From: an uncultured Clostridia bacterium | GTDB lineage: Bacteria > Bacillota > Clostridia > Christensenellales > UBA1242 | DNA: 64,000 nucleotides | NCBI GenBank assembly: GCA_944345705.1 | Contig: CALVML010000006.1 | Coordinates: 2,202-66,201, forward strand | Reading direction: 5' to 3' | In this document: positions 1-64,000 of the stretch, piece after piece | How the letters are laid out: every line of letters begins with the position of its first letter | Position numbering within the stretch: position 1 is the first letter of the stretch | Position numbers and translations under genes: made by a program | Notes under the pieces: model-generated | The model's database searches: none | Seen by the model: the letters and a program-made list of their open reading frames with translations, nothing else | Told to the model about the DNA's origin: nothing

Positions 1-309
1 GGCGGACAAAATAAAGACTGCAAGTTTGATGAAATCTTTAATAAGAAACTGAATTTTGAAGCGATTTTATGCTTTGGTCAAAGTGGAGCGGAAATCTATG
101 AATGTGCAAAAAGTTATGGCTATAGTCCGCTTCTGTTTCCGACTATGAAATCGGCAAGTTATTATGCAAAGAACAATGCCGAAAGTGGACAAAAAATACT
201 GCTTAGTCCTGCCTGCGCAAGTTTTGATGAGTTTGCATCCTATGCGGTGCGCGGTGAAGTTTTTAAGGAGATAATGTTTGGAACATTTGAAAAAATCGAA
301 ATGTCTTAA
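1..309 (+). CDS. murD: MurD (UDP-N-acetylmuramoylalanine--D-glutamate ligase), C-terminal fragment cut by the window edge
   Basis: Frame 1 is open from base 1 to TAA 307-309. The tail ...GQKILLSPACASFDEFASYAVRGEVFKE carries the conserved MurD C-terminal SPACASFD..RG..F signature. A SEDS gene follows, as in dcw clusters. Absent from the ORF track because it has no start in the window. Confidence 0.7.
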   Translation, partial: GGQNKDCKFDEIFNKKLNFEAILCFGQSGAEIYECAKSYGYSPLLFPTMKSASYYAKNNAESGQKILLSPACASFDEFASYAVRGEVFKEIMFGTFEKIEMS

Positions 310-1465
310 AGATACTATTTGGATATATGCTCTTGTTCTAGTGCTTGTCGGCTTTGGCGCACTTATGGTCTATAGTGCAAGTTTTTATAGTGCCGAGTAT
401 CATTATGGCAACCGCTATTTTTTCCTTTACAAACAGATTATGGGTATAGTCCTTGGCATTTTTGCCATGGTATTTTTTACATTTTTCGACTATCATCTCT
501 TTAAAAAATATAAATGGTGGATTGTCCTTGCTTCTTTTATTCTGCTTGTGCTTGTCTTTGTACCAGGGCTTGGCATGGAAAGTTATGGTGCAAAGAGATG
601 GGTGTCAATTTTGGGGATAAGTTTGCAACCTTCAGAGATTGCAAAATTTGCACTGGTTATCTTTACGGCCTCATATATGTCCGCGAGTCACGATAAGGTC
701 AAGACTTTTAAAGGGCTTCTTCCTGTTCTGTGTGTGGGCGGAGCAATGTGCGTGCTTATCATGCTTGAGCCATCGATGAGCGTGACAATGTGCATTGCTT
801 TCGTCACTCTTTTTATGCTAATAATTGGTGGAATGAGCAAAAAACACACTCTTATGTTTTGCATTCCTGCCTCTTGTGCCGTTCCACTCCTAATTGTGCT
901 TGAGCCATATAGACTTAAAAGACTTTTGGCTTTCATCGATCCATGGGCATCTCCTCAGGGAGAAGGATTTCAACTTATTCAATCTCTCTATTCTCTAGGT
1001 GACGGCGGACTTTTCGGTGTCGGACTTTTTAATTCCAGACAAAAATATCTATTTCTTCCATTTGCCGAGTCAGATTTTATCCTTTCGATAATAGGTGAAG
1101 AAATAGGGTTTGTGGGTGTAACAATTCTTATTTTAATCTTTTTTATGCTGGTCTATAGATTGATTAAGATTGCGCTTGGTGCAAAAGATAGGCTTGGGGC
1201 ACTTCTTGCAAGCGGTGTTGCCTTTATCATTGGCGTACAGACAATGTTAAACATAGCAGTTGTTACAGGTTCAATTCCGCCTACTGGACTTCCGCTTCCT
1301 TTCATTTCTAGTGGTGGCACTTCGGTTTCAGTATTTATGGCGGGCGTTGGGATATGTCTTAACATACTTAGACAAAGTCAAGGACAAGATTACAAAGTAA
1401 TAAAGCCTTTTTCAAGCAAGCGATTAAAAAAGAGCTTAAAAAGCTCTGCAAAAAACAAAATTTAA
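278..1465 (+). CDS. ftsW: SEDS-family peptidoglycan glycosyltransferase (FtsW/SpoVE/RodA family)
   Basis: 395-aa polytopic membrane protein with ...GFGALMVYSAS near the N-terminus and PPTGLPLPFISSGGTS near the C-terminus, both typical of SEDS proteins. TTG start overlaps the murD end. Positional equivalent of spoVE after murD in B. subtilis. Confidence 0.85.
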   Translation: MEHLKKSKCLKDTIWIYALVLVLVGFGALMVYSASFYSAEYHYGNRYFFLYKQIMGIVLGIFAMVFFTFFDYHLFKKYKWWIVLASFILLVLVFVPGLGMESYGAKRWVSILGISLQPSEIAKFALVIFTASYMSASHDKVKTFKGLLPVLCVGGAMCVLIMLEPSMSVTMCIAFVTLFMLIIGGMSKKHTLMFCIPASCAVPLLIVLEPYRLKRLLAFIDPWASPQGEGFQLIQSLYSLGDGGLFGVGLFNSRQKYLFLPFAESDFILSIIGEEIGFVGVTILILIFFMLVYRLIKIALGAKDRLGALLASGVAFIIGVQTMLNIAVVTGSIPPTGLPLPFISSGGTSVSVFMAGVGICLNILRQSQGQDYKVIKPFSSKRLKKSLKSSAKNKI

Positions 1466-1590
1466 TCTGTTTGATTGACATTTTTAGAAAAGTATTGAAT
1501 AATAAAAATTACATGATTTTAAAATTTAAATCTCAAAAAGTTTAAATTTATTCGCAAAATAAACCATAAATTTATATAAAAAGGATAAAA

Positions 1591-2178
1591 ATGAAAGAAG
1601 TTGAAATCACTGTCAAAGTCAAAGATAGATTTGAAGATGCGATAAAGATAATAGAAAGTGAAGGATTTGTTAAAATAAGAGAAAGTCATATTAAAGATGT
1701 TTATCTATCGCAACATATAAAAGTGCTTAAAAATATAGAAAATGTGCTTAATAAAAGTGTACTTTTAAGATATCTTAAGACCGATGATAGAGAATATAAA
1801 AAAATCACATATAAGCATAAGGTATATGATAAGGATCAACTTATTGCAGAAGAAAAGATAAATTTAGCTTGTGAAGATTTAGACAAGGCTGAAAAACTTT
1901 TTAAAGCGCTTGGCTTTGAAAACTTAATAACAGTCGAATATGATTGTCCTGTATATGCTAAGGACGGTTTGGAACTCGCTTTTCAAAAGGTGAAAAATCT
2001 TGGGTTGTTGCTTGAAGTAGAAAGCAAATTAGATTTTACAAATGCAAATTATGATGACATTAAACAAGAAAAAGAGCGTCTTTTTAAGCAAATCTCACGA
2101 CTCGGTTTAGATATAGGACTGCAAAGAGATATTAAAAAGGCAAAAGAATTGATTAAAAGAAAATATAATCTTATCTGA
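1591..2178 (+). CDS. CYTH-domain protein (class IV adenylate cyclase / triphosphatase-like)
   Basis: 195 aa; N-terminal KEVEITVKVKD resembles the CYTH ExExK strand; size and alternating beta-strand pattern fit CyaB/CYTH proteins. Recognition is weak. Confidence 0.45.
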   Translation: MKEVEITVKVKDRFEDAIKIIESEGFVKIRESHIKDVYLSQHIKVLKNIENVLNKSVLLRYLKTDDREYKKITYKHKVYDKDQLIAEEKINLACEDLDKAEKLFKALGFENLITVEYDCPVYAKDGLELAFQKVKNLGLLLEVESKLDFTNANYDDIKQEKERLFKQISRLGLDIGLQRDIKKAKELIKRKYNLI

Positions 2179-2227
2179 TTTAAAATTACAACATATCATT
2201 TTTGCAAATTCATTCATATATTAATAT

Positions 2228-3505
2228 ATGGACGAATTTTTTATTGTTGGTGGAAACAAACTTTTTGGCAGTGTAAATATTGATGGCGCCAAAAATTCAC
2301 TCCTTCCTATACTTGCTGGCTGTATCTTAGTTGACGATGAAGTTTTATTAAAATCTGTGCCAAGGTATAGTGATGTACTTGCCATGATTGAGATTTTAAG
2401 ACATCTTGGCGCCAAAGTTGAGTGGCAGGGGCAAGATTTATACATAAATTGCAAAAATATTTCGGCTTGTGATGTACCCCATGAACTTGCTTGCAAAGTG
2501 CGTTCATCTATTTTTACGCTTGGTCCCATTACTGCAAGAACTGGAAAAGCAAAGGTGTCATATCCTGGTGGTTGCGATATAGGATTGCGTCCGATTGATT
2601 TGCATTTAGCCGGACTTAAGCAATTAGGTTGTAAGGTAATAGAAAAAAATGGATACATTTATGTAGATGGGCAGAAATTGCAGGCGCGAGATTATATGCT
2701 TCCCTTTGCAAGTGTCGGTGCGAGCGAAAATATCATGATGCTTGCCTCCTGTGCGAAGGGACAGACGCGCATTTTTAATCCTGCACGCGAGCCTGAGATT
2801 TGCGATCTTGAAAGATTTTTAAATGGGTGTGGAGCAAAAATTTCAGGTGCTGGCTCAAATGTCATTATGGTTGAAGGAGTAAAGAAACTTCACGGCTGTG
2901 AATTTTCTGTCATGCCTGATAGAATTGAGGCTGGCACATTTATGATTGCTTGTGCTATGTGCGAGGGTGAGGTCGAACTTAAAAATGCCATTGCAAAGGA
3001 CAATGAAAGTCTTATTGCAAAACTGCAAAAAACTGCTTGCAAAATCTATAGTGATCGTGATAGAATAGTGGTGAAAAGCAAAGGAAGGCCGATAGCCTTT
3101 GGAGAAATTGAAACTGAAGTCTATCCAGGCTTTCCGACAGATCTTCAAGCGCAGATGTGCGCCCTTGCCTCTATTTGCGATGGTTATAGTTTGATCATTG
3201 AAAATCTGTTTGAGTCACGATTTAAGCATATTGGCGAACTGCTCAAGATGGGTGCAGATATTAAGATGAAAAACGGGGTATGTGTCGTGCATGGCAAAGA
3301 GAAGATCTATGGTGCAGAAGTCACTAGTACCGACCTGCGTGGTGGGGCTGGACTTGTACTATGCGGGCTTGTTGCTGAAGGATACACAACTGTTCGAAAA
3401 GTCGACTTAATAGATAGGGGATATTTTAAACTTGAAGAAAAGTTGCGCGCTCTAGGCGGAGATATTAAAAGGATAAAGTGTGAAAAAAAAGTGGATAATT
3501 GCTAG
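2228..3505 (+). CDS. murA: UDP-N-acetylglucosamine 1-carboxyvinyltransferase MurA
   Basis: 425 aa; catalytic-loop motif KVSYPGGCDIGLRPIDLHL (active-site Cys) and EPSP-synthase-like fold repeats throughout. Confidence 0.95.
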   Translation: MDEFFIVGGNKLFGSVNIDGAKNSLLPILAGCILVDDEVLLKSVPRYSDVLAMIEILRHLGAKVEWQGQDLYINCKNISACDVPHELACKVRSSIFTLGPITARTGKAKVSYPGGCDIGLRPIDLHLAGLKQLGCKVIEKNGYIYVDGQKLQARDYMLPFASVGASENIMMLASCAKGQTRIFNPAREPEICDLERFLNGCGAKISGAGSNVIMVEGVKKLHGCEFSVMPDRIEAGTFMIACAMCEGEVELKNAIAKDNESLIAKLQKTACKIYSDRDRIVVKSKGRPIAFGEIETEVYPGFPTDLQAQMCALASICDGYSLIIENLFESRFKHIGELLKMGADIKMKNGVCVVHGKEKIYGAEVTSTDLRGGAGLVLCGLVAEGYTTVRKVDLIDRGYFKLEEKLRALGGDIKRIKCEKKVDNC

Positions 3506-4343
3506 CGGTATAGTGGTTTTTATAGTAGGGCTTTTAGTACTACTTGCCTTTACCTTATTTTCACTTAGGTCTATTAAAGTGGACTATAGGACAAGCACTT
3601 TGAATTTGACCGCCACCGAGCAAGAGATAATTGACAGTGCCGATTTTAAAATGAATACATCGGTTTTATTTCATGGCAAAAAGGGGTATATAAACAAAAT
3701 AGAGAGTGCTTTTCCTTATATTAAGGTAGTAAATATCGAAACAGTCTTTCCTTCTCGTTTTGTAATCCATGTTGCCGAGCGTGAAGAAATTTACGCGCTT
3801 GAAGGTGAGAGCGGTTATCTAATCTGTGATGACGAATTTAAGATTTTAAAGATTGAAAACTCATTTCAAAATGATGCCATCTTGCTAAATGGGGTGTCTT
3901 TTAAAGGGGTTGAGAAGGAAGGAGAATTTTTAGAGGTTGAAAACTTTCCTTTAGTATATTCATATCTATATGAAAATGGTATTCGCGCGCAGGATGCTGT
4001 AGCACTTATAGATAAAATCACTTATGGCACGAAATTTGACAGTGTACTCGGTGAAGAATTGCCATATTTTAGTCTGTCGATGGCAAACGGACAAACCTAC
4101 ACTATATTAAATTGTGAGTATGGCATTCAGAGTAAGACGCGTCTTTTTGTAGCGGTTTATGGTCAAATTTTTGACTACATTGGACAAATTATCACTCTCT
4201 ACGATGAAAACAATGAGGCATATCAAGTTACGCTAACCTATGATAATCTTAAAAATGCTGAAATTTTAATCAATAACTATTATGACTATAAGGCTCATGA
4301 TGAAAATGACTGTTATTTTTATATAATTCCTAGTGAAATATGA
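3480..4343 (+). CDS. FtsQ/DivIB-type cell division protein
   Basis: Single N-terminal TM helix (IASGIVVFIVGLLVLLAFTLF) followed by a POTRA-like region (IKVVNIETVFPSRFVIHVAERE). Sits directly upstream of ftsA-ftsZ. GTG start overlaps the murA end. Confidence 0.6.
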   Translation: MKKKWIIASGIVVFIVGLLVLLAFTLFSLRSIKVDYRTSTLNLTATEQEIIDSADFKMNTSVLFHGKKGYINKIESAFPYIKVVNIETVFPSRFVIHVAEREEIYALEGESGYLICDDEFKILKIENSFQNDAILLNGVSFKGVEKEGEFLEVENFPLVYSYLYENGIRAQDAVALIDKITYGTKFDSVLGEELPYFSLSMANGQTYTILNCEYGIQSKTRLFVAVYGQIFDYIGQIITLYDENNEAYQVTLTYDNLKNAEILINNYYDYKAHDENDCYFYIIPSEI

Positions 4344-4394
4344 TAAGTAGTTGACAAAACTTTATTTATGAGTTAAAATTTTATAGGATAATAT

Positions 4395-5513
4395 ATGAAA
4401 AATAGTGAATATGTTTTTGCAGTTGATATTGGCTCGTCAAAAATTCGCACAATGGTGGCGGGTAAAGGGCTTAATAACACCTTCAATATCAAGGGCTTCA
4501 AAGAAATTGAATATGATGGGTTTTATGAAGGGCGATTTTTAAATCAAGATAAGATTTCCCTTATTTTCGAGCAGATTATCGATGAGTTTGATATAAGAGT
4601 AGGCAGGGACATAGATAAGGTCTACATAAGTGTTCCTAGTGAGTTTTCATCAGTACATAAAACTGAAGTATCCATCAATTTTGGTGACAGACGAAAGGTT
4701 AAAAAACAGGATATCGACTCTCTTTATTATATGGCGAGTGAAAAAGGCAAGCGTGCTGACAGTGAGATAGTCAGCGTAAATGCAAACAGCTTTATCCTAG
4801 ACGATGGTCGCACAACCCTTGATCCGATAGGTGAAAGTGCGGTATCTATAATTGCTAAATTATCAATCATATATGGCGACAAGAAGTTTATCGATCTTTT
4901 TAATGGCATAGTTGCTTCTCTTGGCTTTGAAGCAATAGAGTATATCTCATCGCCTTTATCGCAGTGCCTATTTTTGCTTCCTAGCGAAAAAAGAGAAGAT
5001 CTTGCACTCCTTATTGATATTGGCGACCTTACATCATCTATCGCTTTTGTACAAGGCGATGGACTCTACGCGCTTTCAAGTTTTTCGCGCGGTGGCGGTT
5101 TTATTACAAATGACCTAAGTCAAGCCTTTGACCTATCTATGAGCGAAGCGGATAGACTTAAAAGACAAGTTGTGCTTTCGTTAAAAGGCAAGCCGACCGA
5201 TACCTATGAGCTTTTACTTGATAATGGTCAAACTATCAAGATCAGCCAAAATGCTTGCAACGAAGTTGTAGGCTATAGAATTGACGAGATGGCAGAGGTT
5301 ATCAGCAAGTGTATTAAGCTTAATACTAGGCAGTTTTCATCATATCTTCCTGTGATTTTGACAGGCTCAGGACTTTGTTTGCTTAAAGGCGGGCGAGATT
5401 ATCTTGCTAAGTGCCTTGGCAGAAATATTGAATATGGCAAGCCTGATTTGCCTGGCAAAGAAAAGCCAGAACTTGCAAGTATACTATCGCTTGTAAATAG
5501 CGCACTTGATTAG
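4395..5513 (+). CDS. ftsA: Cell division protein FtsA (actin-like ATPase)
   Basis: Actin-fold phosphate motifs VFAVDIGSSKIR and LLIDIGDLTSSIAFV; immediately upstream of ftsZ. Confidence 0.8.
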   Translation: MKNSEYVFAVDIGSSKIRTMVAGKGLNNTFNIKGFKEIEYDGFYEGRFLNQDKISLIFEQIIDEFDIRVGRDIDKVYISVPSEFSSVHKTEVSINFGDRRKVKKQDIDSLYYMASEKGKRADSEIVSVNANSFILDDGRTTLDPIGESAVSIIAKLSIIYGDKKFIDLFNGIVASLGFEAIEYISSPLSQCLFLLPSEKREDLALLIDIGDLTSSIAFVQGDGLYALSSFSRGGGFITNDLSQAFDLSMSEADRLKRQVVLSLKGKPTDTYELLLDNGQTIKISQNACNEVVGYRIDEMAEVISKCIKLNTRQFSSYLPVILTGSGLCLLKGGRDYLAKCLGRNIEYGKPDLPGKEKPELASILSLVNSALD

Positions 5514-5734
5514 TAAAGTGGCTACAAAAATCAATAAAAAGAAAAATTCGACAAAATTTTCACTCAATATATTGATTTTTTGTCTTATAGATGTTATACT
5601 ACAAATGCATAAATATTCATTTTTATTGCTTGAAATGTGAATTTATACATTTTTTCAAAAATTTTTATAAATTTGATTGCAAATTTATTCAAAACATATT
5701 ACAATATGTATGAAAAATATTCAAGGAGAACATT

Positions 5735-6931
5735 ATGGACGATTTTAAAAGAACTTCTATTGCAAAAATTAAGGTTATCGGTGTTGGCGGTGGCGGAAAC
5801 AACGCTGTCAATAGAATGATAGAAGCAGGCGTAAGCTCAGCTGAATTTGTTGCAGTAAACACTGATCAACAGACTTTGCTTGTAAGCAAGGCTGAAACAA
5901 GATTGCAGATTGGCGAGCGTTTGACTGGTGGTCTTGGCGCTGGTGCTAGACCAGAAGTTGGTCAAAAGGCTGCAGAAGAGAGTAAATCATCGATCACTGA
6001 AGTGCTAAAAGGTACAAACCTTGTATTTATCACTGCCGGCATGGGCGGTGGTACAGGTACAGGCGCCGCTCCAGTAATCGCACAGATTGCAAAGGAACTT
6101 GGAATTCTTACAATAGCAGTCATTACAAAGCCTTTCAATTTTGAAGGACAGCAGAGAGCAAAAAATGCTGAAGAAGGCGTTGAAAGACTTCGCAAATATG
6201 TAGATGCACTTGTTGTAATTCCAAATGAAAAATTGCTTGAAATCGTTCCTAAGAAAACTCCACTCAAAGAGTCATTTAGATTTGCTGATGATGTTTTAAG
6301 ACAGGGCGTTCAAGGGATTAGCGATCTTATTGTATATCCTGGACTTATCAATCTTGACTTTGCCGATGTTACAACTATTATGAAAGATAAGGGACTCGCT
6401 CACATGGGTATTGGTTATGGCAAGGGTGATAATAAAGCACTTGATGCGGTAAAACAGGCGGTTGCAAGTCCACTACTTGAAACTACAATCGAAGGCGCAA
6501 CAGGACTTTTGATCAATATCAAAGGTGGTAACGACCTTACTCAAGACGATTTAAGTGAAGCCGCTGCACTTGTAAGAGAAGTAGTTGACGACAGCTGTAA
6601 CATAATTCTCGGTACAAGCATTGATGAGAATATGCATGACGAAGTTGAAATCACTTTGATTGCTACAGGCTTCCAAAATGGTGAAGAAAAGAAGGATGAC
6701 GCGCGAAACAGCGAAATGGAAAACGCAAGATCTATAGGTAATATGGGACAAAGCCAGCCTTTCTCTGCAAGAAGCATGTTCTCAAATTATATGCAGAAGG
6801 AAAAGGAAGAGGAAAGTGCAAGACCTAATGTTCAGGTTAAAGAGTCTGACAACTTCTCATCTTCTAGAGTTGAAGTTAAATCATCTGATGTTCCACCATG
6901 GATTGAAAAGTTAAGAAGAAATAAGAAATAA
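5735..6931 (+). CDS. ftsZ: Cell division GTPase FtsZ
   Basis: [13 protein letters not shown] and the tubulin signature [15 protein letters not shown]; good RBS AAGGAGA. Confidence 0.98.
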
Positions 6932-6937
6932 GTAAAG

Positions 6938-6977
6938 ATATCAGGAAAATCTCTAAACTAGATTTCCTGATTTTTTT
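6938..6977 (+). terminator. Rho-independent terminator after ftsZ
   Basis: Hairpin ATCAGGAAA(A)TC...GATTTCCTGAT followed by a T7 run. Confidence 0.7.
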
Positions 6978-7065
6978 GTATTCATTTATAAAAAATATCT
7001 AAAAATCAAAATGTACATTGAAAAATCAAAGAGAATGTGCTAAACTATTGATAAGGAGAAATAAT

Positions 7066-7323
7066 ATGGGAATTTTGAAAACTACTTGTGATGTTGCATA
7101 TAAGATCTGCGATGGAATTTTCAGCGGACTTGGACTCGATAAGCCTATCAGTTTTTTAACTGACCTTTTTAAAACTTCTTTAACTTTTAAGGGTGGCATG
7201 TTTGATAAAAATAGAGGGAAAGGTGATGCTCTTGCAAGACAGTTGCATCGCGAAAGAATGGAAGCGGCAGCGGAAAGACAGGCTGCACTTGATGCAATGA
7301 GGCGCGATTTACAAGAACTTTAA
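7066..7323 (+). CDS. Hypothetical small protein (85 aa)
   Basis: ATG 7066 is preceded by AAGGAGA, whereas the track start at 7018 has no RBS. C-terminal Arg/Ala-rich helix (RQLHRERMEAAAERQAALDAMRRDL). No family recognised. Confidence 0.5.
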   Translation: MGILKTTCDVAYKICDGIFSGLGLDKPISFLTDLFKTSLTFKGGMFDKNRGKGDALARQLHRERMEAAAERQAALDAMRRDLQEL

Positions 7324-7641
7324 TAATAGTATCACAACTTATCATTCTTGAAAATTATAAAAACTTAATACATTTAGATTGTCTTTAAGTTGCTTTTTAG
7401 GCTATAAAGAATTATCGCTTAAAAAGAAATTAAACGACAATCTTTTTTTATCTTCAATTTTATAAATTTAAAAAGAAATTTAAAAAACTTATTCCCTATA
7501 AAAAGTAAATTTTGTGCAATTTTCGTCATGATTGTATAAAGCCAAAATTTTAAGGATATGTTACAATTTCTATGCAAGCGGAAGAGCGTTTCTAGGAAAA
7601 TATTTAGGTCTTTAGATTAAAATTTTTCAAAAGGAGCTGGC

Positions 7642-8439
7642 ATGGAAATCAATATAGAAATTTCATTTATAGTAAATTTTGCGCTTAATTTTTTTATATT
7701 GAAACTAGCGTCACTTTTCTTGCGAAAACAGCTTAAATTTGGCTTTATCTCGGCGTTTATCTCATCTATTATTGCACTTCTCTCGCCCTTAATAACGGCT
7801 GTTTATTTAAAAATCATCATAGCCCTTTTAACCTGTCTTTTCATGCTCTTTCTATCTTTTGAAAACAAGACTTTTAAGGAGTATTTAGTCTGTTTTCTTG
7901 TGATTGTCCTTGCAACATTTTTGTTCGGGGGCGGGTGTCTTGCGGTAGAGAGTTTTACAGGACAATTTCCGCTTTTTGTAGTTGCTATCATTGGTCTTAC
8001 TATCTATATAATTGCAAGTTCAATATGTCGATATCAAAAGCGAAAGAATATAATCGCAAACTTTACTCATTCGGTGGTCTTCAAAGATGGCGGACTTGAG
8101 TTAAAAGAAAAAGCCTTTTTAGATAGTGGCAATATGCTCTACGATAGTGTGACTAAAAAGCCGATAATACTTGTGACCTATGATGTGTTTTCACAGTTTT
8201 ATAAGGATATATCTTTCATAAAAGCATGGACTAAGCAGACTGAGGGTTTTGATATCAAGAATGGTCACTATATAAACATCAATGGTGTTGGCAAGGGTAG
8301 TCGCATGCTTGTTTTTATGATCGATGAAGTGATAGTAGATAAAGATAAGAAATTCAAAAATGTTATGCTGGGACTTTCTTTTGCAGGCTTTGATAAAAGT
8401 TTTGGCGCGAAGGTGCTTTTGCACAGTGAACTTGTTTAA
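7642..8439 (+). CDS. spoIIGA: Sigma-E processing peptidase SpoIIGA
   Basis: N-terminal multi-TM region plus a C-terminal aspartic-protease-like FLDSGNMLYD motif; immediately upstream of sigE as in all sporeformers. Confidence 0.85.
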   Translation: MEINIEISFIVNFALNFFILKLASLFLRKQLKFGFISAFISSIIALLSPLITAVYLKIIIALLTCLFMLFLSFENKTFKEYLVCFLVIVLATFLFGGGCLAVESFTGQFPLFVVAIIGLTIYIIASSICRYQKRKNIIANFTHSVVFKDGGLELKEKAFLDSGNMLYDSVTKKPIILVTYDVFSQFYKDISFIKAWTKQTEGFDIKNGHYININGVGKGSRMLVFMIDEVIVDKDKKFKNVMLGLSFAGFDKSFGAKVLLHSELV

Positions 8440-8450
8440 GGAGAGAATTT

Positions 8451-9182
8451 ATGAATAAATTGATTTTTAAGTTGCGACTATTTTTATTTAACCTTTTTCA
8501 CAGAAAAAATTTGCTTGATGTAAAGAATATTGTATGCTATGTCTGTGGCAATGAAGAATTTTTGCCACCACTTGACAGCGATGAAGAAAATAGGCTCTTG
8601 ATATTAAAGGATAATGGCGATTTAAGTGCAACCGAAAAACTTATAGAGCATAATTTGCGTCTTGTTGCATATATTGCAAAGAAGTTTGAAAACAGTGGTA
8701 TAGAGTCAGAAGATTTGATTTCAACTGGCGCAATAGGACTTATAAAAGCAGTCAAGACCTTCAAAGTGGACAAGAATATTAGGCTTGCCACTTATGCTTC
8801 ACGCTGTATTGAAAATGAAATCTTGATGCAGATAAGAAAGACGGTAAAGATTAAAAATGATGTAAGTCTTGACAAACCGCTTTGTGATGATGGAGAGGGC
8901 AACCAACTTGTTCTATCAGATATCATACCAGCAGAAGAAGATGTTGAAACACAAGCGGTAGATAACCCTGCTGAAAAACAACTAATTGGACAACTTATAA
9001 ATAAACTGAATGCTAGAGAGCGAGAGATCATGGTACTTAGATATGGGCTTCTTGGTCATGAAGAATTGACACAGCGAGAGGTGGCAGTAAAACTTGGAAT
9101 AAGTCAAAGCTATATATCTCGTCTTGAAAAGAGAATCTTGCATGATATGAGAATAGAATTGCAAAAGCAATTGACGGTTTAA
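8451..9182 (+). CDS. sigE: Sporulation sigma factor SigE (pro-sigma-E)
   Basis: Pro-sequence followed by LPPLDSDEE..., region 2 NLRLVAYIAKKFENSGIESEDLISTGAIGLIKAV, ATYASRCIENEILM, and region 4.2 TQREVAVKLGISQSYISRLEKRIL. Confidence 0.93.
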   Translation: MNKLIFKLRLFLFNLFHRKNLLDVKNIVCYVCGNEEFLPPLDSDEENRLLILKDNGDLSATEKLIEHNLRLVAYIAKKFENSGIESEDLISTGAIGLIKAVKTFKVDKNIRLATYASRCIENEILMQIRKTVKIKNDVSLDKPLCDDGEGNQLVLSDIIPAEEDVETQAVDNPAEKQLIGQLINKLNAREREIMVLRYGLLGHEELTQREVAVKLGISQSYISRLEKRILHDMRIELQKQLTV

Positions 9183-9435
9183 GTTATTAATTTAAAGAAG
9201 ATTTATTAAAATAAATTTTAAAAAACATTCAATCTAATGCACTTAAAAAATACAAAATAAATATCAAATATAAGAAAATTAATAAAATTTAAGCAAAAAA
9301 CATCAAATTTTCAATAAAAAACATAAAATTCTGCAAAATTGTTTTAAAAACCCGCGAGTTTTATATTTTTTTGTCGAACTTGTATAGAAAGGATCTGCTT
9401 TGCGAAAGATATACCATAAAGGTAGGTCTAAGGCA

Positions 9436-10209
9436 ATGTCTTCCAAAGTTTGTATTTGTGGTGTTGATACTTCAATGCTTCCCAAGCTTAAAAACAGCGA
9501 TATGGTTGAGCTTATGGAAAGAATAAAGAAGGGGGATCGCAAGGCAAGAGATTATTTTGTAGTTGCAAACCTAAGGCTTGTACTTTCTGTCGTGCATCGT
9601 TTTGGTGGGCGTGGAGATAAGGCTGACGATATGTTTCAAGTAGGGTGTGTTGGACTTATGAAGGCAATCGACAACTTTGACGAGAAATTAAATGTCAAGT
9701 TCTCAACTTATGCGGTGCCAATGATTATTGGCGAGATACGCAGATACCTTCGCGACAACAATTCGGTACGAGTTTCAAGATCCCTTCGAGATGTTGCCTA
9801 CAAAGCCCTTCAAGCAAAGGAAGAACTTGCAAAGACAATGACGAGCGAACCGAGCATTGATGATATAGCGAGATTTACTCAGTTGCCAGCAAAGACCATC
9901 ACATTCGCACTTGATGCAATAAGCGATACCGTTTCATTAAGCGAACCTGTCTATAATGACGGCACTGATACCATACAACTGCTTGACCAGATAGCCGACA
10001 CAAAACACACTGATGAGAGTATGCATGAAAATATCTCGATAAAGGATGCAATAAAGTCATTATCATCGCGAGAGCGAGAAATACTTTTAATGCGCTATTA
10101 TGTCGGCAAAACTCAAACTGAGGTCAGTCAAGAGATAGGCATAAGTCAAGCACAAGTGTCAAGGCTTGAAAAAAATGCCCTAAAAGTAGTTAAAGATTTT
10201 TTGGTATAA
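9436..10209 (+). CDS. sigG: Forespore sigma factor SigG
   Basis: MSSKVCICGVDTSMLPKLKNSDMVELMERIKKGD... matches the SigG N-terminus. Regions 2 and 4.2 are present (TQTEVSQEIGISQAQVSRLEKNAL). ATG 9436 is chosen over the TTG at 9400. Gene order spoIIGA-sigE-sigG. Confidence 0.9.
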   Translation: MSSKVCICGVDTSMLPKLKNSDMVELMERIKKGDRKARDYFVVANLRLVLSVVHRFGGRGDKADDMFQVGCVGLMKAIDNFDEKLNVKFSTYAVPMIIGEIRRYLRDNNSVRVSRSLRDVAYKALQAKEELAKTMTSEPSIDDIARFTQLPAKTITFALDAISDTVSLSEPVYNDGTDTIQLLDQIADTKHTDESMHENISIKDAIKSLSSREREILLMRYYVGKTQTEVSQEIGISQAQVSRLEKNALKVVKDFLV

Positions 10210-10247
10210 TTTGTCATTTTTTGTAAAAATCTAGCATAGTTTAAAAT

Positions 10248-10538
10248 GTGGAAGCTACATTTTTAGAATTAAGATGCAAAGAAGTTGTAAATATTCTTGA
10301 TGGCAGAAGACTTGGCCATATTATAGATATGGTGTTCGAACTTGGCAGTGCAAGAGTACTAGGTTTTATCGTGCCCGGTGAAAAAACAGGTTGGAATATT
10401 TTTAAAAGTACAGACCAACTCTTTATTCCCTATGGCTGTGTAGTAAAGATTGGTGAAGATGCAATCCTTGTCGAACTTTCATCGCAAGGCGTGCCAACAA
10501 ATCCTTATATACTTTCTCAGAATAATAAAAAAACATGA
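10248..10538 (+). CDS. YlmC/YmxH-family sporulation protein (PRC-barrel)
   Basis: ELRCKEVVNILDGRRLGHIIDMVFE...VLGFIVPGEK matches the YlmC/YmxH pattern. GTG start. Confidence 0.7.
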   Translation: MEATFLELRCKEVVNILDGRRLGHIIDMVFELGSARVLGFIVPGEKTGWNIFKSTDQLFIPYGCVVKIGEDAILVELSSQGVPTNPYILSQNNKKT

Positions 10539-10569
10539 TTTCAAATCATAAAAAATAGCTCAAAAAACA

Positions 10570-10617
10570 AAAAAATCACGAAAATTTCGCTTTTTTAGCC
10601 TTTTTTTCGTGATTTTT
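10570..10617. terminator. Bidirectional hairpin terminator between ylmC and nrdR
   Basis: AAAAATCACGAAAA...TTTTCGTGATTTTT, with A/T runs on both sides, between convergent genes. Confidence 0.6.
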
Positions 10618-10627
10618 CATTAATTTT

Positions 10628-11071
10628 TTAATTTTCTTGCATGTTATTTATAAAATCTTTAAGTGAAGCAAAGTCTAAATTTTTAACAGCACTTGCATAT
10701 CGCACATAGGCAACAAGGTCAATCTTTTTGATCTGCGCTAAGGCAAAATCTGCAAGTTCCTGTGATGAAAGCTGTTCGATAAACCTGTTTTGAATATTTT
10801 TTTCCATGGTATGAATAAGCTTTTCAATATCTTCATCGCTTAATCCGCGTTTATGGAATGCCCACTTGACACTTTTGAAAAGTTTGTCAAAGCTGTAAGA
10901 TTGTTTTGAGCCATCCTTTTTTATTATCAAAAATGGAATTATATCTGCCTTTTCGTAGGTAGTAAATCTTCTTCCGCAAGAAAGACATTCTCGTCTTCTT
11001 CTTATTACATCATCTCCGGCTCTTGAATCAAGCACCTTGCTTTCGTTATGTCCGCAATATATACATTTCAT
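10628..11071 (-). CDS. nrdR: Transcriptional repressor NrdR
   Basis: MKCIYCGHNESKVLDSR...CLSCGRRFTTYE zinc ribbon plus an ATP-cone. Start moved to ATG 11071; the 27-aa N-terminal extension in the track is not NrdR-like. Confidence 0.92.
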   Translation of the reverse strand: MKCIYCGHNESKVLDSRAGDDVIRRRRECLSCGRRFTTYEKADIIPFLIIKKDGSKQSYSFDKLFKSVKWAFHKRGLSDEDIEKLIHTMEKNIQNRFIEQLSSQELADFALAQIKKIDLVAYVRYASAVKNLDFASLKDFINNMQEN

Positions 11072-11181
11072 AGCAATCTCCTTGACTATATGATAACATA
11101 ATTTTTTATATTTTTCAATCGATTTTTGAATTAAATAGACAAATTTTGTCATATTGAGTAAAAAATCAAATAAATTATCTT

Positions 11182-11409
11182 ATGGACAAACTCTCAAAGA
11201 TAAAAATGAATAAAAGTTACCTTTTAAATGGTTTTACAAATTCTCTTCCTTTGAAACTCAAAAGAAGACTTTTAGATCTTGGTTTTACGCGGGGAGAAAA
11301 GGTTGTATTTTGCAATAAATCGCTTTTAGGCAAGACATACCTTGTGCAAATCCGTGGGGTTATGCTTTCACTGCGCGATCAAATTGTAAAAGGGCTAATT
11401 TTAGAATAA
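11182..11409 (+). CDS. feoA: FeoA-family ferrous iron transport protein
   Basis: 75-aa SH3-like small protein directly upstream of feoB. Confidence 0.7.
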   Translation: MDKLSKIKMNKSYLLNGFTNSLPLKLKRRLLDLGFTRGEKVVFCNKSLLGKTYLVQIRGVMLSLRDQIVKGLILE

Positions 11410-11459
11410 TCTTTCAAACTTTGCTTTTTGATTAAGATTTAAAAATTTAAGGTGGTTTT

Positions 11460-13547
11460 ATGATTGATGTAATACTTGTTGGCAATCCAAATACAGGCAA
11501 GACCACTCTCTACAATACATTGACTGGTAAAAATGAACATGTGGGCAATTGGCATGGTGTAACCGTTGAAGAAAAATTTACCACATATTCTTATCAAAAT
11601 CATCAAATTCGTGTTGTAGACTTGCCCGGCATTTATCATACAACGCCGCTTAGTTTTGAGGAGAAGGTTGCCACTGACTATATCTATAACAATCGAGATA
11701 AATTAATTGTAAACATCTGTGATGCCAGTAACTTGACTCGAAATCTATATCTTACTTTAGGACTTTTGGAACTTGGCACAAATGTTATTCTTTTTGTTAA
11801 TCAGATTGATAAAAAGCCTATTCGCAAAGTTGATTATGCAAAACTTGAAAATCTTTTAGGCATAAAGATCATCTATGGCAATGCTTCACACAAGAAAGAA
11901 GTGCAAAGACTCAATCAAGCGATAGTTAACTTCCAAGTTTGTGACAATGTGAAATATAGGTTGCCATATATCAAAAATATCGATTTTTCGCCATTAAAAA
12001 CGTTAAAAAATGCAGAAAAACTGTCAATTTTCCAAAAAATTAAGCTACTTGAAGATGATGAGATGGTTAAGTCAAATCTAAATATCCAAGAAAATTTTGA
12101 CCAAGTAGAGCAGATTGCTCAGGTTAAATATAAATATATTGACGAGATAATTGGCAAATGTTGCGATAGACAATTGCGTGTCTATGGCAAGAGTAAATTA
12201 GATAAAATCTTACTTAATAGATATCTTGCGCTTCCAATATTTTTGCTTTTACTATGCATAGTGTTTTATTTGACATTCTTTTCGCTAGGCAAATTTTTGA
12301 GTGATGGGCTTGGGTTTATCTTTGATAAGATTTTATTTTCGCCGTTATCAAATTTGGTCGTTAGTAAGTTTGGGGCGGAGAGTGCCTTTACTTCACTTGT
12401 GCAAGAGGCTTTAATTGGCGGAGTTGGAAGTGTGCTTTCATTCTTGCCACAAGTTGCGCTACTATTTTTCTTTTTATCAATTCTTGAAGATAGCGGATAT
12501 CTTGCGCGAATAGCCTTTACATTTGATGATATCTTGTCGAAAGTTGGGCTTTCTGGAAAAAGTGTGTATACACTCTTGATGGGCTTTGGTTGTTCTACAT
12601 CGGCGGTGATGACCGCGCGCAATATGGAAGACAAAAACTCCAAGATTAAGACTGGTTTGCTTACTCCATATATGAGTTGTTCGGCAAAATTCCCGATCTA
12701 TACGGTGCTTGGTGGTGCTTTCTTTGGCGCAAACAATATCATTGTTATTCTTGGTCTATATATTCTCGGTGTGGTGATCGCTGTACTTTTGTCATATATC
12801 TTTGAAAAGACTTCACTTAAAAGTAAACAGCAATCTTTCATCTTGGAATTTCCGCCATATCGTGCTATGAACTTAAAAAGAGTTTTTAAACTACTATGGC
12901 AGAATATAAAGTCATTTATTACAAGAATTGCATCGATAATTGTTGCCATGAACATAGTTCTGTGGTTTTTGTCGCATTTCACAGCAAAATTGGAATTCAT
13001 ATCCTCTCAAAGCAGTTCAATTAGTCTTTTGCAGACATTTGGAATGATTTTAAGTCCTATTTTCGCTCCGCTTGGCTTCGGGAGTTGGGGAGCAGTCAGT
13101 GCATTGCTGGCTGGACTTGTGGCAAAAGAAGTCATTGTTTCGTCAATTGCAATGTTTAACGGTGTAGAGAGTGCAAATTTATCAGCTCTTCAGTCAAGCC
13201 TTCTAATCTCTACTTCGGCAGTCCATTTCTTAAGTCCTGCAAGCGCACTTTCATTTTTGGTTTTCTGTCTTCTATATTTTCCATGCGTGGCAACCTTTTC
13301 GGTACTATTAAGAGAAATCGGTTTTAAATGGACTTTGATAGGCTCTTGCATAGAATTTATGGTTGCATATTTATCTGCTTTTGTCATTTATACCTTGGCA
13401 AGATCTATAGAATATTTTGGAATGGCTCAGGTCTTGTCTATTTTGTTTGTTGCTATTTTGATTATAGTCAGCCTATTGTTCTTGCGAAGAAGATTAAAGA
13501 AAAAGGCTTGTCCTTATTCAGATCATTGCGGAAAATGTAAAAGGTGA
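11460..13547 (+). CDS. feoB: Ferrous iron transporter FeoB
   Basis: G-domain motifs GNPNTGKTTLYN, DLPGIY and NQID, followed by a polytopic permease domain. C-terminal tail KKKACPYSDHCGKCKR is Cys-rich. Confidence 0.95.
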   Translation: MIDVILVGNPNTGKTTLYNTLTGKNEHVGNWHGVTVEEKFTTYSYQNHQIRVVDLPGIYHTTPLSFEEKVATDYIYNNRDKLIVNICDASNLTRNLYLTLGLLELGTNVILFVNQIDKKPIRKVDYAKLENLLGIKIIYGNASHKKEVQRLNQAIVNFQVCDNVKYRLPYIKNIDFSPLKTLKNAEKLSIFQKIKLLEDDEMVKSNLNIQENFDQVEQIAQVKYKYIDEIIGKCCDRQLRVYGKSKLDKILLNRYLALPIFLLLLCIVFYLTFFSLGKFLSDGLGFIFDKILFSPLSNLVVSKFGAESAFTSLVQEALIGGVGSVLSFLPQVALLFFFLSILEDSGYLARIAFTFDDILSKVGLSGKSVYTLLMGFGCSTSAVMTARNMEDKNSKIKTGLLTPYMSCSAKFPIYTVLGGAFFGANNIIVILGLYILGVVIAVLLSYIFEKTSLKSKQQSFILEFPPYRAMNLKRVFKLLWQNIKSFITRIASIIVAMNIVLWFLSHFTAKLEFISSQSSSISLLQTFGMILSPIFAPLGFGSWGAVSALLAGLVAKEVIVSSIAMFNGVESANLSALQSSLLISTSAVHFLSPASALSFLVFCLLYFPCVATFSVLLREIGFKWTLIGSCIEFMVAYLSAFVIYTLARSIEYFGMAQVLSILFVAILIIVSLLFLRRRLKKKACPYSDHCGKCKR

Positions 13548-13620
13548 TTTTAAGGCAAGGTTGAATTTTGGGGAATTTTTGGGTAATGTGAATATCTTAG
13601 GGCAATAGTCATATCCTAGG

Positions 13621-13708
13621 GCAATCGGAAGCAAAATTTTTTAAAGTTTTAAAAAATTTTCGAAAACATAGTTTTCGGGTGTGCTTTAAAGCACACGCTT
13701 CCGATTGC
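13621..13708. repeat. 88-nt multi-hairpin element closed by a perfect 12-bp inverted repeat
   Basis: GCAATCGGAAGC (13621-13632) pairs with GCTTCCGATTGC (13697-13708). Inner hairpins are AAAATTTTTTAAA/TTTAAAAAATTTT, CGAAAAC/GTTTTCG and GTGTGC-TTTAA-GCACAC. The last is the same hairpin type as in the 137-bp repeat family. Confidence 0.6.
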
Positions 13709-14222
13709 AGTATTCAAAGCCAAACTTTGATCCAAAGAATAAGGCGATTTCTGTTTTTAAGTTTTTCCATAAAGAGATAGGGTATTGTAGATTTTCATAT
13801 TTATATTTAAGAAAATAAAATATTCCTAAAAATTTTTGATTATTTATAAAAAAATATGTCAAATCTATCACAAATCAAAGAAAATATGAATAATATAGAC
13901 TATGGAAAAAGAAAAGGATCAACAAAAAGAAAACGGCAAATTTAAGATAATTTGTATAAAAGCACCAAAGTGGCTTAGTTTTTTGCTTAGAAAATTCGCT
14001 TCAAAAAAGGAAGAAAAAATCGAGGCTTAAGTCTACTTGTACATAACTTAATCTATTTTAAATGTATAAATTATAGCATATTTAATGTAATGATTTTGTA
14101 ATAGTTATTATTTTTTCTATAAAATGCTATTCATTTTGCATATATGATTGATTTAATCATATATTTTTTATTTTTAAACATAATATTTTTAAATAATAAA
14201 TTATTTAAAACCCTGTGATCAT

Positions 14223-14252
14223 TTGACATGCGGGAAGGGAATTTGGTATAAT
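14223..14252 (+). promoter_or_regulatory. Sigma-A-type promoter of the surface protein gene
   Basis: TTGACA (14223-14228), 18-nt spacer, TATAAT (14247-14252). Confidence 0.6.
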
Positions 14253-14274
14253 AAAAATACAGATTGACATTAGT

Positions 14275-17200
14275 ATGGCTAATAAAAGGAGAATATGTTT
14301 GAGTAAAAAGTATTTTTTTACAATGATAATTTTACTTATCCTGTCATTATTTTCAGGTATTCTTTTATTAGAGTTTTCTACCCCTACAGAAACAAATATT
14401 TCAAACTCGCCAAATGAAAGTAATAATGAAATTACAAATGCAGCAGATATTACAATTTCTATTTACATAGACGATATTTATGGAGCTACAAGTGGTAGTG
14501 CCGGTAGCGTACATGGAACTGTGAGAACAGAAAGTGAGGACGGTACATCAAGAAGTTATTCTTCTTTTACCCAAAGGCTATCAAGATCTAATAATACATT
14601 GTCAATAGCAGTAACACGGACATCTTACTGGTGGCGTTCATTTGAAATAACCTCCTATAGTTCAGTTGTAGCAACACCAGCAGCGGATGTTAATGAAGAA
14701 AATTCTGTTGTCGTTGGCACGAATGGCGGAGGCGGGTCATATGTAGTAACTGGCTTAAATGGATTATATTTAAGATATAATTCAGGTTACTATACTCGTA
14801 ATGGTACATTCACTATGGATTTTTATTTGGAGATAGTATGCCCTTTAGATCATCAAGGAGGAAGCAGTAGTACAAGCAGAGTTACGTACAACACATATAA
14901 TCAAAAGGCTACCTCAGTTTCTAAGCCCACAAGGACGGGCTATACCTTCAAAGGATATTATACAGGAGCAAATGGAGGTGGAAGCCAGGTTATAGATGAA
15001 AATTTAAATTGGAGATGGGACAGATCTGTTTGTTATGCCACGACACTTTACGCTAGGTGGGAGCCTAAAACATATCGCGTAGACACTAATATCTTAAGTC
15101 CTAGCGATGTTCAGGACTATAATAGTGGTACAATGGCTCAAAGTTATGATGGACAAACAAAAACAGGATTGACAGATCAAGCATTTAGCGATATAAAAGC
15201 CGATACAACATTGACAATATCAAACATAGTGCCAGCGGCAGGGATGCATGTAAGTTCAATAACCGTAAATAAGGGTACAGTTTCAACTACTACCTCTAAT
15301 GGATTGATAACGGGCTGTACTTATACACTAAATCCAGGTATATTGGGTGATCCTGCAGGTAGTAGCAGTTGGGATGTTATAATATCAATAAACATGGATT
15401 GGAACGAATACAAAATTGATATAAACTTTTATAAACTAGATGGTACTACACAACAAGGTGGAACATTTGATTTATATAAGAAATTGCCAGGTGGAAGCGA
15501 AACTCTTGTTGCAAGTGAAATATCAAACGAAGTTACAGGGCAAGAATTACTACAATACGAAGGTCAATTCATATTAAAAAATTTTAAGGCAATAGAAAAA
15601 GGGGCATATGTAAATTTAAATATGAACAATGTATCGTTATCTACTCCAACTGGTGCAGGAACGATAGAGATAGTTGATAATACAATAGTTTACACAGCAA
15701 ATCAAACTGGAGAGCCAAGTGGCGGTTGGGATAATGCGATATTGATTTATACATCAACAAATCAATTAATTGCAACATTAAAATATTTAAATGGAACATC
15801 GGATGAGACTGCATCAGCTGAGTATGTGTCTAGTGGCACAAAGCTTGGTTTGCCAGAACTGAGTCGAACTGGCTATGAATTCAAGGGCTGGAGTCTAACG
15901 CCTAATAATACAGGAGTATATTATGATTCTACTACTGATTGGAATGATATAACAGTTACCACCACCAACGGAAACGGAAGTTGCAAAGTATCGGATAAAA
16001 ATGTTGGTAATATCGAGTTCACACTCTATGCGATATGGGAAGCGAATGAATACAAAATAAATTATAACTTAGCTGGTGGTAGTCATGACTCGTCACATCC
16101 AACAACAGCAACCTACCGCGATAAATATGATGAAGATAGTGGAGAAAATGATAATATAATAAATATTTCAAATCCTACAAAAAAAGGCTATACATTTACA
16201 GGTTGGACAATAAGCGGTGATGATTATGATAGTGATACAGCGATGTATGGTTTAGATACAAATAATGTAACAACTGGGTGGACTGACAAAGCTACAAAAG
16301 TCACTGCCGAATATTTTAAAAATCTTTCATCGACTAAAAATGGTACTATCACTCTTACAGCAAACTGGACAGCAAATACATATACAATAGCCTTTAATGG
16401 AAATGACAATACAGGCGGAAGTACTTCTTCAAAGAAAGCAACATATGATAGCTATGTAACACTTACTGCAAATGGATTTATAAGGGCTGGCTATGTATTT
16501 ACAGGCTGGAATACAAAGTCGGATGGAACAGGAACTCCTTATTCAGACAAGGCAACTGTAAAGAATTTGACAATCAAGGACGGCGATACAGTCACTCTCT
16601 TTGCACAGTGGCAGTCAACGATTGCGAGTGGAATAACGGAAGTTTATGAAGATGCAGGAACATATTACATAAATACAGCCGATGATCTTGCAAAACTTAT
16701 ATATACAACAGAGAGCAAAGCTGTTGGAAATGGTTTTACATTTATTCAAACGGCGAACATTGATTTAAGTAATTTGACATATTTGCCTATTGGTAGATTA
16801 AATTCATTCTCAGCAACCTATGATGGACAAGGATATACAATAAGTGGACTTAGTTCGTACAATGGAACAGACGCAAATGACAACTATCTTGAAACAAACG
16901 GCGGACTATTTGCAAATGCAGGTGGAGCGAAAATTAAAAATGTAATAATAGAGAATGCCACCATCTATGGACAGAATGCAGGAATAATAGCAGGCATTGG
17001 CAATGAAGGTACAAAGATATCAAACTGTGTTGTAAGTGGTACTGTTAATGGAACAAATGCTGGCAGTATAATCGGCAATGGTAATGGAGCGAGTATTACA
17101 GCATGTCTTGCGAAAGGCGTAAACACAGCAAGTTTTGCTGGTGGCAGTGCAAATGTAGACAGTTGTATATATGAGCTTACAGATGGCACAAGAGGGGTAA

Positions 17201-17331
17201 GTGACAGCTTTAATGATTACAGCGCTTGGGTCTATCCATCTAATTTTGCCTATCCAATGCCAAAGGCGTTTATTTGGTATCCATATCCTGAACTTAGTGA
17301 AGATAGTTTGAATACTTGGCTTGGCAAATAA
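14275..17331 (+). CDS. Large secreted/cell-surface protein with Listeria-Bacteroides (Flg_new) repeats
   Basis: N-terminal TM/signal segment. At least four repeats of the type RTGY(T/E)FKG(Y/W)...(Y/L)(Y/F)A.W. (e.g. RTGYTFKGYYT..LYARWEP, RTGYEFKGWSL..LYAIWEA, KKGYTFTGWTI..LTANWTA, RAGYVFTGWNT..LFAQWQS). C-terminal Gly/Asn/Ala-rich beta-solenoid-like repeats. Confidence 0.75.
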   Translation: MANKRRICLSKKYFFTMIILLILSLFSGILLLEFSTPTETNISNSPNESNNEITNAADITISIYIDDIYGATSGSAGSVHGTVRTESEDGTSRSYSSFTQRLSRSNNTLSIAVTRTSYWWRSFEITSYSSVVATPAADVNEENSVVVGTNGGGGSYVVTGLNGLYLRYNSGYYTRNGTFTMDFYLEIVCPLDHQGGSSSTSRVTYNTYNQKATSVSKPTRTGYTFKGYYTGANGGGSQVIDENLNWRWDRSVCYATTLYARWEPKTYRVDTNILSPSDVQDYNSGTMAQSYDGQTKTGLTDQAFSDIKADTTLTISNIVPAAGMHVSSITVNKGTVSTTTSNGLITGCTYTLNPGILGDPAGSSSWDVIISINMDWNEYKIDINFYKLDGTTQQGGTFDLYKKLPGGSETLVASEISNEVTGQELLQYEGQFILKNFKAIEKGAYVNLNMNNVSLSTPTGAGTIEIVDNTIVYTANQTGEPSGGWDNAILIYTSTNQLIATLKYLNGTSDETASAEYVSSGTKLGLPELSRTGYEFKGWSLTPNNTGVYYDSTTDWNDITVTTTNGNGSCKVSDKNVGNIEFTLYAIWEANEYKINYNLAGGSHDSSHPTTATYRDKYDEDSGENDNIINISNPTKKGYTFTGWTISGDDYDSDTAMYGLDTNNVTTGWTDKATKVTAEYFKNLSSTKNGTITLTANWTANTYTIAFNGNDNTGGSTSSKKATYDSYVTLTANGFIRAGYVFTGWNTKSDGTGTPYSDKATVKNLTIKDGDTVTLFAQWQSTIASGITEVYEDAGTYYINTADDLAKLIYTTESKAVGNGFTFIQTANIDLSNLTYLPIGRLNSFSATYDGQGYTISGLSSYNGTDANDNYLETNGGLFANAGGAKIKNVIIENATIYGQNAGIIAGIGNEGTKISNCVVSGTVNGTNAGSIIGNGNGASITACLAKGVNTASFAGGSANVDSCIYELTDGTRGVSDSFNDYSAWVYPSNFAYPMPKAFIWYPYPELSEDSLNTWLGK

Positions 17332-17369
17332 TATAGTAGAGAGAAGATAAGATAAAAAAGATATTCAAA

Positions 17370-17450
17370 ACAAAAAATCTTAACAACAAAAAAGACTTAA
17401 CAACAAAAAAGACTTAACAACAAAAAATCTTAACAAAAAAAAAGACTTAT
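17370..17450 (+). repeat. Tandem 16-17-bp repeat, about 5 copies (CAACAAAAAAGACTTAA / CAACAAAAAATCTTAA)
   Basis: Read directly downstream of the surface protein gene stop. Confidence 0.8.
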
Positions 17451-17546
17451 GACAGCGTGAAATTTATTTTTAAATTTCAAGAAAAGGAAATGCTTTGGCA
17501 TTCCTTTTGATGCCGAATAGGCATCTGTCATAAGTCTTTTTTGTTG
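17434..17546. terminator. Composite long hairpin / terminator region
   Basis: Outer arms CAAAAAAAAAGACTTATGACAG and CTGTCATAAGTCTTTTTTGTTG enclose two inner hairpins (AAAAGGAAATGC..GCATTCCTTTT and GATGCC..GGCATC). Lies between convergent genes. Confidence 0.5.
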
Positions 17547-17631
17547 CTAAGATTTGATTTATTCCTTAGATCTTTCCATTTATCTAACTTATCGAAATGT
17601 AAATTGTAATGTGTTTATTTTAAACTCTATT

Positions 17632-17838
17632 TTATAGACTTCTTTCACTATCATAAACGGCTTGATCATCTTTTTCTAGCTTTTTCATAGTATCATAAAG
17701 CATTTTCTGATAAGAGTCTAGCGTTGGCAATAGTTTGTCAGAATGTCTATAGAAAAGTGATAACTGCTCTTGTGAGAGTAAACCTAAAAATACTCTTAAA
17801 ACTTTTTCATATCTATATTCTCTTTCTTGATTGTCCAT
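17632..17838 (-). CDS. Hypothetical small protein (68 aa)
   Basis: ATG at 17838 is preceded by AGGAGA with 5-nt spacing. No family recognised. Confidence 0.45.
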   Translation of the reverse strand: MDNQEREYRYEKVLRVFLGLLSQEQLSLFYRHSDKLLPTLDSYQKMLYDTMKKLEKDDQAVYDSERSL

Positions 17839-17985
17839 AATTATCTCCTGTAGTTTCATTATATGTACATATTAGTTATATTCCAAATTATGTAAAGATT
17901 AAACTTGTCGAAGTATATCGAAAAATGTCGTTTTTATAGTCAAATATAAAAAAATAAAAAATTTTAAAAAAAATGGCAAAAAGGG

Positions 17986-18014
17986 TTGACTAATTTGTAA
18001 AAAATGCATATACT
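17986..18014 (+). promoter_or_regulatory. Sigma-A promoter of the hrcA operon
   Basis: TTGACT (17986-17991), 17-nt spacer, TATACT (18009-18014). Confidence 0.7.
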
Positions 18015-18018
18015 ATTG

Positions 18019-18045
18019 CTAGCACTTGAAATATGAGAGTGCTAA
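18019..18045 (+). promoter_or_regulatory. CIRCE operator (HrcA binding site)
   Basis: CTAGCACTT-GAAATATGA-GAGTGCTAA against the consensus TTAGCACTC-N9-GAGTGCTAA, placed just after the -10 box. Confidence 0.85.
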
Positions 18046-18068
18046 AAAAGTCGAAAATAGGGGTTGAA

Positions 18069-19070
18069 ATGGGATTATCTGAGCGAAAGAAAAAGATTTT
18101 ATGTATGGCGGTCGAGGAATATATCAAAGATTGTTCTCCTATAACTAGCGGTGGAATAAAAGACGCGACAAGCCTTGAATGCTCAACAGCCACACTTCGA
18201 AGCGAACTTAATGCGCTTGAAGCTATGGGATATTTAAGACAGTTGCATACATCGGGCGGGAGAATTCCTACTGCACAAGGATATAGGTTCTATGTAGAAA
18301 ATCTGCTCTCAAACGCTAGCTTTACAGAGAGTGAAATTGATAAAGTAGGGCAGATAATAGATTCTAAGACTAATTCGCTAAGCGAGATAGTCAGCGGTAT
18401 TGCTAAGGCGCTTAGTCAAGCGACAAATTATCCAACCGTTGTCATGGTTGATGGGCTTGAAAATCTCATTTTGACTGAATTTAAAATCATACCGCTTCTT
18501 GAGGATAAACTCATGGTGCTAATTGGCACTGTTGCAGGATATCTCACTCAAAATATAGAGGTGAAAGCAACGAGCGAAGATTGTGAAAATGCATCGATTT
18601 ATCTCACAAATCACTTTAAAGGTGAAACAATTGGAACGATGATCGACAATATTGAGCAGTTTGAAGATGGTATGCACAGTGAAATTGACGCATTTAGCGA
18701 AGTTGTCAAGACACTCATTGCGGGACTTAAAAAGTTAAACAGCCAAAAGCAATTTAATGTAAGGCGAGAAGGTAGTGCAAAGCTTCTTGAAAACAAAGAC
18801 GGCATAGAAGATGCAAAAAATGTATTAGGCGTGCTTGAGGACGAAGATAAATTGTCGGACATAATGCAGATCAAGGGGGAAGGCACGATTGAAGTCACTG
18901 TGGCTGACGAAGATGATGCCAAGTGCTCGGTTGTGAAAGCGCCTATCAAAGTTGGTGGACGACAACTTGCCTCGATTGGTGTTATTGGGCCTCAAAGAAT
19001 GGACTATGCTGGAATTGCAAGTGCGCTTAAGGTGCTGGTTGACAACTTAAACGACTTAAAAGGAGAATAG
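18069..19070 (+). CDS. hrcA: Heat-inducible transcription repressor HrcA
   Basis: LSERKKKILCMAVEEYIKDCSPITSG winged-helix N-terminus and C-terminal IGVIGPQRMDYAGI motif. ATG 18069 is preceded by AGGGG. Confidence 0.9.
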   Translation: MGLSERKKKILCMAVEEYIKDCSPITSGGIKDATSLECSTATLRSELNALEAMGYLRQLHTSGGRIPTAQGYRFYVENLLSNASFTESEIDKVGQIIDSKTNSLSEIVSGIAKALSQATNYPTVVMVDGLENLILTEFKIIPLLEDKLMVLIGTVAGYLTQNIEVKATSEDCENASIYLTNHFKGETIGTMIDNIEQFEDGMHSEIDAFSEVVKTLIAGLKKLNSQKQFNVRREGSAKLLENKDGIEDAKNVLGVLEDEDKLSDIMQIKGEGTIEVTVADEDDAKCSVVKAPIKVGGRQLASIGVIGPQRMDYAGIASALKVLVDNLNDLKGE

Positions 19071-19769
19071 ATGAGAGGAAAACATAGAGAGCGTGAAGAA
19101 AATCTTAGCGAGAGCGAAGAGGTAAAAAATCAAGACGTTTCAAACGAAGAAATGAAAGAAGAAGATAATCAAACATGCAAATGCGATGAAGGTTGCTCTT
19201 GCACAGATGACTGCAAGTGCGGCGAAGATTGCGATTGTCACAAAGGTGATAACAAGGATTGCGGACATTGCCATTGTCATGATAGCTTACAAAACGATCA
19301 ATGTGATTGTTGCGAGGAAAACCACGAAGAAGAATCTAGCAAAAAAGATTTGGCGAGCGAATATTTAAACATGGCAAGACAAATTCAGGCAGATTTTGAA
19401 AACTTTAGGCGTCACGCAATTGATGATATAAAGAAATCGCGAATAGAAGGTCAGGAGTCGGTAATAGAGGTTTTCTTGCCTTGTCTTGATACTTTTAAGG
19501 AAGCGAAGAAAAGCATAAACGATGAAAATGTGCTTAAAGGTGTGCAGATGATTGAAGATAAAATTCAAGATGCACTTAAATCACTTGGTGTGGAAAAGAT
19601 TGCCTCAGTTGGCGAAAAATTTAATCCGCATCTGCACCATGTAATTGCTGTTATGAAAGACAGCGAAAAGGACAACGATATCATACTTGATGAATATCAA
19701 GCGGGATATAAATTTAATGACAAAGTTATAAGATATGCTATGGTCTTAGTCAATAAAAAGGAGGATTAA
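19071..19769 (+). CDS. grpE: Nucleotide exchange factor GrpE with a Cys/His-rich N-terminal extension
   Basis: C-terminal GrpE core (...[13 protein letters not shown]...[14 protein letters not shown]). N-terminal about 90 aa contains [36 protein letters not shown]...CDCC. Confidence 0.9.
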
Positions 19770-19773
19770 TAAT

Positions 19774-21618
19774 ATGGGAAAAATTATTGGAATAGACTTA
19801 GGTACAACAAATTCTTGTGTTGCTGTAATGGAAGGCGGAAAGCCTACTGTTATTGCAAATGCTGAAGGGGATAGAACAACTCCTTCGGTTGTCGCTTATA
19901 CTAAAGAAGGCGAAAGACTTGTCGGCAAGGTTGCTAAAAGACAGGCAATTGTAAATGCCGAAAACACTGTACAATCTATCAAAAGAGAGATGGGTACAAA
20001 CTACAAAGTTACATTGAATGGCAAGGAATACACTCCACAAGAGATTTCTGCCATGATCTTGTCAAAACTTAAGGCAGATGCTGAGAGCTATCTTGGCGGA
20101 GCAGTAACTCAAGCAGTTATTACAGTTCCTGCTTACTTTAATGACTCACAGCGTCAAGCTACAAAAGATGCAGGTAAAATTGCAGGACTTGAAGTACTTC
20201 GTATTATCAACGAACCAACTGCTGCCGCTCTTGCTTACGGACTTGACAAGGGTGAAAACTCAAATCAAAAGATACTCGTATATGACCTTGGTGGCGGTAC
20301 TTTCGATGTATCTATACTTGAGATTGGTGACGGCGTATTTGAAGTTCTTTCAACAAATGGTAACACTCGCCTTGGTGGAGATGACTTCGATAATAGAATT
20401 ATCGACCTTCTTGTTGAAGAGTTTAAAAAGACAAACGGTATAGACCTTACAAGTGACAAACTTGCTATGCAAAGACTTAAGGAAGCGGCAGAAAAGGCTA
20501 AAATCGACCTTTCAGCTACTCCAAAAACAACAATCTCACTTCCATTTATTTCAGCTGATGCAACAGGCCCTAAACATATGAAATATGAGCTTACTCGTGC
20601 AAAATTTGACTCAATTACAGAAGATCTTGTAAAAGAAACAATCGACTGCACTGTGAGAGCACTACAAGACGCCAAACTTGACAAAAATCAAATTGACAAA
20701 GTTGTTCTCGTTGGTGGTTCAACAAGAATTCCAGCAGTTCAGGAAGCTGTTAAATCATTTACTGGTAAAGAGCCTTACAAGGGCATCAACCCTGACGAAT
20801 GTGTGGCTGTCGGTGCTGCAATACAGGCTGGCGTTCTTGGCGGAGAAGTTAAAGATGTCCTTCTTCTTGATGTTACTCCACTTTCACTTGGAATTGAAAC
20901 ACTTGGCGGAGTATTTACAAAACTTATCGAGAGAAATACAACTATCCCTACAAGAAAATCACAGATCTTCTCAACTGCTGTAGACAATCAGCCAGGAGTT
21001 GATATCCATGTTCTTCAAGGTGAAAGAGAGTTCGCAAATCAAAACAAGACTCTTGGAAGATTCCAACTTTCAGATATTCCACCAGCACCAAGAGGCGTTC
21101 CTCAAATCGAAGTTACATTCGATATTGATGCTAACGGTATCGTTAAAGTATCTGCAAAAGACCTTGGCACAAACAAGGAGCAGAATATAACAATCACTGC
21201 TTCATCAAACCTTAAGGAAGAAGATATCGAAAAGGCAATCAAAGAGGCAGAAGCTCACGCTGAAGAAGATAAGAAGAGAAAGGAACTGGTAGAAACTAAA
21301 AACCAGGCTGACAACTTAGTTTACGGTCTTGAAAAGATGCTTAAAGAAAATGGCGACAAACTCGAAGAGGCTGATAAGAAGAAGCTTGAAGAAGCAATCG
21401 AAAAAGCTAAGAAAGACTTTGAGAGTGAAGATATCGAAGTTGTTAAGAAGGCTATTGACGAACTTACAAATGTTTCAAATGGTATTGTTTCTAAGATGTA
21501 CAGTTCGGCAAACCCTAACGGAAATGCTGGTGCAAATGGTGATGCAGGCGCAAGTGATGGATCAAACGGCGACAATGGCTCAGATCCAGAAGTAGTTGTT
21601 GACGATGACAATAAGTAA
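19774..21618 (+). CDS. dnaK: Chaperone DnaK (Hsp70)
   Basis: [25 protein letters not shown] and [14 protein letters not shown] motifs. Confidence 0.98.
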
Positions 21619-21619
21619 T

Positions 21620-22108
21620 ATGAAATACCTATTGATAGTTGATGTCCAAAATGGATTTATTAATGACAAAAATAGTAAGATTGTTCCAAATATAGAAAAA
21701 TTGGTAAAATCGCTAGATTTCGATGAGATAATCGTTACTAAATTTATTAATAAACCAGACAGTCAATATTTTAAGCAATTAAATTGGCATAAAATGACAA
21801 GTTCGCCGGATATAGATTTGGCATTCAATTTACAAGATCAAGCGAAGGTGACAATTGTAGAAAAAACATCTTATTCGCTTCCACAAAATATTGTAAATTC
21901 TCTTTTTGATGAAGATGCCGAGATCTATATCTGCGGACTTGATTATTATGCTTGCGTGCTTGCGATAGGTTTTCAGTTATTTGATTTAGGATATAGCGTC
22001 AAATTTTTGATGAATGCTATCTCAACCGCAAACTCAGAGCCAATGCCAATTGAATATTTTGAGAAGATTATTAACAGAAATTTTGGCAAAGAAAGCATAA
22101 TAAAATAG
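21620..22108 (+). CDS. Isochorismatase-family cysteine hydrolase (nicotinamidase-like)
   Basis: MKYLLIVDVQNGFIND... N-terminus and IYICGLDYYACVLAIGFQLFDLGY (catalytic Cys context). ATG at 21620 lies 2 nt after the dnaK stop. Confidence 0.7.
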   Translation: MKYLLIVDVQNGFINDKNSKIVPNIEKLVKSLDFDEIIVTKFINKPDSQYFKQLNWHKMTSSPDIDLAFNLQDQAKVTIVEKTSYSLPQNIVNSLFDEDAEIYICGLDYYACVLAIGFQLFDLGYSVKFLMNAISTANSEPMPIEYFEKIINRNFGKESIIK

Positions 22109-22145
22109 ATAAAAATTCATATACTTAAAATTTTAAGGAAAAATT

Positions 22146-23267
22146 ATGGCAAATAAAGATTATTATTCAATTCTTGGGGTTGATAAAAACGCAAGTGATG
22201 ATGAGATCAAATCGGCTTATCGCAGGCTTGCAAAAAAATATCATCCAGATCTAAATAAAACTGAAGAAGCGGCGGCAAAGTTCAAGGAGATCAATGAAGC
22301 CTACCAGGTGCTTGGTGACAGTCAAAAGCGAGCAAGCTATGATCAGTTTGGCTCAGCTGATGGCAATCCATTCGGCGCAGGTGGAGGCGGTGGAGGCTTT
22401 GATGATTTCTTTGGTGGCTCTGGCGGATTTTCTGATATCTTTTCTGATATCTTCTCTGCTTTTGGCGGAAATGGAAGACGCACGCAGGTTAAAGAACGCG
22501 GTCAAGATATAAACACTCAAATCACACTTTCTTTTGAAGAAGCATGCTTTGGCTGTGAAAAAAATATCACGCTTTCTAAAATAACAAAGTGCGCTAAGTG
22601 CAACGGAACAGGTGCTAAAAATGGTAAAGAATTCTCTGTTTGTCCAGAGTGTAATGGTACAGGCAGAGTGCGCTACCAACAAAACACATTGTTTGGTACT
22701 ACTATTCGAGAAGCAGGTTGTCCGAAATGTAACGCAACAGGAAAGATTATCAAAGAAAAATGTCCAGATTGCAACGGAAAAGGCTATGAAAAATCTAATA
22801 AGACGATCAAAGTCAAATTCCCAGCTGGTATCGACAATGGTCAAACTCTGCGTATGAAGGGCGAAGGCAATGCACCAGTGCGTGAAGGAATAAATGGAGA
22901 TTTAAACATCAAAGTCAATGTCACGCCACATAAAATCTTGGTGAGAAAGGGTAATGACTTGTATATGGACTTGTATCTTCCTTTCACTACGACTTTGCTT
23001 GGTGGCAAGGTTGATATTCCTACTTTGGACGGCGTATATCAATTAAATATTCCAGAACTTACCGCATCTGGTACAGTTATGAGAATAAAAAATAAGGGCG
23101 TCAAAGTACTTAATCGAGATAGTTACGGAGATTTGCTGGTAACTATAAAAGCTGAAGTGCCAAAGAGTTTGGATAAATCTGCCAAAGCAAAACTCGAGGA
23201 CCTTGCATCTTCAATAGGTGACAATTCCTATACAAAATACAATAATTATCTAAGAAAAATGAAATAA
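22146..23267 (+). CDS. dnaJ: Co-chaperone DnaJ
   Basis: J-domain with KKYHPD, a G/F-rich linker and four CxxCxG zinc-finger repeats ([32 protein letters not shown]). Confidence 0.97.
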
Positions 23268-23283
23268 ATTAAATAGATTAAAT

Positions 23284-23327
23284 AAAGACCAAATAATGAA
23301 AAATGCTTCATATTTGGTCTTTTTTTA
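23284..23327 (+). terminator. Rho-independent terminator after dnaJ
   Basis: AAAGACCAAATA...TATTTGGTCTTT followed by a T run. Confidence 0.7.
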
Positions 23328-23377
23328 GTTAAAAATGAGCAAAATGTCAAATTTTTTTAGAAAAAACGCTAAAACAT

Positions 23378-23405
23378 TTGACATTTTGCGGGGGGGGGGT
23401 ATAAT
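23378..23405 (+). promoter_or_regulatory. Sigma-A-type promoter with a G10 homopolymer in the spacer
   Basis: TTGACA (23378-23383), 16-nt spacer ending in a G10 run (23390-23399), TATAAT (23400-23405). Confidence 0.6.
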
Positions 23406-23457
23406 AGAGTTGTCAAAAAGAGATTTGACATTGAATTTTTTAAAAAGGAGGCGAAAG

Positions 23458-24366
23458 ATGAAAGATTCAAATGTAAGAAGAAAATCGTTTTTGATTATCT
23501 GTAACATTTTACTCGCACTACTTTTACTTGTCACTACAGCTGTGACGATCACACTTGCCGTAAGCAAGTTTAGTATGAACATAGGAGGCAATATCTCATT
23601 TCAGTCAACAGATGTACAGGTAAGTGTAAGTCAAGGCTCGATTGCAAATGGTACAGTTGCAGGTGACAACAAGATGCAGGCATTTAGTGTAACACCAGAA
23701 GATGATGGCAAAACTGGCAAAGCTACATGGAGTGGACTTGAGATCAACTTTGATGGATTAGAAGACGTCACAATCACATTTACAGTGACAAACAACCATA
23801 CAGAAAACAATGTGAAGATGACACTAGGCACAACATCAACTCAAAGCAATAACATGACCATGAAAGCTACAATAGATGGACAGCAAAAGTCTAGTGTAAT
23901 CATACCAGCAAATACAGATTCAAATGACAACACAGTAGAATGTGAAATAACATTCCATATTACAGACAACAAAAAGAGTGCCAACATACAAAACTTTGCA
24001 ATCTCATGTGATCTAGAAAACACCGATGAAGAAATAGGCCACACAGTGACTTTGCAACTAACAGGAATTGAAAGTTTTTATGCATGTTTTGCCTATAAAG
24101 TAAATGGTGGAGAATACCAATATTTTAGTGGAATGGAGGATATTATACTTCAGAAAGTTGAAACTATTCAATTTTTTGGAGATTATGGTGGTTTTGTTGA
24201 AGCGAGAGCGCCAATGAAACCTGGTGATTTAAATTTAAGTATTACTTTCAGTGACTCAAGTTATGAAAAAGCAACTTGTAGTGTAGATAATATGGGGACG
24301 TCCGTAAGTAATAGTGAAATATATACAATATCAAATGATGTTACAATAAGTTTAAATTGTGATTAA
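23458..24366 (+). CDS. Membrane-anchored/secreted protein of unknown function (302 aa)
   Basis: ATG 23458 follows AAAGGAGG. N-terminal anchor FLIICNILLALLLLVTTAVTITLAV, then a Thr/Asn-rich beta-type extracellular region. The upstream part of the track ORF (23335-23457) covers the promoter and is not coding. Confidence 0.6.
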   Translation: MKDSNVRRKSFLIICNILLALLLLVTTAVTITLAVSKFSMNIGGNISFQSTDVQVSVSQGSIANGTVAGDNKMQAFSVTPEDDGKTGKATWSGLEINFDGLEDVTITFTVTNNHTENNVKMTLGTTSTQSNNMTMKATIDGQQKSSVIIPANTDSNDNTVECEITFHITDNKKSANIQNFAISCDLENTDEEIGHTVTLQLTGIESFYACFAYKVNGGEYQYFSGMEDIILQKVETIQFFGDYGGFVEARAPMKPGDLNLSITFSDSSYEKATCSVDNMGTSVSNSEIYTISNDVTISLNCD

Positions 24367-24460
24367 TCTTAAATCAAAAAACACACGAATTTTGAATTGA
24401 ACCCTAAATGGACAACTTTAGGCTGTTTAATCCAAACTGATCGTGTATTTTTTTAATTAT

Positions 24461-25159
24461 TTAATTTTTAGTAAAATAGTTTACAAGGGTTAGTAAAGTT
24501 AGGCTTGCTGTGTCACAGCGTAAAATTCGCGAGCCGAGTGATGTGGTGATGACTTTTCTTTGACAAATCTGGGTGGCTTCCTTTTCGCTAAAACCGCCTT
24601 CAGCACCGACAATCAATGCAATGTTATCAAAACTTGAAATTTTTGCAAAATCATAATACTCTTTGCTTTTTTCATAAGCAAAGATCACACAGTCAAATTT
24701 AGATAATTTATCTAGCATTTTGTCAAAGGATAAAATGTCATTTGCCGAGATCAGTTTACTACGCTCACATTGTTTGCAAGCGGTCATGATTTGTGAAAAA
24801 AGTCTTTCTTTTTTTAGTGGCATATTCGCAGAATATTCACTTTTGAAAAAATATAGATCACTCACGCCAAGTTCTATTGATTTTGCAACGATTTTATCAA
24901 AATAATCTTTTTTTGGTAACATTTGAAAAAGGGTGATGTGTTTATTAGGATTGCTTTTATTTTCTTGAATATCGTCTATATCACAAATGCATCTATCTTT
25001 TAAAATAGATTTTATAGTACAGTAATAGTCATTGTCATCACTGATACAGGCGATAAGTTTATCACCTTCGCTCATTCTCAGCACTTTTTTGAGATGAAAA
25101 AACTCATCCTCTAAAATAATTATTTCATTTCCCTTTTTTTCGCCAAAAAATCTTCTCAT
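24461..25159 (-). CDS. rsmE: 16S rRNA (uracil1498-N3)-methyltransferase RsmE
   Basis: MRRFF... N-terminal PUA-like region and C-terminal SPOUT motif IALIVGAEGGFSEKE...LGSRILRCDTA. Confidence 0.85.
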   Translation of the reverse strand: MRRFFGEKKGNEIIILEDEFFHLKKVLRMSEGDKLIACISDDNDYYCTIKSILKDRCICDIDDIQENKSNPNKHITLFQMLPKKDYFDKIVAKSIELGVSDLYFFKSEYSANMPLKKERLFSQIMTACKQCERSKLISANDILSFDKMLDKLSKFDCVIFAYEKSKEYYDFAKISSFDNIALIVGAEGGFSEKEATQICQRKVITTSLGSRILRCDTASLTLLTLVNYFTKN

Positions 25160-25289
25160 GAATTTATTATAGCATGATTTTAATATATTTAAAAATAATA
25201 ATTTAATTTTCCTTTATATTTGCGATTTAGCAAAAAAACATATTTTTAATAATAAATTTAAGTTTTTTTTGATTATTTATTGTAATTTT

Positions 25290-25595
25290 CTATTTTCTGC
25301 CATTGCATCTTGATAGAAGATAGCCTGCAAAGAAATAGAATGCGCGGTTATCTATATTACATACAGGGTTCGGTGGCGAGCAAGGCGGAAAATTTGGCTG
25401 GCAGGGACATGAAAAGTCGCAACTTGGCTGGCAATGAAATGAAAAATCGCAATTAGGTGGTGGGGCGCAATGTGGCGGAGGAAAACAGTTTTGGCATGGA
25501 TTTGAAAATGTCCAATTGCCTAAAAATCTATTACAGCCACAGGGACTACAAAGATCAATGAAAGCGCCTTGGCGATATCTTGTGTTTATAAGCAT
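25290..25595 (-). CDS. Cys/Pro-rich small protein (101 aa), possible spore coat/structural protein
   Basis: 16 Cys and many Pro, with internal repeats (CDFSFHCQPSCDFSCPCQPNFPPC). RBS AAAGGAGAAA lies upstream of the ATG. Function is inferred from composition only. Confidence 0.45.
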   Translation of the reverse strand: MLINTRYRQGAFIDLCSPCGCNRFLGNWTFSNPCQNCFPPPHCAPPPNCDFSFHCQPSCDFSCPCQPNFPPCSPPNPVCNIDNRAFYFFAGYLLSRCNGRK

Positions 25596-25694
25596 TTTTT
25601 TCTCCTTTTGTATTTAAGTAAATTTTTTTTCAAATTTTTGTTTGTCAATATTATTTATTATTAAAAGTCGAATTTTTGTAAGTGTGTAGTAAAT

Positions 25695-25778
25695 ACTATG
25701 TGATGGTGTGCAAATAGCACACAAATTCGACAGAATTTATTAAAATTTTATGACAATAAAATTTTAACATCACATAGT
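25695..25778 (+). repeat. Solo 84-nt core copy of the structured repeat family seen at 44.6 and 46.3-46.8 kb
   Basis: ACTATGTGATG-[GTGTGC AAAT AGCACAC]-AAATTCGACAGAATTTAT-[TAAAATTTTATGA CAA TAAAATTTTA]-ACATCACATAGT. An 11-bp closing inverted repeat, ending 2 nt before the ykvI-like start codon. Confidence 0.8.
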
Positions 25779-25780
25779 AT

Positions 25781-26809
25781 ATGAATATGACAGTCATTAT
25801 ATCGACTTTGACAATCGCAAGTGTAATCATAGGGTCGGGCTTTATTAGTGGCAAGGAAATTACCACTTTCTTTTCACGCTTTGGGACCATCTCATTTGCT
25901 TGTATTATCCTTGCATTTGCAATTTATTTTTTTACAATCAAGCTTATTCTAATTCACGCATCAAAGATTTTAGATAGGCTTTCTTCTTCTCGTCTTGCAA
26001 GCATCTCTAGCTTGATTATATCAATAGTCATTACAAGTGCGATGTTTGCAGGACTTATGAAGGTTTTACAATTTCATTTTGTCTTTAATTTACTAATCTT
26101 ATTTATCATTATAATCGGAGCAACTTTTGTTTTCAAAAGGGGGCTGAAAGCACTTTCGAAAATAAATCTTTTTTTTACGGGTACGAGCATCTTGATTTTT
26201 TCCTTTTTAATTTTTTCAAGGCTTGGAGATAATATTGTTACGCTAAAAAGCAGTATTTTCGCGCCTATTTACTCGCTACTCTATGTTGCTCTCAATCTTT
26301 CGCTTTCGATTGTCATCATTGCAAGCATTGGCAAGAAGCTTTCGTCAAGACAAAAGACACGAGTGGCATTTCTGTCGGCACTCGTGCTTTGTTTACTTAT
26401 CTTCATAGTAAATATTGTTTTGCTTCAAAATCAGTCGCTTTTAGGTCAAGATATGCCCATTTTGTCACTCTTTAGTGGCGGGGCAAGGATAGTCATGCAA
26501 ATAATTATCTTCATAAGTTGTTTGACTTCCATTTACTCACTTGTATTTTCAACTTCTGTTTCTTTGCGAGGGCTGTGCAAAAATGAATTTATAAATTTTG
26601 GAGTGAGTATAATTTTGCCACTGTTTATAGGTTTGATTGGCTATGGCGTCATAATTGACTATGTCTATCCTATTATCAGCGTGCTTAGTGTAATAGTACT
26701 AATCGATCTACTTTTTATACCTTTTTTCAAGCGGACTAACAAGAAAATACATTCCAGCGGCAAGGATACAAAGAAGGGTGATGCTTGCCATAACGATATC
26801 AAGTTTTAG
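25781..26809 (+). CDS. YkvI-family polytopic membrane protein (putative transporter)
   Basis: About 10-11 TM segments. N-terminal IGSGFISGKEITTFF resembles the YkvI family motif. Confidence 0.5.
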   Translation: MNMTVIISTLTIASVIIGSGFISGKEITTFFSRFGTISFACIILAFAIYFFTIKLILIHASKILDRLSSSRLASISSLIISIVITSAMFAGLMKVLQFHFVFNLLILFIIIIGATFVFKRGLKALSKINLFFTGTSILIFSFLIFSRLGDNIVTLKSSIFAPIYSLLYVALNLSLSIVIIASIGKKLSSRQKTRVAFLSALVLCLLIFIVNIVLLQNQSLLGQDMPILSLFSGGARIVMQIIIFISCLTSIYSLVFSTSVSLRGLCKNEFINFGVSIILPLFIGLIGYGVIIDYVYPIISVLSVIVLIDLLFIPFFKRTNKKIHSSGKDTKKGDACHNDIKF

Positions 26810-27520
26810 AATTTGACTTCCGTAATTGATAAGATAGCCAAGTCCAGCCTTACTTGAAAGGTATTCGCCCATAATCGTACCCACCCAACTCATGCCGACA
26901 TTGATTTTCAGTACCGATATGAATTGTGGAAGGGAGTTAGGCAGGATGAGTTTAAATAATATTTGGAATTTATTTGCATGCATTGATTTCATTAGAAGCA
27001 GTTTATCGCTATCACAAGAAATGAATGCATTTAGCATTGAGATTATTGTCAGTACCACGCATATCAGGATACACATCACAATTGTTGCGCCTGTGCCTGA
27101 ACCTACCCAGAAGATAATCATTGGACCTAGTGCAATCTTTGGCAAAGAATTGAGAATGATTAGGTATGGCTCCATCATTCGCCTTAATTTTTCGCTCCAC
27201 CAAAGTATTATCGCAATTACCACGCCGATTACAGTAGCAAGGGCAAAACCTATCAAGGTTTCATAGAGTGAAGTCCAAATATGGATCCAAAGATTTCCGC
27301 CCTTTGCAAGATCTATGATGGTTGTGACAATTCTTGATGGACTTGAAAAGAAAAAGGGATCAAGGACGCCGGCAAAAGCAAGCAGCTCCCATAGTCCAAT
27401 AAATATTGCAAAGATTGCTAGCTGTCCAAAAAGGACAATGACCTTATCTTTTCGTATTTTCTTTAAATAATCTTTTCTTGCTTTAGAGTAGTTTATAATT
27501 TTTTTCTTTTTGTTTTTCAT
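26708..27520 (-). CDS. ABC transporter permease (NitT/TauT, SsuC-like family)
   Basis: BPD-type permease with an EAA-like loop region. Start set to ATG 27520 (MKNKKKK...), which overlaps the ATPase stop as TAATG. Confidence 0.75.
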   Translation of the reverse strand: MKNKKKKIINYSKARKDYLKKIRKDKVIVLFGQLAIFAIFIGLWELLAFAGVLDPFFFSSPSRIVTTIIDLAKGGNLWIHIWTSLYETLIGFALATVIGVVIAIILWWSEKLRRMMEPYLIILNSLPKIALGPMIIFWVGSGTGATIVMCILICVVLTIISMLNAFISCDSDKLLLMKSMHANKFQILFKLILPNSLPQFISVLKINVGMSWVGTIMGEYLSSKAGLGYLINYGSQILKLDIVMASITLLCILAAGMYFLVSPLEKRYKK

Positions 27521-28275
27521 TAGACGAGATTTCTCCAAATCATTTCAAAATATTTGCCAAAATCTTTATCCTCTCTCTTTGCAAGTGGGCTTGCGCCTTC
27601 AAAGTTTATTTCATATATTTCCTTTACATGTGCTGGACGCTTTGATAGCACAATGATTTTGTCGGACATACTGAGTGCCTCTGAAATATCATGCGTGACT
27701 AAAAGTGCTGTTTTATTTTCGCTTTTGATTATCTCATACACGTCATCACAAACCTTAAGTCTTGTTTGAAAATCGAGTGCCGAAAAGGGCTCATCAAGAA
27801 GAAGCAGGGCTGGATTTAATACAAGTGTACGAATAAGTGCCACGCGCTGACGCATACCACCGCTCAGTTGTCGAGGCTTTTTGTTTTTGAAGGGGTAGAG
27901 ATCATATTTCTTAAGCAGACTTTCAGCAAAAGCGAGAGATTTTTCATCTTTATGCTTTTTTTGAATTTCTAGACCTAAGATGATATTTTGCCAGATTGTA
28001 CGCCATTCAAATAGATGGTCGCGCTGGAACATATATCCAATTCTATTATCATGCTTTTTGACTTTTTCGCCGTTTATAAGGATTTCGCCAGACGAACAGT
28101 TTAAAAGTCCGCAAGTAAGCGACAGTATGGTTGTTTTTCCACAACCACTAGGCCCTACGAGTGATGTGAACTGCTTTTCTTTAACTGAAAAGTCCACATT
28201 TTCAAGTGCCTTGACTTCGTTTTCCTTGGTCTGATAGAAATATGAAACATTTTTAAATTCTAGCAAGTTATCCAT
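27520..28275 (-). CDS. ABC transporter ATP-binding protein (NitT/TauT family)
   Basis: Walker A GPSGCGKTT, signature LSGGMRQRVAL, Walker B LLLDEPFSALD. Confidence 0.92.
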   Translation of the reverse strand: MDNLLEFKNVSYFYQTKENEVKALENVDFSVKEKQFTSLVGPSGCGKTTILSLTCGLLNCSSGEILINGEKVKKHDNRIGYMFQRDHLFEWRTIWQNIILGLEIQKKHKDEKSLAFAESLLKKYDLYPFKNKKPRQLSGGMRQRVALIRTLVLNPALLLLDEPFSALDFQTRLKVCDDVYEIIKSENKTALLVTHDISEALSMSDKIIVLSKRPAHVKEIYEINFEGASPLAKREDKDFGKYFEMIWRNLV

Positions 28276-28409
28276 GTTGACCTCTACAATATCAGTTTAG
28301 ATTTTGGAAAGGAAAATGTGACTATTTTTAAAAATTTGGCAGTGAAGGTTGAAAGCGAAAAAATCCTATCCTATAATTTTGCCATAAGTTGCAAAGGGGA
28401 GTGAAATAA

Positions 28410-28700
28410 GTGGATGATGAAGATAAATTAAGAAAAGCACTACTCAAGAAAGCACTTGGATACAATGCTGACGAAGTGGTCGAAGAATATACTTTTGATG
28501 ACGAGGGCGCGCTAAAGTTGTCAAAAAAGAAGGTCACAAGCAAGCACTATGGTCCAGATATCAGTGCGGTCAAAGTGCTTCTAGAGAGATTTTACAAGAG
28601 TTATGAAGACAAGATATCCGCTTTTGATGATGAGGAGCTTGAAGAAGAAAGATTGCGACTTATAAAAGCACTTAAGGAGAGTGAAAATGGAAATAAATGA
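28410..28700 (+). CDS. Phage small protein, possibly small terminase subunit / DNA-binding
   Basis: 96 aa, GTG start. ...LKKALGYNADEVVEEYTFDDEG...KKKVTSKHYGPDISAVKVLLERF resembles N-terminal regions of small terminase-like phage proteins. Sits just upstream of the portal-like gene. Confidence 0.35.
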   Translation: MDDEDKLRKALLKKALGYNADEVVEEYTFDDEGALKLSKKKVTSKHYGPDISAVKVLLERFYKSYEDKISAFDDEELEEERLRLIKALKESENGNK

Positions 28701-28902
28701 GTGTAAAACCAAAACTAAATGCGATTTTTATGGTTGTAATAACCTTGCAAAATATACATTTTCAACTAAAGGACTGATTAAAAGAGATCTGTGTTTTTGC
28801 GAAGAATGTCTTGAAGGAATGTATCAAGCGATAGCAAAGCTTAAGACTCCAAAGTCAATCAAAAGTCCGTTTAAACTAAATAAAAGGAACATTGTTAAAT
28901 GA
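28687..28902 (+). CDS. Small Cys4 zinc-ribbon-like phage protein
   Basis: MEINECKTKTKCDFYGCNN...LCFCEECLEG. ATG 28687 lies 6 nt after AGGAGA. Confidence 0.45.
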   Translation: MEINECKTKTKCDFYGCNNLAKYTFSTKGLIKRDLCFCEECLEGMYQAIAKLKTPKSIKSPFKLNKRNIVK

Positions 28903-30746
28903 AAAAGGAAGAAGAAAAAATTGTAAATGAAGTGCTTGCCGATTTTAAAGAGCGAGCAGAAAAACGAAAGAGTCTTGACCTTATCTGGCAGGTAAACATG
29001 AATTTTTTAATGGGCAATCAATATTGCAATATTGGCTATGGCGGAAACCTAGAAGAAAGCGAAAGACAATATTTTTGGCAAGAGCGAGAGGTGTTTAATC
29101 ATATTGCACCAACTTTCGATATTCGATATGCAAAACTTACCAAAGTGGACACCGAGATAAACATTTTGCCTTCGACTAATGACGAGCGAGATGTAAAATC
29201 TGCAAAAGTTTCTAAAAAGATAATAAAATCTATCAAAAACAAATTGAAATTGCAATCTATTATCGCGCAGGGCATAAAATGGAGCGAAGTTTGCGGTACT
29301 TGTTTCTATAAGATCACTTGGAATAGTGATAAGGGACAGGTGGTTGGTCTAGATGAGGGCGGACGCCCTGTGAGAAGCGGAGAAGTCGAAGTAAGTGTAG
29401 TCAGTCCTTTTGAAATCTATCCTGACAATCTTGTCACTGAAAAACTTGAAGAATTGCAAAGCATAATTCATGCAAAAGCATATTCTACAGAGGAAGTCAA
29501 AGCCATGTTTGATGTGACAGTAAAAGGACAAGATGTCAATGTCTATAGTCTTGATAGTGTCAATTCGAGTATAGGCGGTCTTGGCTTCAATGGCACAATG
29601 CCGAAGATGATTGAAAGCAGAAAGAGTGACAGCGTCTTAGTGATAGAAAGATATAATAGACCAAACGCCACCTATCCAAATGGCAGACTTACAATAGTTG
29701 CAGGTGACAAGCTTGTATATGACGGCGATCTTCCATATAAAATTGGAAGTGATGACGAGCGTGATTTTCCTTTTGTCAAACAAACAGCGATAGATGAGCC
29801 AGGCTCATTTTTCGGCACAAGCATAATTGAAAGATTGATACCTGTTCAGCGCGCATACAATGCAGTTAAAAATCGAAAACATGAGTTTATCAATAGGCTC
29901 TCTATGGGAGTTTTGTCTGTCGAAGATGGTTCAGTCGATCTTGACAACTTGGAAGACGAGGGCTTGAGTCCTGGTAAAATCTTGGTGTATAGGCAGGGTT
30001 CAAGCGAGCCTAAATATCTTCAAGGTGAAAGTTTGCCAAATGGACTCAGTGATGAAGAAAATGCCTTGCTTGAAGAATTTAATAAGATAAGTGGAGTCAA
30101 TGATATATTGAATTCAAGTTCGCTGTCATCAAATATAAGTGGAACAGCACTTGAATTATTGATTTCACAGGATGAAGAACGCCTTAACGCCTCTATAGAA
30201 AGCATAAGAGGCGCAAATATCGAGATTGCACGCAAAATATTGAAACTTTACAAGCAATATGCAATTTTTCCGCGACTTGCACGAATTGTTGGCGAAAATG
30301 GACAAGTTGAACTATTTTACTTTTCATCGTGCGACATCTCAAGTGATGATGTTGAAATAGAAAATGTATCAAGTGGGCTTAGCAGTATGACGCAAAGACG
30401 AGAGATGATCTTCTCACTGCTTGAGAAGGGGATTTTTAACGATGAAAATGGTCAATTGTCAAGCAAGATGAAGTGCAAGATATTTGAGATGCTTGGCATG
30501 GGCAATTGGGAAAGTGCCCAAGACTTAAACGAGTTACATATCAAAAAGGCGGGAAGCGAAAACCTAAAGATGCTCGACGGAGTCAACTGCAAGGTCAGTG
30601 AGATTGACGAAGATAATCTACACATCAACGAGCATATTGCATTTATGCTTGGCAGTGACTATGAAAAGATGTCAATGAAAAATGCAAATCTCGAGCGGGT
30701 ATTTTTAGAACATATCCGCGCTCATAAACAAAAAATGGAGGGATAA
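28899..30746 (+). CDS. Putative phage portal protein
   Basis: 615 aa. N-terminal ...LIWQVNMNFLMGNQY... (the W..N..F..G.Q pattern common in portal proteins). Size and position before scaffold/capsid genes fit a portal. Confidence 0.55.
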   Translation: MKKEEEKIVNEVLADFKERAEKRKSLDLIWQVNMNFLMGNQYCNIGYGGNLEESERQYFWQEREVFNHIAPTFDIRYAKLTKVDTEINILPSTNDERDVKSAKVSKKIIKSIKNKLKLQSIIAQGIKWSEVCGTCFYKITWNSDKGQVVGLDEGGRPVRSGEVEVSVVSPFEIYPDNLVTEKLEELQSIIHAKAYSTEEVKAMFDVTVKGQDVNVYSLDSVNSSIGGLGFNGTMPKMIESRKSDSVLVIERYNRPNATYPNGRLTIVAGDKLVYDGDLPYKIGSDDERDFPFVKQTAIDEPGSFFGTSIIERLIPVQRAYNAVKNRKHEFINRLSMGVLSVEDGSVDLDNLEDEGLSPGKILVYRQGSSEPKYLQGESLPNGLSDEENALLEEFNKISGVNDILNSSSLSSNISGTALELLISQDEERLNASIESIRGANIEIARKILKLYKQYAIFPRLARIVGENGQVELFYFSSCDISSDDVEIENVSSGLSSMTQRREMIFSLLEKGIFNDENGQLSSKMKCKIFEMLGMGNWESAQDLNELHIKKAGSENLKMLDGVNCKVSEIDEDNLHINEHIAFMLGSDYEKMSMKNANLERVFLEHIRAHKQKMEG

Positions 30747-30747
30747 A

Positions 30748-31464
30748 ATGGAAGAAGAATTTAGAGAACAACCGACGACGGAACTGGCAACCGCTTTAGA
30801 CCGAGCAAATGAGAATAGTGCTGAAAGTGTGGTCGGCTCTCAAGAAAATCTAGGAAAATTCAAATCTGCAAGTGCGTTATACGAGGCCTATAACAATCTT
30901 CAGTCTGAATTTACTAGAAAATGTCAGCTTTTAAGTGAACTACAAAAAGAAAAAACAGGGCAAGAAAACAAAGATGACTATAAGGCAAATGATGATCAAT
31001 CTGCGCCTGCAAGTCAAGACGAAGAAAAATCCAAATTGCAAACCGACAATCTTGAAAAGACCGATTTGCAAGCTGGCGACTTTGAAAAAAGCCAAAGTGA
31101 AATGCAAGCCTCTCTTGCCGAGTTCCTTTTAAGTCATAAGGAAGCTGAAGGTTTTATTGATGAGATTAAAGAAAAGATCTCTCAAGGCAATCAAAATCAA
31201 AATCCTTTTGAAAGTGCGTGGGAAAGCGTAATGCTAGCTCACTTAAAGTCACAAGACCCGAGCGACGTAATTGTAAATCAATATGTAGCTAGTGATGAAA
31301 GGATAAAAAACAAGATAATTCAAGACTATCTATTACAATTAAATGAAGGAAAGCCACCAAAAACGCTATCTTCAAACAGTGGACAAAGGTTGTCTAGTGT
31401 AATTCCTGACAATCCTTTGACACTTGAAGATGCTAAAAAACTTGTTGGCAAAATGTTTAGTTAA
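30748..31464 (+). CDS. Putative capsid scaffolding protein
   Basis: 238 aa, highly acidic, helical/low-complexity, located between the portal-like and capsid-like genes. Confidence 0.45.
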   Translation: MEEEFREQPTTELATALDRANENSAESVVGSQENLGKFKSASALYEAYNNLQSEFTRKCQLLSELQKEKTGQENKDDYKANDDQSAPASQDEEKSKLQTDNLEKTDLQAGDFEKSQSEMQASLAEFLLSHKEAEGFIDEIKEKISQGNQNQNPFESAWESVMLAHLKSQDPSDVIVNQYVASDERIKNKIIQDYLLQLNEGKPPKTLSSNSGQRLSSVIPDNPLTLEDAKKLVGKMFS

Positions 31465-31628
31465 AATAATTATTTAGCGTTAATTTTTATTAATTTAATA
31501 AAAAAATGCAAAAAAATCGCAAAAAGTTTAAAAAAATCATAAAAAATGCGATATTTTAATTATTTTCAACAAACGAAAATTAAAAACAGAAAATAAAAAA
31601 TCTAAAGATTTTTAAAAAAGGAGAAAAT

Positions 31629-32849
31629 ATGGTTACATTACAAACAGCAGAGAGTGCACTTAAAAATGTCTATCTTGGCGTTGTCGCAAACCAACTCAAT
31701 GTCAAGGCAAATCCACTCCTTGCTAAAATCAAACAATCTACTAAAGATGTATGGGGTAAGGAAGTAAGAAAACTTGCTCCTTTCGGTATCAATGGTGGAA
31801 TTGGTGCAGGTAGTGAAACAGACGCCCTTCCATCATCTTCTGCAAACAGCTATGTACAGTTTGTTGCAGACCTAAAAAACCTTTATGGTAAAATCGAGTT
31901 GTCAGATAAAGCAATAAGAGCATCTGCAAACAACATCGGTGCTTTTGTAAATTTACTTTCTGATGAAATGGAAGGACTTGTAAAAGCAAGTTCATTCAAC
32001 CTTGGCAGAATGTTATATGGAGATGGCAGTGGACTTCTTGCAACTGTCAAATCACATGCCTCTAAAGTTATTACTTGCGACAAGGTTAACAACATGATCG
32101 AAGGAATGCTTATCGATGTTTACAACACATCAAGTACAAAAGTTAATACAAATCCGCTCAAGATCGTATATGTTGACAGAGTAAATAATACTGTGACTTA
32201 TGAGTCTAGCGAAACTCTTACTATAAACGAAAACTTTACTCTCTATGTTCAAGGCTCTAAAGGCTATGAGATTTCTGGTCTTGGCAAGATCTTCTCAAGC
32301 GATGACACTATCTATGGCGTAAGCAGGACAGCTCATCCTTGGCTTAAAGCATACACTTCATCTAGCGAAACAGAGATCTCTGATATCTTAATTCAAGAAG
32401 CAATTGACTTTTTGGATATGAATGTTGACAGTCAAATCAACTTTATTGCCTGCTCAAGTCAAGTTCGCCGTGCATATCAAGAGTACCTTGGAGCATACAG
32501 AAGAAATATCGAAGTTATGACTCTTGATGGTGGATACAAGACAATCTCTCACAACGGCATACCTGTTGTTGCTGACAGATTTGTAGACAATGACACTATG
32601 TATCTATTAAATACAAATGATTTCACATTACATCAACTTTGCGATTGGAAGTGGCTTGAAGGCGAAGATGGAAGAATTTTAAAACAAAATCAAGGCTATC
32701 CAACTTACAGCGCAACACTTGTAAAATATGCAGAACTTATCTGTGATAAGCCATGCGGACAGGCAAAGATTTCCAAAATCAAATCTACTGTAACAAATCC
32801 ATTCCAAACTACAGTAAATGTTACAAATAGCGACGGAGAAACTGCTTAA
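31629..32849 (+). CDS. Putative major capsid protein
   Basis: 406 aa with a strong RBS AAAGGAGAAAAT, preceded by a phased A-tract region. Position after the scaffold gene and size are typical of major capsid proteins. Confidence 0.5.
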   Translation: MVTLQTAESALKNVYLGVVANQLNVKANPLLAKIKQSTKDVWGKEVRKLAPFGINGGIGAGSETDALPSSSANSYVQFVADLKNLYGKIELSDKAIRASANNIGAFVNLLSDEMEGLVKASSFNLGRMLYGDGSGLLATVKSHASKVITCDKVNNMIEGMLIDVYNTSSTKVNTNPLKIVYVDRVNNTVTYESSETLTINENFTLYVQGSKGYEISGLGKIFSSDDTIYGVSRTAHPWLKAYTSSSETEISDILIQEAIDFLDMNVDSQINFIACSSQVRRAYQEYLGAYRRNIEVMTLDGGYKTISHNGIPVVADRFVDNDTMYLLNTNDFTLHQLCDWKWLEGEDGRILKQNQGYPTYSATLVKYAELICDKPCGQAKISKIKSTVTNPFQTTVNVTNSDGETA

Positions 32850-32874
32850 TTATTTGTAAATAAAAGTAAGGGGT

Positions 32875-32903
32875 AAGGCAAAAAATTAAAAATTTTTTGC
32901 CTT
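32875..32903 (+). terminator. Hairpin after the capsid gene (weak terminator candidate)
   Basis: AAGGCAAAAAATT-AAA-AATTTTTTGCCTT, with no trailing T run beyond the stem. Confidence 0.35.
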
Positions 32904-32904
32904 T

Positions 32905-33156
32905 CAGACTGTAGACAAACGGCGCGACCGAAAAATTATAAGTAATTTTTCTTGCATCGTATCGTCAAAGGCTACGCTTATGTCAAGTTGTTAAAACAAC
33001 TTAGACTTTAACGCTCTCCTTTTACTCTCCCCATAAATGCAAAAGCATTTACGGGGTACCCCAAAATAAAACGCTCAAAACCAGTCATTTAGGTATACTA
33101 AACTCCTGGCTTTGAGCATTTTTCGAGCCTTGCCTCGCTTGTTTTTCTACAGTCTG
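32905..33156 (+). ncRNA. Candidate structured RNA / MITE-like element (about 250 nt) within the phage-like module
   Basis: Closing inverted repeat CAGACTGTAGA(C)AAAC ... G(T)TTTTCTACAGTCTG. At least five internal hairpins (GAAAAATTA/TAATTTTTC, AAGTTGTT/AACAACTT, CCCCATAAATGC/GCATTTACGGGG, GCTCAAA.CCAG/CTGG.TTTGAGC, TTTAG/CTAAA). Visibly more GC-rich than its flanks. No ORF. Confidence 0.4.
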
Positions 33157-33284
33157 TTAATTCGTCAAAACTTTAATAATTTTTTCTTTAATTTAATAAA
33201 AATTTCAAAAAAAACAGCGATTTTTTTAAAAAAATATGCGATTTTTTGAAAAACAAAAGATATTTTTGCAAAGGAGTTATATTT

Positions 33285-33602
33285 ATGAAACATTTGATTG
33301 AAGTGACAAGCGATACCTTCTATATCTGTCAAAGACTTAAAGATATAGACAAAGATTACTATATTCTTTTTAATTTGACCAGTAAAAAGTTCGAAGTTCA
33401 CGTGCGCGGTCAAGGCAAGAATAGTTATGCGTTTACCGTTCCTTTCGACACACTAGACGAGCGTACACTTTTCTATGCAAGGAAGACCAGAAGAGAGCGC
33501 ATGGACAGGCTCATTGCAGAAATAGAAAGAGAAAATGAAAAATATTATGAGAGAGCGATAAAAGAAGGAGTAGATAAGATAAAGGAGGCTCTATGTCAAT
33601 AA
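33285..33602 (+). CDS. Hypothetical phage-module protein (105 aa)
   Basis: ATG 33285 lies 8 nt after AAAGGAG. No family recognised. Confidence 0.5.
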   Translation: MKHLIEVTSDTFYICQRLKDIDKDYYILFNLTSKKFEVHVRGQGKNSYAFTVPFDTLDERTLFYARKTRRERMDRLIAEIERENEKYYERAIKEGVDKIKEALCQ

Positions 33603-34147
33603 AAGATATAATAATTCTTGCCTGTAGTTTTACCGAAAATGAAGAGCTTAAAGAGGCACTTTCCTCAAATACTGCAAGCCTTGATGAAAAGCAGGCAGAT
33701 CTTGTCAATATGTTTGTCGAGTGCTTTAATTTGATAGCAAACGAAATCGCCAGTGACTATATTCCGCATTATGAGCGTGAAACTTATGTCACCAATGATT
33801 TCAAGATCAACTATTCGAGTTTTTCGACTGTTCCGCTTAAAATCGTTTCGGTAGTTGATAAAAATGGTCACAAAGTGCGCTTTAAAGCATTTGATGACTA
33901 CTTAATGGCACTTGCAAGCGAAGTGACCGTCACCTATCTATCTCAGCCTGAAGAAAAGGGGTTAAATGATAGTGTTGCTAGCGTTATTCCAATGCGGATC
34001 TATGCCTATGGTATGGCGAGAGAATACTATCTTATGCAAACTCTCTATGAAGAGGCGGATATATGGCAAGAGCGTTTCGTACAAGCGCTCCAGTCGCTTT
34101 CGCGCAGGAAAAATGAAACAATGATGCCTGCTAGGAGGTGGCTATAA
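33593..34147 (+). CDS. Hypothetical protein, possibly head-tail adaptor/connector
   Basis: 184 aa, overlaps both neighbours (translational coupling). Position after the capsid gene and a helical N-terminus resemble gp6-like head-tail connectors. Weak. Confidence 0.35.
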   Translation: MSIKDIIILACSFTENEELKEALSSNTASLDEKQADLVNMFVECFNLIANEIASDYIPHYERETYVTNDFKINYSSFSTVPLKIVSVVDKNGHKVRFKAFDDYLMALASEVTVTYLSQPEEKGLNDSVASVIPMRIYAYGMAREYYLMQTLYEEADIWQERFVQALQSLSRRKNETMMPARRWL

Positions 34148-35622
34148 TGAGTTATGCCGATAAGATCAAAAGCAAGGAAAAAGAGTTTAGATTTAGTCTT
34201 TTTGCGTCAAATTCAGCAAAAAACAGTGATGAACTTGAAAAAGTCGGACTTACAAAAGAAAAATATAACCTGATTTGCTCTGACGGTTCGCTTAAGTCTG
34301 GCTATGGTTTTGCCGACTTAAAGATGCCGACAAGCGAAACAGACCTAGACAGTGAAAGTGTGGTTGATTTTCGTGGCGACTCTGTCAAAGCCATCTGGAA
34401 ACTCAAGTGGTTTGATGTGAGCGCAGACACCAACAAATACTATCTTTTCTACTTTAATGATGAAGGATATATTTGTTATGACAATATGTTTGGCGTGCGA
34501 GTGACTTCGTTTATTGTGCCAAACACTTTCACGCAAACGCCTTTTTGCGCCTATTATCGCAAAGGCACTCAAGACGCACTGCTCCTGTCAGGTGAAGGGG
34601 ACAGTTTGACCGTGCTTACAGGCGGATCAAACGAGAAAAATGAAGACGCGCCCGAGATTATATCAATTTGCGTATATTCAGACAAACTCTTTGCAATCAC
34701 TGCCAGCGATAGAGCGTCACTGATCTATACTGACGATATAGAGATTTTGAATTTCACTGACGAAAAGACTGCAGAACTTGATTTTGGTGATGAGCGTGGA
34801 AACTTGCAAAGACTTATCTCTTTCAATGACTATCTTTACATTTTCCGCGATTATGGCATAACAAAACTATCGGTGTATGGAACGAGCGAAACCTTTGCCG
34901 TAAATCATCTTTATCATAGTGACAGCTACATATATCCAAACTCGATCTGCCTAAATGGCGAGGATGTTTACTTTTTAAACTGCAATGGACTAAAGAAATT
35001 TAACGGAACAAGCGTAAGCGATCTTGATCTCGATGGCTTTGACCTGATAAAAGATATAAATCAAGCAAAATGCTATGCCTCGATCTATGACGGCAAGTAT
35101 TATCTTGCGTGCAGGGGAAAGGTCAGCGGTGACGGTGTAGGGTGCGAGAATAATACTCAAGGCTACACGAATAATATGCTTTTTGTCTATGACATCTTGA
35201 CAAAACAGACCGACATTGTCCGTGGTATTGATATCAATATGCTTTTGACTTTCAATAACCCTTTTAAATCAAAACTGCTGGCTTGCTTCAATGGCTCAGA
35301 TTTAATAGGAAAGGTTGGTCAGCTTTCTAAAGATGGCAAATTTTTCTCAAGTCCAATAAAGAAATATTGGAAAAGCACTTGTACCGACTTTGGCTATCCA
35401 AATGCAAGCAAACGGGTGTCATCTTTCAATATCAAAAGTCTTTATGTTTGCAAGGTGAGGATTGTCAGCGATAAGGATAGTAGAGAGTTCGAGATAGGTG
35501 GCAATAGTGACTTGCAAAAGATTAAAGTAAACCTAAGAGGCAATGAATTCTATTTTGAAATTACAAGCGAAGATTTGGTGGATATCAGTAATTTTGTTGT
35601 AAATGTGAGTGTTAAAGAATGA
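34147..35622 (+). CDS. Hypothetical 491-aa structural-module protein (beta-rich)
   Basis: ATG 34147 overlaps the preceding stop (TAATG) and follows AGGAGG. No motif recognised. Confidence 0.5.
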   Translation: MSYADKIKSKEKEFRFSLFASNSAKNSDELEKVGLTKEKYNLICSDGSLKSGYGFADLKMPTSETDLDSESVVDFRGDSVKAIWKLKWFDVSADTNKYYLFYFNDEGYICYDNMFGVRVTSFIVPNTFTQTPFCAYYRKGTQDALLLSGEGDSLTVLTGGSNEKNEDAPEIISICVYSDKLFAITASDRASLIYTDDIEILNFTDEKTAELDFGDERGNLQRLISFNDYLYIFRDYGITKLSVYGTSETFAVNHLYHSDSYIYPNSICLNGEDVYFLNCNGLKKFNGTSVSDLDLDGFDLIKDINQAKCYASIYDGKYYLACRGKVSGDGVGCENNTQGYTNNMLFVYDILTKQTDIVRGIDINMLLTFNNPFKSKLLACFNGSDLIGKVGQLSKDGKFFSSPIKKYWKSTCTDFGYPNASKRVSSFNIKSLYVCKVRIVSDKDSREFEIGGNSDLQKIKVNLRGNEFYFEITSEDLVDISNFVVNVSVKE

Positions 35623-35718
35623 AACTTGTATATCTAGACACTATTGACAGGATCAATCGAGAGAGATTTCAAAGGGAGATAGAGATTGCAAAAAAGTTAA
35701 TTGTCAAGGAGAAGTAAA

Positions 35719-35943
35719 ATGGATTTCTGGGCAGAACTTGTCAAAATCATTGTCAGCAATGGCATATTTGCAATGCTCTTTGTATTCTTGTTTTTCTATC
35801 AACTTAAAGATAGTGCAAAAAGAGAAGAGTCATATAAACAGACAATCGAGTCACTAACCGATCATTTGGATGTGCTCGAGCAGGTGCGTGATGAAATACG
35901 CGAACTGAAATCTCTTGTTACAGGGGGAGAAGATGAAGAATAA
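35719..35943 (+). CDS. BhlA/UviB-family holin-like protein
   Basis: MDFWAELVKIIVSNGIFAMLFVFLFFYQLKDSAKREE... parallels the BhlA pattern (GPFAVLFCWLLFYVMKTSKERE) followed by a coiled-coil tail. Confidence 0.7.
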   Translation: MDFWAELVKIIVSNGIFAMLFVFLFFYQLKDSAKREESYKQTIESLTDHLDVLEQVRDEIRELKSLVTGGEDEE

Positions 35944-36262
35944 AATAAAATCTTATGGTTTTTGGACAGCTCTTGCTGGTGCTGTGGTCGTGCTTGTCAA
36001 TGCACTAGGGCAGATGTTTGGCTTTTCAGTAGATAATGAAATAATCACAAATGTGATTATGTCGATTGCAGGGCTTCTTGTTGTGCTTGGCGTGGTAACA
36101 ATGCCAAAAGGTGACAGCAATCAGCAGGAAGGGAAGAGCGAAGAAACAGACGCAGAAAGCAAAGAAATAGACGCAGAAAGCGAAAGTGAAACGCTTTTTC
36201 TTGCTGAAGACGAGAAAGACCTTAGCACAGAAAATGATCAAAAAGCAAAGCCAAACGAATAA
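35933..36262 (+). CDS. Phage holin (phi LC3-like family)
   Basis: MKNKIKSYGFWTALAGAVVVLVNALGQMFGF...IAGLLVVLGVV: two TM segments plus a charged C-terminal tail. Overlaps the preceding holin gene. Confidence 0.6.
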   Translation: MKNKIKSYGFWTALAGAVVVLVNALGQMFGFSVDNEIITNVIMSIAGLLVVLGVVTMPKGDSNQQEGKSEETDAESKEIDAESESETLFLAEDEKDLSTENDQKAKPNE

Positions 36263-36341
36263 TTTTTGGTGCTTAGTATGTTTTGCTGGGTTATTAAATT
36301 TTTTCAGTGGGAAACACAAAGATCAATAGAAATTTTTGAAT

Positions 36342-36380
36342 AAAAAAGGGGGACAATTTTGTCCCCCCTTTTATATTTTT
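36342..36380. terminator. Bidirectional Rho-independent terminator
   Basis: GGGGGAC-AATTTT-GTCCCCC flanked by an A run and a T run, between convergent genes. Confidence 0.8.
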
Positions 36381-36460
36381 GCAAATTTTAATGATTTTTG
36401 CTTGCAATTTGTACTTTTTTTGCGAACATATTTGCATTAAATGTCTTTATGTTGAATTCC

Positions 36461-38569
36461 TTAGTCATAATCAGGACCAGTGTCTGTAAGTCCGCCCCAA
36501 AGAGCGCCAGCATAGAATTTGTATCTGTTTGGAGTTGTGTCACTTTTGCGCTTTAACACCTTGAATGTTACTTCAAGATAGTCACAGCCTTCTGCGCCAC
36601 CAAACATATCTGAATTAAATCTTCCTGAAAGGTAGGTATAACCATCTGGAATTTGTTCGTTGTCAAGTTCACTTGAGCCTGGCTCTACAATTTCATAGTA
36701 TTTTCTTACATCCGTTGTTCCAACAAGTACGAGTGGGTCTTCGCTTATAAGCAGACTTGCTGAATATCCATTTTTACCTACGTCTGTCATAAGTACTCCA
36801 TCACCTATGTCTGTCTTGAAAGCTCCAAGTTCAATATCTACTCCGCCAAAGTATATTCCGCTGTAGTGGTCTTCTGGTGCACCTGTTTCTTCGGCATCCA
36901 TACTCTTGCCACCTGTTCCATCTGGCCAGTCCCAATATACATTTTCTTGATCCCACGGCCCATCATACACTCTTACCTGCATTGACTCAAGTACGGTGAG
37001 TGTGTCTGTCGAGTTGTTGTAATAGTTAAGGTCAACGATTATGTCAAGATATTCTTCTCCATAGACGCCTTCAGTTGTGCCGTCAAGGCCAGAGTCATAT
37101 TTGAGTGCAATTCCAACTCCGTCAACACTTACTTCTTCTTTAACCATAAATACGATCGATTGATATTCATAAGGTCTGATCTTGTCAGCGGAGTTCTCTT
37201 GTCCAGGTACTGCAAAACTAGAGTCAGAATATACATTGTTTGCAACGCCAGCATATTCCATTACTTCAGATGCAGGGAACCTTTGGTCAATTGTGACATC
37301 ACCGCCTTCATCACTGCCAATTGAAACTTCATTGCACACGTTTTTGATTATGTTTGCAACTGTGCCTTCATAATCTCTGCCAAGTTCAATGCTGTCTGGC
37401 GTAGTGTCAAATTCATAAGAATAAGAATATTCTCCGTTTTCATCTACTGTGACAACTTCGGTGACATTTTCATATCTAGAAAATATGTCCGCATTGTCGA
37501 CCACATCTTTGCCGATAATGTTGTCAAGCACCCACGCCTCAATCTTTTCAATTTGACGATCGGCAAGCCCTACGAAAGAGCCGAGAATTTGAAAGTTTTC
37601 TTTTGCTCTTTCAAGTGCAGAGTCTACATTGTCGTATCCTGTCACTTGCACATTAGGCGCGCCATCACTTGCAAAGGTGACGGTAACCTGTGCTGGCTCT
37701 AAGTCCACAGCATAGCAATAGATTGCATATTCAAGCGCCTTAACAAAGTCAGAATATTCTTGATCCTCAGTTTCGTAAGCGTTTTCAGTGCCGAGATAGT
37801 AATTCATAAGACTTTCAGATGTAGCAGTAAATGTATTGTTTGCATAATAAGTTCCTACTCTATCTTTAAAAACAGCTTCTCCTGATAGATCATAAGGGGC
37901 AAAAATAGTATCATTTATTATCACATTTGTTAGATATAATACATTCAAGGACATACCACTTTCATAGGTTAAGTATGCATTCGTATTAACTGTATCTTCT
38001 CCCACATTTAACCATTTCATATCATAAGGTGCACCCCAGTTCCAAGCAAGTGAGGTGTCCGCACCGACAATTTGATATTGTTGTGGCAGACTTTGTGATA
38101 TAGTCAAATCTTCATCGCTTATGCTACTATTATTGACAATTTGTCTACTTGTTACAGTGCCTTCAGTATTGACTTGATAACGCATACTATCATAAAGATA
38201 AGGTAAGTTGTTTTCAATATCAAAGTTTGGATTGTTGGATTGAACAATTGCTGGCGTATTATCTATATTTGTATCAGCGATTCCATAAATACTATATAGA
38301 TAATTAATAATTCCCCATGCATATTGGCCATAATAATCATTTGTACCACCATCAGTCGCACCAGAGCCTTCATCATAGTTATAGTTGTCAGGGCGATAAA
38401 GCACTTTTGTGCCGTAAAGACTTGATGATGTGATGGTTTCAGGATCACTTTCTTCAAAGTCATCAAGTTCAGCAAATTCATCACAACCTGAAAGTAATGC
38501 AAGTGCAGGGAATATGCACAGCATCAATAGACAGATTATTCTAAAGATAACAGTTTTTTTCTTTTTCAT
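36461..38569 (-). CDS. Large lipoprotein of unknown function (702 aa)
   Basis: Signal peptide with lipobox ALALLSGC. Acidic, Tyr/Asn/Asp-rich extracellular domain. Confidence 0.7.
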   Translation of the reverse strand: MKKKKTVIFRIICLLMLCIFPALALLSGCDEFAELDDFEESDPETITSSSLYGTKVLYRPDNYNYDEGSGATDGGTNDYYGQYAWGIINYLYSIYGIADTNIDNTPAIVQSNNPNFDIENNLPYLYDSMRYQVNTEGTVTSRQIVNNSSISDEDLTISQSLPQQYQIVGADTSLAWNWGAPYDMKWLNVGEDTVNTNAYLTYESGMSLNVLYLTNVIINDTIFAPYDLSGEAVFKDRVGTYYANNTFTATSESLMNYYLGTENAYETEDQEYSDFVKALEYAIYCYAVDLEPAQVTVTFASDGAPNVQVTGYDNVDSALERAKENFQILGSFVGLADRQIEKIEAWVLDNIIGKDVVDNADIFSRYENVTEVVTVDENGEYSYSYEFDTTPDSIELGRDYEGTVANIIKNVCNEVSIGSDEGGDVTIDQRFPASEVMEYAGVANNVYSDSSFAVPGQENSADKIRPYEYQSIVFMVKEEVSVDGVGIALKYDSGLDGTTEGVYGEEYLDIIVDLNYYNNSTDTLTVLESMQVRVYDGPWDQENVYWDWPDGTGGKSMDAEETGAPEDHYSGIYFGGVDIELGAFKTDIGDGVLMTDVGKNGYSASLLISEDPLVLVGTTDVRKYYEIVEPGSSELDNEQIPDGYTYLSGRFNSDMFGGAEGCDYLEVTFKVLKRKSDTTPNRYKFYAGALWGGLTDTGPDYD

Positions 38570-38664
38570 AACTTTATTTTATCCTAAATTTATCTAAAAA
38601 TCAATTTATTTAATGTATTTTAATATATTTTAACAAAAAAATGGCAATTTCTGCCATTCTTTTT

Positions 38665-39834
38665 TTAACATAATTCAACATTGTAATCGTCATCAAAATA
38701 ATAGTTGTAGGTTGCAAGGTTTTGAGAATACTCATTTGCCTGTTCAATCTTTTCACCAGCAAAAGTATATTCAGTTGATTGAGATGTAGTTGTATATTTT
38801 CCTTCTTGAATATTGGCAATAATATCTTTAGGATTAACAGTAGATGCTTCTGCTCTTAAAGTGTATTTTTGGATACCATTATTTGTAATTTGATAAACTG
38901 TAATACTACTGTAATATATTCCATTATTTGCTACAGGAGTTCCGATACTGCACCAAATATCACCTTCAAGGGCGTTGTCAGCATCAATTGTTTGTATTAC
39001 AGTTTTGCCAAGGTCGGTGTTGTTTTCAATATCTTTCAAGGCAATTTCTGAATCTCTATAAGCAACAGAATAAGTAGCATCAGTTGCATTTCCTTTAATA
39101 ATATCTTGTACTGAATATGCTTGATTAAATGTTACTTTTCCAACTTTAAAATATCGAGTTGTGTCTGTATCATAGTATACTTTTACTTGTAATTCTTTTA
39201 TTTGATTATTATTGCTATTTGTAATCATCCATTCAGTGCTTGAAATATCATCAGCAGTGCCATTTCTTCCAATAAATTGTTTTGCTAAACTTTCCAAATG
39301 TGTTTCATTTAAGATTTGAGTAAACTCGTCAGCAAAATAGTTGATTTCGTCAACTTCGTCAACTTTGTCAATACTATCTGGAATGTCTTCATCACCAGGA
39401 TTTTCAGGATCGCCTGGATTTTCAGGATCATCTGGATCGGTAGGGTCAGAAGGGTCAGGATCGATAACAGGATCATCCGGATCAATGACAGGGTCATCAG
39501 GATCAATAACAGGGTCATCCGGATCAATAACAGGATCATCCGGATCAATAACAGGGTCATCAGGATCAATAACAGGGTCATCAGGATCAATAACAGGGTC
39601 ATCAGGTTCGTCTGGAAGAGGATTAACAATTCCTGGATCGTCTATGCTTGGATCGTCTTTATCAGGGTTACAACTTGATGTGCAACCTGCAAAGATAGAG
39701 ATAAGGCTTGCAATTAGAAGAACAGTAGCAATTTTAGCAAGTTTGTTTTTCTTGTGACTTTTTACAATGCCTCTATTTTTTTTCTTCTTTGTTTCAACTT
39801 TTGTTTCAACTTTTTCGAATTCGTTGTTTTCCAT
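38665..39834 (-). CDS. Lipoprotein with (DPDDPVI)x7 tandem repeat linker
   Basis: ATG 39834 lies 6 nt after AGGAGG. Lipobox SIFAGC. Seven heptad repeats, then a beta-rich C-terminal domain. Confidence 0.7.
   Translation of the reverse strand: MENNEFEKVETKVETKKKKNRGIVKSHKKNKLAKIATVLLIASLISIFAGCTSSCNPDKDDPSIDDPGIVNPLPDEPDDPVIDPDDPVIDPDDPVIDPDDPVIDPDDPVIDPDDPVIDPDDPVIDPDPSDPTDPDDPENPGDPENPGDEDIPDSIDKVDEVDEINYFADEFTQILNETHLESLAKQFIGRNGTADDISSTEWMITNSNNNQIKELQVKVYYDTDTTRYFKVGKVTFNQAYSVQDIIKGNATDATYSVAYRDSEIALKDIENNTDLGKTVIQTIDADNALEGDIWCSIGTPVANNGIYYSSITVYQITNNGIQKYTLRAEASTVNPKDIIANIQEGKYTTTSQSTEYTFAGEKIEQANEYSQNLATYNYYFDDDYNVELC
39457..39607 (-). repeat. In-frame 21-bp tandem repeat (about 7 copies)
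   Basis: GGATCAATAACAGGGTCATCA/C units on the + strand encode DPDDPVI on the - strand. Copies differ only at synonymous positions. Confidence 0.9.
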
Positions 39835-40049
39835 AAACAACCTCCTTAAATTTTTTTATTGCAATAACAAATGCATATTTCTACATTTATTATAGCAGAT
39901 ATAAATTAAATTTCAAGTGCTTTTTTAAAATTTGTCAAAATATTTTATGCTTTTACTCGCCATATTTGAATTTGGTTTAGTTTCTCCATCAATTCAAATT
40001 CTAATGTGTAAATATAGTTAATTTCATGCTGTCGGTTTGAGTTTTGCAC

Positions 40050-40143
40050 GGGCTGGCGAATGGCACGTTTCGTACCTGAGCCTTGCCGTATGGCAAGGCG
40101 GGGCAGGTTTTTAGCTGGCTAAAAAGCTGCAATTCGCCAGCCC
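40050..40143. repeat. 94-nt GC-rich three-hairpin element closed by a perfect 12-bp inverted repeat
   Basis: GGGCTGGCGAAT (40050-40061) pairs with ATTCGCCAGCCC (40132-40143). Inner hairpins are GCCTTGCC-GTAT-GGCAAGGC and CAGGTTTTTAGC/GCTAAAAAGCTG. Lies in the divergent intergenic region before comEC. Confidence 0.55.
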
Positions 40144-40208
40144 AAAGTAAATACAACAAATTTGGCAAATCAATTGAAGAAAAAGCAAGAAAATGTTAAA
40201 ATACTAAA

Positions 40209-42317
40209 GTGAATATACAAAGGTTTGTCAATTTTCGATGGATATTCTATCCTTTTCTTGCCTGTCTATTTGGAGTGATTGTTGCGGGCAGGCTTTTTGC
40301 AAGTTCAATTGAAACCTTAATAATTGCGATTATATTTTTAAGTGTGCTGGCTGGTTTTCTTATATGGAAGAGGAAATACAAAATAATGCTCGCGTTATTT
40401 CTATCATGCTTCATAGGTTGCGGGTTATATTTTATAGGCTATTTTACTACAAAGCCGACTGACTATCAAGGGCAGGTGGCAGTCACTGGCAGAGTCAGTG
40501 ACAGCTTTGAAGAAAACGACTATGACTATGTTGTAATACTTGATAGTGTCACCATTGACGGCAAAGCGGAGAAGAACATAAAGGCATACATATCAAAGGG
40601 CGGACAAAAGGTATCAGTTGGAGACACCATTACATTTGAAAGTGAGATTGAGTCCGTTGATGTATTTACTCTCGGTTCATTCAATAGTGACTACTATAGA
40701 AACGGAGTTGGATACACAGCCGAGATTGCCAGCAAGGACCTTGTGATACTAGAAAGTGGGAAGGTGTGCATAGACGAGCAGATTCGCATGGCGATCAAAG
40801 AAAAGTTATATGAGAATATGACGCATGACAGTGCTTCTATTTCCTATGCTGTTCTTTTCGGCGACCAGTCGGGTATATCCTTTGAGATAAAGGGAGCCTA
40901 TCGCGATTCAGGCATAATTCATCTTTTAGCGGTATCCGGACTCAACATAAGTTTTTTAATAGCAATCATATTTGGTGGTCTAAAACTTTTAAAGTGCAAT
41001 AGATATGTAAATTTTGTTTTGACTTCCTTTATAATCATATTTTATTGTGTACTTTGTGGTATGACGCCGTCAGTCTTGCGAGCAGGGTTTATGGGTATCA
41101 TTATGATCATTGCCATGCTGTTTGGCAGGCGGTATGACTCACTCAATGCAATGGGCGTGGCTGGGTTTACAATACTTTTAATCAGTCCGCTTTCAGCCTT
41201 TGATGTAGGGTTTTTGATGTCTATTGCTTGCGTATGCGGAATAATATTGCTATATCCATTATTTTACAAATTTTTTGCCAAATTCTGTCCTAATTTAATT
41301 GCGCAGTACCTATCGATGTCTTTTTCGGCACAAGTGACCATATTGCCATTTTTGGCACTCTTTTCATCACAATTCAATCTTCTATTCTTTATGATCAATT
41401 TGATTGTTGTGCCACTTTTCTCGATTTTATATCCATTCCTTGTGTTTATGTCAGTGATAGTCTTTATCTTGCCATTTTTATCGCCACTTTTCAAACTTAT
41501 AGACTATGGTATGCAGCTTGTATTGATAATAGCAGGCATTTTTGCAAACTCATCACTTGTCGTCAACTTGTCGCCAATGTCGTTTGGAGTGATGTGCTTT
41601 TTCTTCCTGTTAATATTTGTGCTTGGGCAGTTTTTTATGGCAAAAAAGATAAGCAAGTGGGTGCTTTCTTGTGTGCTTATCATGGCGCTTTCGATAAACT
41701 ACGGCTTTTCCTATTTTGCTTCTAAAATGCAGGCGGGTGTATGCGTTTTGACAAGTTATGGCGATCAAGCGGTGATATTACAAAATACTTCAGGCGAAAG
41801 ATTGCTTGTTGGACAGACTTACATACTTTCTCGCTATATGAATAATCACAATGTCAAAAACTTTGATGGCTATGTTGCGTTTGAGTCTTTGACAAGCGGA
41901 CGCATTGAATACTTAAGTCAATACAATATCACAAGTTACATCGCACGCGAGGGTGACGAAAGCTATGGCAGCGTATTAGTAACGACCGAAAACGAACCTA
42001 TTAAACTTGGCGATTTTATCATATCTTATCTTGTCGTAGGGGATGATATTCTTGGAGTGCAAGTATATTTTGACGAAATAATGGTTTTTGTTGCAAATGA
42101 TGATGAAAGTGGATATAATATAGATTATTACAACTCTGTCTTTGACGCATTTCCGCCGTCACTCGTGGTGGCGGGCGAAAACGATATGCTTTGCAACGGA
42201 AATTACATATCATATTCAAGATATAAAAACGATTATTCGACCTTTGACTTTGCCTCTGATGGCAACCTGTATTTCAAACTTGATGGTCAATATTTCATTA
42301 TAAGGGGGCTTGATTGA
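40209..42317 (+). CDS. comEC: DNA internalization-related competence protein ComEC/Rec2
   Basis: DUF4131-like N-terminus and a competence domain with IIHLLAVSGLNISFL. The C-terminal domain lacks an HxHxDH motif. Confidence 0.85.
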   Translation: MNIQRFVNFRWIFYPFLACLFGVIVAGRLFASSIETLIIAIIFLSVLAGFLIWKRKYKIMLALFLSCFIGCGLYFIGYFTTKPTDYQGQVAVTGRVSDSFEENDYDYVVILDSVTIDGKAEKNIKAYISKGGQKVSVGDTITFESEIESVDVFTLGSFNSDYYRNGVGYTAEIASKDLVILESGKVCIDEQIRMAIKEKLYENMTHDSASISYAVLFGDQSGISFEIKGAYRDSGIIHLLAVSGLNISFLIAIIFGGLKLLKCNRYVNFVLTSFIIIFYCVLCGMTPSVLRAGFMGIIMIIAMLFGRRYDSLNAMGVAGFTILLISPLSAFDVGFLMSIACVCGIILLYPLFYKFFAKFCPNLIAQYLSMSFSAQVTILPFLALFSSQFNLLFFMINLIVVPLFSILYPFLVFMSVIVFILPFLSPLFKLIDYGMQLVLIIAGIFANSSLVVNLSPMSFGVMCFFFLLIFVLGQFFMAKKISKWVLSCVLIMALSINYGFSYFASKMQAGVCVLTSYGDQAVILQNTSGERLLVGQTYILSRYMNNHNVKNFDGYVAFESLTSGRIEYLSQYNITSYIAREGDESYGSVLVTTENEPIKLGDFIISYLVVGDDILGVQVYFDEIMVFVANDDESGYNIDYYNSVFDAFPPSLVVAGENDMLCNGNYISYSRYKNDYSTFDFASDGNLYFKLDGQYFIIRGLD

Positions 42318-43258
42318 AAACTTTAAAACAAAGACTAAAAAGCGGACTTGACAATTTCTATCTTCTTCAAGGCGAAGATAGTTATTTGTATGATAGGGCA
42401 CTTTCGATGATTAAAAAAGCTTGCAACATTTCCTTTCCTGATTTTAATTATCAGTTTTTTGACGATGAAAATTTTTCGGCAAACGCCCTTCGAGCAAGCC
42501 TCGAAAGTATGCCTTTCTCAGACGAAAAAAGATTGTCTGTTGTAAAAAACGTTGAAAAATTATCTGAAAACGACAAAAAAATCATCATATCCTATTGCGA
42601 AAATCCGCTTTCTTCAAGCGTGCTTGTGGTTTGCGACTATGCAAATAAATTTGATTTTTTAAAGCCCTATTCGCAGTTTGTAGATTGCAAACGCTTTGAT
42701 TATGCACTCGCAAAGGCAATTATTGTAAATGATTTCGCAAAATACAACAAGAAGATAAGCGAAGAGGCGATCACTGCTCTGTATGACAGTTGCAATGGCT
42801 ATCTTTCAAAGATTTCGCTTGAAATACAAAAAATATCCGCCTACCTTGGTGATGAGGAGTTTGTTACAAAACAGGTTGTCGACAACTTGACCAGCAAGGA
42901 TAGCGAATATATGGTTTTTGAACTTACTGAAAGTCTAGGCGCGAAGAAAACAAGTCGGGCAATCGAACTTTTAAACCTTATGCTTAAACAACAAGGACTT
43001 TTGGCTCTCATTACAAATCATTTTCGAAGACTATTTTTTATTTCCATTTCAGATCAAGACAACAAAACGCTTGCAAATCTTCTCGGTGTCAAGGAGTATG
43101 CAGTTGCCAAAATGCGCACGCAAGTTAAAAACTTTTCAAAAGTGCAACTTAAAAAGATCTATTCTCTCCTTGAAGAAGTTGATTATATGATAAAAAGTGG
43201 TGCAATGCTACAAGATACAGCATTAAATTATCTCGTCTTTTCAATACTTAATATATGA
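42314..43258 (+). CDS. holA: DNA polymerase III delta subunit HolA
   Basis: 314 aa. N-terminal ...FYLLQGEDSYLYDRAL... pattern and the conserved comEC-holA synteny. Start overlaps the comEC stop. Confidence 0.8.
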   Translation: MKTLKQRLKSGLDNFYLLQGEDSYLYDRALSMIKKACNISFPDFNYQFFDDENFSANALRASLESMPFSDEKRLSVVKNVEKLSENDKKIIISYCENPLSSSVLVVCDYANKFDFLKPYSQFVDCKRFDYALAKAIIVNDFAKYNKKISEEAITALYDSCNGYLSKISLEIQKISAYLGDEEFVTKQVVDNLTSKDSEYMVFELTESLGAKKTSRAIELLNLMLKQQGLLALITNHFRRLFFISISDQDNKTLANLLGVKEYAVAKMRTQVKNFSKVQLKKIYSLLEEVDYMIKSGAMLQDTALNYLVFSILNI

Positions 43259-43299
43259 TAAGGATATAACAAGGACAAAACTTAAATTACAATTTACAA

Positions 43300-43500
43300 A
43301 AATTCAGTGAAAATTTCATATAATATCTAGTCAGAATTTTTAAAAAAATCTAGTAAAATTTCAAGGAAAGTCTACCAAGTTTTAAATAAGAAATTGGCTC
43401 AGATTTTCAATTTGACTTTGCTCACTTAAATATAGAAATTTGTCAGATTTTAATTTATGTTTGGCTAGTTTTTAATAAGATAATTAGCCGTTTTTTCATA
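43300..43500 (+). repeat. Iteron-like array: about 8 degenerate direct repeats at roughly 21-22-bp spacing
   Basis: Recurrent (C)TAG/CAG-N-(A/T)TTTT(C/A)A cores at about 43309, 43335, 43355, 43377, 43402, 43445, 43466 and 43489. Confidence 0.5.
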
Positions 43501-44060
43501 AAAGCCTTATCAAGACTAATAAATTTATTTTTTCGAAATTAAGCAAACATAATTTAAAAATTTAAAACAGCATAGTTATGTTTTCATAACAATGTTATAT
43601 TTTTAGTTATTATTACCGAAAGAGAGTAGCTAAGTAACTTTTTCGAGCGCAAACTATTGCTTGTTTTCTTGTAGTTTGGTAATTCTTTGATATCTATTTG
43701 ACTTTACATAAAATCAAATTAAAACTAGCATAGTTATTAAAACATAATTATGCTAATTTTTAGATATGATTACTTTGATCTTTAAGTGCTTTAAGTATAT
43801 CTTTGCATGTATTTATTGTGAGAATATGATATTGTATTTTTAAGTAATCATAGATAATAATGCAGAAAAAAAATATCATTTGCTTTAATGTGCCGAGATT
43901 TTGAATATTTTGTGAAGCCGATCATGCATACTAATTCTGTTTTTTATTTTATCAAGTGTAGTTGAAAACTTACATAGTTATAAAAACATGACTATGTATA
44001 TCATTATCATCATCATTAAATGATTTTATAAACAATTTTAAAGCGTTGGAGGGTTAAATC

Positions 44061-44178
44061 GAAGTAAAACTTGCAAACTTATTTTGAAAAATATAGAGTT
44101 GAGAGAATTTATGAATTTAGTTTTTGACTCTACACAAAACTGATTTAAAACTTACATAGTTATGAAAACATAACTATG
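44061..44178 (+). repeat. About 118-bp direct repeat, copy 1
   Basis: GAAGTAAAACTTGCAAACTTATTTTGAAAAATATAGAGTTGAGAGAATTTATGAATTTAGTTTTTGACTC... ending in the palindrome. Near-identical copy at 44386-44502. Confidence 0.85.
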
Positions 44179-44385
44179 CTAGCTTTTAGTTATACTATGT
44201 TTTTTAGTTATGATTTCCGCAAGAGAGTGGTTAAGCCACTTTCTCGAGCGCAAGCTATTAACTGTTTTTGCTGGATAGTTATTAAAACATAACTATGTAA
44301 TATTATTAAATTTAATCTTTTAATGCACGAAATTTAATCTTTATTAAGCAAATTTGAAACGTTTTTTTGGTAGGGGGGGGGAACT

Positions 44386-44502
44386 GAAGTAAGCCCTGCA
44401 AACTTATTTTGAAAAATATGGAGTTGAGAGAATTTAAGAATTTAGTTTTTGACTTTACATAAAATCGATTAAAAGTAGCATAGTTATGAAAACATAACTA
44501 TG
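44386..44502 (+). repeat. About 118-bp direct repeat, copy 2 (preceded by a G9 tract at 44373-44381)
   Basis: GAAGTAAGCCCTGCAAACTTATTTTGAAAAATATGGAGTTGAGAGAATTTAAGAATTTAGTTTTTGACTT... ending in the palindrome. Confidence 0.85.
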
Positions 44503-44639
44503 TTACTTTTTTTATTTAGATATTTTGTTTTTAGTAATTTTGATGTAAGGTTTATCTATGGCAGTTAGTATGTAAAATTTCAAAAAAAGATATTGTTCGT
44601 ATAATATATTTGCTTTTTAATATGGATCTTTATTAAATT

Positions 44640-45018
44640 TATATTATCGGAAGCCGAACTTGCTTGCAAGGGTGAGGCTGATGGTTATACATACTATGTG
44701 ATGAGTATGCGTTAGCATACAAATTCGCCAGAATTTATAAAATTTTATGATAATAAAATTTTAACATCACTTAGTTTATATTATCGGAAGCCGAACTTGC
44801 TTGCAAGAGTGAGGCTGATGGTTATACATACTGTGTGATAAGTATGCGTTAGCATACAAATTCGCCAGAATTTATAAAATTTTATGATAATAAAATTTTA
44901 ACATCACATTGTTTATATTATCTGAAGTCGAACCAAGCGTGACGAAGTCGCATTTGAGTGAGACTGATGGTTATACATACTGTGATGGACATAATTTATT
45001 GTGTTTTTGCGTTTAGTA
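44640..45018 (+). repeat. Tandem array of a 137-bp structured repeat (2 full units + 1 divergent truncated unit)
   Basis: Units start with TATATTATCGG at 44640 and 44777 and with TATATTATCTG at 44914. Each unit holds hairpins CTTGC-TT-GCAAG, GTATGC-GTTA-GCATAC and TAAAATTTTAT..ATAAAATTTTA, within an ACTATGTGATG/CATCAC.TAGT closing repeat. Confidence 0.9.
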
Positions 45019-45066
45019 ATAACTTATAAGCCTTTCATAAATGTAGACATCGACATCAGTTTTCAT
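45013..45066 (-). CDS. Candidate 17-aa micro-ORF (MKTDVDVYIYERLISYY)
   Basis: ATG at 45066 lies 5 nt after AAAGGAGA, stop TAA at 45013-45015. Divergent from the XRE gene. No conservation evidence is available. Confidence 0.25.
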   Translation of the reverse strand: MKTDVDVYIYERLISYY

Positions 45067-45120
45067 ATTCATCTCCTTTTTGTTATTACCTATATCTAAT
45101 TATACATATTTTAAATATTT

Positions 45121-45148
45121 TTGCAAATAATTTCAATAGATGTAATAT
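45121..45148 (+). promoter_or_regulatory. Candidate promoter of the XRE gene
   Basis: TTGCAA (45121-45126), 16-nt spacer, TAATAT (45143-45148). Confidence 0.4.
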
Positions 45149-45183
45149 GCATACTTTAATTCTTAATAATGTAAAATAAATGC

Positions 45184-45507
45184 ATGAAAGAAATTGATAA
45201 AAAATACATAGGTCAAAGAATTGCAACTCTTAGAAATGCAAAAAAGATATCAGCTAGAAATATGAGTTTAGATTTAGGGCAGAGTAGTGAGTATATAAAT
45301 CAAATAGAAAACGGCAGGAATTTTCCGTCACTAGAGGGGCTTTTAAATATTTGCGAATATTTTAATATTTCTATTGCCGAATTTTTTGATGAACAAAATA
45401 CCTATCCTTTGCAATATAAACAACTGATTTCACAATTAAACAAGTTAGACAATAGTGAACTTGATCTCATCATCGAATTAGTAAAATTAATAACAAAAGA
45501 TAAATAG
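45184..45507 (+). CDS. XRE-family helix-turn-helix transcriptional regulator (107 aa)
   Basis: IGQRIATLRNAKKISARNMSLDLGQSSEYINQIENGRNFPSLEGLLNICEYFNISIAEFF is a classic HTH_3/Cro-C1 domain. Confidence 0.85.
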   Translation: MKEIDKKYIGQRIATLRNAKKISARNMSLDLGQSSEYINQIENGRNFPSLEGLLNICEYFNISIAEFFDEQNTYPLQYKQLISQLNKLDNSELDLIIELVKLITKDK

Positions 45508-45576
45508 ATAAAATAAAACAGATATTTGTTAGTTTTCAAATTAAAAATAATTAAAATAAAATCATTTTAAATTAAA

Positions 45577-45610
45577 AACAACATAGTTATTAAAACATAA
45601 CTATGTTGTT
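45577..45610 (+). terminator. Seventh palindrome copy acting as terminator of the XRE gene
   Basis: AACAACATAGTTAT-TAAA-ACATAACTATGTTGTT followed by TTTTGTTTT, about 70 nt after the stop codon. Confidence 0.65.
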
Positions 45611-45824
45611 TTTGTTTTATTAAGTTGTTTGATTTTTGACAGATAATGATTGATTTAGTGTATTTACAGTTACAAGTGGAACAATTTTTTAAATGTTCAA
45701 AAATAAATATTTTTGGTGAAATCAAAAGAAGTCGTCTTTAGGAGAATTCGATTTTGTCATAATTTGCCAGTTTTTTAGTTTTGCATTATTGTTTATTCAA
45801 AATGGATTTTTCTTTAAATATCTC

Positions 45825-45871
45825 TCTTACAATAGTAAGAATTGATTATTTTTTTTTTTACTATTGTGAGA
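45825..45871 (+). promoter_or_regulatory. Operator-like inverted repeat with a T11 tract upstream of the second XRE gene
   Basis: TCTTACAATAGTAA (45825-45838) pairs with TTACTATTGTGAGA (45858-45871) with one mismatch. T11 run at 45849-45859. Confidence 0.45.
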
Positions 45872-45881
45872 AAATAACGTC

Positions 45882-46088
45882 ATGAACAACAAATTTAAAG
45901 AAATTCTTAAATCATTAAGAATAGAAAACAATGTTACTCAGCCACAACTTGCTACCGCAATAGGAGTAAGCAATGGTTTAATAAGTCTATGGGAAAATGG
46001 CTTGCGTGAACCGACAATGTCGAATTTGATCGTGCTAGCCAAATTTTTTCATGTAAGCATAGACTATTTAGTTGGGCTTGAAGATTAA
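45882..46088 (+). CDS. XRE-family helix-turn-helix transcriptional regulator (68 aa)
   Basis: LKSLRIENNVTQPQLATAIGVSNGLISLWENGLREPTMSNLIVLAKFFHVSIDYLVG is an HTH_3 domain only. Confidence 0.85.
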   Translation: MNNKFKEILKSLRIENNVTQPQLATAIGVSNGLISLWENGLREPTMSNLIVLAKFFHVSIDYLVGLED

Positions 46089-46268
46089 GATGATTTCTGC
46101 ATACCTGTATTAAAACATTTTTATTAACATATATAACATTATCAAATTTTAAATCTTTTGATTTCAAATATATAATACCAAAAAAGAAAAGACAATGTCA
46201 AACCATTTCTTACATTTGTAAGAATTTTTTTATAATATTAAAAAGTGATAGGGGGGGGAATAATATAT

Positions 46269-46838
46269 ACTATGTGATGTTAAAATTTTATGATCATAAA
46301 ATTTTAATAAATTCTGGCGAATTTGTATGCTAACGCATACTTATCACATAGTATGTATAACCATCAGCCTCACCCTTGCAAGCAAGTTCGGCTTCCGATA
46401 ATATAAACAATGTGATGTTAAAATTTTACTATCATAAAATTTAATAAATTCTGGCGAATTTGTGTGCTAATGCACACTCATCACATAGTATGTATAACCA
46501 TCAGTCTCACTCAAATGCGATTTTATCGCGCTTGGTTCGGCTTCCGATAATATAAACAATGTGATGTTAAAATTTTACTATCATAAAATTTTATAAATTC
46601 TGTCGAATTTGTGTGCTAACGCATACTCATCACATAGTATGTATAACCATCAGCCTCACCCTTGCAAGCAAGTTCGGCTTCCGATAATATAGACTATATG
46701 ATGTTAAAATTTAAGCAAGTTAAATTTTAAATTTGCTAAACGCAAAAACACAATAAATTGTGTTCATCACAGTATGTATGACCATCAGTCTCACTCAAAT
46801 GCGATTTCATCGCGCTTGGTTCGACTTCCGATAATATA
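46269..46838 (-). repeat. Inverted-orientation tandem array of the same structured repeat (4 units, 137-149 bp)
   Basis: On the + strand: units at 46269-46405, 46406-46554, 46555-46691 and 46692-46838 (divergent). They are the reverse complement of the 44.64-kb units. Preceded by a G8 tract at 46251-46258. Confidence 0.9.
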
Positions 46839-46909
46839 AAAACTGTATAAGTATATAAAAAATATGATCTTATCATTTTTTTATTATAATCTTAACTGAA
46901 AACATTTAT

Positions 46910-48553
46910 TTATAGGTTGTTTTCGTGGTCAGGGGGCAGTTGTTTTATGCTCTGTCTTTCTTTTTGACTTAAAATTTCGGCGAGCTGGCTTTCGAGTTTT
47001 TGCTGAGATTTTGCTTCTTTTTGGTCTTCATTTTTTAAAAGTGTGTGGATATGTTTGATTTCTTCATCAAGTTTTTGATGGTATGTTTGATAGAATAAAG
47101 ATACTTCTTGTTCGCTAAAATTATCCATTAAAAAGTTTTCAGTGAAGGCGTCGATCAACTTCTCAAGTATTTGCATTTGATAAGATTTTTGATAATCTGG
47201 CGACCTTTCTACTTCATCAGATGCAAGTTTGACTTTTGTGTCGATAAGATCGTTAAGAATTGCATTTTTATCGAAGGACTTTTCTATGGTTTCTATAAAG
47301 CTGTCATACTTGCATAGGGCTTTGAGATTTTCATCGATGGCAGGACCGTTTTTCTTTGATACAGCCGTGCGTCTTCTATAAAAACTAGCGTGAGTGTCAA
47401 TTTTTATGTCTTTTTTGTCGCCCTCTAGATATATGCAATATTTTCCGTTATCGAAGAGTAAAAAATCATATTTATTATTATTTGTGTTTAAAAAATATTG
47501 TCCTATTGCATGAGAGGGTGAGAATTCATCTTGAAAGGCTTGAAATTTGTTTTGTGTAATAAAATCAAGTGTGGCAGAATCTGCTGTAACAAACTGCAAT
47601 TTGTTGTTTACTATCTCCACATAACCATAGTCGCAGGTGAATATTATTTTAGAAAAAGTCTTGTTCAATAAGTTATGAGTTTGAAAAAGAATTTTATCTT
47701 CCAGTTGCGCTAATTGTATTTGGACATTTTGATCAAAAAACTGTGTTCTTTTATGGGTTTCAATGTCTTTCGCTCTCTTTTCTTTATCTTTTTGTTTTGC
47801 TTCTTGCAAAAATTTATCAACATATTTGCTGTATAAATCTTCGAGCAACTCATTTTCTTCCTGCAGTTGACTTTCGCTTAAAGTGTTTCGAAGTTTTTGA
47901 TAGTAGGCTTGAAAGGCCTCTTTTTGTGCATACTGCGATCTTGTAGGATATGGAGTAGTTGTGAATTCTGCTAAAGACAAAGCAAATTTTTGTCTTATAT
48001 ATTTAGTTATAGTATCTTTATTATATCCTGTATGTTCCTTTAAGCACTGCAGGGTGTACTTTTTCGATTGTAGATAGCTTTTTGCCTTATTATAGATATT
48101 CTCGTATTGATCTTTTGAAACTTGCCCAGTAGAATTTTTGTCTATATAATTAACTTGGCTTGCGTTTAGGTTTTGTAGAAATAACCAGCCTGTTCTATCT
48201 ATGCAGATCGACAAATTTCGTTCTTTATTTTTAAATAATTCAAGATAAAAATCGTTGTCGACGCTTCTTATAAAAAGCTTGCCTGTCTTTTTAAAACTAT
48301 CTAAATCGTCATCAATGACATATCGATTAAAGCAATCAAGATAAGCTTGGCTTGTTCTTTCATAAAATGAGATATTATCCAAAGAAAAAGGTGTTGTTTC
48401 AAGCATAATCACTCCATGCTCGCTATAGTCAAGTAAAATAGAGTTTGAAAAAGGTTGATATATTCCGTATGGATAGTAAACTTTGTCTTGTTTATAACAA
48501 AGTTTGCCTTTTAATAATTCCGCCAGCTTTTTTTCAGTTTTGCTTTGTGCCAT
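46910..48553 (-). CDS. Hypothetical 547-aa protein, paralog B of a tandem pair
   Basis: Shares colinear blocks with the upstream gene (YYQKLRNTLSESQLQEENELLEDLY vs FYEKLRATLSQEELDRENNLLEKSY; FTCDYGYVEIVNN vs YTCNYGYAYINN; LLFDNGKYCIYLEGD vs LLYSNDEYCIYIADR). No known catalytic motif recognised. Confidence 0.7.
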   Translation of the reverse strand: MAQSKTEKKLAELLKGKLCYKQDKVYYPYGIYQPFSNSILLDYSEHGVIMLETTPFSLDNISFYERTSQAYLDCFNRYVIDDDLDSFKKTGKLFIRSVDNDFYLELFKNKERNLSICIDRTGWLFLQNLNASQVNYIDKNSTGQVSKDQYENIYNKAKSYLQSKKYTLQCLKEHTGYNKDTITKYIRQKFALSLAEFTTTPYPTRSQYAQKEAFQAYYQKLRNTLSESQLQEENELLEDLYSKYVDKFLQEAKQKDKEKRAKDIETHKRTQFFDQNVQIQLAQLEDKILFQTHNLLNKTFSKIIFTCDYGYVEIVNNKLQFVTADSATLDFITQNKFQAFQDEFSPSHAIGQYFLNTNNNKYDFLLFDNGKYCIYLEGDKKDIKIDTHASFYRRRTAVSKKNGPAIDENLKALCKYDSFIETIEKSFDKNAILNDLIDTKVKLASDEVERSPDYQKSYQMQILEKLIDAFTENFLMDNFSEQEVSLFYQTYHQKLDEEIKHIHTLLKNEDQKEAKSQQKLESQLAEILSQKERQSIKQLPPDHENNL

Positions 48554-48562
48554 ATTTCTCCT

Positions 48563-50170
48563 TTAAAGTTCATTTTTATGATATATTTCTTGCTCAAAGT
48601 TTTTATTATAAATTGTCTTAGCCTTTTCTTCAAGGGCTTGTTCGTCAAATGTTTGTTTATGATTTTTATTTTGAGAGTAGGTTTTGATAGATTTTTCAAT
48701 TTCTTGATTTAATTCTTTATAAAAATTTTCTATCTCATCATTTTGGCAGTATTGTGTTAAATATTCAGAGATAAAAGATTGGGTTAATAGTTTATATTGT
48801 TGTTTGTCATAGTCATTTAAGTTGTCGATATCAATTATAAAACCGAGTTCGCGCATTTTGTCTTTAATAAGTTGCTCTTTCAATTTTTCAATAATTGAAG
48901 CGGTATTATATTTCTTTTTTAAGTTTTCTTTAAGTGTATATATAAAATAGTTAAAACTTGTAAGTTGTTGTAATGTTTGGTCATCAAGTTGTGTGTCGTT
49001 CACTGCGCCATCGTTTTTAAGATATGAATCAAAAAAATGTTTTTTTGTAGAACAACAGATACTTAAAAAAGGATTTTCATTCTTTCTATCAGCGATATAT
49101 ATGCAATACTCATCATTGCTATATAGCAGTATAGTGCAGTTGTCAGAATAACACGACTTGTATCTTTCACCTACGGCATCAAGTTGCGAAAATTCACTCT
49201 CTATTGAATGCCATTTTTTTATTTCTTTATCATCAAGATTAGATTTACTTGATGTTTCAAGACAGAGCCCTAAGTTATTTATATATGCATAGCCATAATT
49301 ACAAGTATACAATGGATATACAATGTCATTAAAAATATCGTTTTCTCTTATGCAGGGTTTTTCGTCAAAATCTTGATAGGTATCCATTTGGCTTAAATAT
49401 TCAAGTTGATTTTTTCTTGATTCTTGTAATCTTTCTTTTAAATTTTCAATTGTATCTGTTTGTTCCTTTTGTTTTAAAGTAATTTCTGCTTTATATGACT
49501 TTTCTAATAAATTGTTTTCCCTATCAAGTTCTTCTTGAGAGAGAGTTGCACGCAATTTTTCATAAAAGATTTTTATTAGTTCAAATTTTTTTTCATCTTT
49601 ATAGACAGTATCAAACTTTATGTTGGCAAGCAAATTAGCGTATGCTTCTCGCGTAGAGACTAAAAGATTTTCTTTTGTATAGCCAATAAATTTCTTTATT
49701 TCATCTAAAGCTGAAACTTGAGACTTTAAACAGTTTTGAAACATATCAACAGCATCTTTTGTTCTTAAAGAATTTGTTAAAAACTCTTGTTTTTCTTCTT
49801 TTGTAGCATCTTTAATTTCAAACTCTTGTCGATTTACAAGTTTAATATGTCCAAATTGAGATAATACAAAAGAGATTTTATTTTGATAGTTATATAATTC
49901 ATAGAAATACATTTTTGCATAATTGCCTGAGGTTATAATATTATCGCTTTTTTCAAATTCGTCAATTATGTCATCTATAACTATTCCATCAAATTGTTTA
50001 ATATAATACTCATCATCTCTCAAATATGTAAAAATAGAAAAGATCATATCTGATACTTTAATAACTCCATATTTATTTGCTTCCACGATGATTCGGTAAG
50101 ACTCGTCTGACATTATCATTTTACCCAAACTTGCATCTATTAGCTTCTGTTCATATTTTCCTATTGCCAT
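48563..50170 (-). CDS. Hypothetical 535-aa protein, paralog A of a tandem pair
   Basis: See paralog B. The gap to the downstream gene is 9 nt (operon). RBS AGAGG. Very AT-rich coding sequence. Confidence 0.7.
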   Translation of the reverse strand: MAIGKYEQKLIDASLGKMIMSDESYRIIVEANKYGVIKVSDMIFSIFTYLRDDEYYIKQFDGIVIDDIIDEFEKSDNIITSGNYAKMYFYELYNYQNKISFVLSQFGHIKLVNRQEFEIKDATKEEKQEFLTNSLRTKDAVDMFQNCLKSQVSALDEIKKFIGYTKENLLVSTREAYANLLANIKFDTVYKDEKKFELIKIFYEKLRATLSQEELDRENNLLEKSYKAEITLKQKEQTDTIENLKERLQESRKNQLEYLSQMDTYQDFDEKPCIRENDIFNDIVYPLYTCNYGYAYINNLGLCLETSSKSNLDDKEIKKWHSIESEFSQLDAVGERYKSCYSDNCTILLYSNDEYCIYIADRKNENPFLSICCSTKKHFFDSYLKNDGAVNDTQLDDQTLQQLTSFNYFIYTLKENLKKKYNTASIIEKLKEQLIKDKMRELGFIIDIDNLNDYDKQQYKLLTQSFISEYLTQYCQNDEIENFYKELNQEIEKSIKTYSQNKNHKQTFDEQALEEKAKTIYNKNFEQEIYHKNEL

Positions 50171-50348
50171 TATAAACCTCTATACAAATAGTACCATAAT
50201 TTTTAAAAAAGTCAATAAAGAATAAATATAATTATTTCTTAATAAAATTATATTTTAAATTTCTATAAAATATTTTTTAGTAATAAGAAGTACAATTTCT
50301 ATTTGCAATTTTTGATAAAATATGCTATTGTTAAAGTTAGGAGATAAA

Positions 50349-51662
50349 ATGTACAAGCCAATTGTTGCCGTTGTTGGCAGACCAAATGTCGGCAAAAGCA
50401 CTTTCTTTAATAGGGTGTGCGGCAGGAGAATAAGTATAGTTGATGACACGCCGGGCGTTACGCGCGACAGGCTTTATGCTGAAGCAAATTGGCAGGGTTA
50501 CACCTTTTCACTTGTGGATACTGGCGGTATTGATAGGACAAGCAGTGATGAGTTTCAAAATGACATAAAACAGCAGGCAATCCTTGCAATTCAAGAGGCA
50601 GATGTCATTGTGTTTATGGTTGACGGCAAGAGCGGTCTTACAACAAACGACTTTGAAGTTTCACGCATTTTGCATAAGTCAAATAGGCCTATTGTGCTTG
50701 TCGTAAACAAACTCGATAATTTTGAAATAGAAAACACCTATGAGTTTTATAATCTTGGCCTTGGTGATCCTTATCCACTTTCACTTGCGCAAGGAAAGGG
50801 GCTAGGCGATATCTTGGACGAAATTGTAAAACACTTTAAGGATATTGATTTAGAAAAGGAAGATATAAATGCCATAAAAGTTGCAATCGTTGGCAGACCA
50901 AATGTCGGCAAAAGTTCTCTCATCAACAGGCTGGTCAATAAAGAGCGAGTTGTAGTCAGCGATATTGAAGGCACAACGCGTGACAGCGTATATGTTCCAT
51001 TTAGATATGATAGACAAGATTTTGCTCTCATTGATACGGCAGGACTTCGCAAACAAAAGGTTGTGGATAATGGCACTATTGAGTCCTACAGCGTGCTTCG
51101 CACTATGAGCGCAATAGACGATTGCGATATTGCACTTATTGTGGTAGATGGGGGAAAGGATAAGATAACAGAACAAGATGTCAAGGTGGCGGGATATGTC
51201 CATGAAAGTGGAAAACCTTCAGTTATAGTTGTAAACAAGTGGGACATTAAGAGTAGAGATAAAAACTCCTATTTAAAGATGCTCCAAAGTGAACTATCCT
51301 TTATGAGTTACTTTAATGTGGTCTATGTTTCAGCATTGACAGGAGAAGGACTTGGACAGATCATGAAGCAGGCTCTAATAAGTTTCCAAAACGCATCAAA
51401 ACGCATACAAACAAGCGTGCTTAATGATTTTCTTCATGAAGCAATCTTGTATTTTGAGCCTCAAGCTCGAAGCGGAAATAGGGCAAAGATAAAATACATT
51501 ACTCAAACTTCCACCAATCCGCCAACTTTCGTAATCTTTGTCAATGACGCAAAACTAATAAATTTTTCTTATAAGCGATATTTAGAAAATAAACTAAGAG
51601 AGAGTGTGGACTTTTCTGGTACACCGATTAAGCTTGTTTTCAAGGGAAAAGGAGATGAATAA
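50349..51662 (+). CDS. der: Ribosome-associated GTPase Der (EngA)
   Basis: Two tandem G-domains (GRPNVGKSTFFNR and GRPNVGKSSLINR) plus a KH-like C-terminus. ATG 50349 follows AGGAGA. Confidence 0.95.
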   Translation: MYKPIVAVVGRPNVGKSTFFNRVCGRRISIVDDTPGVTRDRLYAEANWQGYTFSLVDTGGIDRTSSDEFQNDIKQQAILAIQEADVIVFMVDGKSGLTTNDFEVSRILHKSNRPIVLVVNKLDNFEIENTYEFYNLGLGDPYPLSLAQGKGLGDILDEIVKHFKDIDLEKEDINAIKVAIVGRPNVGKSSLINRLVNKERVVVSDIEGTTRDSVYVPFRYDRQDFALIDTAGLRKQKVVDNGTIESYSVLRTMSAIDDCDIALIVVDGGKDKITEQDVKVAGYVHESGKPSVIVVNKWDIKSRDKNSYLKMLQSELSFMSYFNVVYVSALTGEGLGQIMKQALISFQNASKRIQTSVLNDFLHEAILYFEPQARSGNRAKIKYITQTSTNPPTFVIFVNDAKLINFSYKRYLENKLRESVDFSGTPIKLVFKGKGDE

Positions 51663-51677
51663 AAAGTGATTGATATA

Positions 51678-52766
51678 ATGTATTTCATACTTGTTGCCTT
51701 TATATCATATTTTCTTGGCACTATAAATTTTTCCAAGATTCTCTCTTGGTATGTAAAACATAAGGATATAACAAAGATGGGCAGTGGCAATCCAGGGACA
51801 ATGAATATGCTTCGTTCCTATGGTTTTGGCATTGCTTTCGCAACATTTTTAGCAGAAGTTATCAAATCAGGACTTACCTGCCTTGTTTTTAAATTGATTT
51901 TTCCACAATACGATCAAGTCATATATTTCGTGTGTGCGATATTCTTGCTACTCGGCAACAATTTTCCTGTATGGTCTAAGTTTAAGGGTGGCAAAGGCGT
52001 TGCAACCTTTGCAGGTGTCTTTTTATTTTCAAATCTTTGGTATGTGGCACTTGCATGGTTTGTCATTTGCTTCATACTCTTTATGTTTATCGAATATGCA
52101 AGCGTAATTTCTTTCACGTATATTGGCGGACTTTCTATCGCTTATACAATATATGCTTTTGTAAGCCAAATCTATTATGCATGGCTTGTAGTTGCAATCA
52201 TTTGGGTTATGTATTTGATTATGCTTGCAAGACATCATGCAAACATTAAAAGGCTGTTTACTCACACTGAAAATAAAATTGATTTCAAAGCAAAACTTGC
52301 AAAAGTCTTCAAGCATAAAAAAGGCGAAATAATTATTGATGAAGAATTTGTTGAGCATGCACCTGAAGCAGAGATAATTGTGACGCAACTCGAGAAAAAA
52401 GAAGAAAAACAAGAAGAGCAAGTGGATGAAATCGTAGAGAGTAGAGATGCGGAAAGTATAGATCTCGTTGAAGATGAAAGTGCAAATGATGATATCATAA
52501 TTGATGATGATCAAGGTACTATTTTACAAGAAAACAGCGTTGAAAATACTGAGCTAGAGAAGATGTTAAAAACTAAGCAAGAAGAAATAAATTCACAACC
52601 TATATCGTCAAATGAAAGCGGAATATCTAATTCGTTTGACAGTGACATATTAAGAGACAATGACGACCAAATCAATAGTCAAGATGAAATAAACAAAGAT
52701 GTTGCCGACGATGGCACACATATAGATCAATCACACAATACTAATGTTGACAGTGATAGTAAATAG
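51678..52766 (+). CDS. plsY: Glycerol-3-phosphate acyltransferase PlsY with an approximately 160-aa acidic C-terminal extension
   Basis: GSGNPGTMNMLR and KGGKGVAT motifs in the N-terminal ~200 aa. The C-terminal half is Glu/Asp/Ser/Asn-rich and low-complexity. An alternative GTG start lies at 51666. Confidence 0.85.
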   Translation: MYFILVAFISYFLGTINFSKILSWYVKHKDITKMGSGNPGTMNMLRSYGFGIAFATFLAEVIKSGLTCLVFKLIFPQYDQVIYFVCAIFLLLGNNFPVWSKFKGGKGVATFAGVFLFSNLWYVALAWFVICFILFMFIEYASVISFTYIGGLSIAYTIYAFVSQIYYAWLVVAIIWVMYLIMLARHHANIKRLFTHTENKIDFKAKLAKVFKHKKGEIIIDEEFVEHAPEAEIIVTQLEKKEEKQEEQVDEIVESRDAESIDLVEDESANDDIIIDDDQGTILQENSVENTELEKMLKTKQEEINSQPISSNESGISNSFDSDILRDNDDQINSQDEINKDVADDGTHIDQSHNTNVDSDSK

Positions 52767-52833
52767 CGATATTTTTGCAATAACCGCTTATGCTAAGGTC
52801 TGAAGATGTTGAATAGTTATAATTGATTAGTTC

Positions 52834-52864
52834 AAAACACATTCATGAAGTTGAATGTGTTTTT
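52834..52864 (+). terminator. Rho-independent terminator after plsY
   Basis: AAAACACATTCA-TGAAGT-TGAATGTGTTTT. Confidence 0.65.
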
Positions 52865-52980
52865 CGTTTAGGCAAATTCAAATGGTGATTTTAAAGAAGA
52901 ATTCTAAGTTGGTTTTCATTTGCATGAAGACTTTTCTTTATTAAAAAAGGCTAATACAAAGCTTTCAAAATATATATTTG

Positions 52981-53009
52981 GAATATCGAAAGGTTTGCCA
53001 GCATAAATT
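52981..53009 (+). promoter_or_regulatory. Candidate sigma-E-type promoter of spoIVA
   Basis: GAATATC (-35, consensus kmATATT), 14-nt spacer, CATAAATT (-10, consensus CATACAmT). spoIVA is sigma-E dependent in B. subtilis. Confidence 0.4.
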
Positions 53010-53034
53010 ATCTTGTCGCATAGGAGGCATAATT

Positions 53035-54510
53035 ATGGAAAAATTCCAAATTTATGATGATATTAAAACTCGTACTAATGGAGACATATATATCGGGGTT
53101 GTTGGTCCTGTCAGGGTTGGCAAATCAACATTTATTACGCAGTTTATGAAGAAATTAGTACTTCCTAATATCACTGAAAAGAATTCAAAAGAAAGAACTA
53201 TTGACGAACTTCCGCAAAGTGCCGATGGCAAGACTATCATGACAACTCAGCCACGCTTTGTGCCGAATGAAGCTGTTTCAATCCAAGTTTCTGGCGCAGA
53301 TATGCGTGTAAGAATGATTGACTGTGTTGGTTACCTTGTCAACGGTGTCATGGGACATATTGAAGATGACAAACCTAGGCTTGTCAAAACACCTTGGTCA
53401 GAAGAAGAACTTCCTTTTGAGCAGGCGGCAGAACTAGGCACAAACAAGGTCATCAATGAACATTCTACAATAGGCATCGTGCTTACAACTGATGGTTCAG
53501 TGACAGAAATTCCACGTTCAAACTATATAGAAGCAGAGGAGCGTGTAGTGCAGGAGATGAAATCATGCGGAAAACCATTTGTAATGGTGTTAAACTGCAA
53601 GTCGCCTTCGTCAAGTGAAGCCAAAAAACTGTCAAATTCACTTGCTGAGAAATATGGAGTGCCTGTAATTGCCTTGAACGCACTTGAGCTTAAAGATGAA
53701 GATGTTGATAAAATATTTGAGAAAATCTTGATGGAATTCCCTGTTTCATCAATTCAAATAAGAATGCCAAACTGGCTTTGCGCACTTGACTATAACAATG
53801 AAATAATCAGCGAAATTGCAACTGAAATGAGAAGAATTGGTGCAAATATGATCAAACTTAGTGACGCCGATAAAAATCATATTGCCTTTGAAGAAAGCGA
53901 AAATTTTGACCCTATTACCATCTCAGCTGTCAATGCAGGCAACGGTGTTGTCGAATTTGATGTCATTCCAAAGGCAGACCTATTCTATAAAGTACTTTCA
54001 AGTCAGTGCGGATACAATATCAAAGATGACTTTGCACTTATCAGCTATATCAAACAACTAGGCAAAGCCAAAGTTGAATATGACAAGGTTAAGGATGCAC
54101 TTGAGCAAGTTAAGCAGACAGGATATGGTATTGTTGAACCAAAACGTGATGACTTAGAACTTGGCGAACCTGAAATAATTAGACAGGGTGGAAGATATGG
54201 CGTTAAGATTAAGGCAACAGCTCCAAGTTTGCATATTATGAGAGTTGATGTTGAAACAGAAGTTACACCACTTGTTGGCACTGAAGACCAAAGCCAAGAC
54301 CTTGCTAAAAATATTGTAGAGCAGTTTGAACAAGATCCTGTTGCGCTTTGGGATACAAATATTCTAGGTAAGAGCCTATACTCGCTTGTTGGCGACAATA
54401 TAAATTCTAAGATAGTGACTATGCCAGTTGAGGCTCAACGCAAGATGAGAAAGACTCTCTCCAGAATTGTCAATGAAGGTAAGGGCGGAGTACTTTGCAT
54501 ACTGCTATAA
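53035..54510 (+). CDS. spoIVA: Stage IV sporulation protein A (SpoIVA, coat basement-layer ATPase)
   Basis: MEKFQIYDDIKTRTNGDIYIGVVGPVRVGKSTFI (Walker A) and full-length similarity to the SpoIVA pattern. ATG 53035 follows AGGAGG. Confidence 0.93.
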   Translation: MEKFQIYDDIKTRTNGDIYIGVVGPVRVGKSTFITQFMKKLVLPNITEKNSKERTIDELPQSADGKTIMTTQPRFVPNEAVSIQVSGADMRVRMIDCVGYLVNGVMGHIEDDKPRLVKTPWSEEELPFEQAAELGTNKVINEHSTIGIVLTTDGSVTEIPRSNYIEAEERVVQEMKSCGKPFVMVLNCKSPSSSEAKKLSNSLAEKYGVPVIALNALELKDEDVDKIFEKILMEFPVSSIQIRMPNWLCALDYNNEIISEIATEMRRIGANMIKLSDADKNHIAFEESENFDPITISAVNAGNGVVEFDVIPKADLFYKVLSSQCGYNIKDDFALISYIKQLGKAKVEYDKVKDALEQVKQTGYGIVEPKRDDLELGEPEIIRQGGRYGVKIKATAPSLHIMRVDVETEVTPLVGTEDQSQDLAKNIVEQFEQDPVALWDTNILGKSLYSLVGDNINSKIVTMPVEAQRKMRKTLSRIVNEGKGGVLCILL

Positions 54511-54619
54511 AAAATTGAAAGTGTATAAAAATTTATAAAATTTAACAAAAATGCTAAAAATTTTCAAAAAAATACAAAAATTCAGTCGATTTTGATAAAT
54601 TTTTAATAAATTTAATAAA

Positions 54620-54655
54620 AAAGCGAACTTTTTATGAAAAGTCCGCTTTTTATTT
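54620..54655. terminator. Bidirectional hairpin terminator between spoIVA and the DUF4116 gene
   Basis: AGCGAACTTTT-TATG-AAAAGTCCGCT (one mismatch), flanked by A and T runs. Confidence 0.55.
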
Positions 54656-54667
54656 TTGACCTCAATA

Positions 54668-55555
54668 CTATTCTTTTTCTCTTTCCAATTTTGCAACTTT
54701 TTCTTGATACAGGGCTTGAAATTCAGGTTCGTTTCTTACGTTTTTGTCAACAAAACGCAAAGCTTTCTTTGGGTCCTGTGCCTTGTTAAAAACCATTACT
54801 ATAAAATCGTAATCAAGCTTATCCTCATAAGGAGTAAATTCAAAAAGATTATCTCCGCCTCTTTCATAAGCAAAGTCAAAAAAATCTGGATCATATCGCA
54901 AATCATCTGATGCAAATTGAAATACCCTAAAGTCCTTATCAATTGCAGCCTTCATTATTTCCTCGTCATTGCTATAATATCTGCCAAGTTGAGCAGATAT
55001 TGTTTCGTTCCAAAACTCAGGATTACGATGAGAAAAATCAGGACTTTCTTCAACAAGTTGCATATAATTTGGATCTTTTAATATCTTCAATAAATCTTCT
55101 CTATCTACTTGTGGTTCTGTCCAGGCATTCAGCATGGCATCTCTGTATGAATGTCTACTGCAAATACCACAACCACGTTTAGCATTTATAAATTTAGAAA
55201 AATCTGGATCTTTTTGTAATTCATCTGATGCATATTGAAGCATTGTAGGGTCTTTCTTAACTGCAACCAGCATGATATTCTTGTTATTTTTTATATTATC
55301 TGATGCATATTTAACTATTGTAGGGTCTTTACAGGCTGCAGCCTGCATTACTTCCTTGTCATCGTTATAATATTTGAAAAGTTGAACAGATATTCTTTCA
55401 TTCCAAAACTCAGCATTCCTATGTGAAAGATCAGGACTTTCTTCAACGAGTTGCGTATAATTTGGATTTTGTAATATTTGTAATAATCTTTCTCTTTCCA
55501 TTTTTGGTTGTGTTAATGCCGTCATCATAGCATTTCTATATGTCAGTTTGCTCAT
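54668..55555 (-). CDS. DUF4116 repeat protein with internal duplication
   Basis: Repeats of the type ...KDPTIVKYASDNIKNNKNIMLVAVKKDPTMLQYASDELQKDPDF... The two halves of the protein are clearly homologous. Confidence 0.65.
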   Translation of the reverse strand: MSKLTYRNAMMTALTQPKMERERLLQILQNPNYTQLVEESPDLSHRNAEFWNERISVQLFKYYNDDKEVMQAAACKDPTIVKYASDNIKNNKNIMLVAVKKDPTMLQYASDELQKDPDFSKFINAKRGCGICSRHSYRDAMLNAWTEPQVDREDLLKILKDPNYMQLVEESPDFSHRNPEFWNETISAQLGRYYSNDEEIMKAAIDKDFRVFQFASDDLRYDPDFFDFAYERGGDNLFEFTPYEDKLDYDFIVMVFNKAQDPKKALRFVDKNVRNEPEFQALYQEKVAKLEREKE

Positions 55556-55724
55556 AATTTTCTCCTCTATATTTTCATTATACTTGGGTGAGGGTAATTG
55601 TCAAGTACTTTTTTTAAAAAACATGCTTATTATTGGTTTTGATAAATTTTTATATATGAATTTAAGTTTTTAATTTTAATATTTAATTTACTTTAAAGGA
55701 AAAATTTGGTATCATATATTTACT

Positions 55725-57932
55725 ATGGAATTTGACGAAAAAATTTTAAATGAAGAGCAGTTGCAACCACTCAAACAGACAGAAGGGGCAGTGCTTGTAA
55801 CGGCAGGAGCAGGCAGTGGAAAGACCAGACTTTTGACTTATCGTGTTGCCTATCTTATAGAAGAAAAAGGGATTTCGCCTTACAATATTTTGGCGATTAC
55901 TTTTACCAATAAAGCATCAAATGAGATGAGAGAGCGTTTAATTCAAATGTTGCCACTTGCAAATGAGATTTGGATATCGACTTTTCACTCAATGTGTGCC
56001 AAAATGCTAAGAAGAGATATTGACAAAATGCCACCATTCACGCGTGACTTTTCTATATATAGTGAAAGTGAAAGTGAAAAAGTCTTAAAGGAAGTCTGTA
56101 TTGAACTCGGTCAAGATGATGACAAGTTTAGAAAGCGAGCACAATATCATTTGTCAAATTACAAAAATGGTGTGCAAGAATTAGATGAATATCTTTCTTC
56201 TCATGAAGATGAATATAGTATGGACAAGATCGGCAATGCGATAAGATTGTATCAAGAAAAGTTGAAAAAATACAACGCGCTCGATTTTGACGATCTTCTT
56301 CAAAAGACCGTACAACTTTTTGAAATGTGTCCGCAGGTGCTTTCCTATTATGCAAACAGATTTAGATATATTTTAGTTGACGAATTTCAAGATACCAACC
56401 TTATTCAATACAAACTCGTCAAGATGCTTGCAAGTGTGCATGGCAACATCTTTGTTGTCGGCGATGAAGATCAGTGCATATATTCATGGCGGGGAGCAAA
56501 CTTTCAAAACATATTCAACTTTAAACGTGATTTTAAAGACGTGCACGTCTATAAACTTGAAAGAAATTATCGGTCAAGCAAAGAGATAATACAGATAGCC
56601 AACAATGTCATAAAGAACAATCGACAGCGTCTTAATAAAAATATGTGGACGGATAAAGAAGAGGGCGAAAAACCCATTCTTTACAACGCGGTCGACGAGC
56701 GAGATGAGGCGCTTTTTGTTGCCAAAACAATTGAAAAGCTAAAAAGTCAAGGCTATAACTATAAGGATATGGCTGTACTTATGCGCATGAACTCACTCTC
56801 GCGAAATTTTGAAGAGGCATTTTTGTCTTATAACATTCCGCATAGAATTTTCGGTGGCTTCAAATTCTATGAGCGTGCCGAGATAAGAATTGTAATTGGC
56901 TACCTTCGTCTTTTTACAAATCCAAAAGACGATGTTTCATTTGCTCGTATAATAAACTTTCCAAAGCGCGGAATAGGTGATGGAACGCTTGCTCGCCTTG
57001 CTCAAATTGATCCTGATAAATCATTGCTTGAAAATGCTTTATCACCAGAATTTACGCAAAATCAAGCAATTTTTAAGAAATTTGCCGATTTTGTTGCGAT
57101 TTTTAAGAAATTATCTATAGAAAAACAAAATCCGATCTCAAAATTTGTTGAAAAAGTTATCACCGAATTTAAGATCAAGAGTGCTTTTAACATCAAAGAT
57201 GAAGAAGATTTGAATAGGATATATAATATAGAACAGTTTATTCAATCTGTACGCGAGTATGAAGCGCTCAATCCTGACAGCACACTATCAGATTTTCTTG
57301 AAAGCATTACACTGTATTCCGATAATGATCAAATAGGTCAAGAAGGTCAGGTGACAATTGCGACAGTACACGCTGTTAAAGGCCTTGAATTCAAAGTGGT
57401 GTTTGTTATAGGGCTTGAAGAAGGTGTTTTTCCTATTTCAAGAGCGCTCAATTCAAATTTTGAGCTTGAAGAAGAGCGCCGGCTTTGCTATGTGGCTTTG
57501 ACTCGAGCAATGGAAAGGCTTTATCTAACTTATGCCTCAAAAAGATATCTATATCGTGAAAGTCAATTTGAGGTGCCTAGTAGATTTTGTAGAGAGATTG
57601 GACTTTTATCTCTTGAAAGACCAAAACCAAGAGTCAATGTCGATAGATTTAATTATGAAGATAGCTATAAACAAAATATACCAAATAGAATTGTAAATTA
57701 CAACAAAGTTGAATTATGGAATAAAAATATACTAAGTGAGAAAAAGGAAGAATACAAACCTAAAAAAGATGTGAGCATATATCAAGTAGGACAAAAAGTT
57801 GAACATCCAAAATTTGGAGAAGGTATTATATTACAAATTTCATCTGATCATCTAGTTGGCGATATTGACTTTGAGAATTTCGGTAAAAAGAGTTTAATGC
57901 TAGAACTTGCACCTTTGACTATAATCGAATAA
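55725..57932 (+). CDS. pcrA: ATP-dependent DNA helicase PcrA (UvrD family)
   Basis: AGAGSGKTRLL (motif I), DEFQDTN (motif II), VGDEDQCIYSWRGA, TVHAVKGLEF. Conserved pcrA-ligA synteny. Confidence 0.95.
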   Translation: MEFDEKILNEEQLQPLKQTEGAVLVTAGAGSGKTRLLTYRVAYLIEEKGISPYNILAITFTNKASNEMRERLIQMLPLANEIWISTFHSMCAKMLRRDIDKMPPFTRDFSIYSESESEKVLKEVCIELGQDDDKFRKRAQYHLSNYKNGVQELDEYLSSHEDEYSMDKIGNAIRLYQEKLKKYNALDFDDLLQKTVQLFEMCPQVLSYYANRFRYILVDEFQDTNLIQYKLVKMLASVHGNIFVVGDEDQCIYSWRGANFQNIFNFKRDFKDVHVYKLERNYRSSKEIIQIANNVIKNNRQRLNKNMWTDKEEGEKPILYNAVDERDEALFVAKTIEKLKSQGYNYKDMAVLMRMNSLSRNFEEAFLSYNIPHRIFGGFKFYERAEIRIVIGYLRLFTNPKDDVSFARIINFPKRGIGDGTLARLAQIDPDKSLLENALSPEFTQNQAIFKKFADFVAIFKKLSIEKQNPISKFVEKVITEFKIKSAFNIKDEEDLNRIYNIEQFIQSVREYEALNPDSTLSDFLESITLYSDNDQIGQEGQVTIATVHAVKGLEFKVVFVIGLEEGVFPISRALNSNFELEEERRLCYVALTRAMERLYLTYASKRYLYRESQFEVPSRFCREIGLLSLERPKPRVNVDRFNYEDSYKQNIPNRIVNYNKVELWNKNILSEKKEEYKPKKDVSIYQVGQKVEHPKFGEGIILQISSDHLVGDIDFENFGKKSLMLELAPLTIIE

Positions 57933-58121
57933 AAAGTCTTTAATTGGTTTAAAATCCAGACTGCAAGGGCAAAGACAATGTAAAAATTAAAAACTAAAGA
58001 AAATTTAAAATCATCAAATTTTTAAAAATATAAGTAAAAAATGCAAAAAAACAATAAAAAATCTTAAATTTTTCGATTTTTTAGTAAAATATTTGTCAAT
58101 TTTTAATAAATGGAGTGATAA

Positions 58122-60086
58122 ATGGACGAGAAAGAAAACAATATCAAACTTATGCAAGAACTTATCAGCGAGATTGATAAGCACAACTATAATTATTATG
58201 TTTTAGACAATCCTACCATATCGGACAGCGAGTATGATAAACTTTACTACAGCCTTGTCGATCTTGAAAAAGAAACAGGTATTATTTTGCCAAACTCTCC
58301 AACTCAAAGGGTTGGCGGAGATGTGCTTGATAAGTTTGAAAAGAAAAGACATGTTGTGCCACTCTATTCGCTAAGCAAGGTACGTGATTTTGATGACCTT
58401 ACTAAGTGGGTGCGTGATATGCTTAAATTAAGTCCGCACACAAAGTTTGCTCTTGAATATAAATTTGATGGACTTCAAGTAGTCATTGAATATGATAATG
58501 GCAATTTTGTGAGTGCGACTACTCGCGGAAATGGTACGATAGGCGAAGATGTTTCCTTGCAAGTTAAGACTATCAAATCAGTGCCACTTTCAATTGACTA
58601 CAAAGGCAGGTTGATTGTGCAAGGCGAATGCATGATGACAAACAAAAACTTTGAGATATATAATAGGACAGCCGAAGAAAAACTGAAAAATCCTAGAAAT
58701 GCGGCAGCGGGCGCTGTAAGAAATTTAGATCCAAAGCAGACTGCAAAACGCAACCTTGACTATTTCTGCTACAGCATATTGTATTGTCCTGAAAGGCATT
58801 TTGATACGCAGGAAGAAATGCATGAATTTTTACAGCAAAATGGCTTTCAAACAGGGGACTATTTTAAAATATGCAATGATGAAAATGAACTTATTGCAGA
58901 AATTGAAAAGGTTGATAAGATAAAATCTGGACTTGATGTAATGATAGACGGAATGGTCATCAAAATAAATGATACAAAATATAGAGATGAAATCGGCTTT
59001 ACAGCAAAATTTCCTAGATGGGCAATGGCATACAAATTTGCAGCGACTGAAGCGACAACTCGCTTAAAAAGTGTTACATGGCAGGTTGGTCGAAGTGGCA
59101 GAGTGACTCCTATTGCAAATTTAGAGCCTGTCGAGCTTGCTGGTGCTACCATCAAACGTGCAACGCTTAACAATATAGACGATATACGCAAAAAAGATAT
59201 TTATGAAAACGCCATGGTCTTTATGAGAAGAAGCAATGAAGTTATTCCAGAAATCATGGGGCTTGCATCGAAAGACGAGAACTCGAGAAAAATTGAAATT
59301 CCCTCTCACTGTCCTTCTTGTAACAGCCTTTTGGTGCAAAAAGGACCACTCCTTTTTTGCGAAAATCACTATGGCTGTCGCGAGCAAATTATAGATAGAC
59401 TTTCTCACTTTTGCAGTAGAAATGCATTCAATATTGAAGGCGTTTCTGAAAAATCGATAGAGGCGTTTTATGAAAAATTAGAGGTTACTAAAGCAAGCGA
59501 TCTATTCTTGCTCAAAGAAGAAGATCTATTAAAACTTGAAGGTTTTAAAGAAAAAAAGGCAAAAAATATGATAAATTCAATAGAAAACAGCAAAATTATT
59601 GAATTAAATCGCTTTTTGTTTGCTCTCGGCATCATTGAAGTTGGCAGTAAAACTGCTCGTGATATTGCAAGTCATTTTAAAACACTTGCTGATATTAAGA
59701 ATGCAAGTTTAGAAAGTCTTGCCGAGATCGAAGATGTCGGGAATATAATTGCTCAAAACATATTTGATTTCTTCCGCGATCAAGAAAATCTGCAGGAAAT
59801 AGATAGACTATTTAAATTAGGTGTCAAAATAAAAGAAGTCCAAACTGATCAAAAGAGCGATATTTTAAAGGGAAAGACTATAGTAATAACAGGCACATTA
59901 TCAAGACCAAGGGCAGACTTTGAGAGAATGATTGAAGCTCATGGCGGAAAATCAAGCAGTAGTGTATCGGCAAAGACTGATTTCCTATTGCTCGGCGAAA
60001 ATGCAGGCTCAAAACTTGAAAAGGCAAAATCTCTAGGAATTAAAATTCTATCTGAACAAGACTTCTTAAAACTTATTAATGAATAG
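58122..60086 (+). CDS. ligA: NAD-dependent DNA ligase LigA
   Basis: Adenylation motif EYKFDGLQV, Cys4 zinc finger CPSCNSLLVQKGPLLFCENHYGC, HhH repeats and a C-terminal BRCT domain. Confidence 0.97.
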   Translation: MDEKENNIKLMQELISEIDKHNYNYYVLDNPTISDSEYDKLYYSLVDLEKETGIILPNSPTQRVGGDVLDKFEKKRHVVPLYSLSKVRDFDDLTKWVRDMLKLSPHTKFALEYKFDGLQVVIEYDNGNFVSATTRGNGTIGEDVSLQVKTIKSVPLSIDYKGRLIVQGECMMTNKNFEIYNRTAEEKLKNPRNAAAGAVRNLDPKQTAKRNLDYFCYSILYCPERHFDTQEEMHEFLQQNGFQTGDYFKICNDENELIAEIEKVDKIKSGLDVMIDGMVIKINDTKYRDEIGFTAKFPRWAMAYKFAATEATTRLKSVTWQVGRSGRVTPIANLEPVELAGATIKRATLNNIDDIRKKDIYENAMVFMRRSNEVIPEIMGLASKDENSRKIEIPSHCPSCNSLLVQKGPLLFCENHYGCREQIIDRLSHFCSRNAFNIEGVSEKSIEAFYEKLEVTKASDLFLLKEEDLLKLEGFKEKKAKNMINSIENSKIIELNRFLFALGIIEVGSKTARDIASHFKTLADIKNASLESLAEIEDVGNIIAQNIFDFFRDQENLQEIDRLFKLGVKIKEVQTDQKSDILKGKTIVITGTLSRPRADFERMIEAHGGKSSSSVSAKTDFLLLGENAGSKLEKAKSLGIKILSEQDFLKLINE

Positions 60087-60140
60087 AATATTTCTGAATT
60101 ATTAAAAAGATTGTTTTTAAGAAACTTTTATCTAATAAAA

Positions 60141-60174
60141 GGCTTGCCTTGTGGCAAGCCCTTTCAATTTTTTT
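60141..60174 (+). terminator. Rho-independent terminator after ligA
   Basis: GGCTTGCC-TTGT-GGCAAGCC followed by CTTTCAATTTTTTT. Confidence 0.8.
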
Positions 60175-60255
60175 ATTATTTATGCATATATATGTAAGAT
60201 AATAACGCAAAAATATTAAAAATTCAAGTTGACATTAATTTATAGTTAAAATTAA

Positions 60256-60284
60256 TTGACTATTTTTGTAAAAAATGTTACAAT
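60256..60284 (+). promoter_or_regulatory. Promoter of the RiPP operon
   Basis: TTGACT (60256-60261), 17-nt spacer, extended -10 TGTTACAAT (60276-60284). Confidence 0.65.
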
Positions 60285-60332
60285 ATAATTGATAATTTAT
60301 GTAAATTAAATTATCTAGAAGGAGGAGGGAAA

Positions 60333-60437
60333 ATGAAAAAGGCAAAAAAAATCACTAGAATTAAAATCGACAATTTAATTGATAATAGTCGTTTTGCAAA
60401 AGGTGATGGTTGGTCTAAAACAGACAATGCTTATTGA
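60333..60437 (+). CDS. RiPP precursor peptide, streptide-like KxxxW family (34 aa)
   Basis: MKKAKKITRIKIDNLIDNSRFAKGDGWSKTDNAY. RBS GGAGGAGG lies 5 nt upstream. The stop overlaps the radical-SAM start. AKGDGW equals the streptide core motif. Below the ORF-track size cutoff. Confidence 0.75.
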   Translation: MKKAKKITRIKIDNLIDNSRFAKGDGWSKTDNAY

Positions 60438-61770
60438 TTTATATCAATTAAGAGAAGGCATCATAGTGCGCCTTGAATATTTTGGTGGAATGATAATAGA
60501 CATAGTTAATAATGCCTATTATCAAATACCAAAATATGACGCATTAGTTTTATTTTGCTTAAAATATGAAAATAATATCAATGTAATTATCAATGAAATA
60601 TTAACCAAATTAGACATAAAAAAAGAAACATTTGATTGCAATTTATATGAAAAAGAAAATTTCATAGTCAAAATAAGTCAAAAAAATAATATTCATCGTG
60701 ATAATTTAAACTTATATTTATATATTAAAGATATTTTAAATAACATTGAAAATATAAATCACTTATCAGCGCCTTTAAATATATCCATTTATCCTTCTTT
60801 TTCCTGTCAAGCAAATTGCAATTTTTGTTATGTTAAAAATTATTGCAAAGACGATCATAGAATCATGCAGTTTCATGTTTTAAAAAAACTTATAGACGAT
60901 ATTGAAAGATTACAAATACCTTATGTTTCAATTTTGGGTGGTGAACCACTTTTACTGCCATATATAGAAGAGTTATTAGATTATATGTCAAAGAAACGCA
61001 TTATTTTCAATATAACAACGAATGGTTGGTTGTTAAATGAAAAAGTTATGTATTATATAAAAAAATTTAAAAATATTAATTTGTCAATTTCTTTACAAAG
61101 TATTGATAATTATCATACATTAGCAACAAAACTTAATTATAAAGAGATAATAAACAATATAAAAAATACTAGAGGCAATTGCAGAATTAATACTGTATAC
61201 ATAAATCAAACTTTCGAACAATTAGAAAAACTTGTTGATTTTGTTTATAACGAGGGAATAAAAACCTTTACATTGGCACTATATAATAATGTTAAATTGA
61301 ATCCAAAAGAACAAAATAATAATCACATAAAATTTTTAAACGCAAAACAGCATTTAAATAAATACATTAAAAGTAAACACTACGATATTGACTTTCGTGC
61401 AGAAGGCTGTTTACAGTATTTATTTGAGCAAAAAGTCAAAATAATTCCAAAAACGGATATAGAAAAAATTTTTACAAAGTGTGAGGCAGGTAATTTAAAA
61501 CTTGAAATTATGCCTAACGGAGATACAATCGGTTGCATGGCACTAGATAATAATTTTTTTAAAAGTGGAAATATTTTTGATAACAAATTAGAGGATATAT
61601 GGAATCATGATGAGAAGTTAAATTTATTAAGAAACTCACTATGTAAAGTAAGCGAGTGTAAAAACTGTAAATATTATTCTTTCTGCAATGGTGGATGTAC
61701 TGCGCAAAGATTTTTAACGAATAAGAATTTTGAAAAAGTAAAGGATGGAAGATGTTTAAAGAAAGCATAA
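60427..61770 (+). CDS. Radical SAM/SPASM peptide maturase (KxxxW cyclic-peptide type)
   Basis: CxxxCxxC cluster SCQANCNFCY, ILGGEPLL, and a C-terminal SPASM motif CKNCKYYSFCNGGC plus upstream CEAG..GC. ATG 60427 is chosen because the track start at 60379 lies inside the precursor ORF in another frame. Confidence 0.85.
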   Translation: MLIDLYQLREGIIVRLEYFGGMIIDIVNNAYYQIPKYDALVLFCLKYENNINVIINEILTKLDIKKETFDCNLYEKENFIVKISQKNNIHRDNLNLYLYIKDILNNIENINHLSAPLNISIYPSFSCQANCNFCYVKNYCKDDHRIMQFHVLKKLIDDIERLQIPYVSILGGEPLLLPYIEELLDYMSKKRIIFNITTNGWLLNEKVMYYIKKFKNINLSISLQSIDNYHTLATKLNYKEIINNIKNTRGNCRINTVYINQTFEQLEKLVDFVYNEGIKTFTLALYNNVKLNPKEQNNNHIKFLNAKQHLNKYIKSKHYDIDFRAEGCLQYLFEQKVKIIPKTDIEKIFTKCEAGNLKLEIMPNGDTIGCMALDNNFFKSGNIFDNKLEDIWNHDEKLNLLRNSLCKVSECKNCKYYSFCNGGCTAQRFLTNKNFEKVKDGRCLKKA

Positions 61771-63449
61771 ATTTTGAAGAATATAAAAAATTCAAAGCAA
61801 AATTTGAGTGTTTTGTTTTAGATGAGCAGTGGAGATATTCTCTAATGTTTGATTGTTTTTTAAGTGACAAAGTGAGAAATGAGACAACTAGAATGATAGA
61901 TTTTTTTACTGCTAATCCAAGGCCTAGTGATGTTTCAAAATATTTAAATTATTTAAGAAAAGAAGGTTTAAATCTTTTATATGAAAGTCAAAAACAAAAA
62001 GATGTAAGGCATTCTTGGGCAGAAGTGAGAGAATCTTATGCGTATTATGGATTAATTGAAGTTATAACAGAGGGCTCTAGTTATAGTGAAAATTTAATAG
62101 GCGAATTACAAGAAATTTATGGCGATAAGTATTTAACTGTGTTATCGGAAATCGACAATTCATCTCCATCAAAACTTACCAATTTCTCACAAAATAGTAA
62201 TGTAAATTTGTTTGATAATAATGATACGGTAAATAAATATTTGCTATTAAAAAAATGGCAAGACGAGCAAAATATATATCATAATAAAAAATTATATCCT
62301 ATTTTTTCAAAGTATAGAGATGAATTTAAAAAAGAATATGTAGCACGATATGGTGAAGTTGAATGTAGTGCTAGAGAGATGCTAGTATTGTCAGATTTGA
62401 GAGAACAATCAATTTTGCCTATTGACACATTAGCAATTTGGATAGATATTGGACTCGGAAATGAGTTAACAACAGTTATAGGTGGAAAAAATTATGGACT
62501 TGCACTATTAAAACAACACGAGCTTAATATTCCTAATACTTGGACTTTAACTTTAAATTCAAACTTAGATGAAAATTTTATACAAAATTTACCTTCAAAA
62601 TTTAATTATGCAATTCGTAGTTCTGCAAACGGCGAAGATGGTCAAAAAAATTCATTTGCTGGAATGTTTGATACAATTTTAGATGTTAATAAAAGTGATA
62701 TTTTAAATGCTGTCAATAAGGTTAAATATTCTTGCCAAAATTCTCGTGTTGCAGCATATATACAAAAATTTAATCTTCAACAACCAGAAATGTCCATTGT
62801 AATTCAAGAATTTATTCCTGCAGATATTTCAGGGGTATGGCTTGGCAGGGAAGAAAATTCTGGTATACTCGAGTGGGTAAATGGCAGCGGAGATCAGCTA
62901 GTATCTGGCACAATAACGCCAACAACTGAAATGATAAATTATAAAGCTGATATAAATAGTTTAAAGATAAACGGAAAGTATGTTGGAGATATTTTATTAT
63001 CATATCAAAAGAAAGTGGGCAAAATTTGTGATTTTGAATTTTGTATCAAAGATGATATATTGTACATGTTACAATATCGCCCTGTAACAGAAATTATTAC
63101 ACAACAAAGTGAAAATGATAATAGTAAAGTCAACGGAACGCCTGCATCAAAGGGAGTTGTCGAAGGTGAAGTTTGCTTTTTAGAAGATGTAGATGATATT
63201 GATAAATTTAAACCAAATACCATCCTGTTGACATATTATACCGATCCTGACTGGACAGAGGCTTTAGTGAGAGCAAAAGCAATAGTGACAGCAGAGGGCG
63301 GATTTCTATGTCATACAGCTATTATTGCAAGGGAACTAGGTATTCCTTGCATTACAGGAATAGGAAAGAAAAATTTAAAAAAATTAGCGAAATGCAAACA
63401 AATTGTGGTTAACGGAAATACTGGTGGCATAAAAGAATTGCATAATTAA
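61752..63449 (+). CDS. PEP-utilising-enzyme family protein (PPDK_N ATP-grasp + C-terminal mobile His domain), putative peptide-modifying phosphotransferase
   Basis: VIGGKNYGLALL...IPNTW...AIRSSANGEDGQKNSFAGMFDT...SIVIQEFIPADISGVW...GSGDQLVSGTITP (PEP/pyruvate-binding ATP-grasp). GTPASKGVVEGEV...ILLTYYTDPDWTEALVRAKAIVTAEGGFLCHTAIIARELGIPCITG (swivelling His domain). Start overlaps the rSAM gene by 19 nt. Confidence 0.8.
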   Translation: MFKESINFEEYKKFKAKFECFVLDEQWRYSLMFDCFLSDKVRNETTRMIDFFTANPRPSDVSKYLNYLRKEGLNLLYESQKQKDVRHSWAEVRESYAYYGLIEVITEGSSYSENLIGELQEIYGDKYLTVLSEIDNSSPSKLTNFSQNSNVNLFDNNDTVNKYLLLKKWQDEQNIYHNKKLYPIFSKYRDEFKKEYVARYGEVECSAREMLVLSDLREQSILPIDTLAIWIDIGLGNELTTVIGGKNYGLALLKQHELNIPNTWTLTLNSNLDENFIQNLPSKFNYAIRSSANGEDGQKNSFAGMFDTILDVNKSDILNAVNKVKYSCQNSRVAAYIQKFNLQQPEMSIVIQEFIPADISGVWLGREENSGILEWVNGSGDQLVSGTITPTTEMINYKADINSLKINGKYVGDILLSYQKKVGKICDFEFCIKDDILYMLQYRPVTEIITQQSENDNSKVNGTPASKGVVEGEVCFLEDVDDIDKFKPNTILLTYYTDPDWTEALVRAKAIVTAEGGFLCHTAIIARELGIPCITGIGKKNLKKLAKCKQIVVNGNTGGIKELHN

Positions 63450-63472
63450 TAAAATAAGAATAGAATATAGAT

Positions 63473-63540
63473 AGGTAGCAAGTTAACATTTATTTTGACA
63501 GCACTTTTTAACCGATGCTACCTTTTTTTTGCTAATCAAT
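63473..63540 (+). terminator. Terminator of the RiPP operon
   Basis: AGGTAGCA...TGCTACCT followed by a T8 run. Confidence 0.6.
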
Positions 63541-63585
63541 TTTGTCGCAATTTATTTTTATTTGCACCCTATTAAAAACTTGGTA

Positions 63586-63615
63586 TTGACAATTCGCTGT
63601 TGTTGGTTTAAAATA
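63586..63615 (+). promoter_or_regulatory. Promoter of the downstream membrane protein gene
   Basis: TTGACA (63586-63591), 18-nt spacer, TAAAAT (63610-63615). Confidence 0.5.
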
Positions 63616-63643
63616 TGCAGTGTTATTACAAGGAGTTTTATTA

Positions 63644-64000
63644 TGCAGGACAAGAAAATTATGTTTGATTTTGAAAAGTTTGATCCAAAAACACAAAAAC
63701 TACTTAATCATTTTAAAGAAAAAGTTTCTTCTTTAGGAAACTATGAACTTTATTCTTTGTATAAAAAAACAACAAACAAGGTCTACAAGCTTGCTCAAAA
63801 TTTGCACTCACAATCTTTTAAGCAAAATGTCGGGTTTACTTTTTTCTTGACTTGTCCTGTTTCTATGGGGTTATCACTTGGTTTGCTTCCTGAAGGCACA
63901 ATTAAAAATGTCGTCTTTGGTTTGACTACGGTTGCCTATCTTGTGACTGGTTGTCTTACAGCATATCAATATAATAAATGCGAAAAAGCAAAAGAGAAAT
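63644..64000 (+). CDS. Hypothetical membrane protein, N-terminal fragment (runs off the window)
   Basis: ATG 63644 follows AAGGAG. The frame is open to the window end (119 codons). Two hydrophobic segments (VGFTFFLTCPVSMGLSLGLL, VVFGLTTVAYLVTGCL). Not in the ORF track because no stop is present. Confidence 0.5.

Follow-up and report, generated by a model that had tools for sequence, protein, structure and literature searches.

Very few lineages are known to us to carry GTAs, and among gut commensals FpGTA (2026) is, to our knowledge, the only one described. GTA expression is normally tightly restricted. In Faecalibacterium a podovirus-like GTA with separate loci has been documented, and in Christensenellaceae QANA01 GTA-like packaging of host DNA fragments of about 6.3 kb was found, with no gene cluster assigned to it (PMC12946183).

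The operon we describe here lies at 28410-36262 of a 64-kb window, the whole stretch of DNA that we analysed. We think it probable that this block is one half, the structural and lysis genes, of a GTA ('viriform') system that derives from a podovirus, has been domesticated and is passed on vertically in a large clade of gut Clostridia, with its large terminase (TerL) split off. The window's genome would have retained its TerL, and the particles would carry host DNA as cargo and transfer it.

Layout of the operon

Our ORF analysis of the window gave ten co-directional, often overlapping genes (Table 1). An earlier note on this DNA, made from the letters alone, had described the same arrangement with eleven genes. 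Its portal, its capsid protein, its two holins and its Cys4 ORF all held up under family scans and alignment. The portal matches PF16510 P22_portal (2.3e-19) and phrog_156 (5.7e-36), and aligns over 93-99% of its length, at 24-25% identity, with Arthrobacter podophage portals. The major capsid protein (MCP) reaches 266.8 bits against NCBIfam NF033394 capsid_maj_Podo (cutoff 80), matches phrog_14242 at 1.3e-53 and is 66-91% identical to those of the other 79 species loci. Between the two sits an acidic protein of 238 aa with no family match in Pfam, PHROG or NCBIfam scans, which its position, its acidic low-complexity composition and its conservation in all loci mark as the probable scaffolding protein. 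At the far end come the BhlA-type holin (PF10960, 1.9e-16; phrog_2429, 2.1e-12) and a second holin (PF04531, 2.5e-6; phrog_297, 8.2e-12).

Table 1. Features of the operon and its immediate surroundings, in window coordinates.
Feature	Position	Strand	Basis or remark
sigma-A-type promoter of operon	28349..28377	+	TTGAAA-N17-TATAAT
m1, 96 aa	28410..28700	+	weakly like small terminase, C-terminal part
m2, 73 aa, Cys4 (CX4C...CX2C), zinc-ribbon-like	28681..28902	+	invariant Cys
portal, 615 aa, P22/SU10 type	28899..30746	+	PF16510, phrog_156
acidic 238-aa protein, putative scaffold	30748..31464	+	position, composition, conservation
MCP, 406 aa, podovirus type	31629..32849	+	NF033394, phrog_14242
MITE-like multi-copy repeat	32880..33185		between MCP and m6
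m6, 105 aa	33285..33602	+	conserved start; ORF opens at 33246
m7, predicted head-to-tail adaptor, 184 aa	33593..34147	+	AF2 model + Foldseek
m8, predicted tail nozzle, 494 aa, beta-propeller	34138..35622	+	AF2 model + Foldseek; T7 gp12 / SU10 / Pa223 type
BhlA/UviB-type holin, 80 aa	35701..35943	+	PF10960, phrog_2429
second holin, 115 aa, Phage_holin_1 type	35915..36262	+	PF04531, phrog_297
intrinsic terminator, operon end	36348..36367	+	hairpin + T-rich tail

Three small proteins gave nothing significant in profile searches against PDB sequences: m1, m2 and m6. For m1, the first reading as a small terminase survives in part, through a weak match to the phrog_309 TerS profile (1.2e-5) confined to its C-terminal portion (positions 196-262 of 319); m1 homologues lie directly 3' of TerL in five relatives (L084, L090, L094, L097 and L101). 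In the alignment of m2 the residues C14, C19, C40 and C43 are invariant and a PKxIESPFK tail is conserved, and the gene is present in the TerL-containing relatives L084 and L097. No family matches m6, which also occurs in L097, a relative with TerL, and in two phage-like ones, L082 and L089. Its homologues place the start most likely at 33285, trimming what had been read as a 118-aa ORF to 105 aa.

TerL, integrase, replication, repressor and lysin genes are missing from the block, as first reported, by family scans and by tblastn with TerL, and the same searches found no TerL, integrase, replication gene or endolysin anywhere in the 64 kb. The remainder of the scanned window is made up of housekeeping genes; there are no tRNA genes or Rfam matches in it, and the att-like direct repeats that had been proposed as a check do not bracket the block. 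The gene content is that of a GTA or viriform: phage-derived head, tail and lysis genes, without genes for replication, integration or lysogeny. The cluster holds no endolysin, tail fibre or receptor-binding gene, and the DUF7934 gene present in relatives is missing from it; these absences count against the GTA reading.

A short tail among the unassigned genes

The earlier note took the block for a head-only module with no tail, and in this it was wrong. It had also suggested structure prediction with Foldseek, and that is what brought out tail proteins among the ORFs it had left without assignment. The AF2 model of m7 (pLDDT 88.8) finds the adaptors of Pa223 (TMq 0.66), SU10, N4, DEV, PhiM1 and KHP30, at E values from 1e-6 to 1e-4. 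The identity of the adaptor rests on its fold, because a search by sequence with the m7 profile against the PDB gave nothing significant; PF24175 SU10_adaptor appears as weak matches in m7 homologues, two among the 33 scanned with Pfam. The m8 model (pLDDT 88.7, pTM 0.89) finds the nozzle of Pa223 (9nwi_Y, E 6.9e-19, TMq 0.71) and those of VP1, SU10, GP4 and T7 (gp12), and its sequence profile reaches chain 7z47_G of SU10, a 'Surface protein' by its label (E 0.009). Alignment by hhalign of the m6, m7 and m8 profiles with single proteins of Arthrobacter phage Jasmine was not significant. On these models the block encodes a podovirus-type short tail. It carries the parts of a T7/SU10-type virion module: a portal, an HK97-fold MCP of podovirus type, and an adaptor and a beta-propeller nozzle resembling gp11 and gp12.

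Transcription in the gut

The predicted promoter is the best match in the region (11/12 positions), and some 35 related loci have the pattern TTGAnn-N16-18-TAnnAT equally far 5' of gene 1. RNA contigs start just after it, at 28399-28401, and end at 36311-36326, close to a predicted terminator in which GGGGGACA-ATTT-TGTCCCCC is followed by a T-rich tail. Operon-length contigs (28399/28492 to 36311-36326) were present in four chicken-gut metatranscriptomes; the operon is transcribed as a unit in the gut. Depth over the operon was 40-140, rising to 310-350 over the MCP gene in X2, about 4.5-fold the value over the portal region there. The neighbouring comEC and lipoprotein genes had depths of 0-54 per bin, mostly near zero. 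A near-consensus sigma-A promoter together with sizeable bulk RNA is unusual for a GTA, and counts against the GTA reading.

The gap between MCP and m6 measures 435 bp in the window and 3-190 bp in related species, and has no phage match. Most of it is a repeat, at about six times the DNA depth of its flanks, with joints to another copy near 25202, and a joint 32904->33172 shows that it is missing from the strains of X2 and X3. It is a MITE-like, strain-polymorphic insertion and not ancestral to the operon.

Conservation and chromosomal status

A close relative of the MCP is encoded in 351 species-representative genomes. We examined 80 of those loci, and our counts of gene order and intactness cover these 80. 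The synteny comparison that the earlier note had called for gave one answer throughout: the order of the module is the same in 80/80 loci, with conserved ORF lengths, and of some 700 gene instances about 98% are unbroken ORFs whose length is conserved. Median dN/dS per gene runs from 0.16 (MCP) through 0.24 (portal), 0.26 (m1), 0.27 (BhlA holin), 0.35 (acidic protein), 0.40 (m6) and 0.44 (m2) to a maximum of 0.50, all well below 1 and inside the span covered by host genes, for instance rsmE (0.26) and comEC (0.40).

Distances between module proteins follow those of the ABC ATPase next to the module (for the portal, r = 0.92 with a Mantel p of 0.001), and the MCP and this ATPase evolve equally fast. 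Housekeeping genes flank the module in at least four chromosomal contexts, and no integrase occurs in any of them. Dozens of species have these flanks in common, and the module has diverged in step with them. DNA depth is flat over block and flanks in four runs. The block is chromosomal and non-mobile. It has been inherited vertically across the host clade under purifying selection, with co-divergence measured on a linked gene; because of that linkage, an ancient transfer of the whole region is still compatible with the data.

The whereabouts of the large terminase

The ancestral cluster can be read from relatives. Its order is sigma-like activator, a gene on the opposite strand, TerL, m1, m2, portal, scaffold, MCP, m6, adaptor, nozzle, further genes, BhlA and holin, and the full TerL-containing order is seen in L156, L139, L143, L148 and L097. 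The opposite-strand gene encodes a divergently transcribed secreted protein. Some relatives have TerL directly 5' of m1, with a sigma-like late activator; elsewhere it lies 3.6-6.5 kb or at least 10 kb from the module. The nearer of these positions, 3.6 kb upstream, belongs to L054-type loci, where tblastn matches about 97% of TerL without interruption and the module is otherwise identical; the 6.5-kb position is that of L144. In other genomes TerL is an orphan among dnaB/serS, Tex or RecX genes (L099, L103-105, L133, L106, L108, L163). These orphans are intact, of the same family, and come from low-GC genomes, with the activator and partner gene still alongside. By tblastn, none of the ABC-flanked loci has a TerL less than 10 kb from the module, which counts against the GTA reading. 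The window's missing TerL is best explained, from gene order among relatives, by a cluster that has split.

The case for an orphan TerL and a window-type module sharing one genome is circumstantial. L099 has the GC content of the window (0.357), and the identities of its TerL to those of relatives fall in the same rank order as the identities of the window MCP to the MCPs of those relatives. Contigs on L103 at 80% likeness gave patchy TerL matches only. In X12 one such contig, of 6.3 kb, has a depth of 18.4, against 21-24 for the window, which is suggestive only. L133 and the window have an nrdR-like/feoB gene pair in common, at only 40-50% identity, and L133 is for that reason too remote to provide a link.

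What the particles might do

If the split GTA-like system is the right reading, a single sigma-A-type promoter would drive a transcript of roughly 7.9 kb; portal, scaffold and capsid protein would assemble a small procapsid; and a large terminase encoded elsewhere in the genome would fill it with DNA. In relatives m1 and m2 always come after TerL, and the two small proteins may help packaging. Adaptor and nozzle would close the portal and form a stub tail, and the two holins would release the particles.

The alternative that survives best is a domesticated particle that holds no DNA or is in some other way no GTA, its clade having lost TerL and put the capsid to a protein-carrying, decoy or bacteriocin-like use. 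We consider this unlikely. It would fit the absence of TerL from the cluster in several independent chromosomal contexts, the operon's own strong promoter directly before m1, the substantial bulk RNA in vivo, and the classing of BhlA/UviB holins with bacteriocin release (phrog_2429). Against these stand the intact orphan TerLs, of exactly the matching family and with activator and partner gene beside them, and the near-complete TerL just upstream of an otherwise identical module in the L054 clade. The TerL-associated m1 and m2 are still under purifying selection, and a nozzle and adaptor make most sense for retaining and ejecting DNA. A little more doubtful again is its bare form, in which the window's clade has no TerL at all and makes a portal-bearing, nozzle-tipped capsid that is empty or filled with cargo by other means than a terminase. 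Were it true, a tailed-phage particle would have been repurposed in hundreds of gut Clostridia species as a non-genetic device, for example one that carries cargo, decoys phages or kills.

The earlier note had offered three options, and its third, a domesticated particle system, is the one our results support. Its second was a capsid-forming satellite resembling the cf-PICIs, which makes its own heads and takes TerL and tail from a helper. A TerS-like ORF, portal, capsid and connector without TerL do give a superficial likeness, yet we reject this as very improbable: there is no integrase, replication or regulatory module, no att repeat and no patchy, mobile distribution, the flanks are the same in dozens of species and the module diverges in step with them, DNA depth is flat, the block encodes its own adaptor and nozzle, and the TerS-like gene follows TerL in relatives. 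Its first, a plain prophage remnant drifting to loss, would suit the many missing phage functions and the MITE inside the operon, and is the least credible of all, rejected for want of frameshifts, truncation, relaxed selection or lineage-specific presence, when the genes are intact in 80 species, every one has dN/dS well below 1, the MCP is as conserved as the ABC ATPase and RNA from the gut spans the operon as one unit.

To return to the split GTA-like system, the genes behind the Christensenellaceae packaging of about 6.3 kb have a concrete candidate in this operon and its relatives with TerL. Christensenellales-like bacteria have repeatedly been tied to host health, and in them such particles, should they move DNA, could be one of the main routes of gene flow. 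The series from contiguous to split clusters would also be a natural record of a GTA dispersing over a genome.

Comparison with known systems

The cf-PICIs resemble the block in encoding capsid, portal and connector and no TerL; unlike it, they are mobile, have integrase, replication and regulatory genes and use helper-phage tails. The PBSX-type defective prophages of Bacillus are likewise phage-like elements of a Gram-positive chromosome, and PBSX makes particles and lyses its producer. PBSX is, however, myovirus-like: its tail is contractile, and one locus holds its repressor together with its own terminase and lysins. It resembles the block neither in sequence nor in architecture.

The ancestral phage type is that of the SU10, Pa223, T7-type and Arthrobacter phage Jasmine-like podophages. 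By sequence or fold, the block's portal, MCP, adaptor and nozzle are homologues of theirs, in the same head-then-tail order, whereas these phages have TerL adjacent, and tail fibres, internal or ejection proteins, an endolysin and replication genes besides. RcGTA and the alphaproteobacterial GTAs share the pattern of a domesticated phage structural cluster that a whole bacterial clade inherits vertically and that is under purifying selection; their essential genes, too, are spread over several loci, and their TerS lacks a DNA-binding domain. RcGTA is siphovirus-like, with HK97-type head, protease, long tail and TerL in the main cluster; the window's system is podovirus-like, with TerL split off.

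Closest of all is FpGTA of Faecalibacterium prausnitzii (PMC12946183), also a chromosomal, near-ubiquitous podovirus-like cluster of head and short-tail genes, about ten in number, in gut Clostridia. It too is without replication and integration genes, spreads its functions over more than one locus, and has holin-type lysis genes and a small TerS-like protein without a DNA-binding domain. Its capsid is named as N4-gp56 family, a Prp-type protease precedes it and TerL adjoins the portal (proteomics table), whereas, comparing by family names, the window's MCP matches NF033394 only and an acidic scaffold occupies the Prp position. The window also has two small genes between the TerL position and the portal, with TerL outside the operon and the holins inside. 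Set apart in this way by family names, the operon's lineage is a second, independent domestication of a podovirus, distinct from FpGTA.

The block and its genes

The block of plus-strand genes at 28410–36262 is a domesticated, expressed particle operon, and probably the half that supplies structure and lysis in a split system resembling a gene transfer agent (GTA). It bears on GTAs, on phage domestication and on gene flow in the gut. ORF calling gives ten ORFs, all co-directional and several overlapping by a few bases, as the earlier note had described, though it counted eleven. Its portal-like and capsid-like proteins and both its holins are borne out by family searches (see the table), and in its Cys4 ORF, the second gene, the four cysteines are invariant. 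The first ORF (96 aa) is small-terminase-like only in part: of a small-terminase PHROG it matches just the C-terminal stretch, and weakly (1.2e-5). For the 118-aa ORF the most likely start is 33285, which makes it 105 aa; profile searches of it and of the two small proteins at the head of the block gave no significant match that would assign a function. The closest cultured phages are of the Jasmine type, from Arthrobacter, Microbacterium and Cellulosimicrobium, at ~25% identity.

The earlier claim that there are no tail genes fell to structure prediction. Modelled with AlphaFold2, the 494-aa protein (pLDDT 88.7, pTM 0.89) resembles podovirus tail nozzles, those of Pa223 (9nwi_Y; E 6.9e-19, TMq 0.71), VP1, SU10, GP4 and T7 (gp12), and the 184-aa protein (model pLDDT 88.8) resembles the head-to-tail adaptors of Pa223 (TMq 0.66), SU10, N4, DEV, PhiM1 and KHP30. 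The block therefore encodes a complete portal–adaptor–nozzle axis. It has no evident gene for a fibre, a needle or a receptor-binding protein.

All other large ORFs of the window with a family match are housekeeping genes, among them ftsW, murA, ftsQAZ, feoB, hrcA-grpE-dnaK-dnaJ, rsmE, an ABC transporter, comEC, holA, der, plsY, spoIVA, pcrA and ligA. The window has no tRNAs or Rfam matches, the block's borders carry no att-like direct repeats and GC content does not distinguish the block.

Features of the window and of related loci (L numbers)
Feature	Coordinates	Strand	Evidence or remark
Portal	28899-30746	+	PF16510 P22_portal 2.3e-19; phrog_156 5.7e-36
Major capsid protein	31629-32849	+	phrog_14242 1.3e-53; NCBIfam NF033394 capsid_maj_Podo 266.8 bits (cutoff 80)
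BhlA holin	35701-35943	+	family match 1.9e-16
Second holin	35915-36262	+	Phage_holin_1 / phrog_297 match
Predicted promoter	28349-28377		TTGAAA-N17-TATAAT, near-consensus; at equal position in ~35 related loci
Predicted terminator	36348-36367		GC-rich
Direct repeat, 54 nt	31484-31537; 33182-33235		AT-rich, 76% identity; just 5' of capsid gene and of 105-aa gene
MITE-like repeat	32880-33185		inverted ends ~40 bp; between capsid and 105-aa genes
343-aa gene	23335-24366		no family match
101-aa ORF	25290-25595	-	Cys/Pro-rich; many CxxC-like and PPP motifs; 36-44% conserved in some relatives
Lipoprotein-like ORF	38665-39840	-	~8 tandem DPDDPVI repeats
AT-rich stretch	43000-50200		GC 0.24-0.30; two ORFs of 535-547 aa, - strand, no Pfam match
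AT-rich stretch	60000-62000		GC 0.24-0.30; radical SAM/SPASM enzyme; possible peptide-modification locus
Terminase trio, L099	3292-6239
Terminase trio, L103	8506-11461
Terminase trio, L054	378-3335
Terminase trio, L090	8243-11431
DUF7934, L054	13774-14664
DUF7934, L057	13780-14685
DUF7934, L097	12763-13704

The missing terminase

The earlier note saw no large terminase (TerL) in the block, and tblastn with five TerL proteins as queries gave no match anywhere in the 64-kb window. For distant capsid relatives an exhaustive HMMER search returned 2414 clusters at E <= 1e-3 and 304 at <= 1e-30, and contexts were then read. A Terminase_6N TerL of 472–487 aa lies directly 5' of the module homologues in L084, L090-093, L094-096, L097-098 and L101-102, followed by the first gene (and the Cys4 gene), portal, scaffold, capsid, (the 105-aa gene), adaptor and nozzle. 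The capsids of these loci are 56–59% identical to the window's, in genomes of 40–65% GC (41% for L084); one member protein of the L094-096 TerL cluster is named from Candidatus Borkfalkia faecigallinarum and one of the L097-098 cluster from Candidatus Limihabitans stercoravium. Two genes always stand 5' of TerL: a sigma-70 region-4/DUF1492-like small protein that resembles phage late activators, and a divergent secreted protein of 220–286 aa with no family match. This trio holds together also in loci that separate TerL from the structural genes. In L156, L139, L143 and L148 a metagenome scan with TerL found the cluster complete, down to the same pair of holins; without its first three genes it is exactly the window's module.

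The splitting can be followed among relatives. TerL is 5' of the module in eleven loci (L051, L054, L061, L062, L065, L068, L072-074, L080, L081), eight with an uninterrupted match of ~473 residues and three cut by a contig end, at 68–72% identity to the L099 TerL. In L054 a 3.6-kb insertion, including the gene for an 833-aa surface protein, separates TerL from module. The distance is 6.5 kb in L144, and the 10 kb after TerL in L106 and L108 hold no module. The trio, or TerL alone, sits amid dnaB/serS, feoB or RecX genes in L099/L100, L103-105, L133 and L163. L099 and the window share a GC of 0.357, and the identities of the L099 TerL to other lineages agree in rank order with those of the window capsid. 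Comparison of another orphan TerL, that of L103, with sequencing runs gave patchy matches only. We infer that a TerL is present elsewhere in the window's own genome; the main rival reading, that its clade does without one and has put the particle to a use not involving DNA, seems to us unlikely.

Conservation and selection

With the capsid protein as query and one genome per GTDB species, 351 genomes have a close relative, and we compared the best 80 of these loci. Their hosts are uncultured Clostridia, with record labels that include Christensenella and Catabacter. As far as the contig extends, the whole module keeps its gene order in 80 of 80; ORF lengths are kept, and about 12 of ~700 gene instances seem interrupted. 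Near relatives have, as in the window, an ABC transporter to the left of the module and lipoprotein, comEC and holA genes to its right, and also keep next to the module a 702-aa lipoprotein-like ORF without family match, neighbour of the DPDDPVI ORF. In distant clades the module lies between other housekeeping genes (Tex/PGI and fmt/rlmN; rplS and RNase J; and others). Many relatives have a DUF7934 gene (PF25588, ~300 aa) between nozzle and holins, absent from the window's clade; it could encode a fibre, needle or lysin.

The capsid gene has a median pairwise dN/dS of 0.16, the portal gene 0.24 and the other module genes 0.26–0.50; by the same measure host genes run from 0.075 (ABC ATPase) to 0.40 (comEC). 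The capsid protein evolves at the rate of the adjacent ABC ATPase, and module protein distances follow that ATPase's (portal Pearson 0.92, Mantel p = 0.001), which fits vertical descent, with the reservation that the host marker is itself linked to the module. Low dN/dS and distances that track the ATPase rule out simple decay. The satellite and prophage-remnant readings of the earlier note are contradicted by the data, the latter by ORFs nearly all intact across the 80 loci.

Transcription

In four DNA-like runs contig depth is level from dnaK across the module to the lipoprotein gene (21–24 in run X12), with no sign of excision or amplification. Four chicken-gut metatranscriptomes yielded operon-length RNA contigs that start at 28399–28492 and end at 36311–36326, in agreement with the predicted promoter and terminator. 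Module depth is 40–140 (310–350 over the capsid gene in run X2); in the same runs the comEC and lipoprotein genes have 0–54 per bin, mostly near zero, and the ABC transporter 55–1200. Depth this uneven points to RNA and not to DNA contamination. Conservation, purifying selection and transcription together support the third option of the earlier note, a domesticated particle system.

Some smaller observations belong here. RNA depth in X2 rises ~4.5-fold from ~31022 on, which may reflect an internal promoter or processing site. The MITE-like repeat is missing in strains of two RNA runs; in DNA runs it has ~6x the flank depth, joints put another copy near 25202, and L055 and L052 hold partial copies. 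The 343-aa gene is absent from strains of four DNA runs (joint 23326->24450) and strongly transcribed in some metatranscriptomes (depth 145–375).

Relation to known gene transfer agents

Our literature search turned up one relevant paper (PMC12946183) and nothing that describes this family. It reports FpGTA, a podovirus-like GTA of Faecalibacterium, with a ~10-kb operon I (TerS, TerL, portal, scaffold, major capsid protein), a second operon of tail-fibre and lysis genes, and capsids of ~40 nm carrying 8.4–8.9 kb of host DNA (PMC12946183). GTA-like packaging, with reads of ~6.3 kb, is also reported for Christensenellaceae QANA01, its genes not assigned (PMC12946183). In FpGTA the capsid protein bears the name of the N4-gp56 family, the gene for a Prp-type protease separates the capsid gene from that of the portal, and the portal gene has TerL as its neighbour (PMC12946183). 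The window's capsid, in contrast, matches NF033394 only, an acidic scaffold takes the protease's position, and two small genes separate the portal from the place where TerL would stand. The two systems are similar in their working, yet, told apart by family names, they appear to be separate domestications.

What the first reader, a model, noticed from the sequence alone, without database searches (positions are those of the whole stretch)
43259..50321. About 7-kb AT-rich accessory island between holA and der
The island has 1.9 kb with no ORF of 60 aa or more, which is rare in bacteria, filled with several repeat families. It also has two XRE regulators bracketed by inverted repeat arrays, homopolymer tracts (G9, T11, G8), and two paralogous ~540-aa proteins without recognisable domains. 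It is flanked by conserved housekeeping genes. The architecture (regulators + unknown effector pair + repeats) resembles defence or mobile-element hotspots. No integrase, transposase or known defence domain is visible, so the system appears uncharacterised.
Basis: partly seen in the sequence, partly recalled or inferred. Interest (0 to 1): 0.7.

Follow-up and report, generated by a model that had tools for sequence, protein, structure and literature searches.

The report
Variable holA–der island: orphan genes, repeats
The 7-kb AT-rich stretch is a real, strain-variable insertion hotspot in an uncultured gut Clostridia bacterium; it carries two orphan paralogous genes, two small repressor-type genes and a lot of repeat DNA, and nothing shows that these parts form one defence system.

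Summary
The segment 43259-50321 has 27.7% GC against 35.4% for the rest of the window. It contains the window's largest ORF-free gap (1,925 nt), two XRE genes between inverted repeat arrays, G9/T11/G8 tracts, and two 24%-identical proteins of about 540 aa with no domain hit.

Comparison with 31 related genomes shows that comEC-holA-der-plsY-spoIVA is conserved. holA and der lie 155 bp or less apart in 16 of them. The others hold different cargo in that gap, so this is a hotspot.

A near-conspecific MAG has lost both large genes and lacks the XRE genes and the arrays. The large proteins belong to a very rare orphan family (10 hits among 1.84 billion representatives). They are internally duplicated, have no fold match, evolve fast and are mosaic.

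The "inverted repeat arrays" are not specific to the island. They are copies of a dispersed, modular, hairpin-rich element of about 140 nt, found on 24 human-gut metagenome contigs and elsewhere in this window. The element has a promoter-like end, and one copy has truncated a 58-aa gene.

The left 1.4 kb is a locally amplified unit built around a terminator-like palindrome. No integrase, no known defence model and no phage or plasmid match was found. I see a hotspot patchwork, not one system.

The parts
42314..43258 (+). holA (DNA polymerase III delta), left core flank
   Evidence: Pfam DNA_pol3_delta and DNA_pol3_delta_C. It is syntenic in 31 relatives.
43259..44637 (.). Left non-coding block at 24% GC. 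It is made of locally amplified modules: D10 copies at 43600-43667 and 44201-44268, and D8 copies at 44045-44149 and 44370-44474. Each module is followed by the terminator-like palindrome.
   Evidence: Repeat families D3-D5, D7, D8 and D10. No SD-led small ORF. The same modules occur in different copy number in the near-conspecific MAG L003, 7036-7851. Units fold with z -2.8 to -4.2.
43571..44502 (+). Six copies of the palindrome CATAGTTAT-N6-ATAACTATG, at 43571, 43729, 43973, 44155, 44274 and 44479. Most have an A-run before and a T-run after, so they look like bidirectional intrinsic terminators.
   Evidence: Seven hits in the window against 0.08 expected. The terminator scan picks 44155-44178 and 44471-44510 on the + strand, 44479-44502 on the - strand, and 45573-45614. 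Outside this locus (window, L003, L209) only one looser match was found in 1.5 Mb of fetched loci.
44373..44381 (+). G9 tract inside D8 copy b
   Evidence: The homologous positions in other copies are GGAGGG or GGGGGAGGG, so this is a variable G-rich segment and has no evident coding or promoter-spacer role.
44638..45030 (+). Left array of the dispersed ~140-nt element. Units are 44638-44774, 44775-44911 and 44912-~45030. The third has the long apical hairpin and the terminator-type 3' module.
   Evidence: Covariance-model scores are 164.6, 162.3 and 50.3 bits. RNA folds of units 1 and 2 give -37 to -39 kcal/mol, z about -5.
45013..45066 (-). 17-codon remnant (MKTDVDVYIYERLISYY) of a 58-aa gene divergent from XRE1, cut off by the third repeat unit
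   Evidence: It is the only SD-led small ORF in the non-coding parts. The intact 58-aa version is in strain contig L209, which has only one repeat unit there. The intact protein has no Pfam hit.
45184..45507 (+). XRE1, 107-aa Cro/CI-type HTH protein
   Evidence: HTH_19 at 8e-10 and HTH_3 at 9e-8. It is RstR-like but below the NCBIfam cut-off.
45582..45605 (+). Seventh copy of the palindrome; the likely XRE1 terminator
45849..45859 (+). T11 tract between 13-nt inverted repeats (CTTACAATAGTAA / TTACTATTGTGAG), just upstream of XRE2
   Evidence: The tract is 2 nt shorter and interrupted in strain contig L209.
45882..46088 (+). XRE2, 68-aa HTH-only protein
   Evidence: HTH_3 at 5e-15. XRE2-like genes at 35-46% identity (tblastn) sit upstream of der in L027, L029, L033 and L037; L028 has two about 3 kb upstream of der.
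46172..46201 (-). Best sigma-70-like match in the island (TTGACA-18-TG-TATTAT), pointing antisense into the 3' end of XRE2
   Evidence: 11 of 12 matches. Consensus match only.
46251..46258 (+). G8 tract abutting the inner end of the right array
46270..46840 (-). Right array of the dispersed element: four units at 46270-46407, 46408-46556, 46557-46693 and 46694-46840. They are inverted relative to the left array.
   Evidence: Covariance-model scores are 166.5, 133.7, 159.5 and 82.3 bits.
46910..48553 (-). big1, a 547-aa orphan protein
   Evidence: No family hit. Two clusters in 5.8 billion. AF2 pLDDT 82. No fold match. dN/dS 0.29. Mosaic between alleles.
48563..50170 (-). big2, a 535-aa paralogue of big1
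   Evidence: 24% identity, E 3e-22. Two clusters in 5.8 billion. dN/dS 0.44-0.51.
50188..50215 (-). Promoter-like site for big2-big1 (TTGACT-16-TG-TACTAT), divergent from der
   Evidence: Consensus match only.
50322..51662 (+). der (engA), right core flank
   Evidence: Pfam. 97% identical to L003.

Best explanation
The segment is the current occupant of a recombination hotspot between holA and der in an uncultured, spore-forming gut Clostridia lineage. It is a patchwork of three independent components and not one system.

1. **A two-gene operon, big2-big1.** It encodes an orphan, lineage-restricted family of cytoplasmic proteins. Each protein is an internal duplication of a beta-rich domain followed by a helical bundle that ends in a long helix. 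The genes are real, since they are under purifying selection. They are also dispensable, fast-evolving and recombining. Their function is not shown. My best guess is a non-enzymatic binding or scaffold protein involved in a strain-specific interaction.
2. **A Cro/CI-style regulatory remnant.** This is XRE1 with a divergent 58-aa gene, now truncated, plus XRE2. XRE2 belongs to a group of small HTH genes that recur upstream of der in relatives.
3. **Repeat DNA.** (a) Tandem, inverted arrays of a genome-wide, modular, hairpin-rich element of about 140 nt. One end carries a sigma-70-like promoter (TTGCAA-17-TAATAT) and some versions carry an intrinsic terminator. The element spreads or amplifies in AT-rich intergenic DNA and here has cut a gene. 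(b) A local amplification of units that end in one shared bidirectional terminator palindrome. These units may be small non-coding transcription units.

Shown: the hotspot, the variability, the dispersal and structure of the element, the gene truncation, and the orphan status and duplication of the proteins. Inferred: that exchange happens by homologous recombination in the flanking core genes and by repeat-mediated deletion or amplification, and that the element acts as a portable terminator/promoter.
For: **Hotspot**
- comEC-holA-der-plsY-spoIVA is conserved. The holA-der gap is 155 bp or less in 16 of 31 relatives and 0.6-5.4 kb with unrelated cargo in 15.
- Cargo seen in the gap: a 3-4-gene operon of Pfam-less proteins with N-terminal hydrophobic segments in 7 loci; XRE triplets in 3; a duplicated LmuA-like MBL pair in L030.

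**Strain variation**
- L003 (Der 97%) lacks window 47011-50192, so both large genes are gone apart from the last 36 codons of big1. It has no XRE genes and no arrays, and it carries a 424-aa lipoprotein-like gene instead.
- In L001 the gene pair is followed by a BspA-type LRR gene.
- L209 has 1 repeat unit where the window has 3, and an intact 58-aa gene.

**Dispersed element**
- It occurs on 24 gut-metagenome contigs, often at contig ends or in tandem, with several contigs per sample at similar coverage.
- The covariance model recovers 30 or more copies, including window 25675-25777 (81.9 bits), outside the island.
- Of 43 consensus pairs, 97.5% of cells are paired, and 5 pairs show compensatory changes against 1.9 in shuffles, with 0 of 500 shuffles reaching that number.
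- The promoter end lies 25-130 nt upstream of co-oriented genes in 7 loci.

**Proteins**
- 10 hits among 1.84 billion representatives.
- The N- and C-terminal halves are homologous (hhalign 85%, E 6.6e-6).
- dN/dS is 0.29-0.51 against 0.04-0.14 for der and holA.
- big1 is 30-80% identical to its L001 allele over residues 1-360 and 97-100% beyond.

**No mobile-element signature**
- There is no integrase or transposase domain in the four island proteins and no phage or plasmid similarity.
Against: - No expression data exist, so the promoters, terminators and any RNA products are only predicted.
- Only three or four alleles of the locus within the species were seen, mostly on short contigs that break at the repeats.
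- The mechanism of cargo exchange was not observed.
- The repeats, the XRE genes and the large genes could still interact. For example, the element's promoters face into big1 in antisense and I could not test that.
- Conserved G·U pairs and the better folding of one strand (-39 against -29 kcal/mol) hint at an RNA-level role that 'selfish repeat' does not explain.
- The function of big1/big2 remains a guess.
Confidence: 0.6

Rival explanations
1. The island is an uncharacterised anti-phage or anti-MGE defence locus. big1/big2 would be sensor/effector proteins under XRE control, parked in a defence hotspot.
For: - The hotspot hosts a defence-like gene pair in relative L030 (LmuA-type MBL, PADLOC E 1e-19; NCBIfam Avs1a and 6A-MBL below cut-off).
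- A distant homologue, P0005, sits next to a Dcm/ThaI restriction-modification pair. P0006 sits near TraG/VirD4 and DUF4417 genes.
- The pattern of fast evolution, a mosaic variable N-terminal two-thirds and strain-specific loss is typical of conflict genes.
- Both XRE proteins give generic hits to defence-associated HTH models such as capH and control proteins.
Against: - No PADLOC, Pfam, NCBIfam or PHROG hit for big1, big2 or four distant homologues.
- No conserved catalytic-type residues. The invariant columns are M1, G47, R66, Y71, F87, L106 and S115.
- No fold match at E < 1e-3.
- No conserved XRE partner across homologues.
- P0007 and P0008 sit beside housekeeping genes (pda-ftsK-miaB-recA) with no defence neighbours.
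Confidence: 0.15
2. The island is the decayed remnant of a prophage, satellite or integrative element. The XRE1 / 58-aa / XRE2 module would be its lysogeny-type switch, and big1/big2 would be moron or exclusion genes.
For: - XRE1 and a divergent small gene form a CI/Cro-like layout.
- Both XRE proteins hit PHROG repressor families (phrog_8, down to 4e-22) and are RstR-like below the NCBIfam cut-off.
- The segment is AT-rich relative to the genome.
Against: - No integrase, excisionase, structural or replication gene.
- No flanking direct repeats.
- No DNA or protein match in 50,697 phage and 72,556 plasmid records.
- big1 and big2 have no PHROG hit.
- XRE2-like genes are long-term residents upstream of der in several relatives.
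Confidence: 0.12
3. The 1.9-kb ORF-free block and the arrays are a cluster of small regulatory RNA genes. They would be tandem sRNAs, each ending at the shared terminator, plus a three-hairpin structured RNA that also sits in 5' leaders. This does not exclude the best explanation.
For: - Six terminator-like palindromes lie 119-244 nt apart, with A- and T-runs.
- The D8 and D10 units fold with z -2.8 to -4.2.
- The element's sense strand folds at z about -5, with conserved G·U pairs and compensatory changes.
- The three-hairpin module abuts the start codon of a 342-aa gene at window 25781. A diverged copy lies in the der leader of L008.
Against: - No Rfam match even at E ≤ 1.
- No convincing promoters in front of the D8 and D10 units (and inspection).
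- Covariation is modest and concentrated in one helix.
- The L033 copies of the promoter module keep the sequence but not the hairpin.
- The D8, D10 and palindrome units are confined to this locus in one species, so there is no comparative support.
Confidence: 0.2
4. The XRE segment is an invertible or phase-variable switch. It would flip by recombination between the inverted arrays, or be tuned by the G9/T11/G8 tracts.
For: - Arms of 109-245 nt at 91-97% complementarity flank 1.3-1.7 kb.
- Tract lengths and array copy numbers differ between strains.
Against: - No recombinase gene in or next to the island.
- The only independent contig spanning a junction (L209) has the same orientation as the window.
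- None of the tracts lies in an ORF or in a promoter spacer of suitable length (inspection).
Confidence: 0.05

Closest known systems
Chromosomal integration / hypervariable hotspots between core genes (for example E. coli defence-island hotspots, PMC10121019; Listeria hypervariable hotspots, PMC3556495)
   Same: The position is fixed between conserved syntenic core genes. Relatives have empty sites. Different genomes carry different cargo, including a defence-like pair in L030. The segment is AT-rich and varies at strain level.
   Different: In E. coli the cargo is usually carried on recognisable mobile elements (PMC10121019 abstract). Here no integrase, att site or phage/plasmid similarity was found. 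The content is dominated by non-coding repeats and orphan genes.
Pneumococcal BOX / RUP / SPRITE interspersed repeats and similar small bacterial repeats (PMC3049150; reviews PMC3184786, PMC10969869)
   Same: The element is short (about 140 nt), non-coding, intergenic and multi-copy. It is modular, with interchangeable internal modules and tandem reiteration, and has extensive predicted secondary structure. It can disrupt genes and is likely to affect neighbouring gene expression. It is restricted to a narrow lineage.
   Different: There is no match to any Rfam family (BOX/RUP/SPRITE sequences themselves were not compared), and I saw no terminal inverted repeats. One end carries an outward sigma-70-like promoter and some versions carry an intrinsic terminator. 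The copies here form two inverted tandem arrays of 3 and 4 units.
Correia (NEMIS) elements of Neisseria, from my own knowledge and the reviews above
   Same: It is a dispersed element that can supply promoters or terminators to adjacent genes and is found at gene starts.
   Different: Correia elements have terminal inverted repeats and a TA target duplication. This element has neither clearly. Both of its ends show the same TTTATATT motif.
Cro/CI-type XRE repressor modules of phages, RM controller proteins and defence regulators (capH)
   Same: These are small HTH_3 proteins. XRE1 has a divergent small gene, and palindromes lie nearby.
   Different: No partner gene (CapP, RM genes, toxin or integrase) is present. 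All hits are to the generic HTH domain and fall below family-specific cut-offs.

Membership tests
Genomic island in a core-genome hotspot | Flanking core genes are syntenic across relatives | tested here: met
   comEC-holA-der-plsY-spoIVA was recovered by tblastn in 31 loci.
Genomic island in a core-genome hotspot | Relatives have an empty site | tested here: met
   The gap is 155 bp or less in 16 of 31 loci and holds only a terminator and a promoter.
Genomic island in a core-genome hotspot | Different cargo at the same site, and variation within the species | tested here: met
   L001, L003 and L209 against the window.
Integrative mobile element (prophage, ICE/IME, transposon) | Integrase, recombinase or transposase gene | tested here: not met
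   Pfam and PHROG on all four island proteins found only HTH domains. The neighbours are housekeeping genes.
Integrative mobile element (prophage, ICE/IME, transposon) | Flanking att-type direct repeats, or similarity to known phages or plasmids | tested here: not met
   No direct repeat pair brackets the island. There was no blastn or tblastn match in the phage and plasmid collections.
Known anti-phage defence systems (PADLOC-DB v2) | Component proteins match the system's models | tested here: not met
   big1, big2 and P0005-P0008 gave 0 families. The XRE proteins gave only generic HTH hits.
MITE | Terminal inverted repeats | tested here: not met
   The unit ends (TTTATATTATCGG... and ...AACATCACATAG) are not inverted copies of each other (alignment A3).
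MITE | Target-site duplication | tested here: inconclusive
   Every copy is followed by TTTATATT, which is the same as its own start. This could be a fixed target or part of the unit.
MITE / interspersed repeat | Short, non-coding, many dispersed copies | tested here: met
BOX-like modular interspersed repeat | Modular build with variable internal modules, plus stable secondary structure | tested here: met
   Short or long apical hairpin; three-hairpin or terminator-type 3' module. Folds have z about -5. 97.5% of cells are paired. This is a functional resemblance only; no sequence homology was shown.
Any Rfam 15 RNA family | Covariance-model match | tested here: not met
   0 hits at gathering thresholds in the whole window and 0 hits at E ≤ 1 in 43000-50500.
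Type I toxin-antitoxin tandem repeats (Ibs/Sib-like) | Small hydrophobic ORF with a ribosome-binding site in each unit | tested here: not met
   The 20-21-aa ORFs in two units lack an SD. In the other units the ORF is 6 aa. The SD-led small-ORF scan found none in the arrays.
CRISPR array | Short repeats separated by unique spacers | tested here: not met
   The units are contiguous, 137-149 nt long, with no spacers.
Invertible DNA switch | Both orientations observed, and a cognate recombinase | tested here: inconclusive
   Inverted arms are present. No recombinase was found. The one independent junction (L209) has the same orientation.
XRE / Cro-CI HTH regulators | HTH_3-type domain above the Pfam threshold | tested here: met
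   XRE1: HTH_19 at 38.9 bits against a cut-off of 30.2. XRE2: HTH_3 at 55.6 bits against a cut-off of 23.

The most novel reading that the evidence does not exclude
big1/big2 could be founding members of a new conflict (anti-phage or anti-MGE) protein family, built from a duplicated beta-domain plus helical-bundle module with a recombining specificity region. The accompanying ~140-nt element could be a new structured RNA / portable terminator-promoter cassette that rewires genes in gut Clostridia.
Probability: 0.15. Interest if true: 0.65.

Novelty: new member of a known kind. Interest (0 to 1): 0.4.

Why it matters
The main value is as a corrective. What looks like a self-contained 'regulators + effectors + repeats' system is a hotspot patchwork. 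That kind of check is needed before mining uncultured-genome islands for new defence systems.

Two by-products may be useful.
- **An orphan protein family.** It has about 10 representatives among 1.84 billion proteins, a confident AF2 model and no structural neighbour. It is under selection, mosaic, and variably present between strains.
- **An unannotated interspersed element of human-gut Clostridia.** It is modular and hairpin-rich, breaks metagenome assemblies, truncates genes, and places promoter- and terminator-like sequences next to genes. Annotating it would improve MAG assembly and annotation, and it could explain differences in expression between strains.

Tried and rejected
- **Rfam.** The gathering search on the window and the E ≤ 1 search on the island both found nothing. 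There are no tRNA or tmRNA genes that could serve as an integration target.
- **Loose DNA pattern.** The strict pattern gave 0 viral hits.
- **Third protein search.** The word-index search with the family alignment added nothing.
- **First AF2 run.** The run with 4 sequences was unusable (pLDDT 51). The 10-sequence run was good, but Foldseek against PDB and BFVD gave only insignificant small-barrel and coiled-coil hits. PDB sequence searches also found nothing.
- **Type I toxin idea.** I considered that the repeat units encode Ibs/Sib-like toxins (20-aa ORF MVIHTVMDIIYCVFAFSNNL). I rejected it because there is no SD and the ORF is truncated to 6 aa in most units.
- **Other promoter and motif ideas.** I considered a sigma-28 promoter (CCGATAA) and rejected it on spacing. 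I considered integron attC sites and a K-turn and rejected both on inspection of the motifs.
- **SipW/TasA naming.** I first read the common operon in relatives' gaps as SipW/TasA-like. Pfam gave no support, so I do not name it.
- **L030 paralogue pairs.** They are not related to big1/big2 (HMM search).

Full report
**Observation.** The segment between holA (42314-43258) and der (50322-51662) is as described.
- GC is 0.277 against 0.354 for the rest of the window, and the left non-coding part is at 0.242.
- 43259-45183 (1,925 nt) has no ORF of 60 aa or more. This is by far the largest such gap in the 64 kb. The second largest (742 nt) is also in the island.
- An SD-anchored scan for small ORFs of 8 aa or more found a single 17-codon ORF in all the non-coding parts.
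- The G9, T11 and G8 tracts are at 44373-44381, 45849-45859 and 46251-46258.
- Two HTH_3/HTH_19 proteins (107 and 68 aa) lie between two inverted arrays of a 137-149-nt unit. There are 3 units on + and 4 on -, with arms 91-97% complementary.
- Two proteins on the - strand, of 547 and 535 aa, are 24% identical over their full length (E 3e-22). Neither has a Pfam, PHROG, PADLOC or NCBIfam hit.

**Organism and synteny.**
- Der retrieves uncultured gut Clostridia MAGs. L003 (CALVNK01) is 97% identical, L004 is 76%, and about 50 others are 65-70%.
- tblastn shows that comEC-holA-der-plsY-spoIVA is conserved.
- Both genes were found in 31 loci. In 16 of them holA and der are 155 bp or less apart, and the spacer holds just a hairpin terminator and a promoter-like stretch. 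That is presumably the ancestral state.
- The other 15 loci have 0.6-5.4 kb of unrelated content:
  - a 3-4-gene operon of Pfam-less proteins with N-terminal hydrophobic segments in 7 loci;
  - three tandem XRE2-like genes plus a divergent HTH gene in L029, L033 and L037;
  - in L030, two copies of an MBL-fold (PADLOC LmuA model, E 1e-19) plus 369-aa gene pair.
- So the gap is a hotspot, and in at least one relative it holds defence-like genes.

**Variation close to the window.**
- L003 shares the first ~400 nt after holA at 96%. It shares the local repeat modules in different number.
- L003 has no XRE genes and no arrays, and it carries a 424-aa lipoprotein-like gene. It keeps only the last 36 codons of big1 directly before der, which amounts to a deletion of window 47011-50192.
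- L001 (big2 89%, big1 75%) has the gene pair followed by a convergent BspA-type LRR gene and no array.
- L002 has big1 at 99.6% but big2 at 86%.
- L209 matches the XRE segment at 97%, but it has one repeat unit where the window has three. It also has an intact 58-aa gene divergent from XRE1. In the window the third unit has cut that gene to 17 codons (45013-45066).

**The large proteins.**
- Each has only two 90%-identity clusters in 5.8 billion. The window-type alleles have 78 and 70 member sequences, so they are common in public read sets.
- A full HMMER profile search of 1.84 billion representatives gave 10 hits. Four are full-length distant homologues (595-756 aa, E 1e-26 to 1e-30) that share the N-terminal motif MA-S-NE-KLA--L-GK.
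- Three of those four carry an extra C-terminal domain of about 200 aa that also has no Pfam or PDB match.
- With 10 sequences AF2 gives pLDDT 82 and pTM 0.64. The model shows two successive modules, each a beta-rich domain of about 100 residues followed by a helical bundle ending in a helix of more than 50 residues. hhalign confirms that the two halves are homologous (85%, E 6.6e-6).
- Foldseek against PDB and BFVD found nothing at E < 1e-3.
- dN/dS is 0.29 for big1 and 0.44-0.51 for big2, against 0.14 for holA and 0.04 for der. They are real genes under relaxed or diversifying constraint.
- big1 is mosaic. Between the window and L001, residues 1-360 are 30-80% identical and residues 360-547 are 97-100% identical.
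- Homologue contexts vary:
  - P0005 lies next to a Dcm/ThaI RM pair;
  - P0006 lies between an ABC transporter and MarR/DegV, near TraG and DUF4417;
  - P0007 and P0008 lie beside pda-ftsK-miaB-recA. P0008 is in the same MAG as L029 but at another locus.
- Nearby HTH genes in those loci are not orthologues of XRE1 or XRE2. I conclude that this is an orphan, stand-alone family of unknown function.

**The 'inverted repeat arrays'.**
- Read on the opposite strand, the conserved 5' part of the unit is CCTCAC-CCT-TTGCAA-GCAAGTTCGGCTTCCGA-TAATAT, a sigma-70-like promoter.
- The same module sits 34 nt upstream of a 780-aa lipoprotein gene in L019. It also occurs as 3-4 tandem ~58-nt copies between the XRE triplet and der in L033, where the sequence is kept but the hairpin is not.
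- A strict pattern for this module hit 24 human-gut metagenome contigs and no viral contig. Many hits are at contig ends, several are tandem, and several contigs per sample have similar coverage, so it is a multi-copy dispersed element.
- It is modular. Domain 1 is a hairpin with a short or long apical stem. It is followed either by a three-hairpin module closed by TGTGATG/CATCACA or by a module containing an intrinsic terminator (ACACAATTTATTGTGTTTTTGCG).
- Units fold at z about -5 on one strand (-39 kcal/mol against -29 on the other), with conserved G·U pairs.
- On 16 full units, 43 consensus pairs are 97.5% paired. Five pairs show compensatory changes, mainly in one helix, against 1.9 in shuffles, and 0 of 500 shuffles reach that number.
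- A covariance model found 30 or more copies. One is a solitary three-hairpin module at window 25675-25777, abutting the start of a 342-aa gene. Another is a diverged copy in the der leader of L008.
- Either end often lies just upstream of a co-oriented gene, but convergent arrangements also occur.
- I saw no terminal inverted repeats, and the same TTTATATT flanks both ends.
- In behaviour it most resembles BOX-type interspersed repeats (PMC3049150), with no Rfam match.
- Units within the island are 96-100% identical to each other, and the dispersed full-length copies on other metagenome contigs are 85-92% identical to them. This points to local amplification or gene conversion.

**The left 1.4 kb.**
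- It is built from two modules (D10 and D8), each followed by the palindrome CATAGTTAT-N6-ATAACTATG. Most copies have an A-run before and a T-run after, so they look like bidirectional terminators. The seventh copy terminates XRE1.
- Copy number differs between the window and L003.
- Outside this locus the palindrome was essentially absent from 1.5 Mb of fetched loci.
- The units fold well, but they have no clear promoters and no comparative support. Whether they are small RNA genes is open.

**Tests for mobility and known systems.**
- There is no integrase or transposase domain and no bracketing direct repeat.
- The phage and plasmid collections gave no match for the island DNA or for P0006.
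- No PADLOC model matches beyond generic HTH hits.
- There is no tRNA gene.

**Verdict.** 'Accessory hotspot' is supported. 'One uncharacterised system resembling defence' is not. The locus is best read as a hotspot patchwork of an orphan gene pair, a repressor-module remnant and two kinds of repeat DNA, one genome-wide and one local. The defence reading keeps about 15% probability. Interest is moderate.

Noticed in passing
window 25675-25777 (+): A solitary copy of the element's three-hairpin module (81.9 bits with my covariance model) ends 3 nt before the ATG of a 342-aa Pfam-less, hydrophobic (probably membrane) protein gene (25781-26809). No Shine-Dalgarno is visible, so this may be a structured 5' leader.
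   Followed up: partly
window 13622-13778 (-): A weaker hit (30.7 bits) has the same architecture: three hairpins, including GTGTGC/GCACAC, enclosed by a different 10-bp closing stem (AATCGGAAGC/GCTTCCGATT). It lies inside a 728-nt intergenic region and may be a related element family.
   Followed up: no
L008 9250-9380 (+): A diverged three-hairpin module lies directly upstream of the RBS of der in a relative whose holA-der gap holds the Pfam-less operon.
   Followed up: no
L033 9640-9870 and 9395-9600: Three to four tandem ~58-nt copies of the promoter-like module lie between an XRE triplet and der. Just upstream are two copies of a G/C-rich motif (GTTTGGGGGATGACGGAGA...), which is unusual for this AT-rich genome.
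   Followed up: partly
L030 4638-10001: In a relative, the same holA-der gap holds two tandem copies of a gene pair: an MBL-fold protein (PADLOC LmuA 1e-19; RT-associated MBL 3e-17) plus a 366-369-aa unknown. This is a candidate defence module, duplicated.
   Followed up: partly
window 33593-39840: Just upstream of comEC there is a block of Pfam-less ORFs (184, 494, 702 and 391 aa) plus a 115-aa Phage_holin_1 hit (35915-36262). GC falls to 0.28-0.31 around 38.2-39.2 kb. This may be a second accessory region.
   Followed up: no
window 23390-23399: A G10 tract, the longest homopolymer G run in the window, lies about 55 nt into the ORF 23335-24366 (+). It could be a slippage-prone site.
   Followed up: no
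window 51666-52766 (plsY): PlsY is 366 aa, but the G3P_acyltransf domain covers only residues 13-197. The D/E/S/N-rich tail is poorly conserved: plsY as a whole is 72% identical to L003 while der is 97%.
   Followed up: no
window 46172-46201 (-): The strongest sigma-70-like match in the island (TTGACA-18-TG-TATTAT) points antisense into the 3' end of XRE2.
   Followed up: no
whole window: There is no tRNA gene and not one Rfam family at gathering threshold in 64 kb of a Firmicute chromosome.
   Followed up: no
P0005, P0006, P0008 (C-terminal ~200 aa): Distant homologues of big1/big2 carry a conserved extra C-terminal domain (motifs SEGNxGA and LDDMNIRGSQIW) with no Pfam or PDB sequence match.
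   Followed up: partly

Follow-up and report, generated by a model that had tools for sequence, protein, structure and literature searches.

The 64,000-nucleotide stretch of DNA analysed here (the window) carries members of a previously undescribed family of ~140-base folded repeats, scattered in the genomes of many uncultured gut Clostridia. Two inverted arrays of these repeats, on either side of two XRE-family regulator genes, are probably neighbouring clusters of a small, non-coding, non-autonomous structured interspersed repeat, established in a hypervariable island bounded by holA and der.

The left array comprises three units on the + strand (44638-45021, last unit truncated) and the right array four units on the - strand (46260-46846), confirming the layout given in an initial annotation of this DNA, including the location of both XRE genes in the enclosed 1.25-kb segment and of the right array directly 3′ of the paralog operon on the same strand, beginning ~64 nt past the stop codon of the 547-aa gene. 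Units abut directly and are homologous over their whole length, with no unique spacers, and are not a CRISPR array, as had been recognised. The period of 137 nt first assigned to the unit holds for short-rod units, while long-rod units have a period of 149 nt, and the original inventory of seven copies missed a decayed eighth elsewhere in the window. Two diagnostic 20-24-mers each match seven times in the window, against means of 0.00 and 0.05 in its dinucleotide shuffles. Inverted-repeat arms shared by the left and right arrays are 109-245 nt long and 91-97% complementary (longest, 245 nt at 91%; best-matching, 109 nt at 97%). The features of the window are:

25681-25784, + strand: eighth copy, 5′ rod eroded, 3′ domain intact (nhmmer E 3e-14; CM 75.5 bits); its 3′ end overlaps the start of an ORF at 25781-26809.
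43259-44637, no strand: ORF-poor spacer downstream of holA, part of the hypervariable holA-der island; holds a second, purely local hairpin-repeat family.
44638-44774, + strand: unit L1, short 5′ rod (CUUG tetraloop) and type-A 3′ domain (three GNNA-capped hairpins); CM R1 164 bits, model 1-147; RNA fold -39.2 kcal/mol, z -4.8.
44775-44911, + strand: unit L2, local tandem duplicate of L1 (96% identical).
44912-45021, + strand: unit L3, long 5′ rod and type-C hairpin 1 (nhmmer model 3-108), cut off after GCGTTTAGTAA at model position 108 of 147.
45013-45072, - strand: 19-codon remnant of an ORF of 72 aa; strain L114 has the whole ORF.
45184-45507, + strand: XRE-family HTH gene, 107 aa (Pfam HTH_19/HTH_3).
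45882-46088, + strand: second XRE-family HTH gene, 68 aa (Pfam HTH_3, E 5e-15).
46263-46409, - strand: unit R1, innermost of the right array, short rod, type A (CM 162.6 bits).
46410-46549, - strand: unit R2, long rod, type A; in its rod, GAAGCC combined with GAGACT results in a C·A mismatch, which a recombinant would be expected to have.
46550-46695, - strand: unit R3, short rod, type A (CM 158 bits).
46696-46846, - strand: unit R4, outermost, ~64 nt after the 547-aa gene stop, long rod and complete type-C 3′ domain.

Every copy has the same 10-mer, TTTATATTAT, at both ends, its outer half degenerate at each end, and tandem units have one copy of it in common. In the end logos, TTT (67/79/83%) precedes ATATTATC and T/A/T (81/70/56%) follows GTTTATAT. 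The 5′ end reads (T)ATATTATCGGAAG and the 3′ end CATCACATAGTTTATAT(T), i.e. direct rather than inverted repeats, with an identical TATAT(T) box at both ends of all copies. No terminal inverted repeats were found at the copy ends, and no target-site duplication varying from copy to copy, variation in the 5′ box not being mirrored at the 3′ box. The sole readable cross-species empty site, in L112 where L041 has three units within a 5′UTR, shows no clear target duplication, and its target is not TATAT-like; the sequences at a second candidate (L103 vs L096) are too strongly diverged to read.

Pattern matches were obtained in >111 stretches from 29 gut Clostridia MAGs at species level (at least 10-13 loci in each) and in 18 human-gut metagenome contigs. 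An nhmmer search for further copies, of the kind proposed in the initial annotation, covered 131 loci plus the window and identified 201 dispersed copies in 143 arrays (97 single, 37 double, 6 triple and 3 quadruple, the multiple ones head-to-tail), 67 of the 143 lying at contig ends. Units across the family are non-coding and 137-160 bp long, and decayed and truncated copies are present. All arrays with usable flanks are intergenic, in random orientation relative to neighbouring genes (19/18/18/13), and no neighbouring gene is consistent across 76 contexts. Adjacent units have a median identity of 82%, compared with 94.6% to the best non-adjacent copy, and in only 6 of 34 pairs is each unit the other's closest relative; neighbours within an array are usually different family members, and subfamilies are common to several species. 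An autonomous partner was sought in the 131 loci, which gave no transposase, recombinase or other partner sharing the ends, no split or orphan ends and no recurrent flanking protein family.

Rfam 15 gave nothing at gathering threshold in the window or in 15 loci (~30 copies), the best sub-threshold match being Clostridiales-1 (17.7 bits vs a threshold of 48, many mispairs), and sub-threshold snoRNA/miRNA matches from permissive searches of the window, the locus and the 15 loci were dismissed as noise. A tRNA/tmRNA scan found none, phage and plasmid collections gave no match (pattern scan of IMG/VR; BLAST of INPHARED and PLSDB), no Bacillus genome matched in a pattern scan requiring exact matches, and literature searches by sequence strings and keywords returned only unrelated primers and papers.

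One strand of the unit folds into a 5′ rod followed by an 11-bp closing stem around three exchangeable hairpins, an architecture of rod plus four-way junction. The rod consists of two short helices with tandem G·A loops between them; it contains conserved G·U pairs and is topped by an exchangeable hairpin, in either a short, CUUG-tetraloop version or a long version. Scored on the hand-drawn structure rather than on an RNAalifold consensus, 92.3% of cells pair, against 83.6% in shuffles (reached by 0/500) and 33-47% in slid-structure controls, and 29 pairs are changed on both sides, against 17.7 expected (0/500 shuffles). In the MAFFT alignment, type-A modules are shifted by 1-3 columns against type-C modules, so that RNAalifold predicted too few of the AU-rich hairpins. 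One-sided changes at the conserved G·U pairs give Watson-Crick pairs, and the forward strand is the more stable in 122 of 124 copies (-40.9 vs -34.6 kcal/mol). The rod is absent when folded with DNA parameters and forms with RNA parameters only. Junction nucleotides are conserved and stems variable; hairpin modules, many with GNNA loops, are swapped among copies, and hairpin H1 occurs in 42 versions, most of which still fold as hairpins.

Selection for structure, suggested in the initial annotation from two pairs of alternative sequences, is strongly supported by the strand-specific fold and the 29 covarying pairs. GTATGC/GCATAC vs GTGTGC/GCACAC is a genuine compensatory pair, located in H1; for CTTGC..GCAAG vs GCGAT..ATCGC the two alternatives do exist, but they reflect a swap of apical rod modules instead. 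Rare variants occur at 0.75 per paired column and 0.77 per unpaired column, and 46 of 75 break a pair. One orthologous copy, present in four species, is 93-98% identical between them while its 250-bp flanks are 59-92% identical, and at this single locus a G-C pair changes by way of A·C to A-U, a compensatory change in steps. Such conservation speaks for constraint at the level of the host, on some copies at least, and is more in keeping with a functional RNA than with an element that is purely selfish.

From these sequence comparisons we infer that the element is mobile. It would spread by putative trans-acting machinery, through insertion at, or recombination through, a TTTATAT-like core that the element itself remakes, so that new copies would land beside old ones and head-to-tail arrays would build up. 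Homologous recombination between units would then reshuffle the modules, and selection would keep the fold in propagating lineages, the fold most likely acting as RNA, since RNA-type pairs are needed for the rod to form. Individual copies would later drift almost neutrally, with a few becoming fixed and conserved. In the window, repeats would have colonised both sides of an XRE-gene remnant within the holA-der island. The heterogeneity of arrays could alternatively have arisen by ectopic recombination rather than insertion.

An alternative that is possible, but clearly the less probable, is that each unit is a gene for a structured ncRNA of a new class, present in many copies and beneficial to the host, which would be transcribed and processed to ~140-nt RNAs, with arrays as tandem gene copies and dispersal as a by-product of duplication and recombination. 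Much of the above is as expected for such genes: strong covariation, conserved junctions with variable stems, GNNA and CUUG tetraloops, strand-specific stability, G·U pairs whose one-sided changes yield Watson-Crick pairs, a rod that forms with RNA parameters only, and an orthologous copy far better kept than its flanks, with compensatory change at a single locus. A near-invariant TATTAT (T7, A8), 5-7 nt ahead of the rod, is a candidate -10 box. However, single copies have no common -35 element or other common upstream sequence, and a promoter reading of this box was rejected; the 5′ box pairs with the linker in the best fold and hence would lie inside the RNA, and type-A units have no convincing terminator. 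Rare variants strike stems and loops alike, mostly breaking pairs, copy presence varies by strain and species, and many copies are decayed or truncated. The tandem structured-RNA genes hypothesised in the initial annotation are half supported, by the strand-specific fold; single copies have no common -35, and units can lie inside a 5′UTR.

Less likely again, the unit may be a functional structured RNA of a new class carried on a mobile repeat, self-processing/guide-like or regulatory. Possibilities here include a guide-like RNA whose central linker would pair with both TTTATATTAT boxes and direct its own site-specific insertion via a putative trans-acting enzyme; alternatively, it may serve gut Clostridia as a regulatory RNA present in many copies. 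That it encodes a self-processing RNA (e.g. a self-cleaving ribozyme) or a recombinase guide RNA, with the internal loops and terminus-linker pairing as catalytic or guide elements and the arrays yielding unit-length or circular RNAs, is very improbable. The central linker is indeed complementary to both terminal boxes, near-invariant nucleotides cluster in the internal loops and linker (AUCGGAAG, CUGAUGGU and AUACAUAC), and exact head-to-tail arrays resemble ribozyme-carrying repeats. However, Rfam searches relaxed to E<=10 matched the unit to no family of ribozymes or guide RNAs, its two-by-two G·A loops are common motifs, one of them replaced in a subfamily, and no associated protein gene was found.

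Several specific motifs and systems were also considered and rejected. Compared with the textbook hammerhead core, CUGAUG and GAA occur in an order that does not fit and stem I is missing, and only a UAUAUUA word is in common with the hairpin ribozyme motif. The loops are symmetric 2x2 G·A without the 3-nt bulge of the kink-turn motif, integron attC features are missing (no R-box pairing, no cassettes, no IntI), and the arms of the Xer/dif site do not align. ToxI-like type III toxin-antitoxin arrays have short, ~36-nt tandem repeats beside an endoribonuclease toxin gene, whereas these units are 137-149 nt, with no consistent neighbour gene in the 76 contexts.

The holA-der interval is a hypervariable island. 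Among its ORFs of >=50 aa (43.2-50.3 kb), only the two XRE genes and a pair of orphan paralogs look like genes; the paralogs (547 and 535 aa) gave nothing significant in Pfam, PADLOC or PHROGs, and PADLOC identified only generic HTH among adjacent proteins. In strain L114 a single unit takes the place of the window's three, with the same 3′ half as L3 and a different rod; compared with L114, L3 has been truncated by a deletion that also took most of the small 72-aa ORF. Strain L132 (95% identical) lacks both the units and the XRE genes here, the paralog operon being present, and in L134 der directly follows holA. Neither the 72-aa ORF nor a 411-aa gene of L132 gave anything significant in Pfam. 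The 107-aa XRE gene is cargo of the variable island and not part of the repeat; homologues at 69% identity are found in integrase-bearing islands without units.

The initial annotation had also raised a regulator cassette inverting relative to the paralog operon, and the inverted arrays could likewise be read as composite-transposon-like ends that flip or move the XRE genes; this is the least probable reading of all. The arms are long and similar, inverted repeats do flank the segment, and homologous recombination between them is physically possible. The segment comprising both arrays and the XRE genes is missing in L132, and XRE-segment contigs of ~1.27 kb in other samples are repeat-bounded on both sides. 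Nevertheless, no recombinase or invertase domain was identified in ORFs of >=50 aa at 43.2-50.3 kb, and L114, the only independent assembly across a junction, is oriented as in the window. Nothing sets the arms apart from the rest of a genome-wide, randomly oriented family, and L132 is not a clean excision, the breakpoints of the replacement lying ~130 bp and 45 bp outside the arrays, with another gene filling the gap. XRE homologues elsewhere lack flanking units, and the paralog operon is found in L132 and in the relative L001 without any unit, so the array is not tied to the operon. The inverted arrangement is probably incidental rather than a dedicated inversion switch, although RecA-type recombination between the arrays might occasionally flip the 1.25-kb segment.

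Recognition of the family removes a tempting false lead, namely that the arrays switch the XRE regulators by phase variation, which they probably do not. The repeat is abundant in a poorly known clade of low-GC Clostridia from human and animal guts, accounts for many assembly breaks in these MAGs, marks hypervariable islands and is a potential strain-typing marker. With its unusually clean covariation, GNNA hairpins, exchangeable modules and ends lacking terminal inverted repeats, it is well placed to reveal either a new RNA function or a new mobilisation mechanism of the bcr1 type.

Among known systems, classical MITEs (e.g. RUP, Correia/nemis) are defined as a class by terminal inverted repeats and site-varying target duplications, and have a folded transcript. 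The unit is MITE-like in being small, non-coding, multi-copy, intergenic and strain-variable (137-160 bp, 201 copies), but has neither terminal inverted repeats nor a copy-varying target-site duplication. A MITE pile-up, the third hypothesis of the initial annotation, was essentially correct as to a pile-up of a dispersed small repeat, which occupies numerous intergenic sites across 29 MAGs, is randomly oriented and differs in presence between strains and species, but not as to an ordinary MITE, given ends without terminal inverted repeats or a variable target-site duplication. REP/BIME and IS200/IS605-derived palindromic elements resemble the unit in lacking terminal inverted repeats and target duplication, and in their hairpins, clustering and mobilisation in trans, the last being proposed for the unit. 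REPs, however, are 20-40-bp GC-rich single hairpins, and IS200/IS605-type elements have a strong strand bias lacking in the unit (19 co-oriented vs 18 anti-oriented between co-directional genes, gene orientation being only a proxy for replication direction); no Y1 transposase was found in the flanks of unit copies.

BOX elements have the organisation boxA-(boxB)n-boxC, in which only the middle module is repeated, with ends resembling inverted repeats and proposed mobilisation by ISStso1, whereas the unit repeats as a whole, its ends are not inverted and no partner was found in the loci. In Streptococcus pneumoniae BOX are modular, structured, non-autonomous intergenic repeats with variable tandem sub-units and predicted RNA-level action (PMC3184786).

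Likened by described features rather than by sequence, the repeat appears closest in kind to bcr1 of Bacillus. This element (group A BCR, Bacillus cereus group) is ~155 bp, non-coding and non-autonomous, with tens of intergenic copies whose positions differ between strains; it is flanked by a short AT-rich direct repeat, TTTAT, has a proposed mechanism like site-specific recombination, and is transcribed, compensatory changes maintaining an RNA-level multi-stem fold (PMC3184786, PMC6542083). The unit differs in its rod and four-way junction, where bcr1 is a two-stem cruciform, and in its exact head-to-tail arrays, hairpin-module swaps and uncultured gut Clostridia hosts. It resembles bcr1 in low-GC Firmicutes hosts, size, non-autonomy and intergenic copies, in TTTAT within the TTTATATTAT ends, in strain-variable presence (L041 vs L112, window vs L114, window vs L132; one orthologous copy conserved), and in compensatory changes that maintain the fold (29 covarying pairs, 0/500 shuffles).

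The structured repeat forms two arrays of opposite orientation in the window, and the initial annotation of inverted tandem arrays around both XRE regulator genes was confirmed by Tandem Repeats Finder, a repeat finder, pattern scans and dinucleotide shuffles, with seven occurrences of each diagnostic 20–24-mer against essentially none expected. The window (G+C content 34.5%) is Firmicute-like, with genes including comEC, holA, der, plsY and spoIVA. The main features are:

25681–25784: eighth copy of the unit, decayed (covariance-model scan of the whole window)
43259–50321: hypervariable island, the holA–der interval
44638–45021 (+): left array, three head-to-tail units (L1–L3)
45022–46259: segment between the arrays, with two XRE-type HTH genes
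46260–46846 (−): right array, four units (R1–R4)

The inverted arms reach at most 245 nt, with 91–97% complementarity. The 5′ half of the unit (rod) has two versions, whose apical hairpin is short in 137-nt units and long in 149-nt units; the 3′ half also has two (‘type A’ or ‘type C’, each of three hairpins). Unit L3 is truncated, and the L1/L2 pair is one of few local duplications. Homopolymeric G tracts in this AT-rich intergenic setting (G9, 44373–44381; G8, 46251–46258, directly adjoining R1) are possible slippage sites.

A gapped pattern derived from the rod, run against one genome per GTDB species, matched >111 stretches, and among the matches listed all but four chance ones fall in 29 metagenome-assembled genomes (MAGs), which carry the labels uncultured Clostridia, Firmicutes or Christensenella sp.; at least 10–13 positive loci were counted in each of four of them. 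A second pattern matched 18 metagenome contigs, human-gut assemblies among them; the viral contigs, phage genomes and plasmids searched gave no match to the unit. Profile searching of all fetched DNA identified 201 copies, grouped into 143 arrays: 97 consist of one unit, 37 of two, 6 of three and 3 of four. Contig ends hold 67 of the 143 arrays, as would be the case for a repeat that interrupts short-read assembly, and the copy counts are therefore minimum values. Wherever flanks were usable the array is intergenic, and units have random orientation relative to flanking genes (same/same 19, opposite/opposite 18, convergent 18, divergent 13), which argues against a role as cis-regulatory leader or terminator and, with gene orientation as proxy for replication direction, against lagging-strand-targeted insertion. 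No protein family recurs beside the copies, whose neighbours are ordinary housekeeping genes, and no split or orphan ends suggestive of an autonomous version were seen in the fetched loci. Subfamilies are common to several species (best match 94.8% within a MAG, 94.0% across MAGs).

Conservation and fold were assessed on an alignment of 124 distinct full-length copies. Near-invariant blocks lie at the 5′ end (TATATTATCGGAAG), centre (CTGATGGTYATACATAC) and 3′ end (CATCACATAGTTTATAT), and the stems between them are free to vary in sequence. A structure of 54 pairs, drawn by hand, was scored against this alignment: 92.3% of cells were paired (83.6% in column shuffles) and 29 pairs were changed on both sides (17.7 expected), values reached by 0 of 500 shuffles; in the control, with the 3′ partner slid by 1–3 columns, 33–47% were paired. 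AGCC/GGCU alternates with AGUC/GACU (76 vs 42 sequences), and the first 3′-domain hairpin (H1) exists in 42 versions, most of them hairpin-forming (GUGUGC/GCACAC, GUAUGC/GCAUAC, GCGUGC/GCACGC, ACACAAU/AUUGUGU, GUGCAAU/AUUGCAC and others); the first two correspond to the structure-keeping alternation noticed at the outset, which is borne out. Type-A hairpins have GNNA tetraloops, and a CUUG tetraloop caps the short rod. All four combinations of rod and 3′-domain type were found, with individual hairpins also exchanged among copies.

In 122 of the 124 copies the given strand is predicted to fold more stably than its complement (means −40.9 vs −34.6 kcal/mol), and several G·U pairs are conserved, with one-sided variants that are Watson–Crick (U·G to C-G, columns 12–62; G·U to A-U, columns 14–60). 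Under DNA energy parameters the three-hairpin domain folds on either strand and the rod does not. Taken together, these results point to folding as RNA, for the rod at least. Neither the window nor about 30 further copies matched any Rfam 15 family at threshold, sub-threshold matches being noise.

No terminal inverted repeats are present in the unit. Both ends carry the 10-mer TTTATATTAT, the left three bases being only 67–83% conserved at the 5′ end and the right three only 81–56% at the 3′ end; flanks outside these positions have background composition, and where units are in tandem, exactly one copy of the 10-mer serves both neighbours. This pattern resembles hybrid attachment sites from site-specific insertion, and the pair could equally be the element's own terminal direct repeats. 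The sole cross-species empty site is in locus L112, where L041 has three units; the insertion point is upstream of a dnaX-like gene, after its −10 box and before its ribosome-binding site, and no clear duplication is seen at this one site. In L041 three forward units occupy this 5′UTR and apparently do not block the gene downstream.

Adjacent units have a median identity of 82%, vs 94.6% to the best copy elsewhere, and 6 of 34 such pairs are each other's nearest relatives, indicating that arrays were mostly built from different family members; growth may have involved insertion beside a resident copy, ectopic recombination or both. Rare variants are equally frequent on paired and unpaired columns (46/75 break a pair), as expected if copies drift after insertion and structure is selected in propagating lineages. 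By contrast, one orthologous copy is 93–98% identical in four species (flanks 59–92%), and a pair in its closing stem went from G-C through A·C to A-U; some copies thus appear to be under host-level constraint. In L024 (6796–6869 and 7081–7225; orthologues in L096, L061 and L074), the best-conserved orthologous copy is about 210 bp downstream of a same-strand tRNA gene, with a conserved, hairpin-like stretch after it.

In L134, from a relative with a 69%-identical HolA, holA is followed directly by der and plsY, identifying the 7 kb between holA and der in the window as an island, empty in L134 and containing XRE genes and repeats in the window. Even close strains differ in what this island contains. 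L132 (95% identical across comEC–holA) lacks both unit and XRE gene and has an orphan 411-aa lipoprotein-like gene between a hairpin-rich spacer and the paralog operon, while L001 has a leucine-rich-repeat gene after this operon. L114 has a 97% identical XRE segment in the same orientation, with one unit vs three in the window, and here the unit supplies the C-terminal codons and stop codon of a small ORF (no Pfam match). Compared with L114, a deletion in the window took most of this ORF and the 3′ third of L3:

L114 150–370 (−): small ORF, 72 aa, intact, in divergent orientation to the first XRE gene
Window 45013–45072 (−): remnant of the L114-type 72-aa ORF, 19 codons

The paralog operon comprises adjacent 547- and 535-aa genes (46910–48553 and 48563–50170, both −; 24% identical). 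Pfam, PADLOC and PHROG searches of both gave nothing above threshold, and 5.8 billion proteins yielded only two sequence clusters; the pair is orphan and lineage-confined, within a variable island.

Homologues of the 107-aa XRE protein (69% identity) are found, without units, in small islands (L135–L140) whose cargo varies and is defence-like (HATPase_c_3, PDDEXK_4, SocA_Panacea, DUF6575) and whose gene order is 452-aa tyrosine integrase, 60-aa gene, 104- or 154-aa gene, XRE gene. The locus also has an anti-Pycsar Apyc1-like gene, slightly further on. Given these integrase islands, the XRE genes of the window are most readily interpreted as what is left of an island of this kind, both sides of which would have been colonised by the repeats. 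The invertible XRE cassette initially proposed is unsupported, with no recombinase among the scanned island ORFs and the same orientation in L114, and no functional connection of the arrays with the XRE genes or the paralog operon was found.

Other structured or repeated elements are also present in the window. A 103-nt intergenic element (13610–13712, −; −42.7 kcal/mol, z = −10) has a 12-bp closing stem (GCAAUCGGAAGC/GCUUCCGAUUGC) around three hairpins and includes the 5′-end word AUCGGAAGC and H1 stem GUGUGC/GCACAC of the unit; it has no second copy in the fetched loci and is possibly related to the repeat by rearrangement. A second, purely local family (43571–44502 and 45582–45605) consists of seven copies of hairpin CATAGTTATKAAAACATAACTATG, some terminator-like, with 105-nt duplicated modules (44045–44149 and 44370–44474), occupying the 1.4-kb ORF-free spacer after holA and also found between the two XRE genes. 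The exact hairpin word was identified only in L114 among the first 131 fetched loci, with related modules in L132. Within a lipoprotein-like ORF of 391 aa (38665–39840, −), DPDDPVI-type repeats are encoded by a 21-nt tandem repeat (39455–39606; 7.2 copies with 92% matches).

The best-supported reading is that the unit is probably a non-autonomous, structured interspersed repeat, of a family that appears undescribed, yet of known kind. The main rival, in which the units are genuine ncRNA genes in multiple copies, is less likely; bcr1 shows that the two readings need not exclude each other. The pile-up of small dispersed repeats suggested initially holds in substance (201 copies, 143 arrays) but not as a classical MITE, for which both defining features (terminal inverted repeats and variable target-site duplications) fail; the element is TIR-less and has an unusually well-supported RNA-type fold. 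CRISPR, already discounted in the initial annotation, and ToxI-like array, REP/RAYT and inverton readings each fail specific tests. Significance would be high only if the fold proves catalytic, guide or regulatory. The nearest known analogues are the bcr1/group A BCR repeats of the Bacillus cereus group, which are about 155 bp long with TTTAT direct repeats at their flanks, are strain-variable and transcribed, keep their RNA fold by compensatory changes and have been suggested to move by a site-specific-recombination-like mechanism (PMC3184786, PMC6542083). A modular, tandem character is common to the unit and BOX elements.
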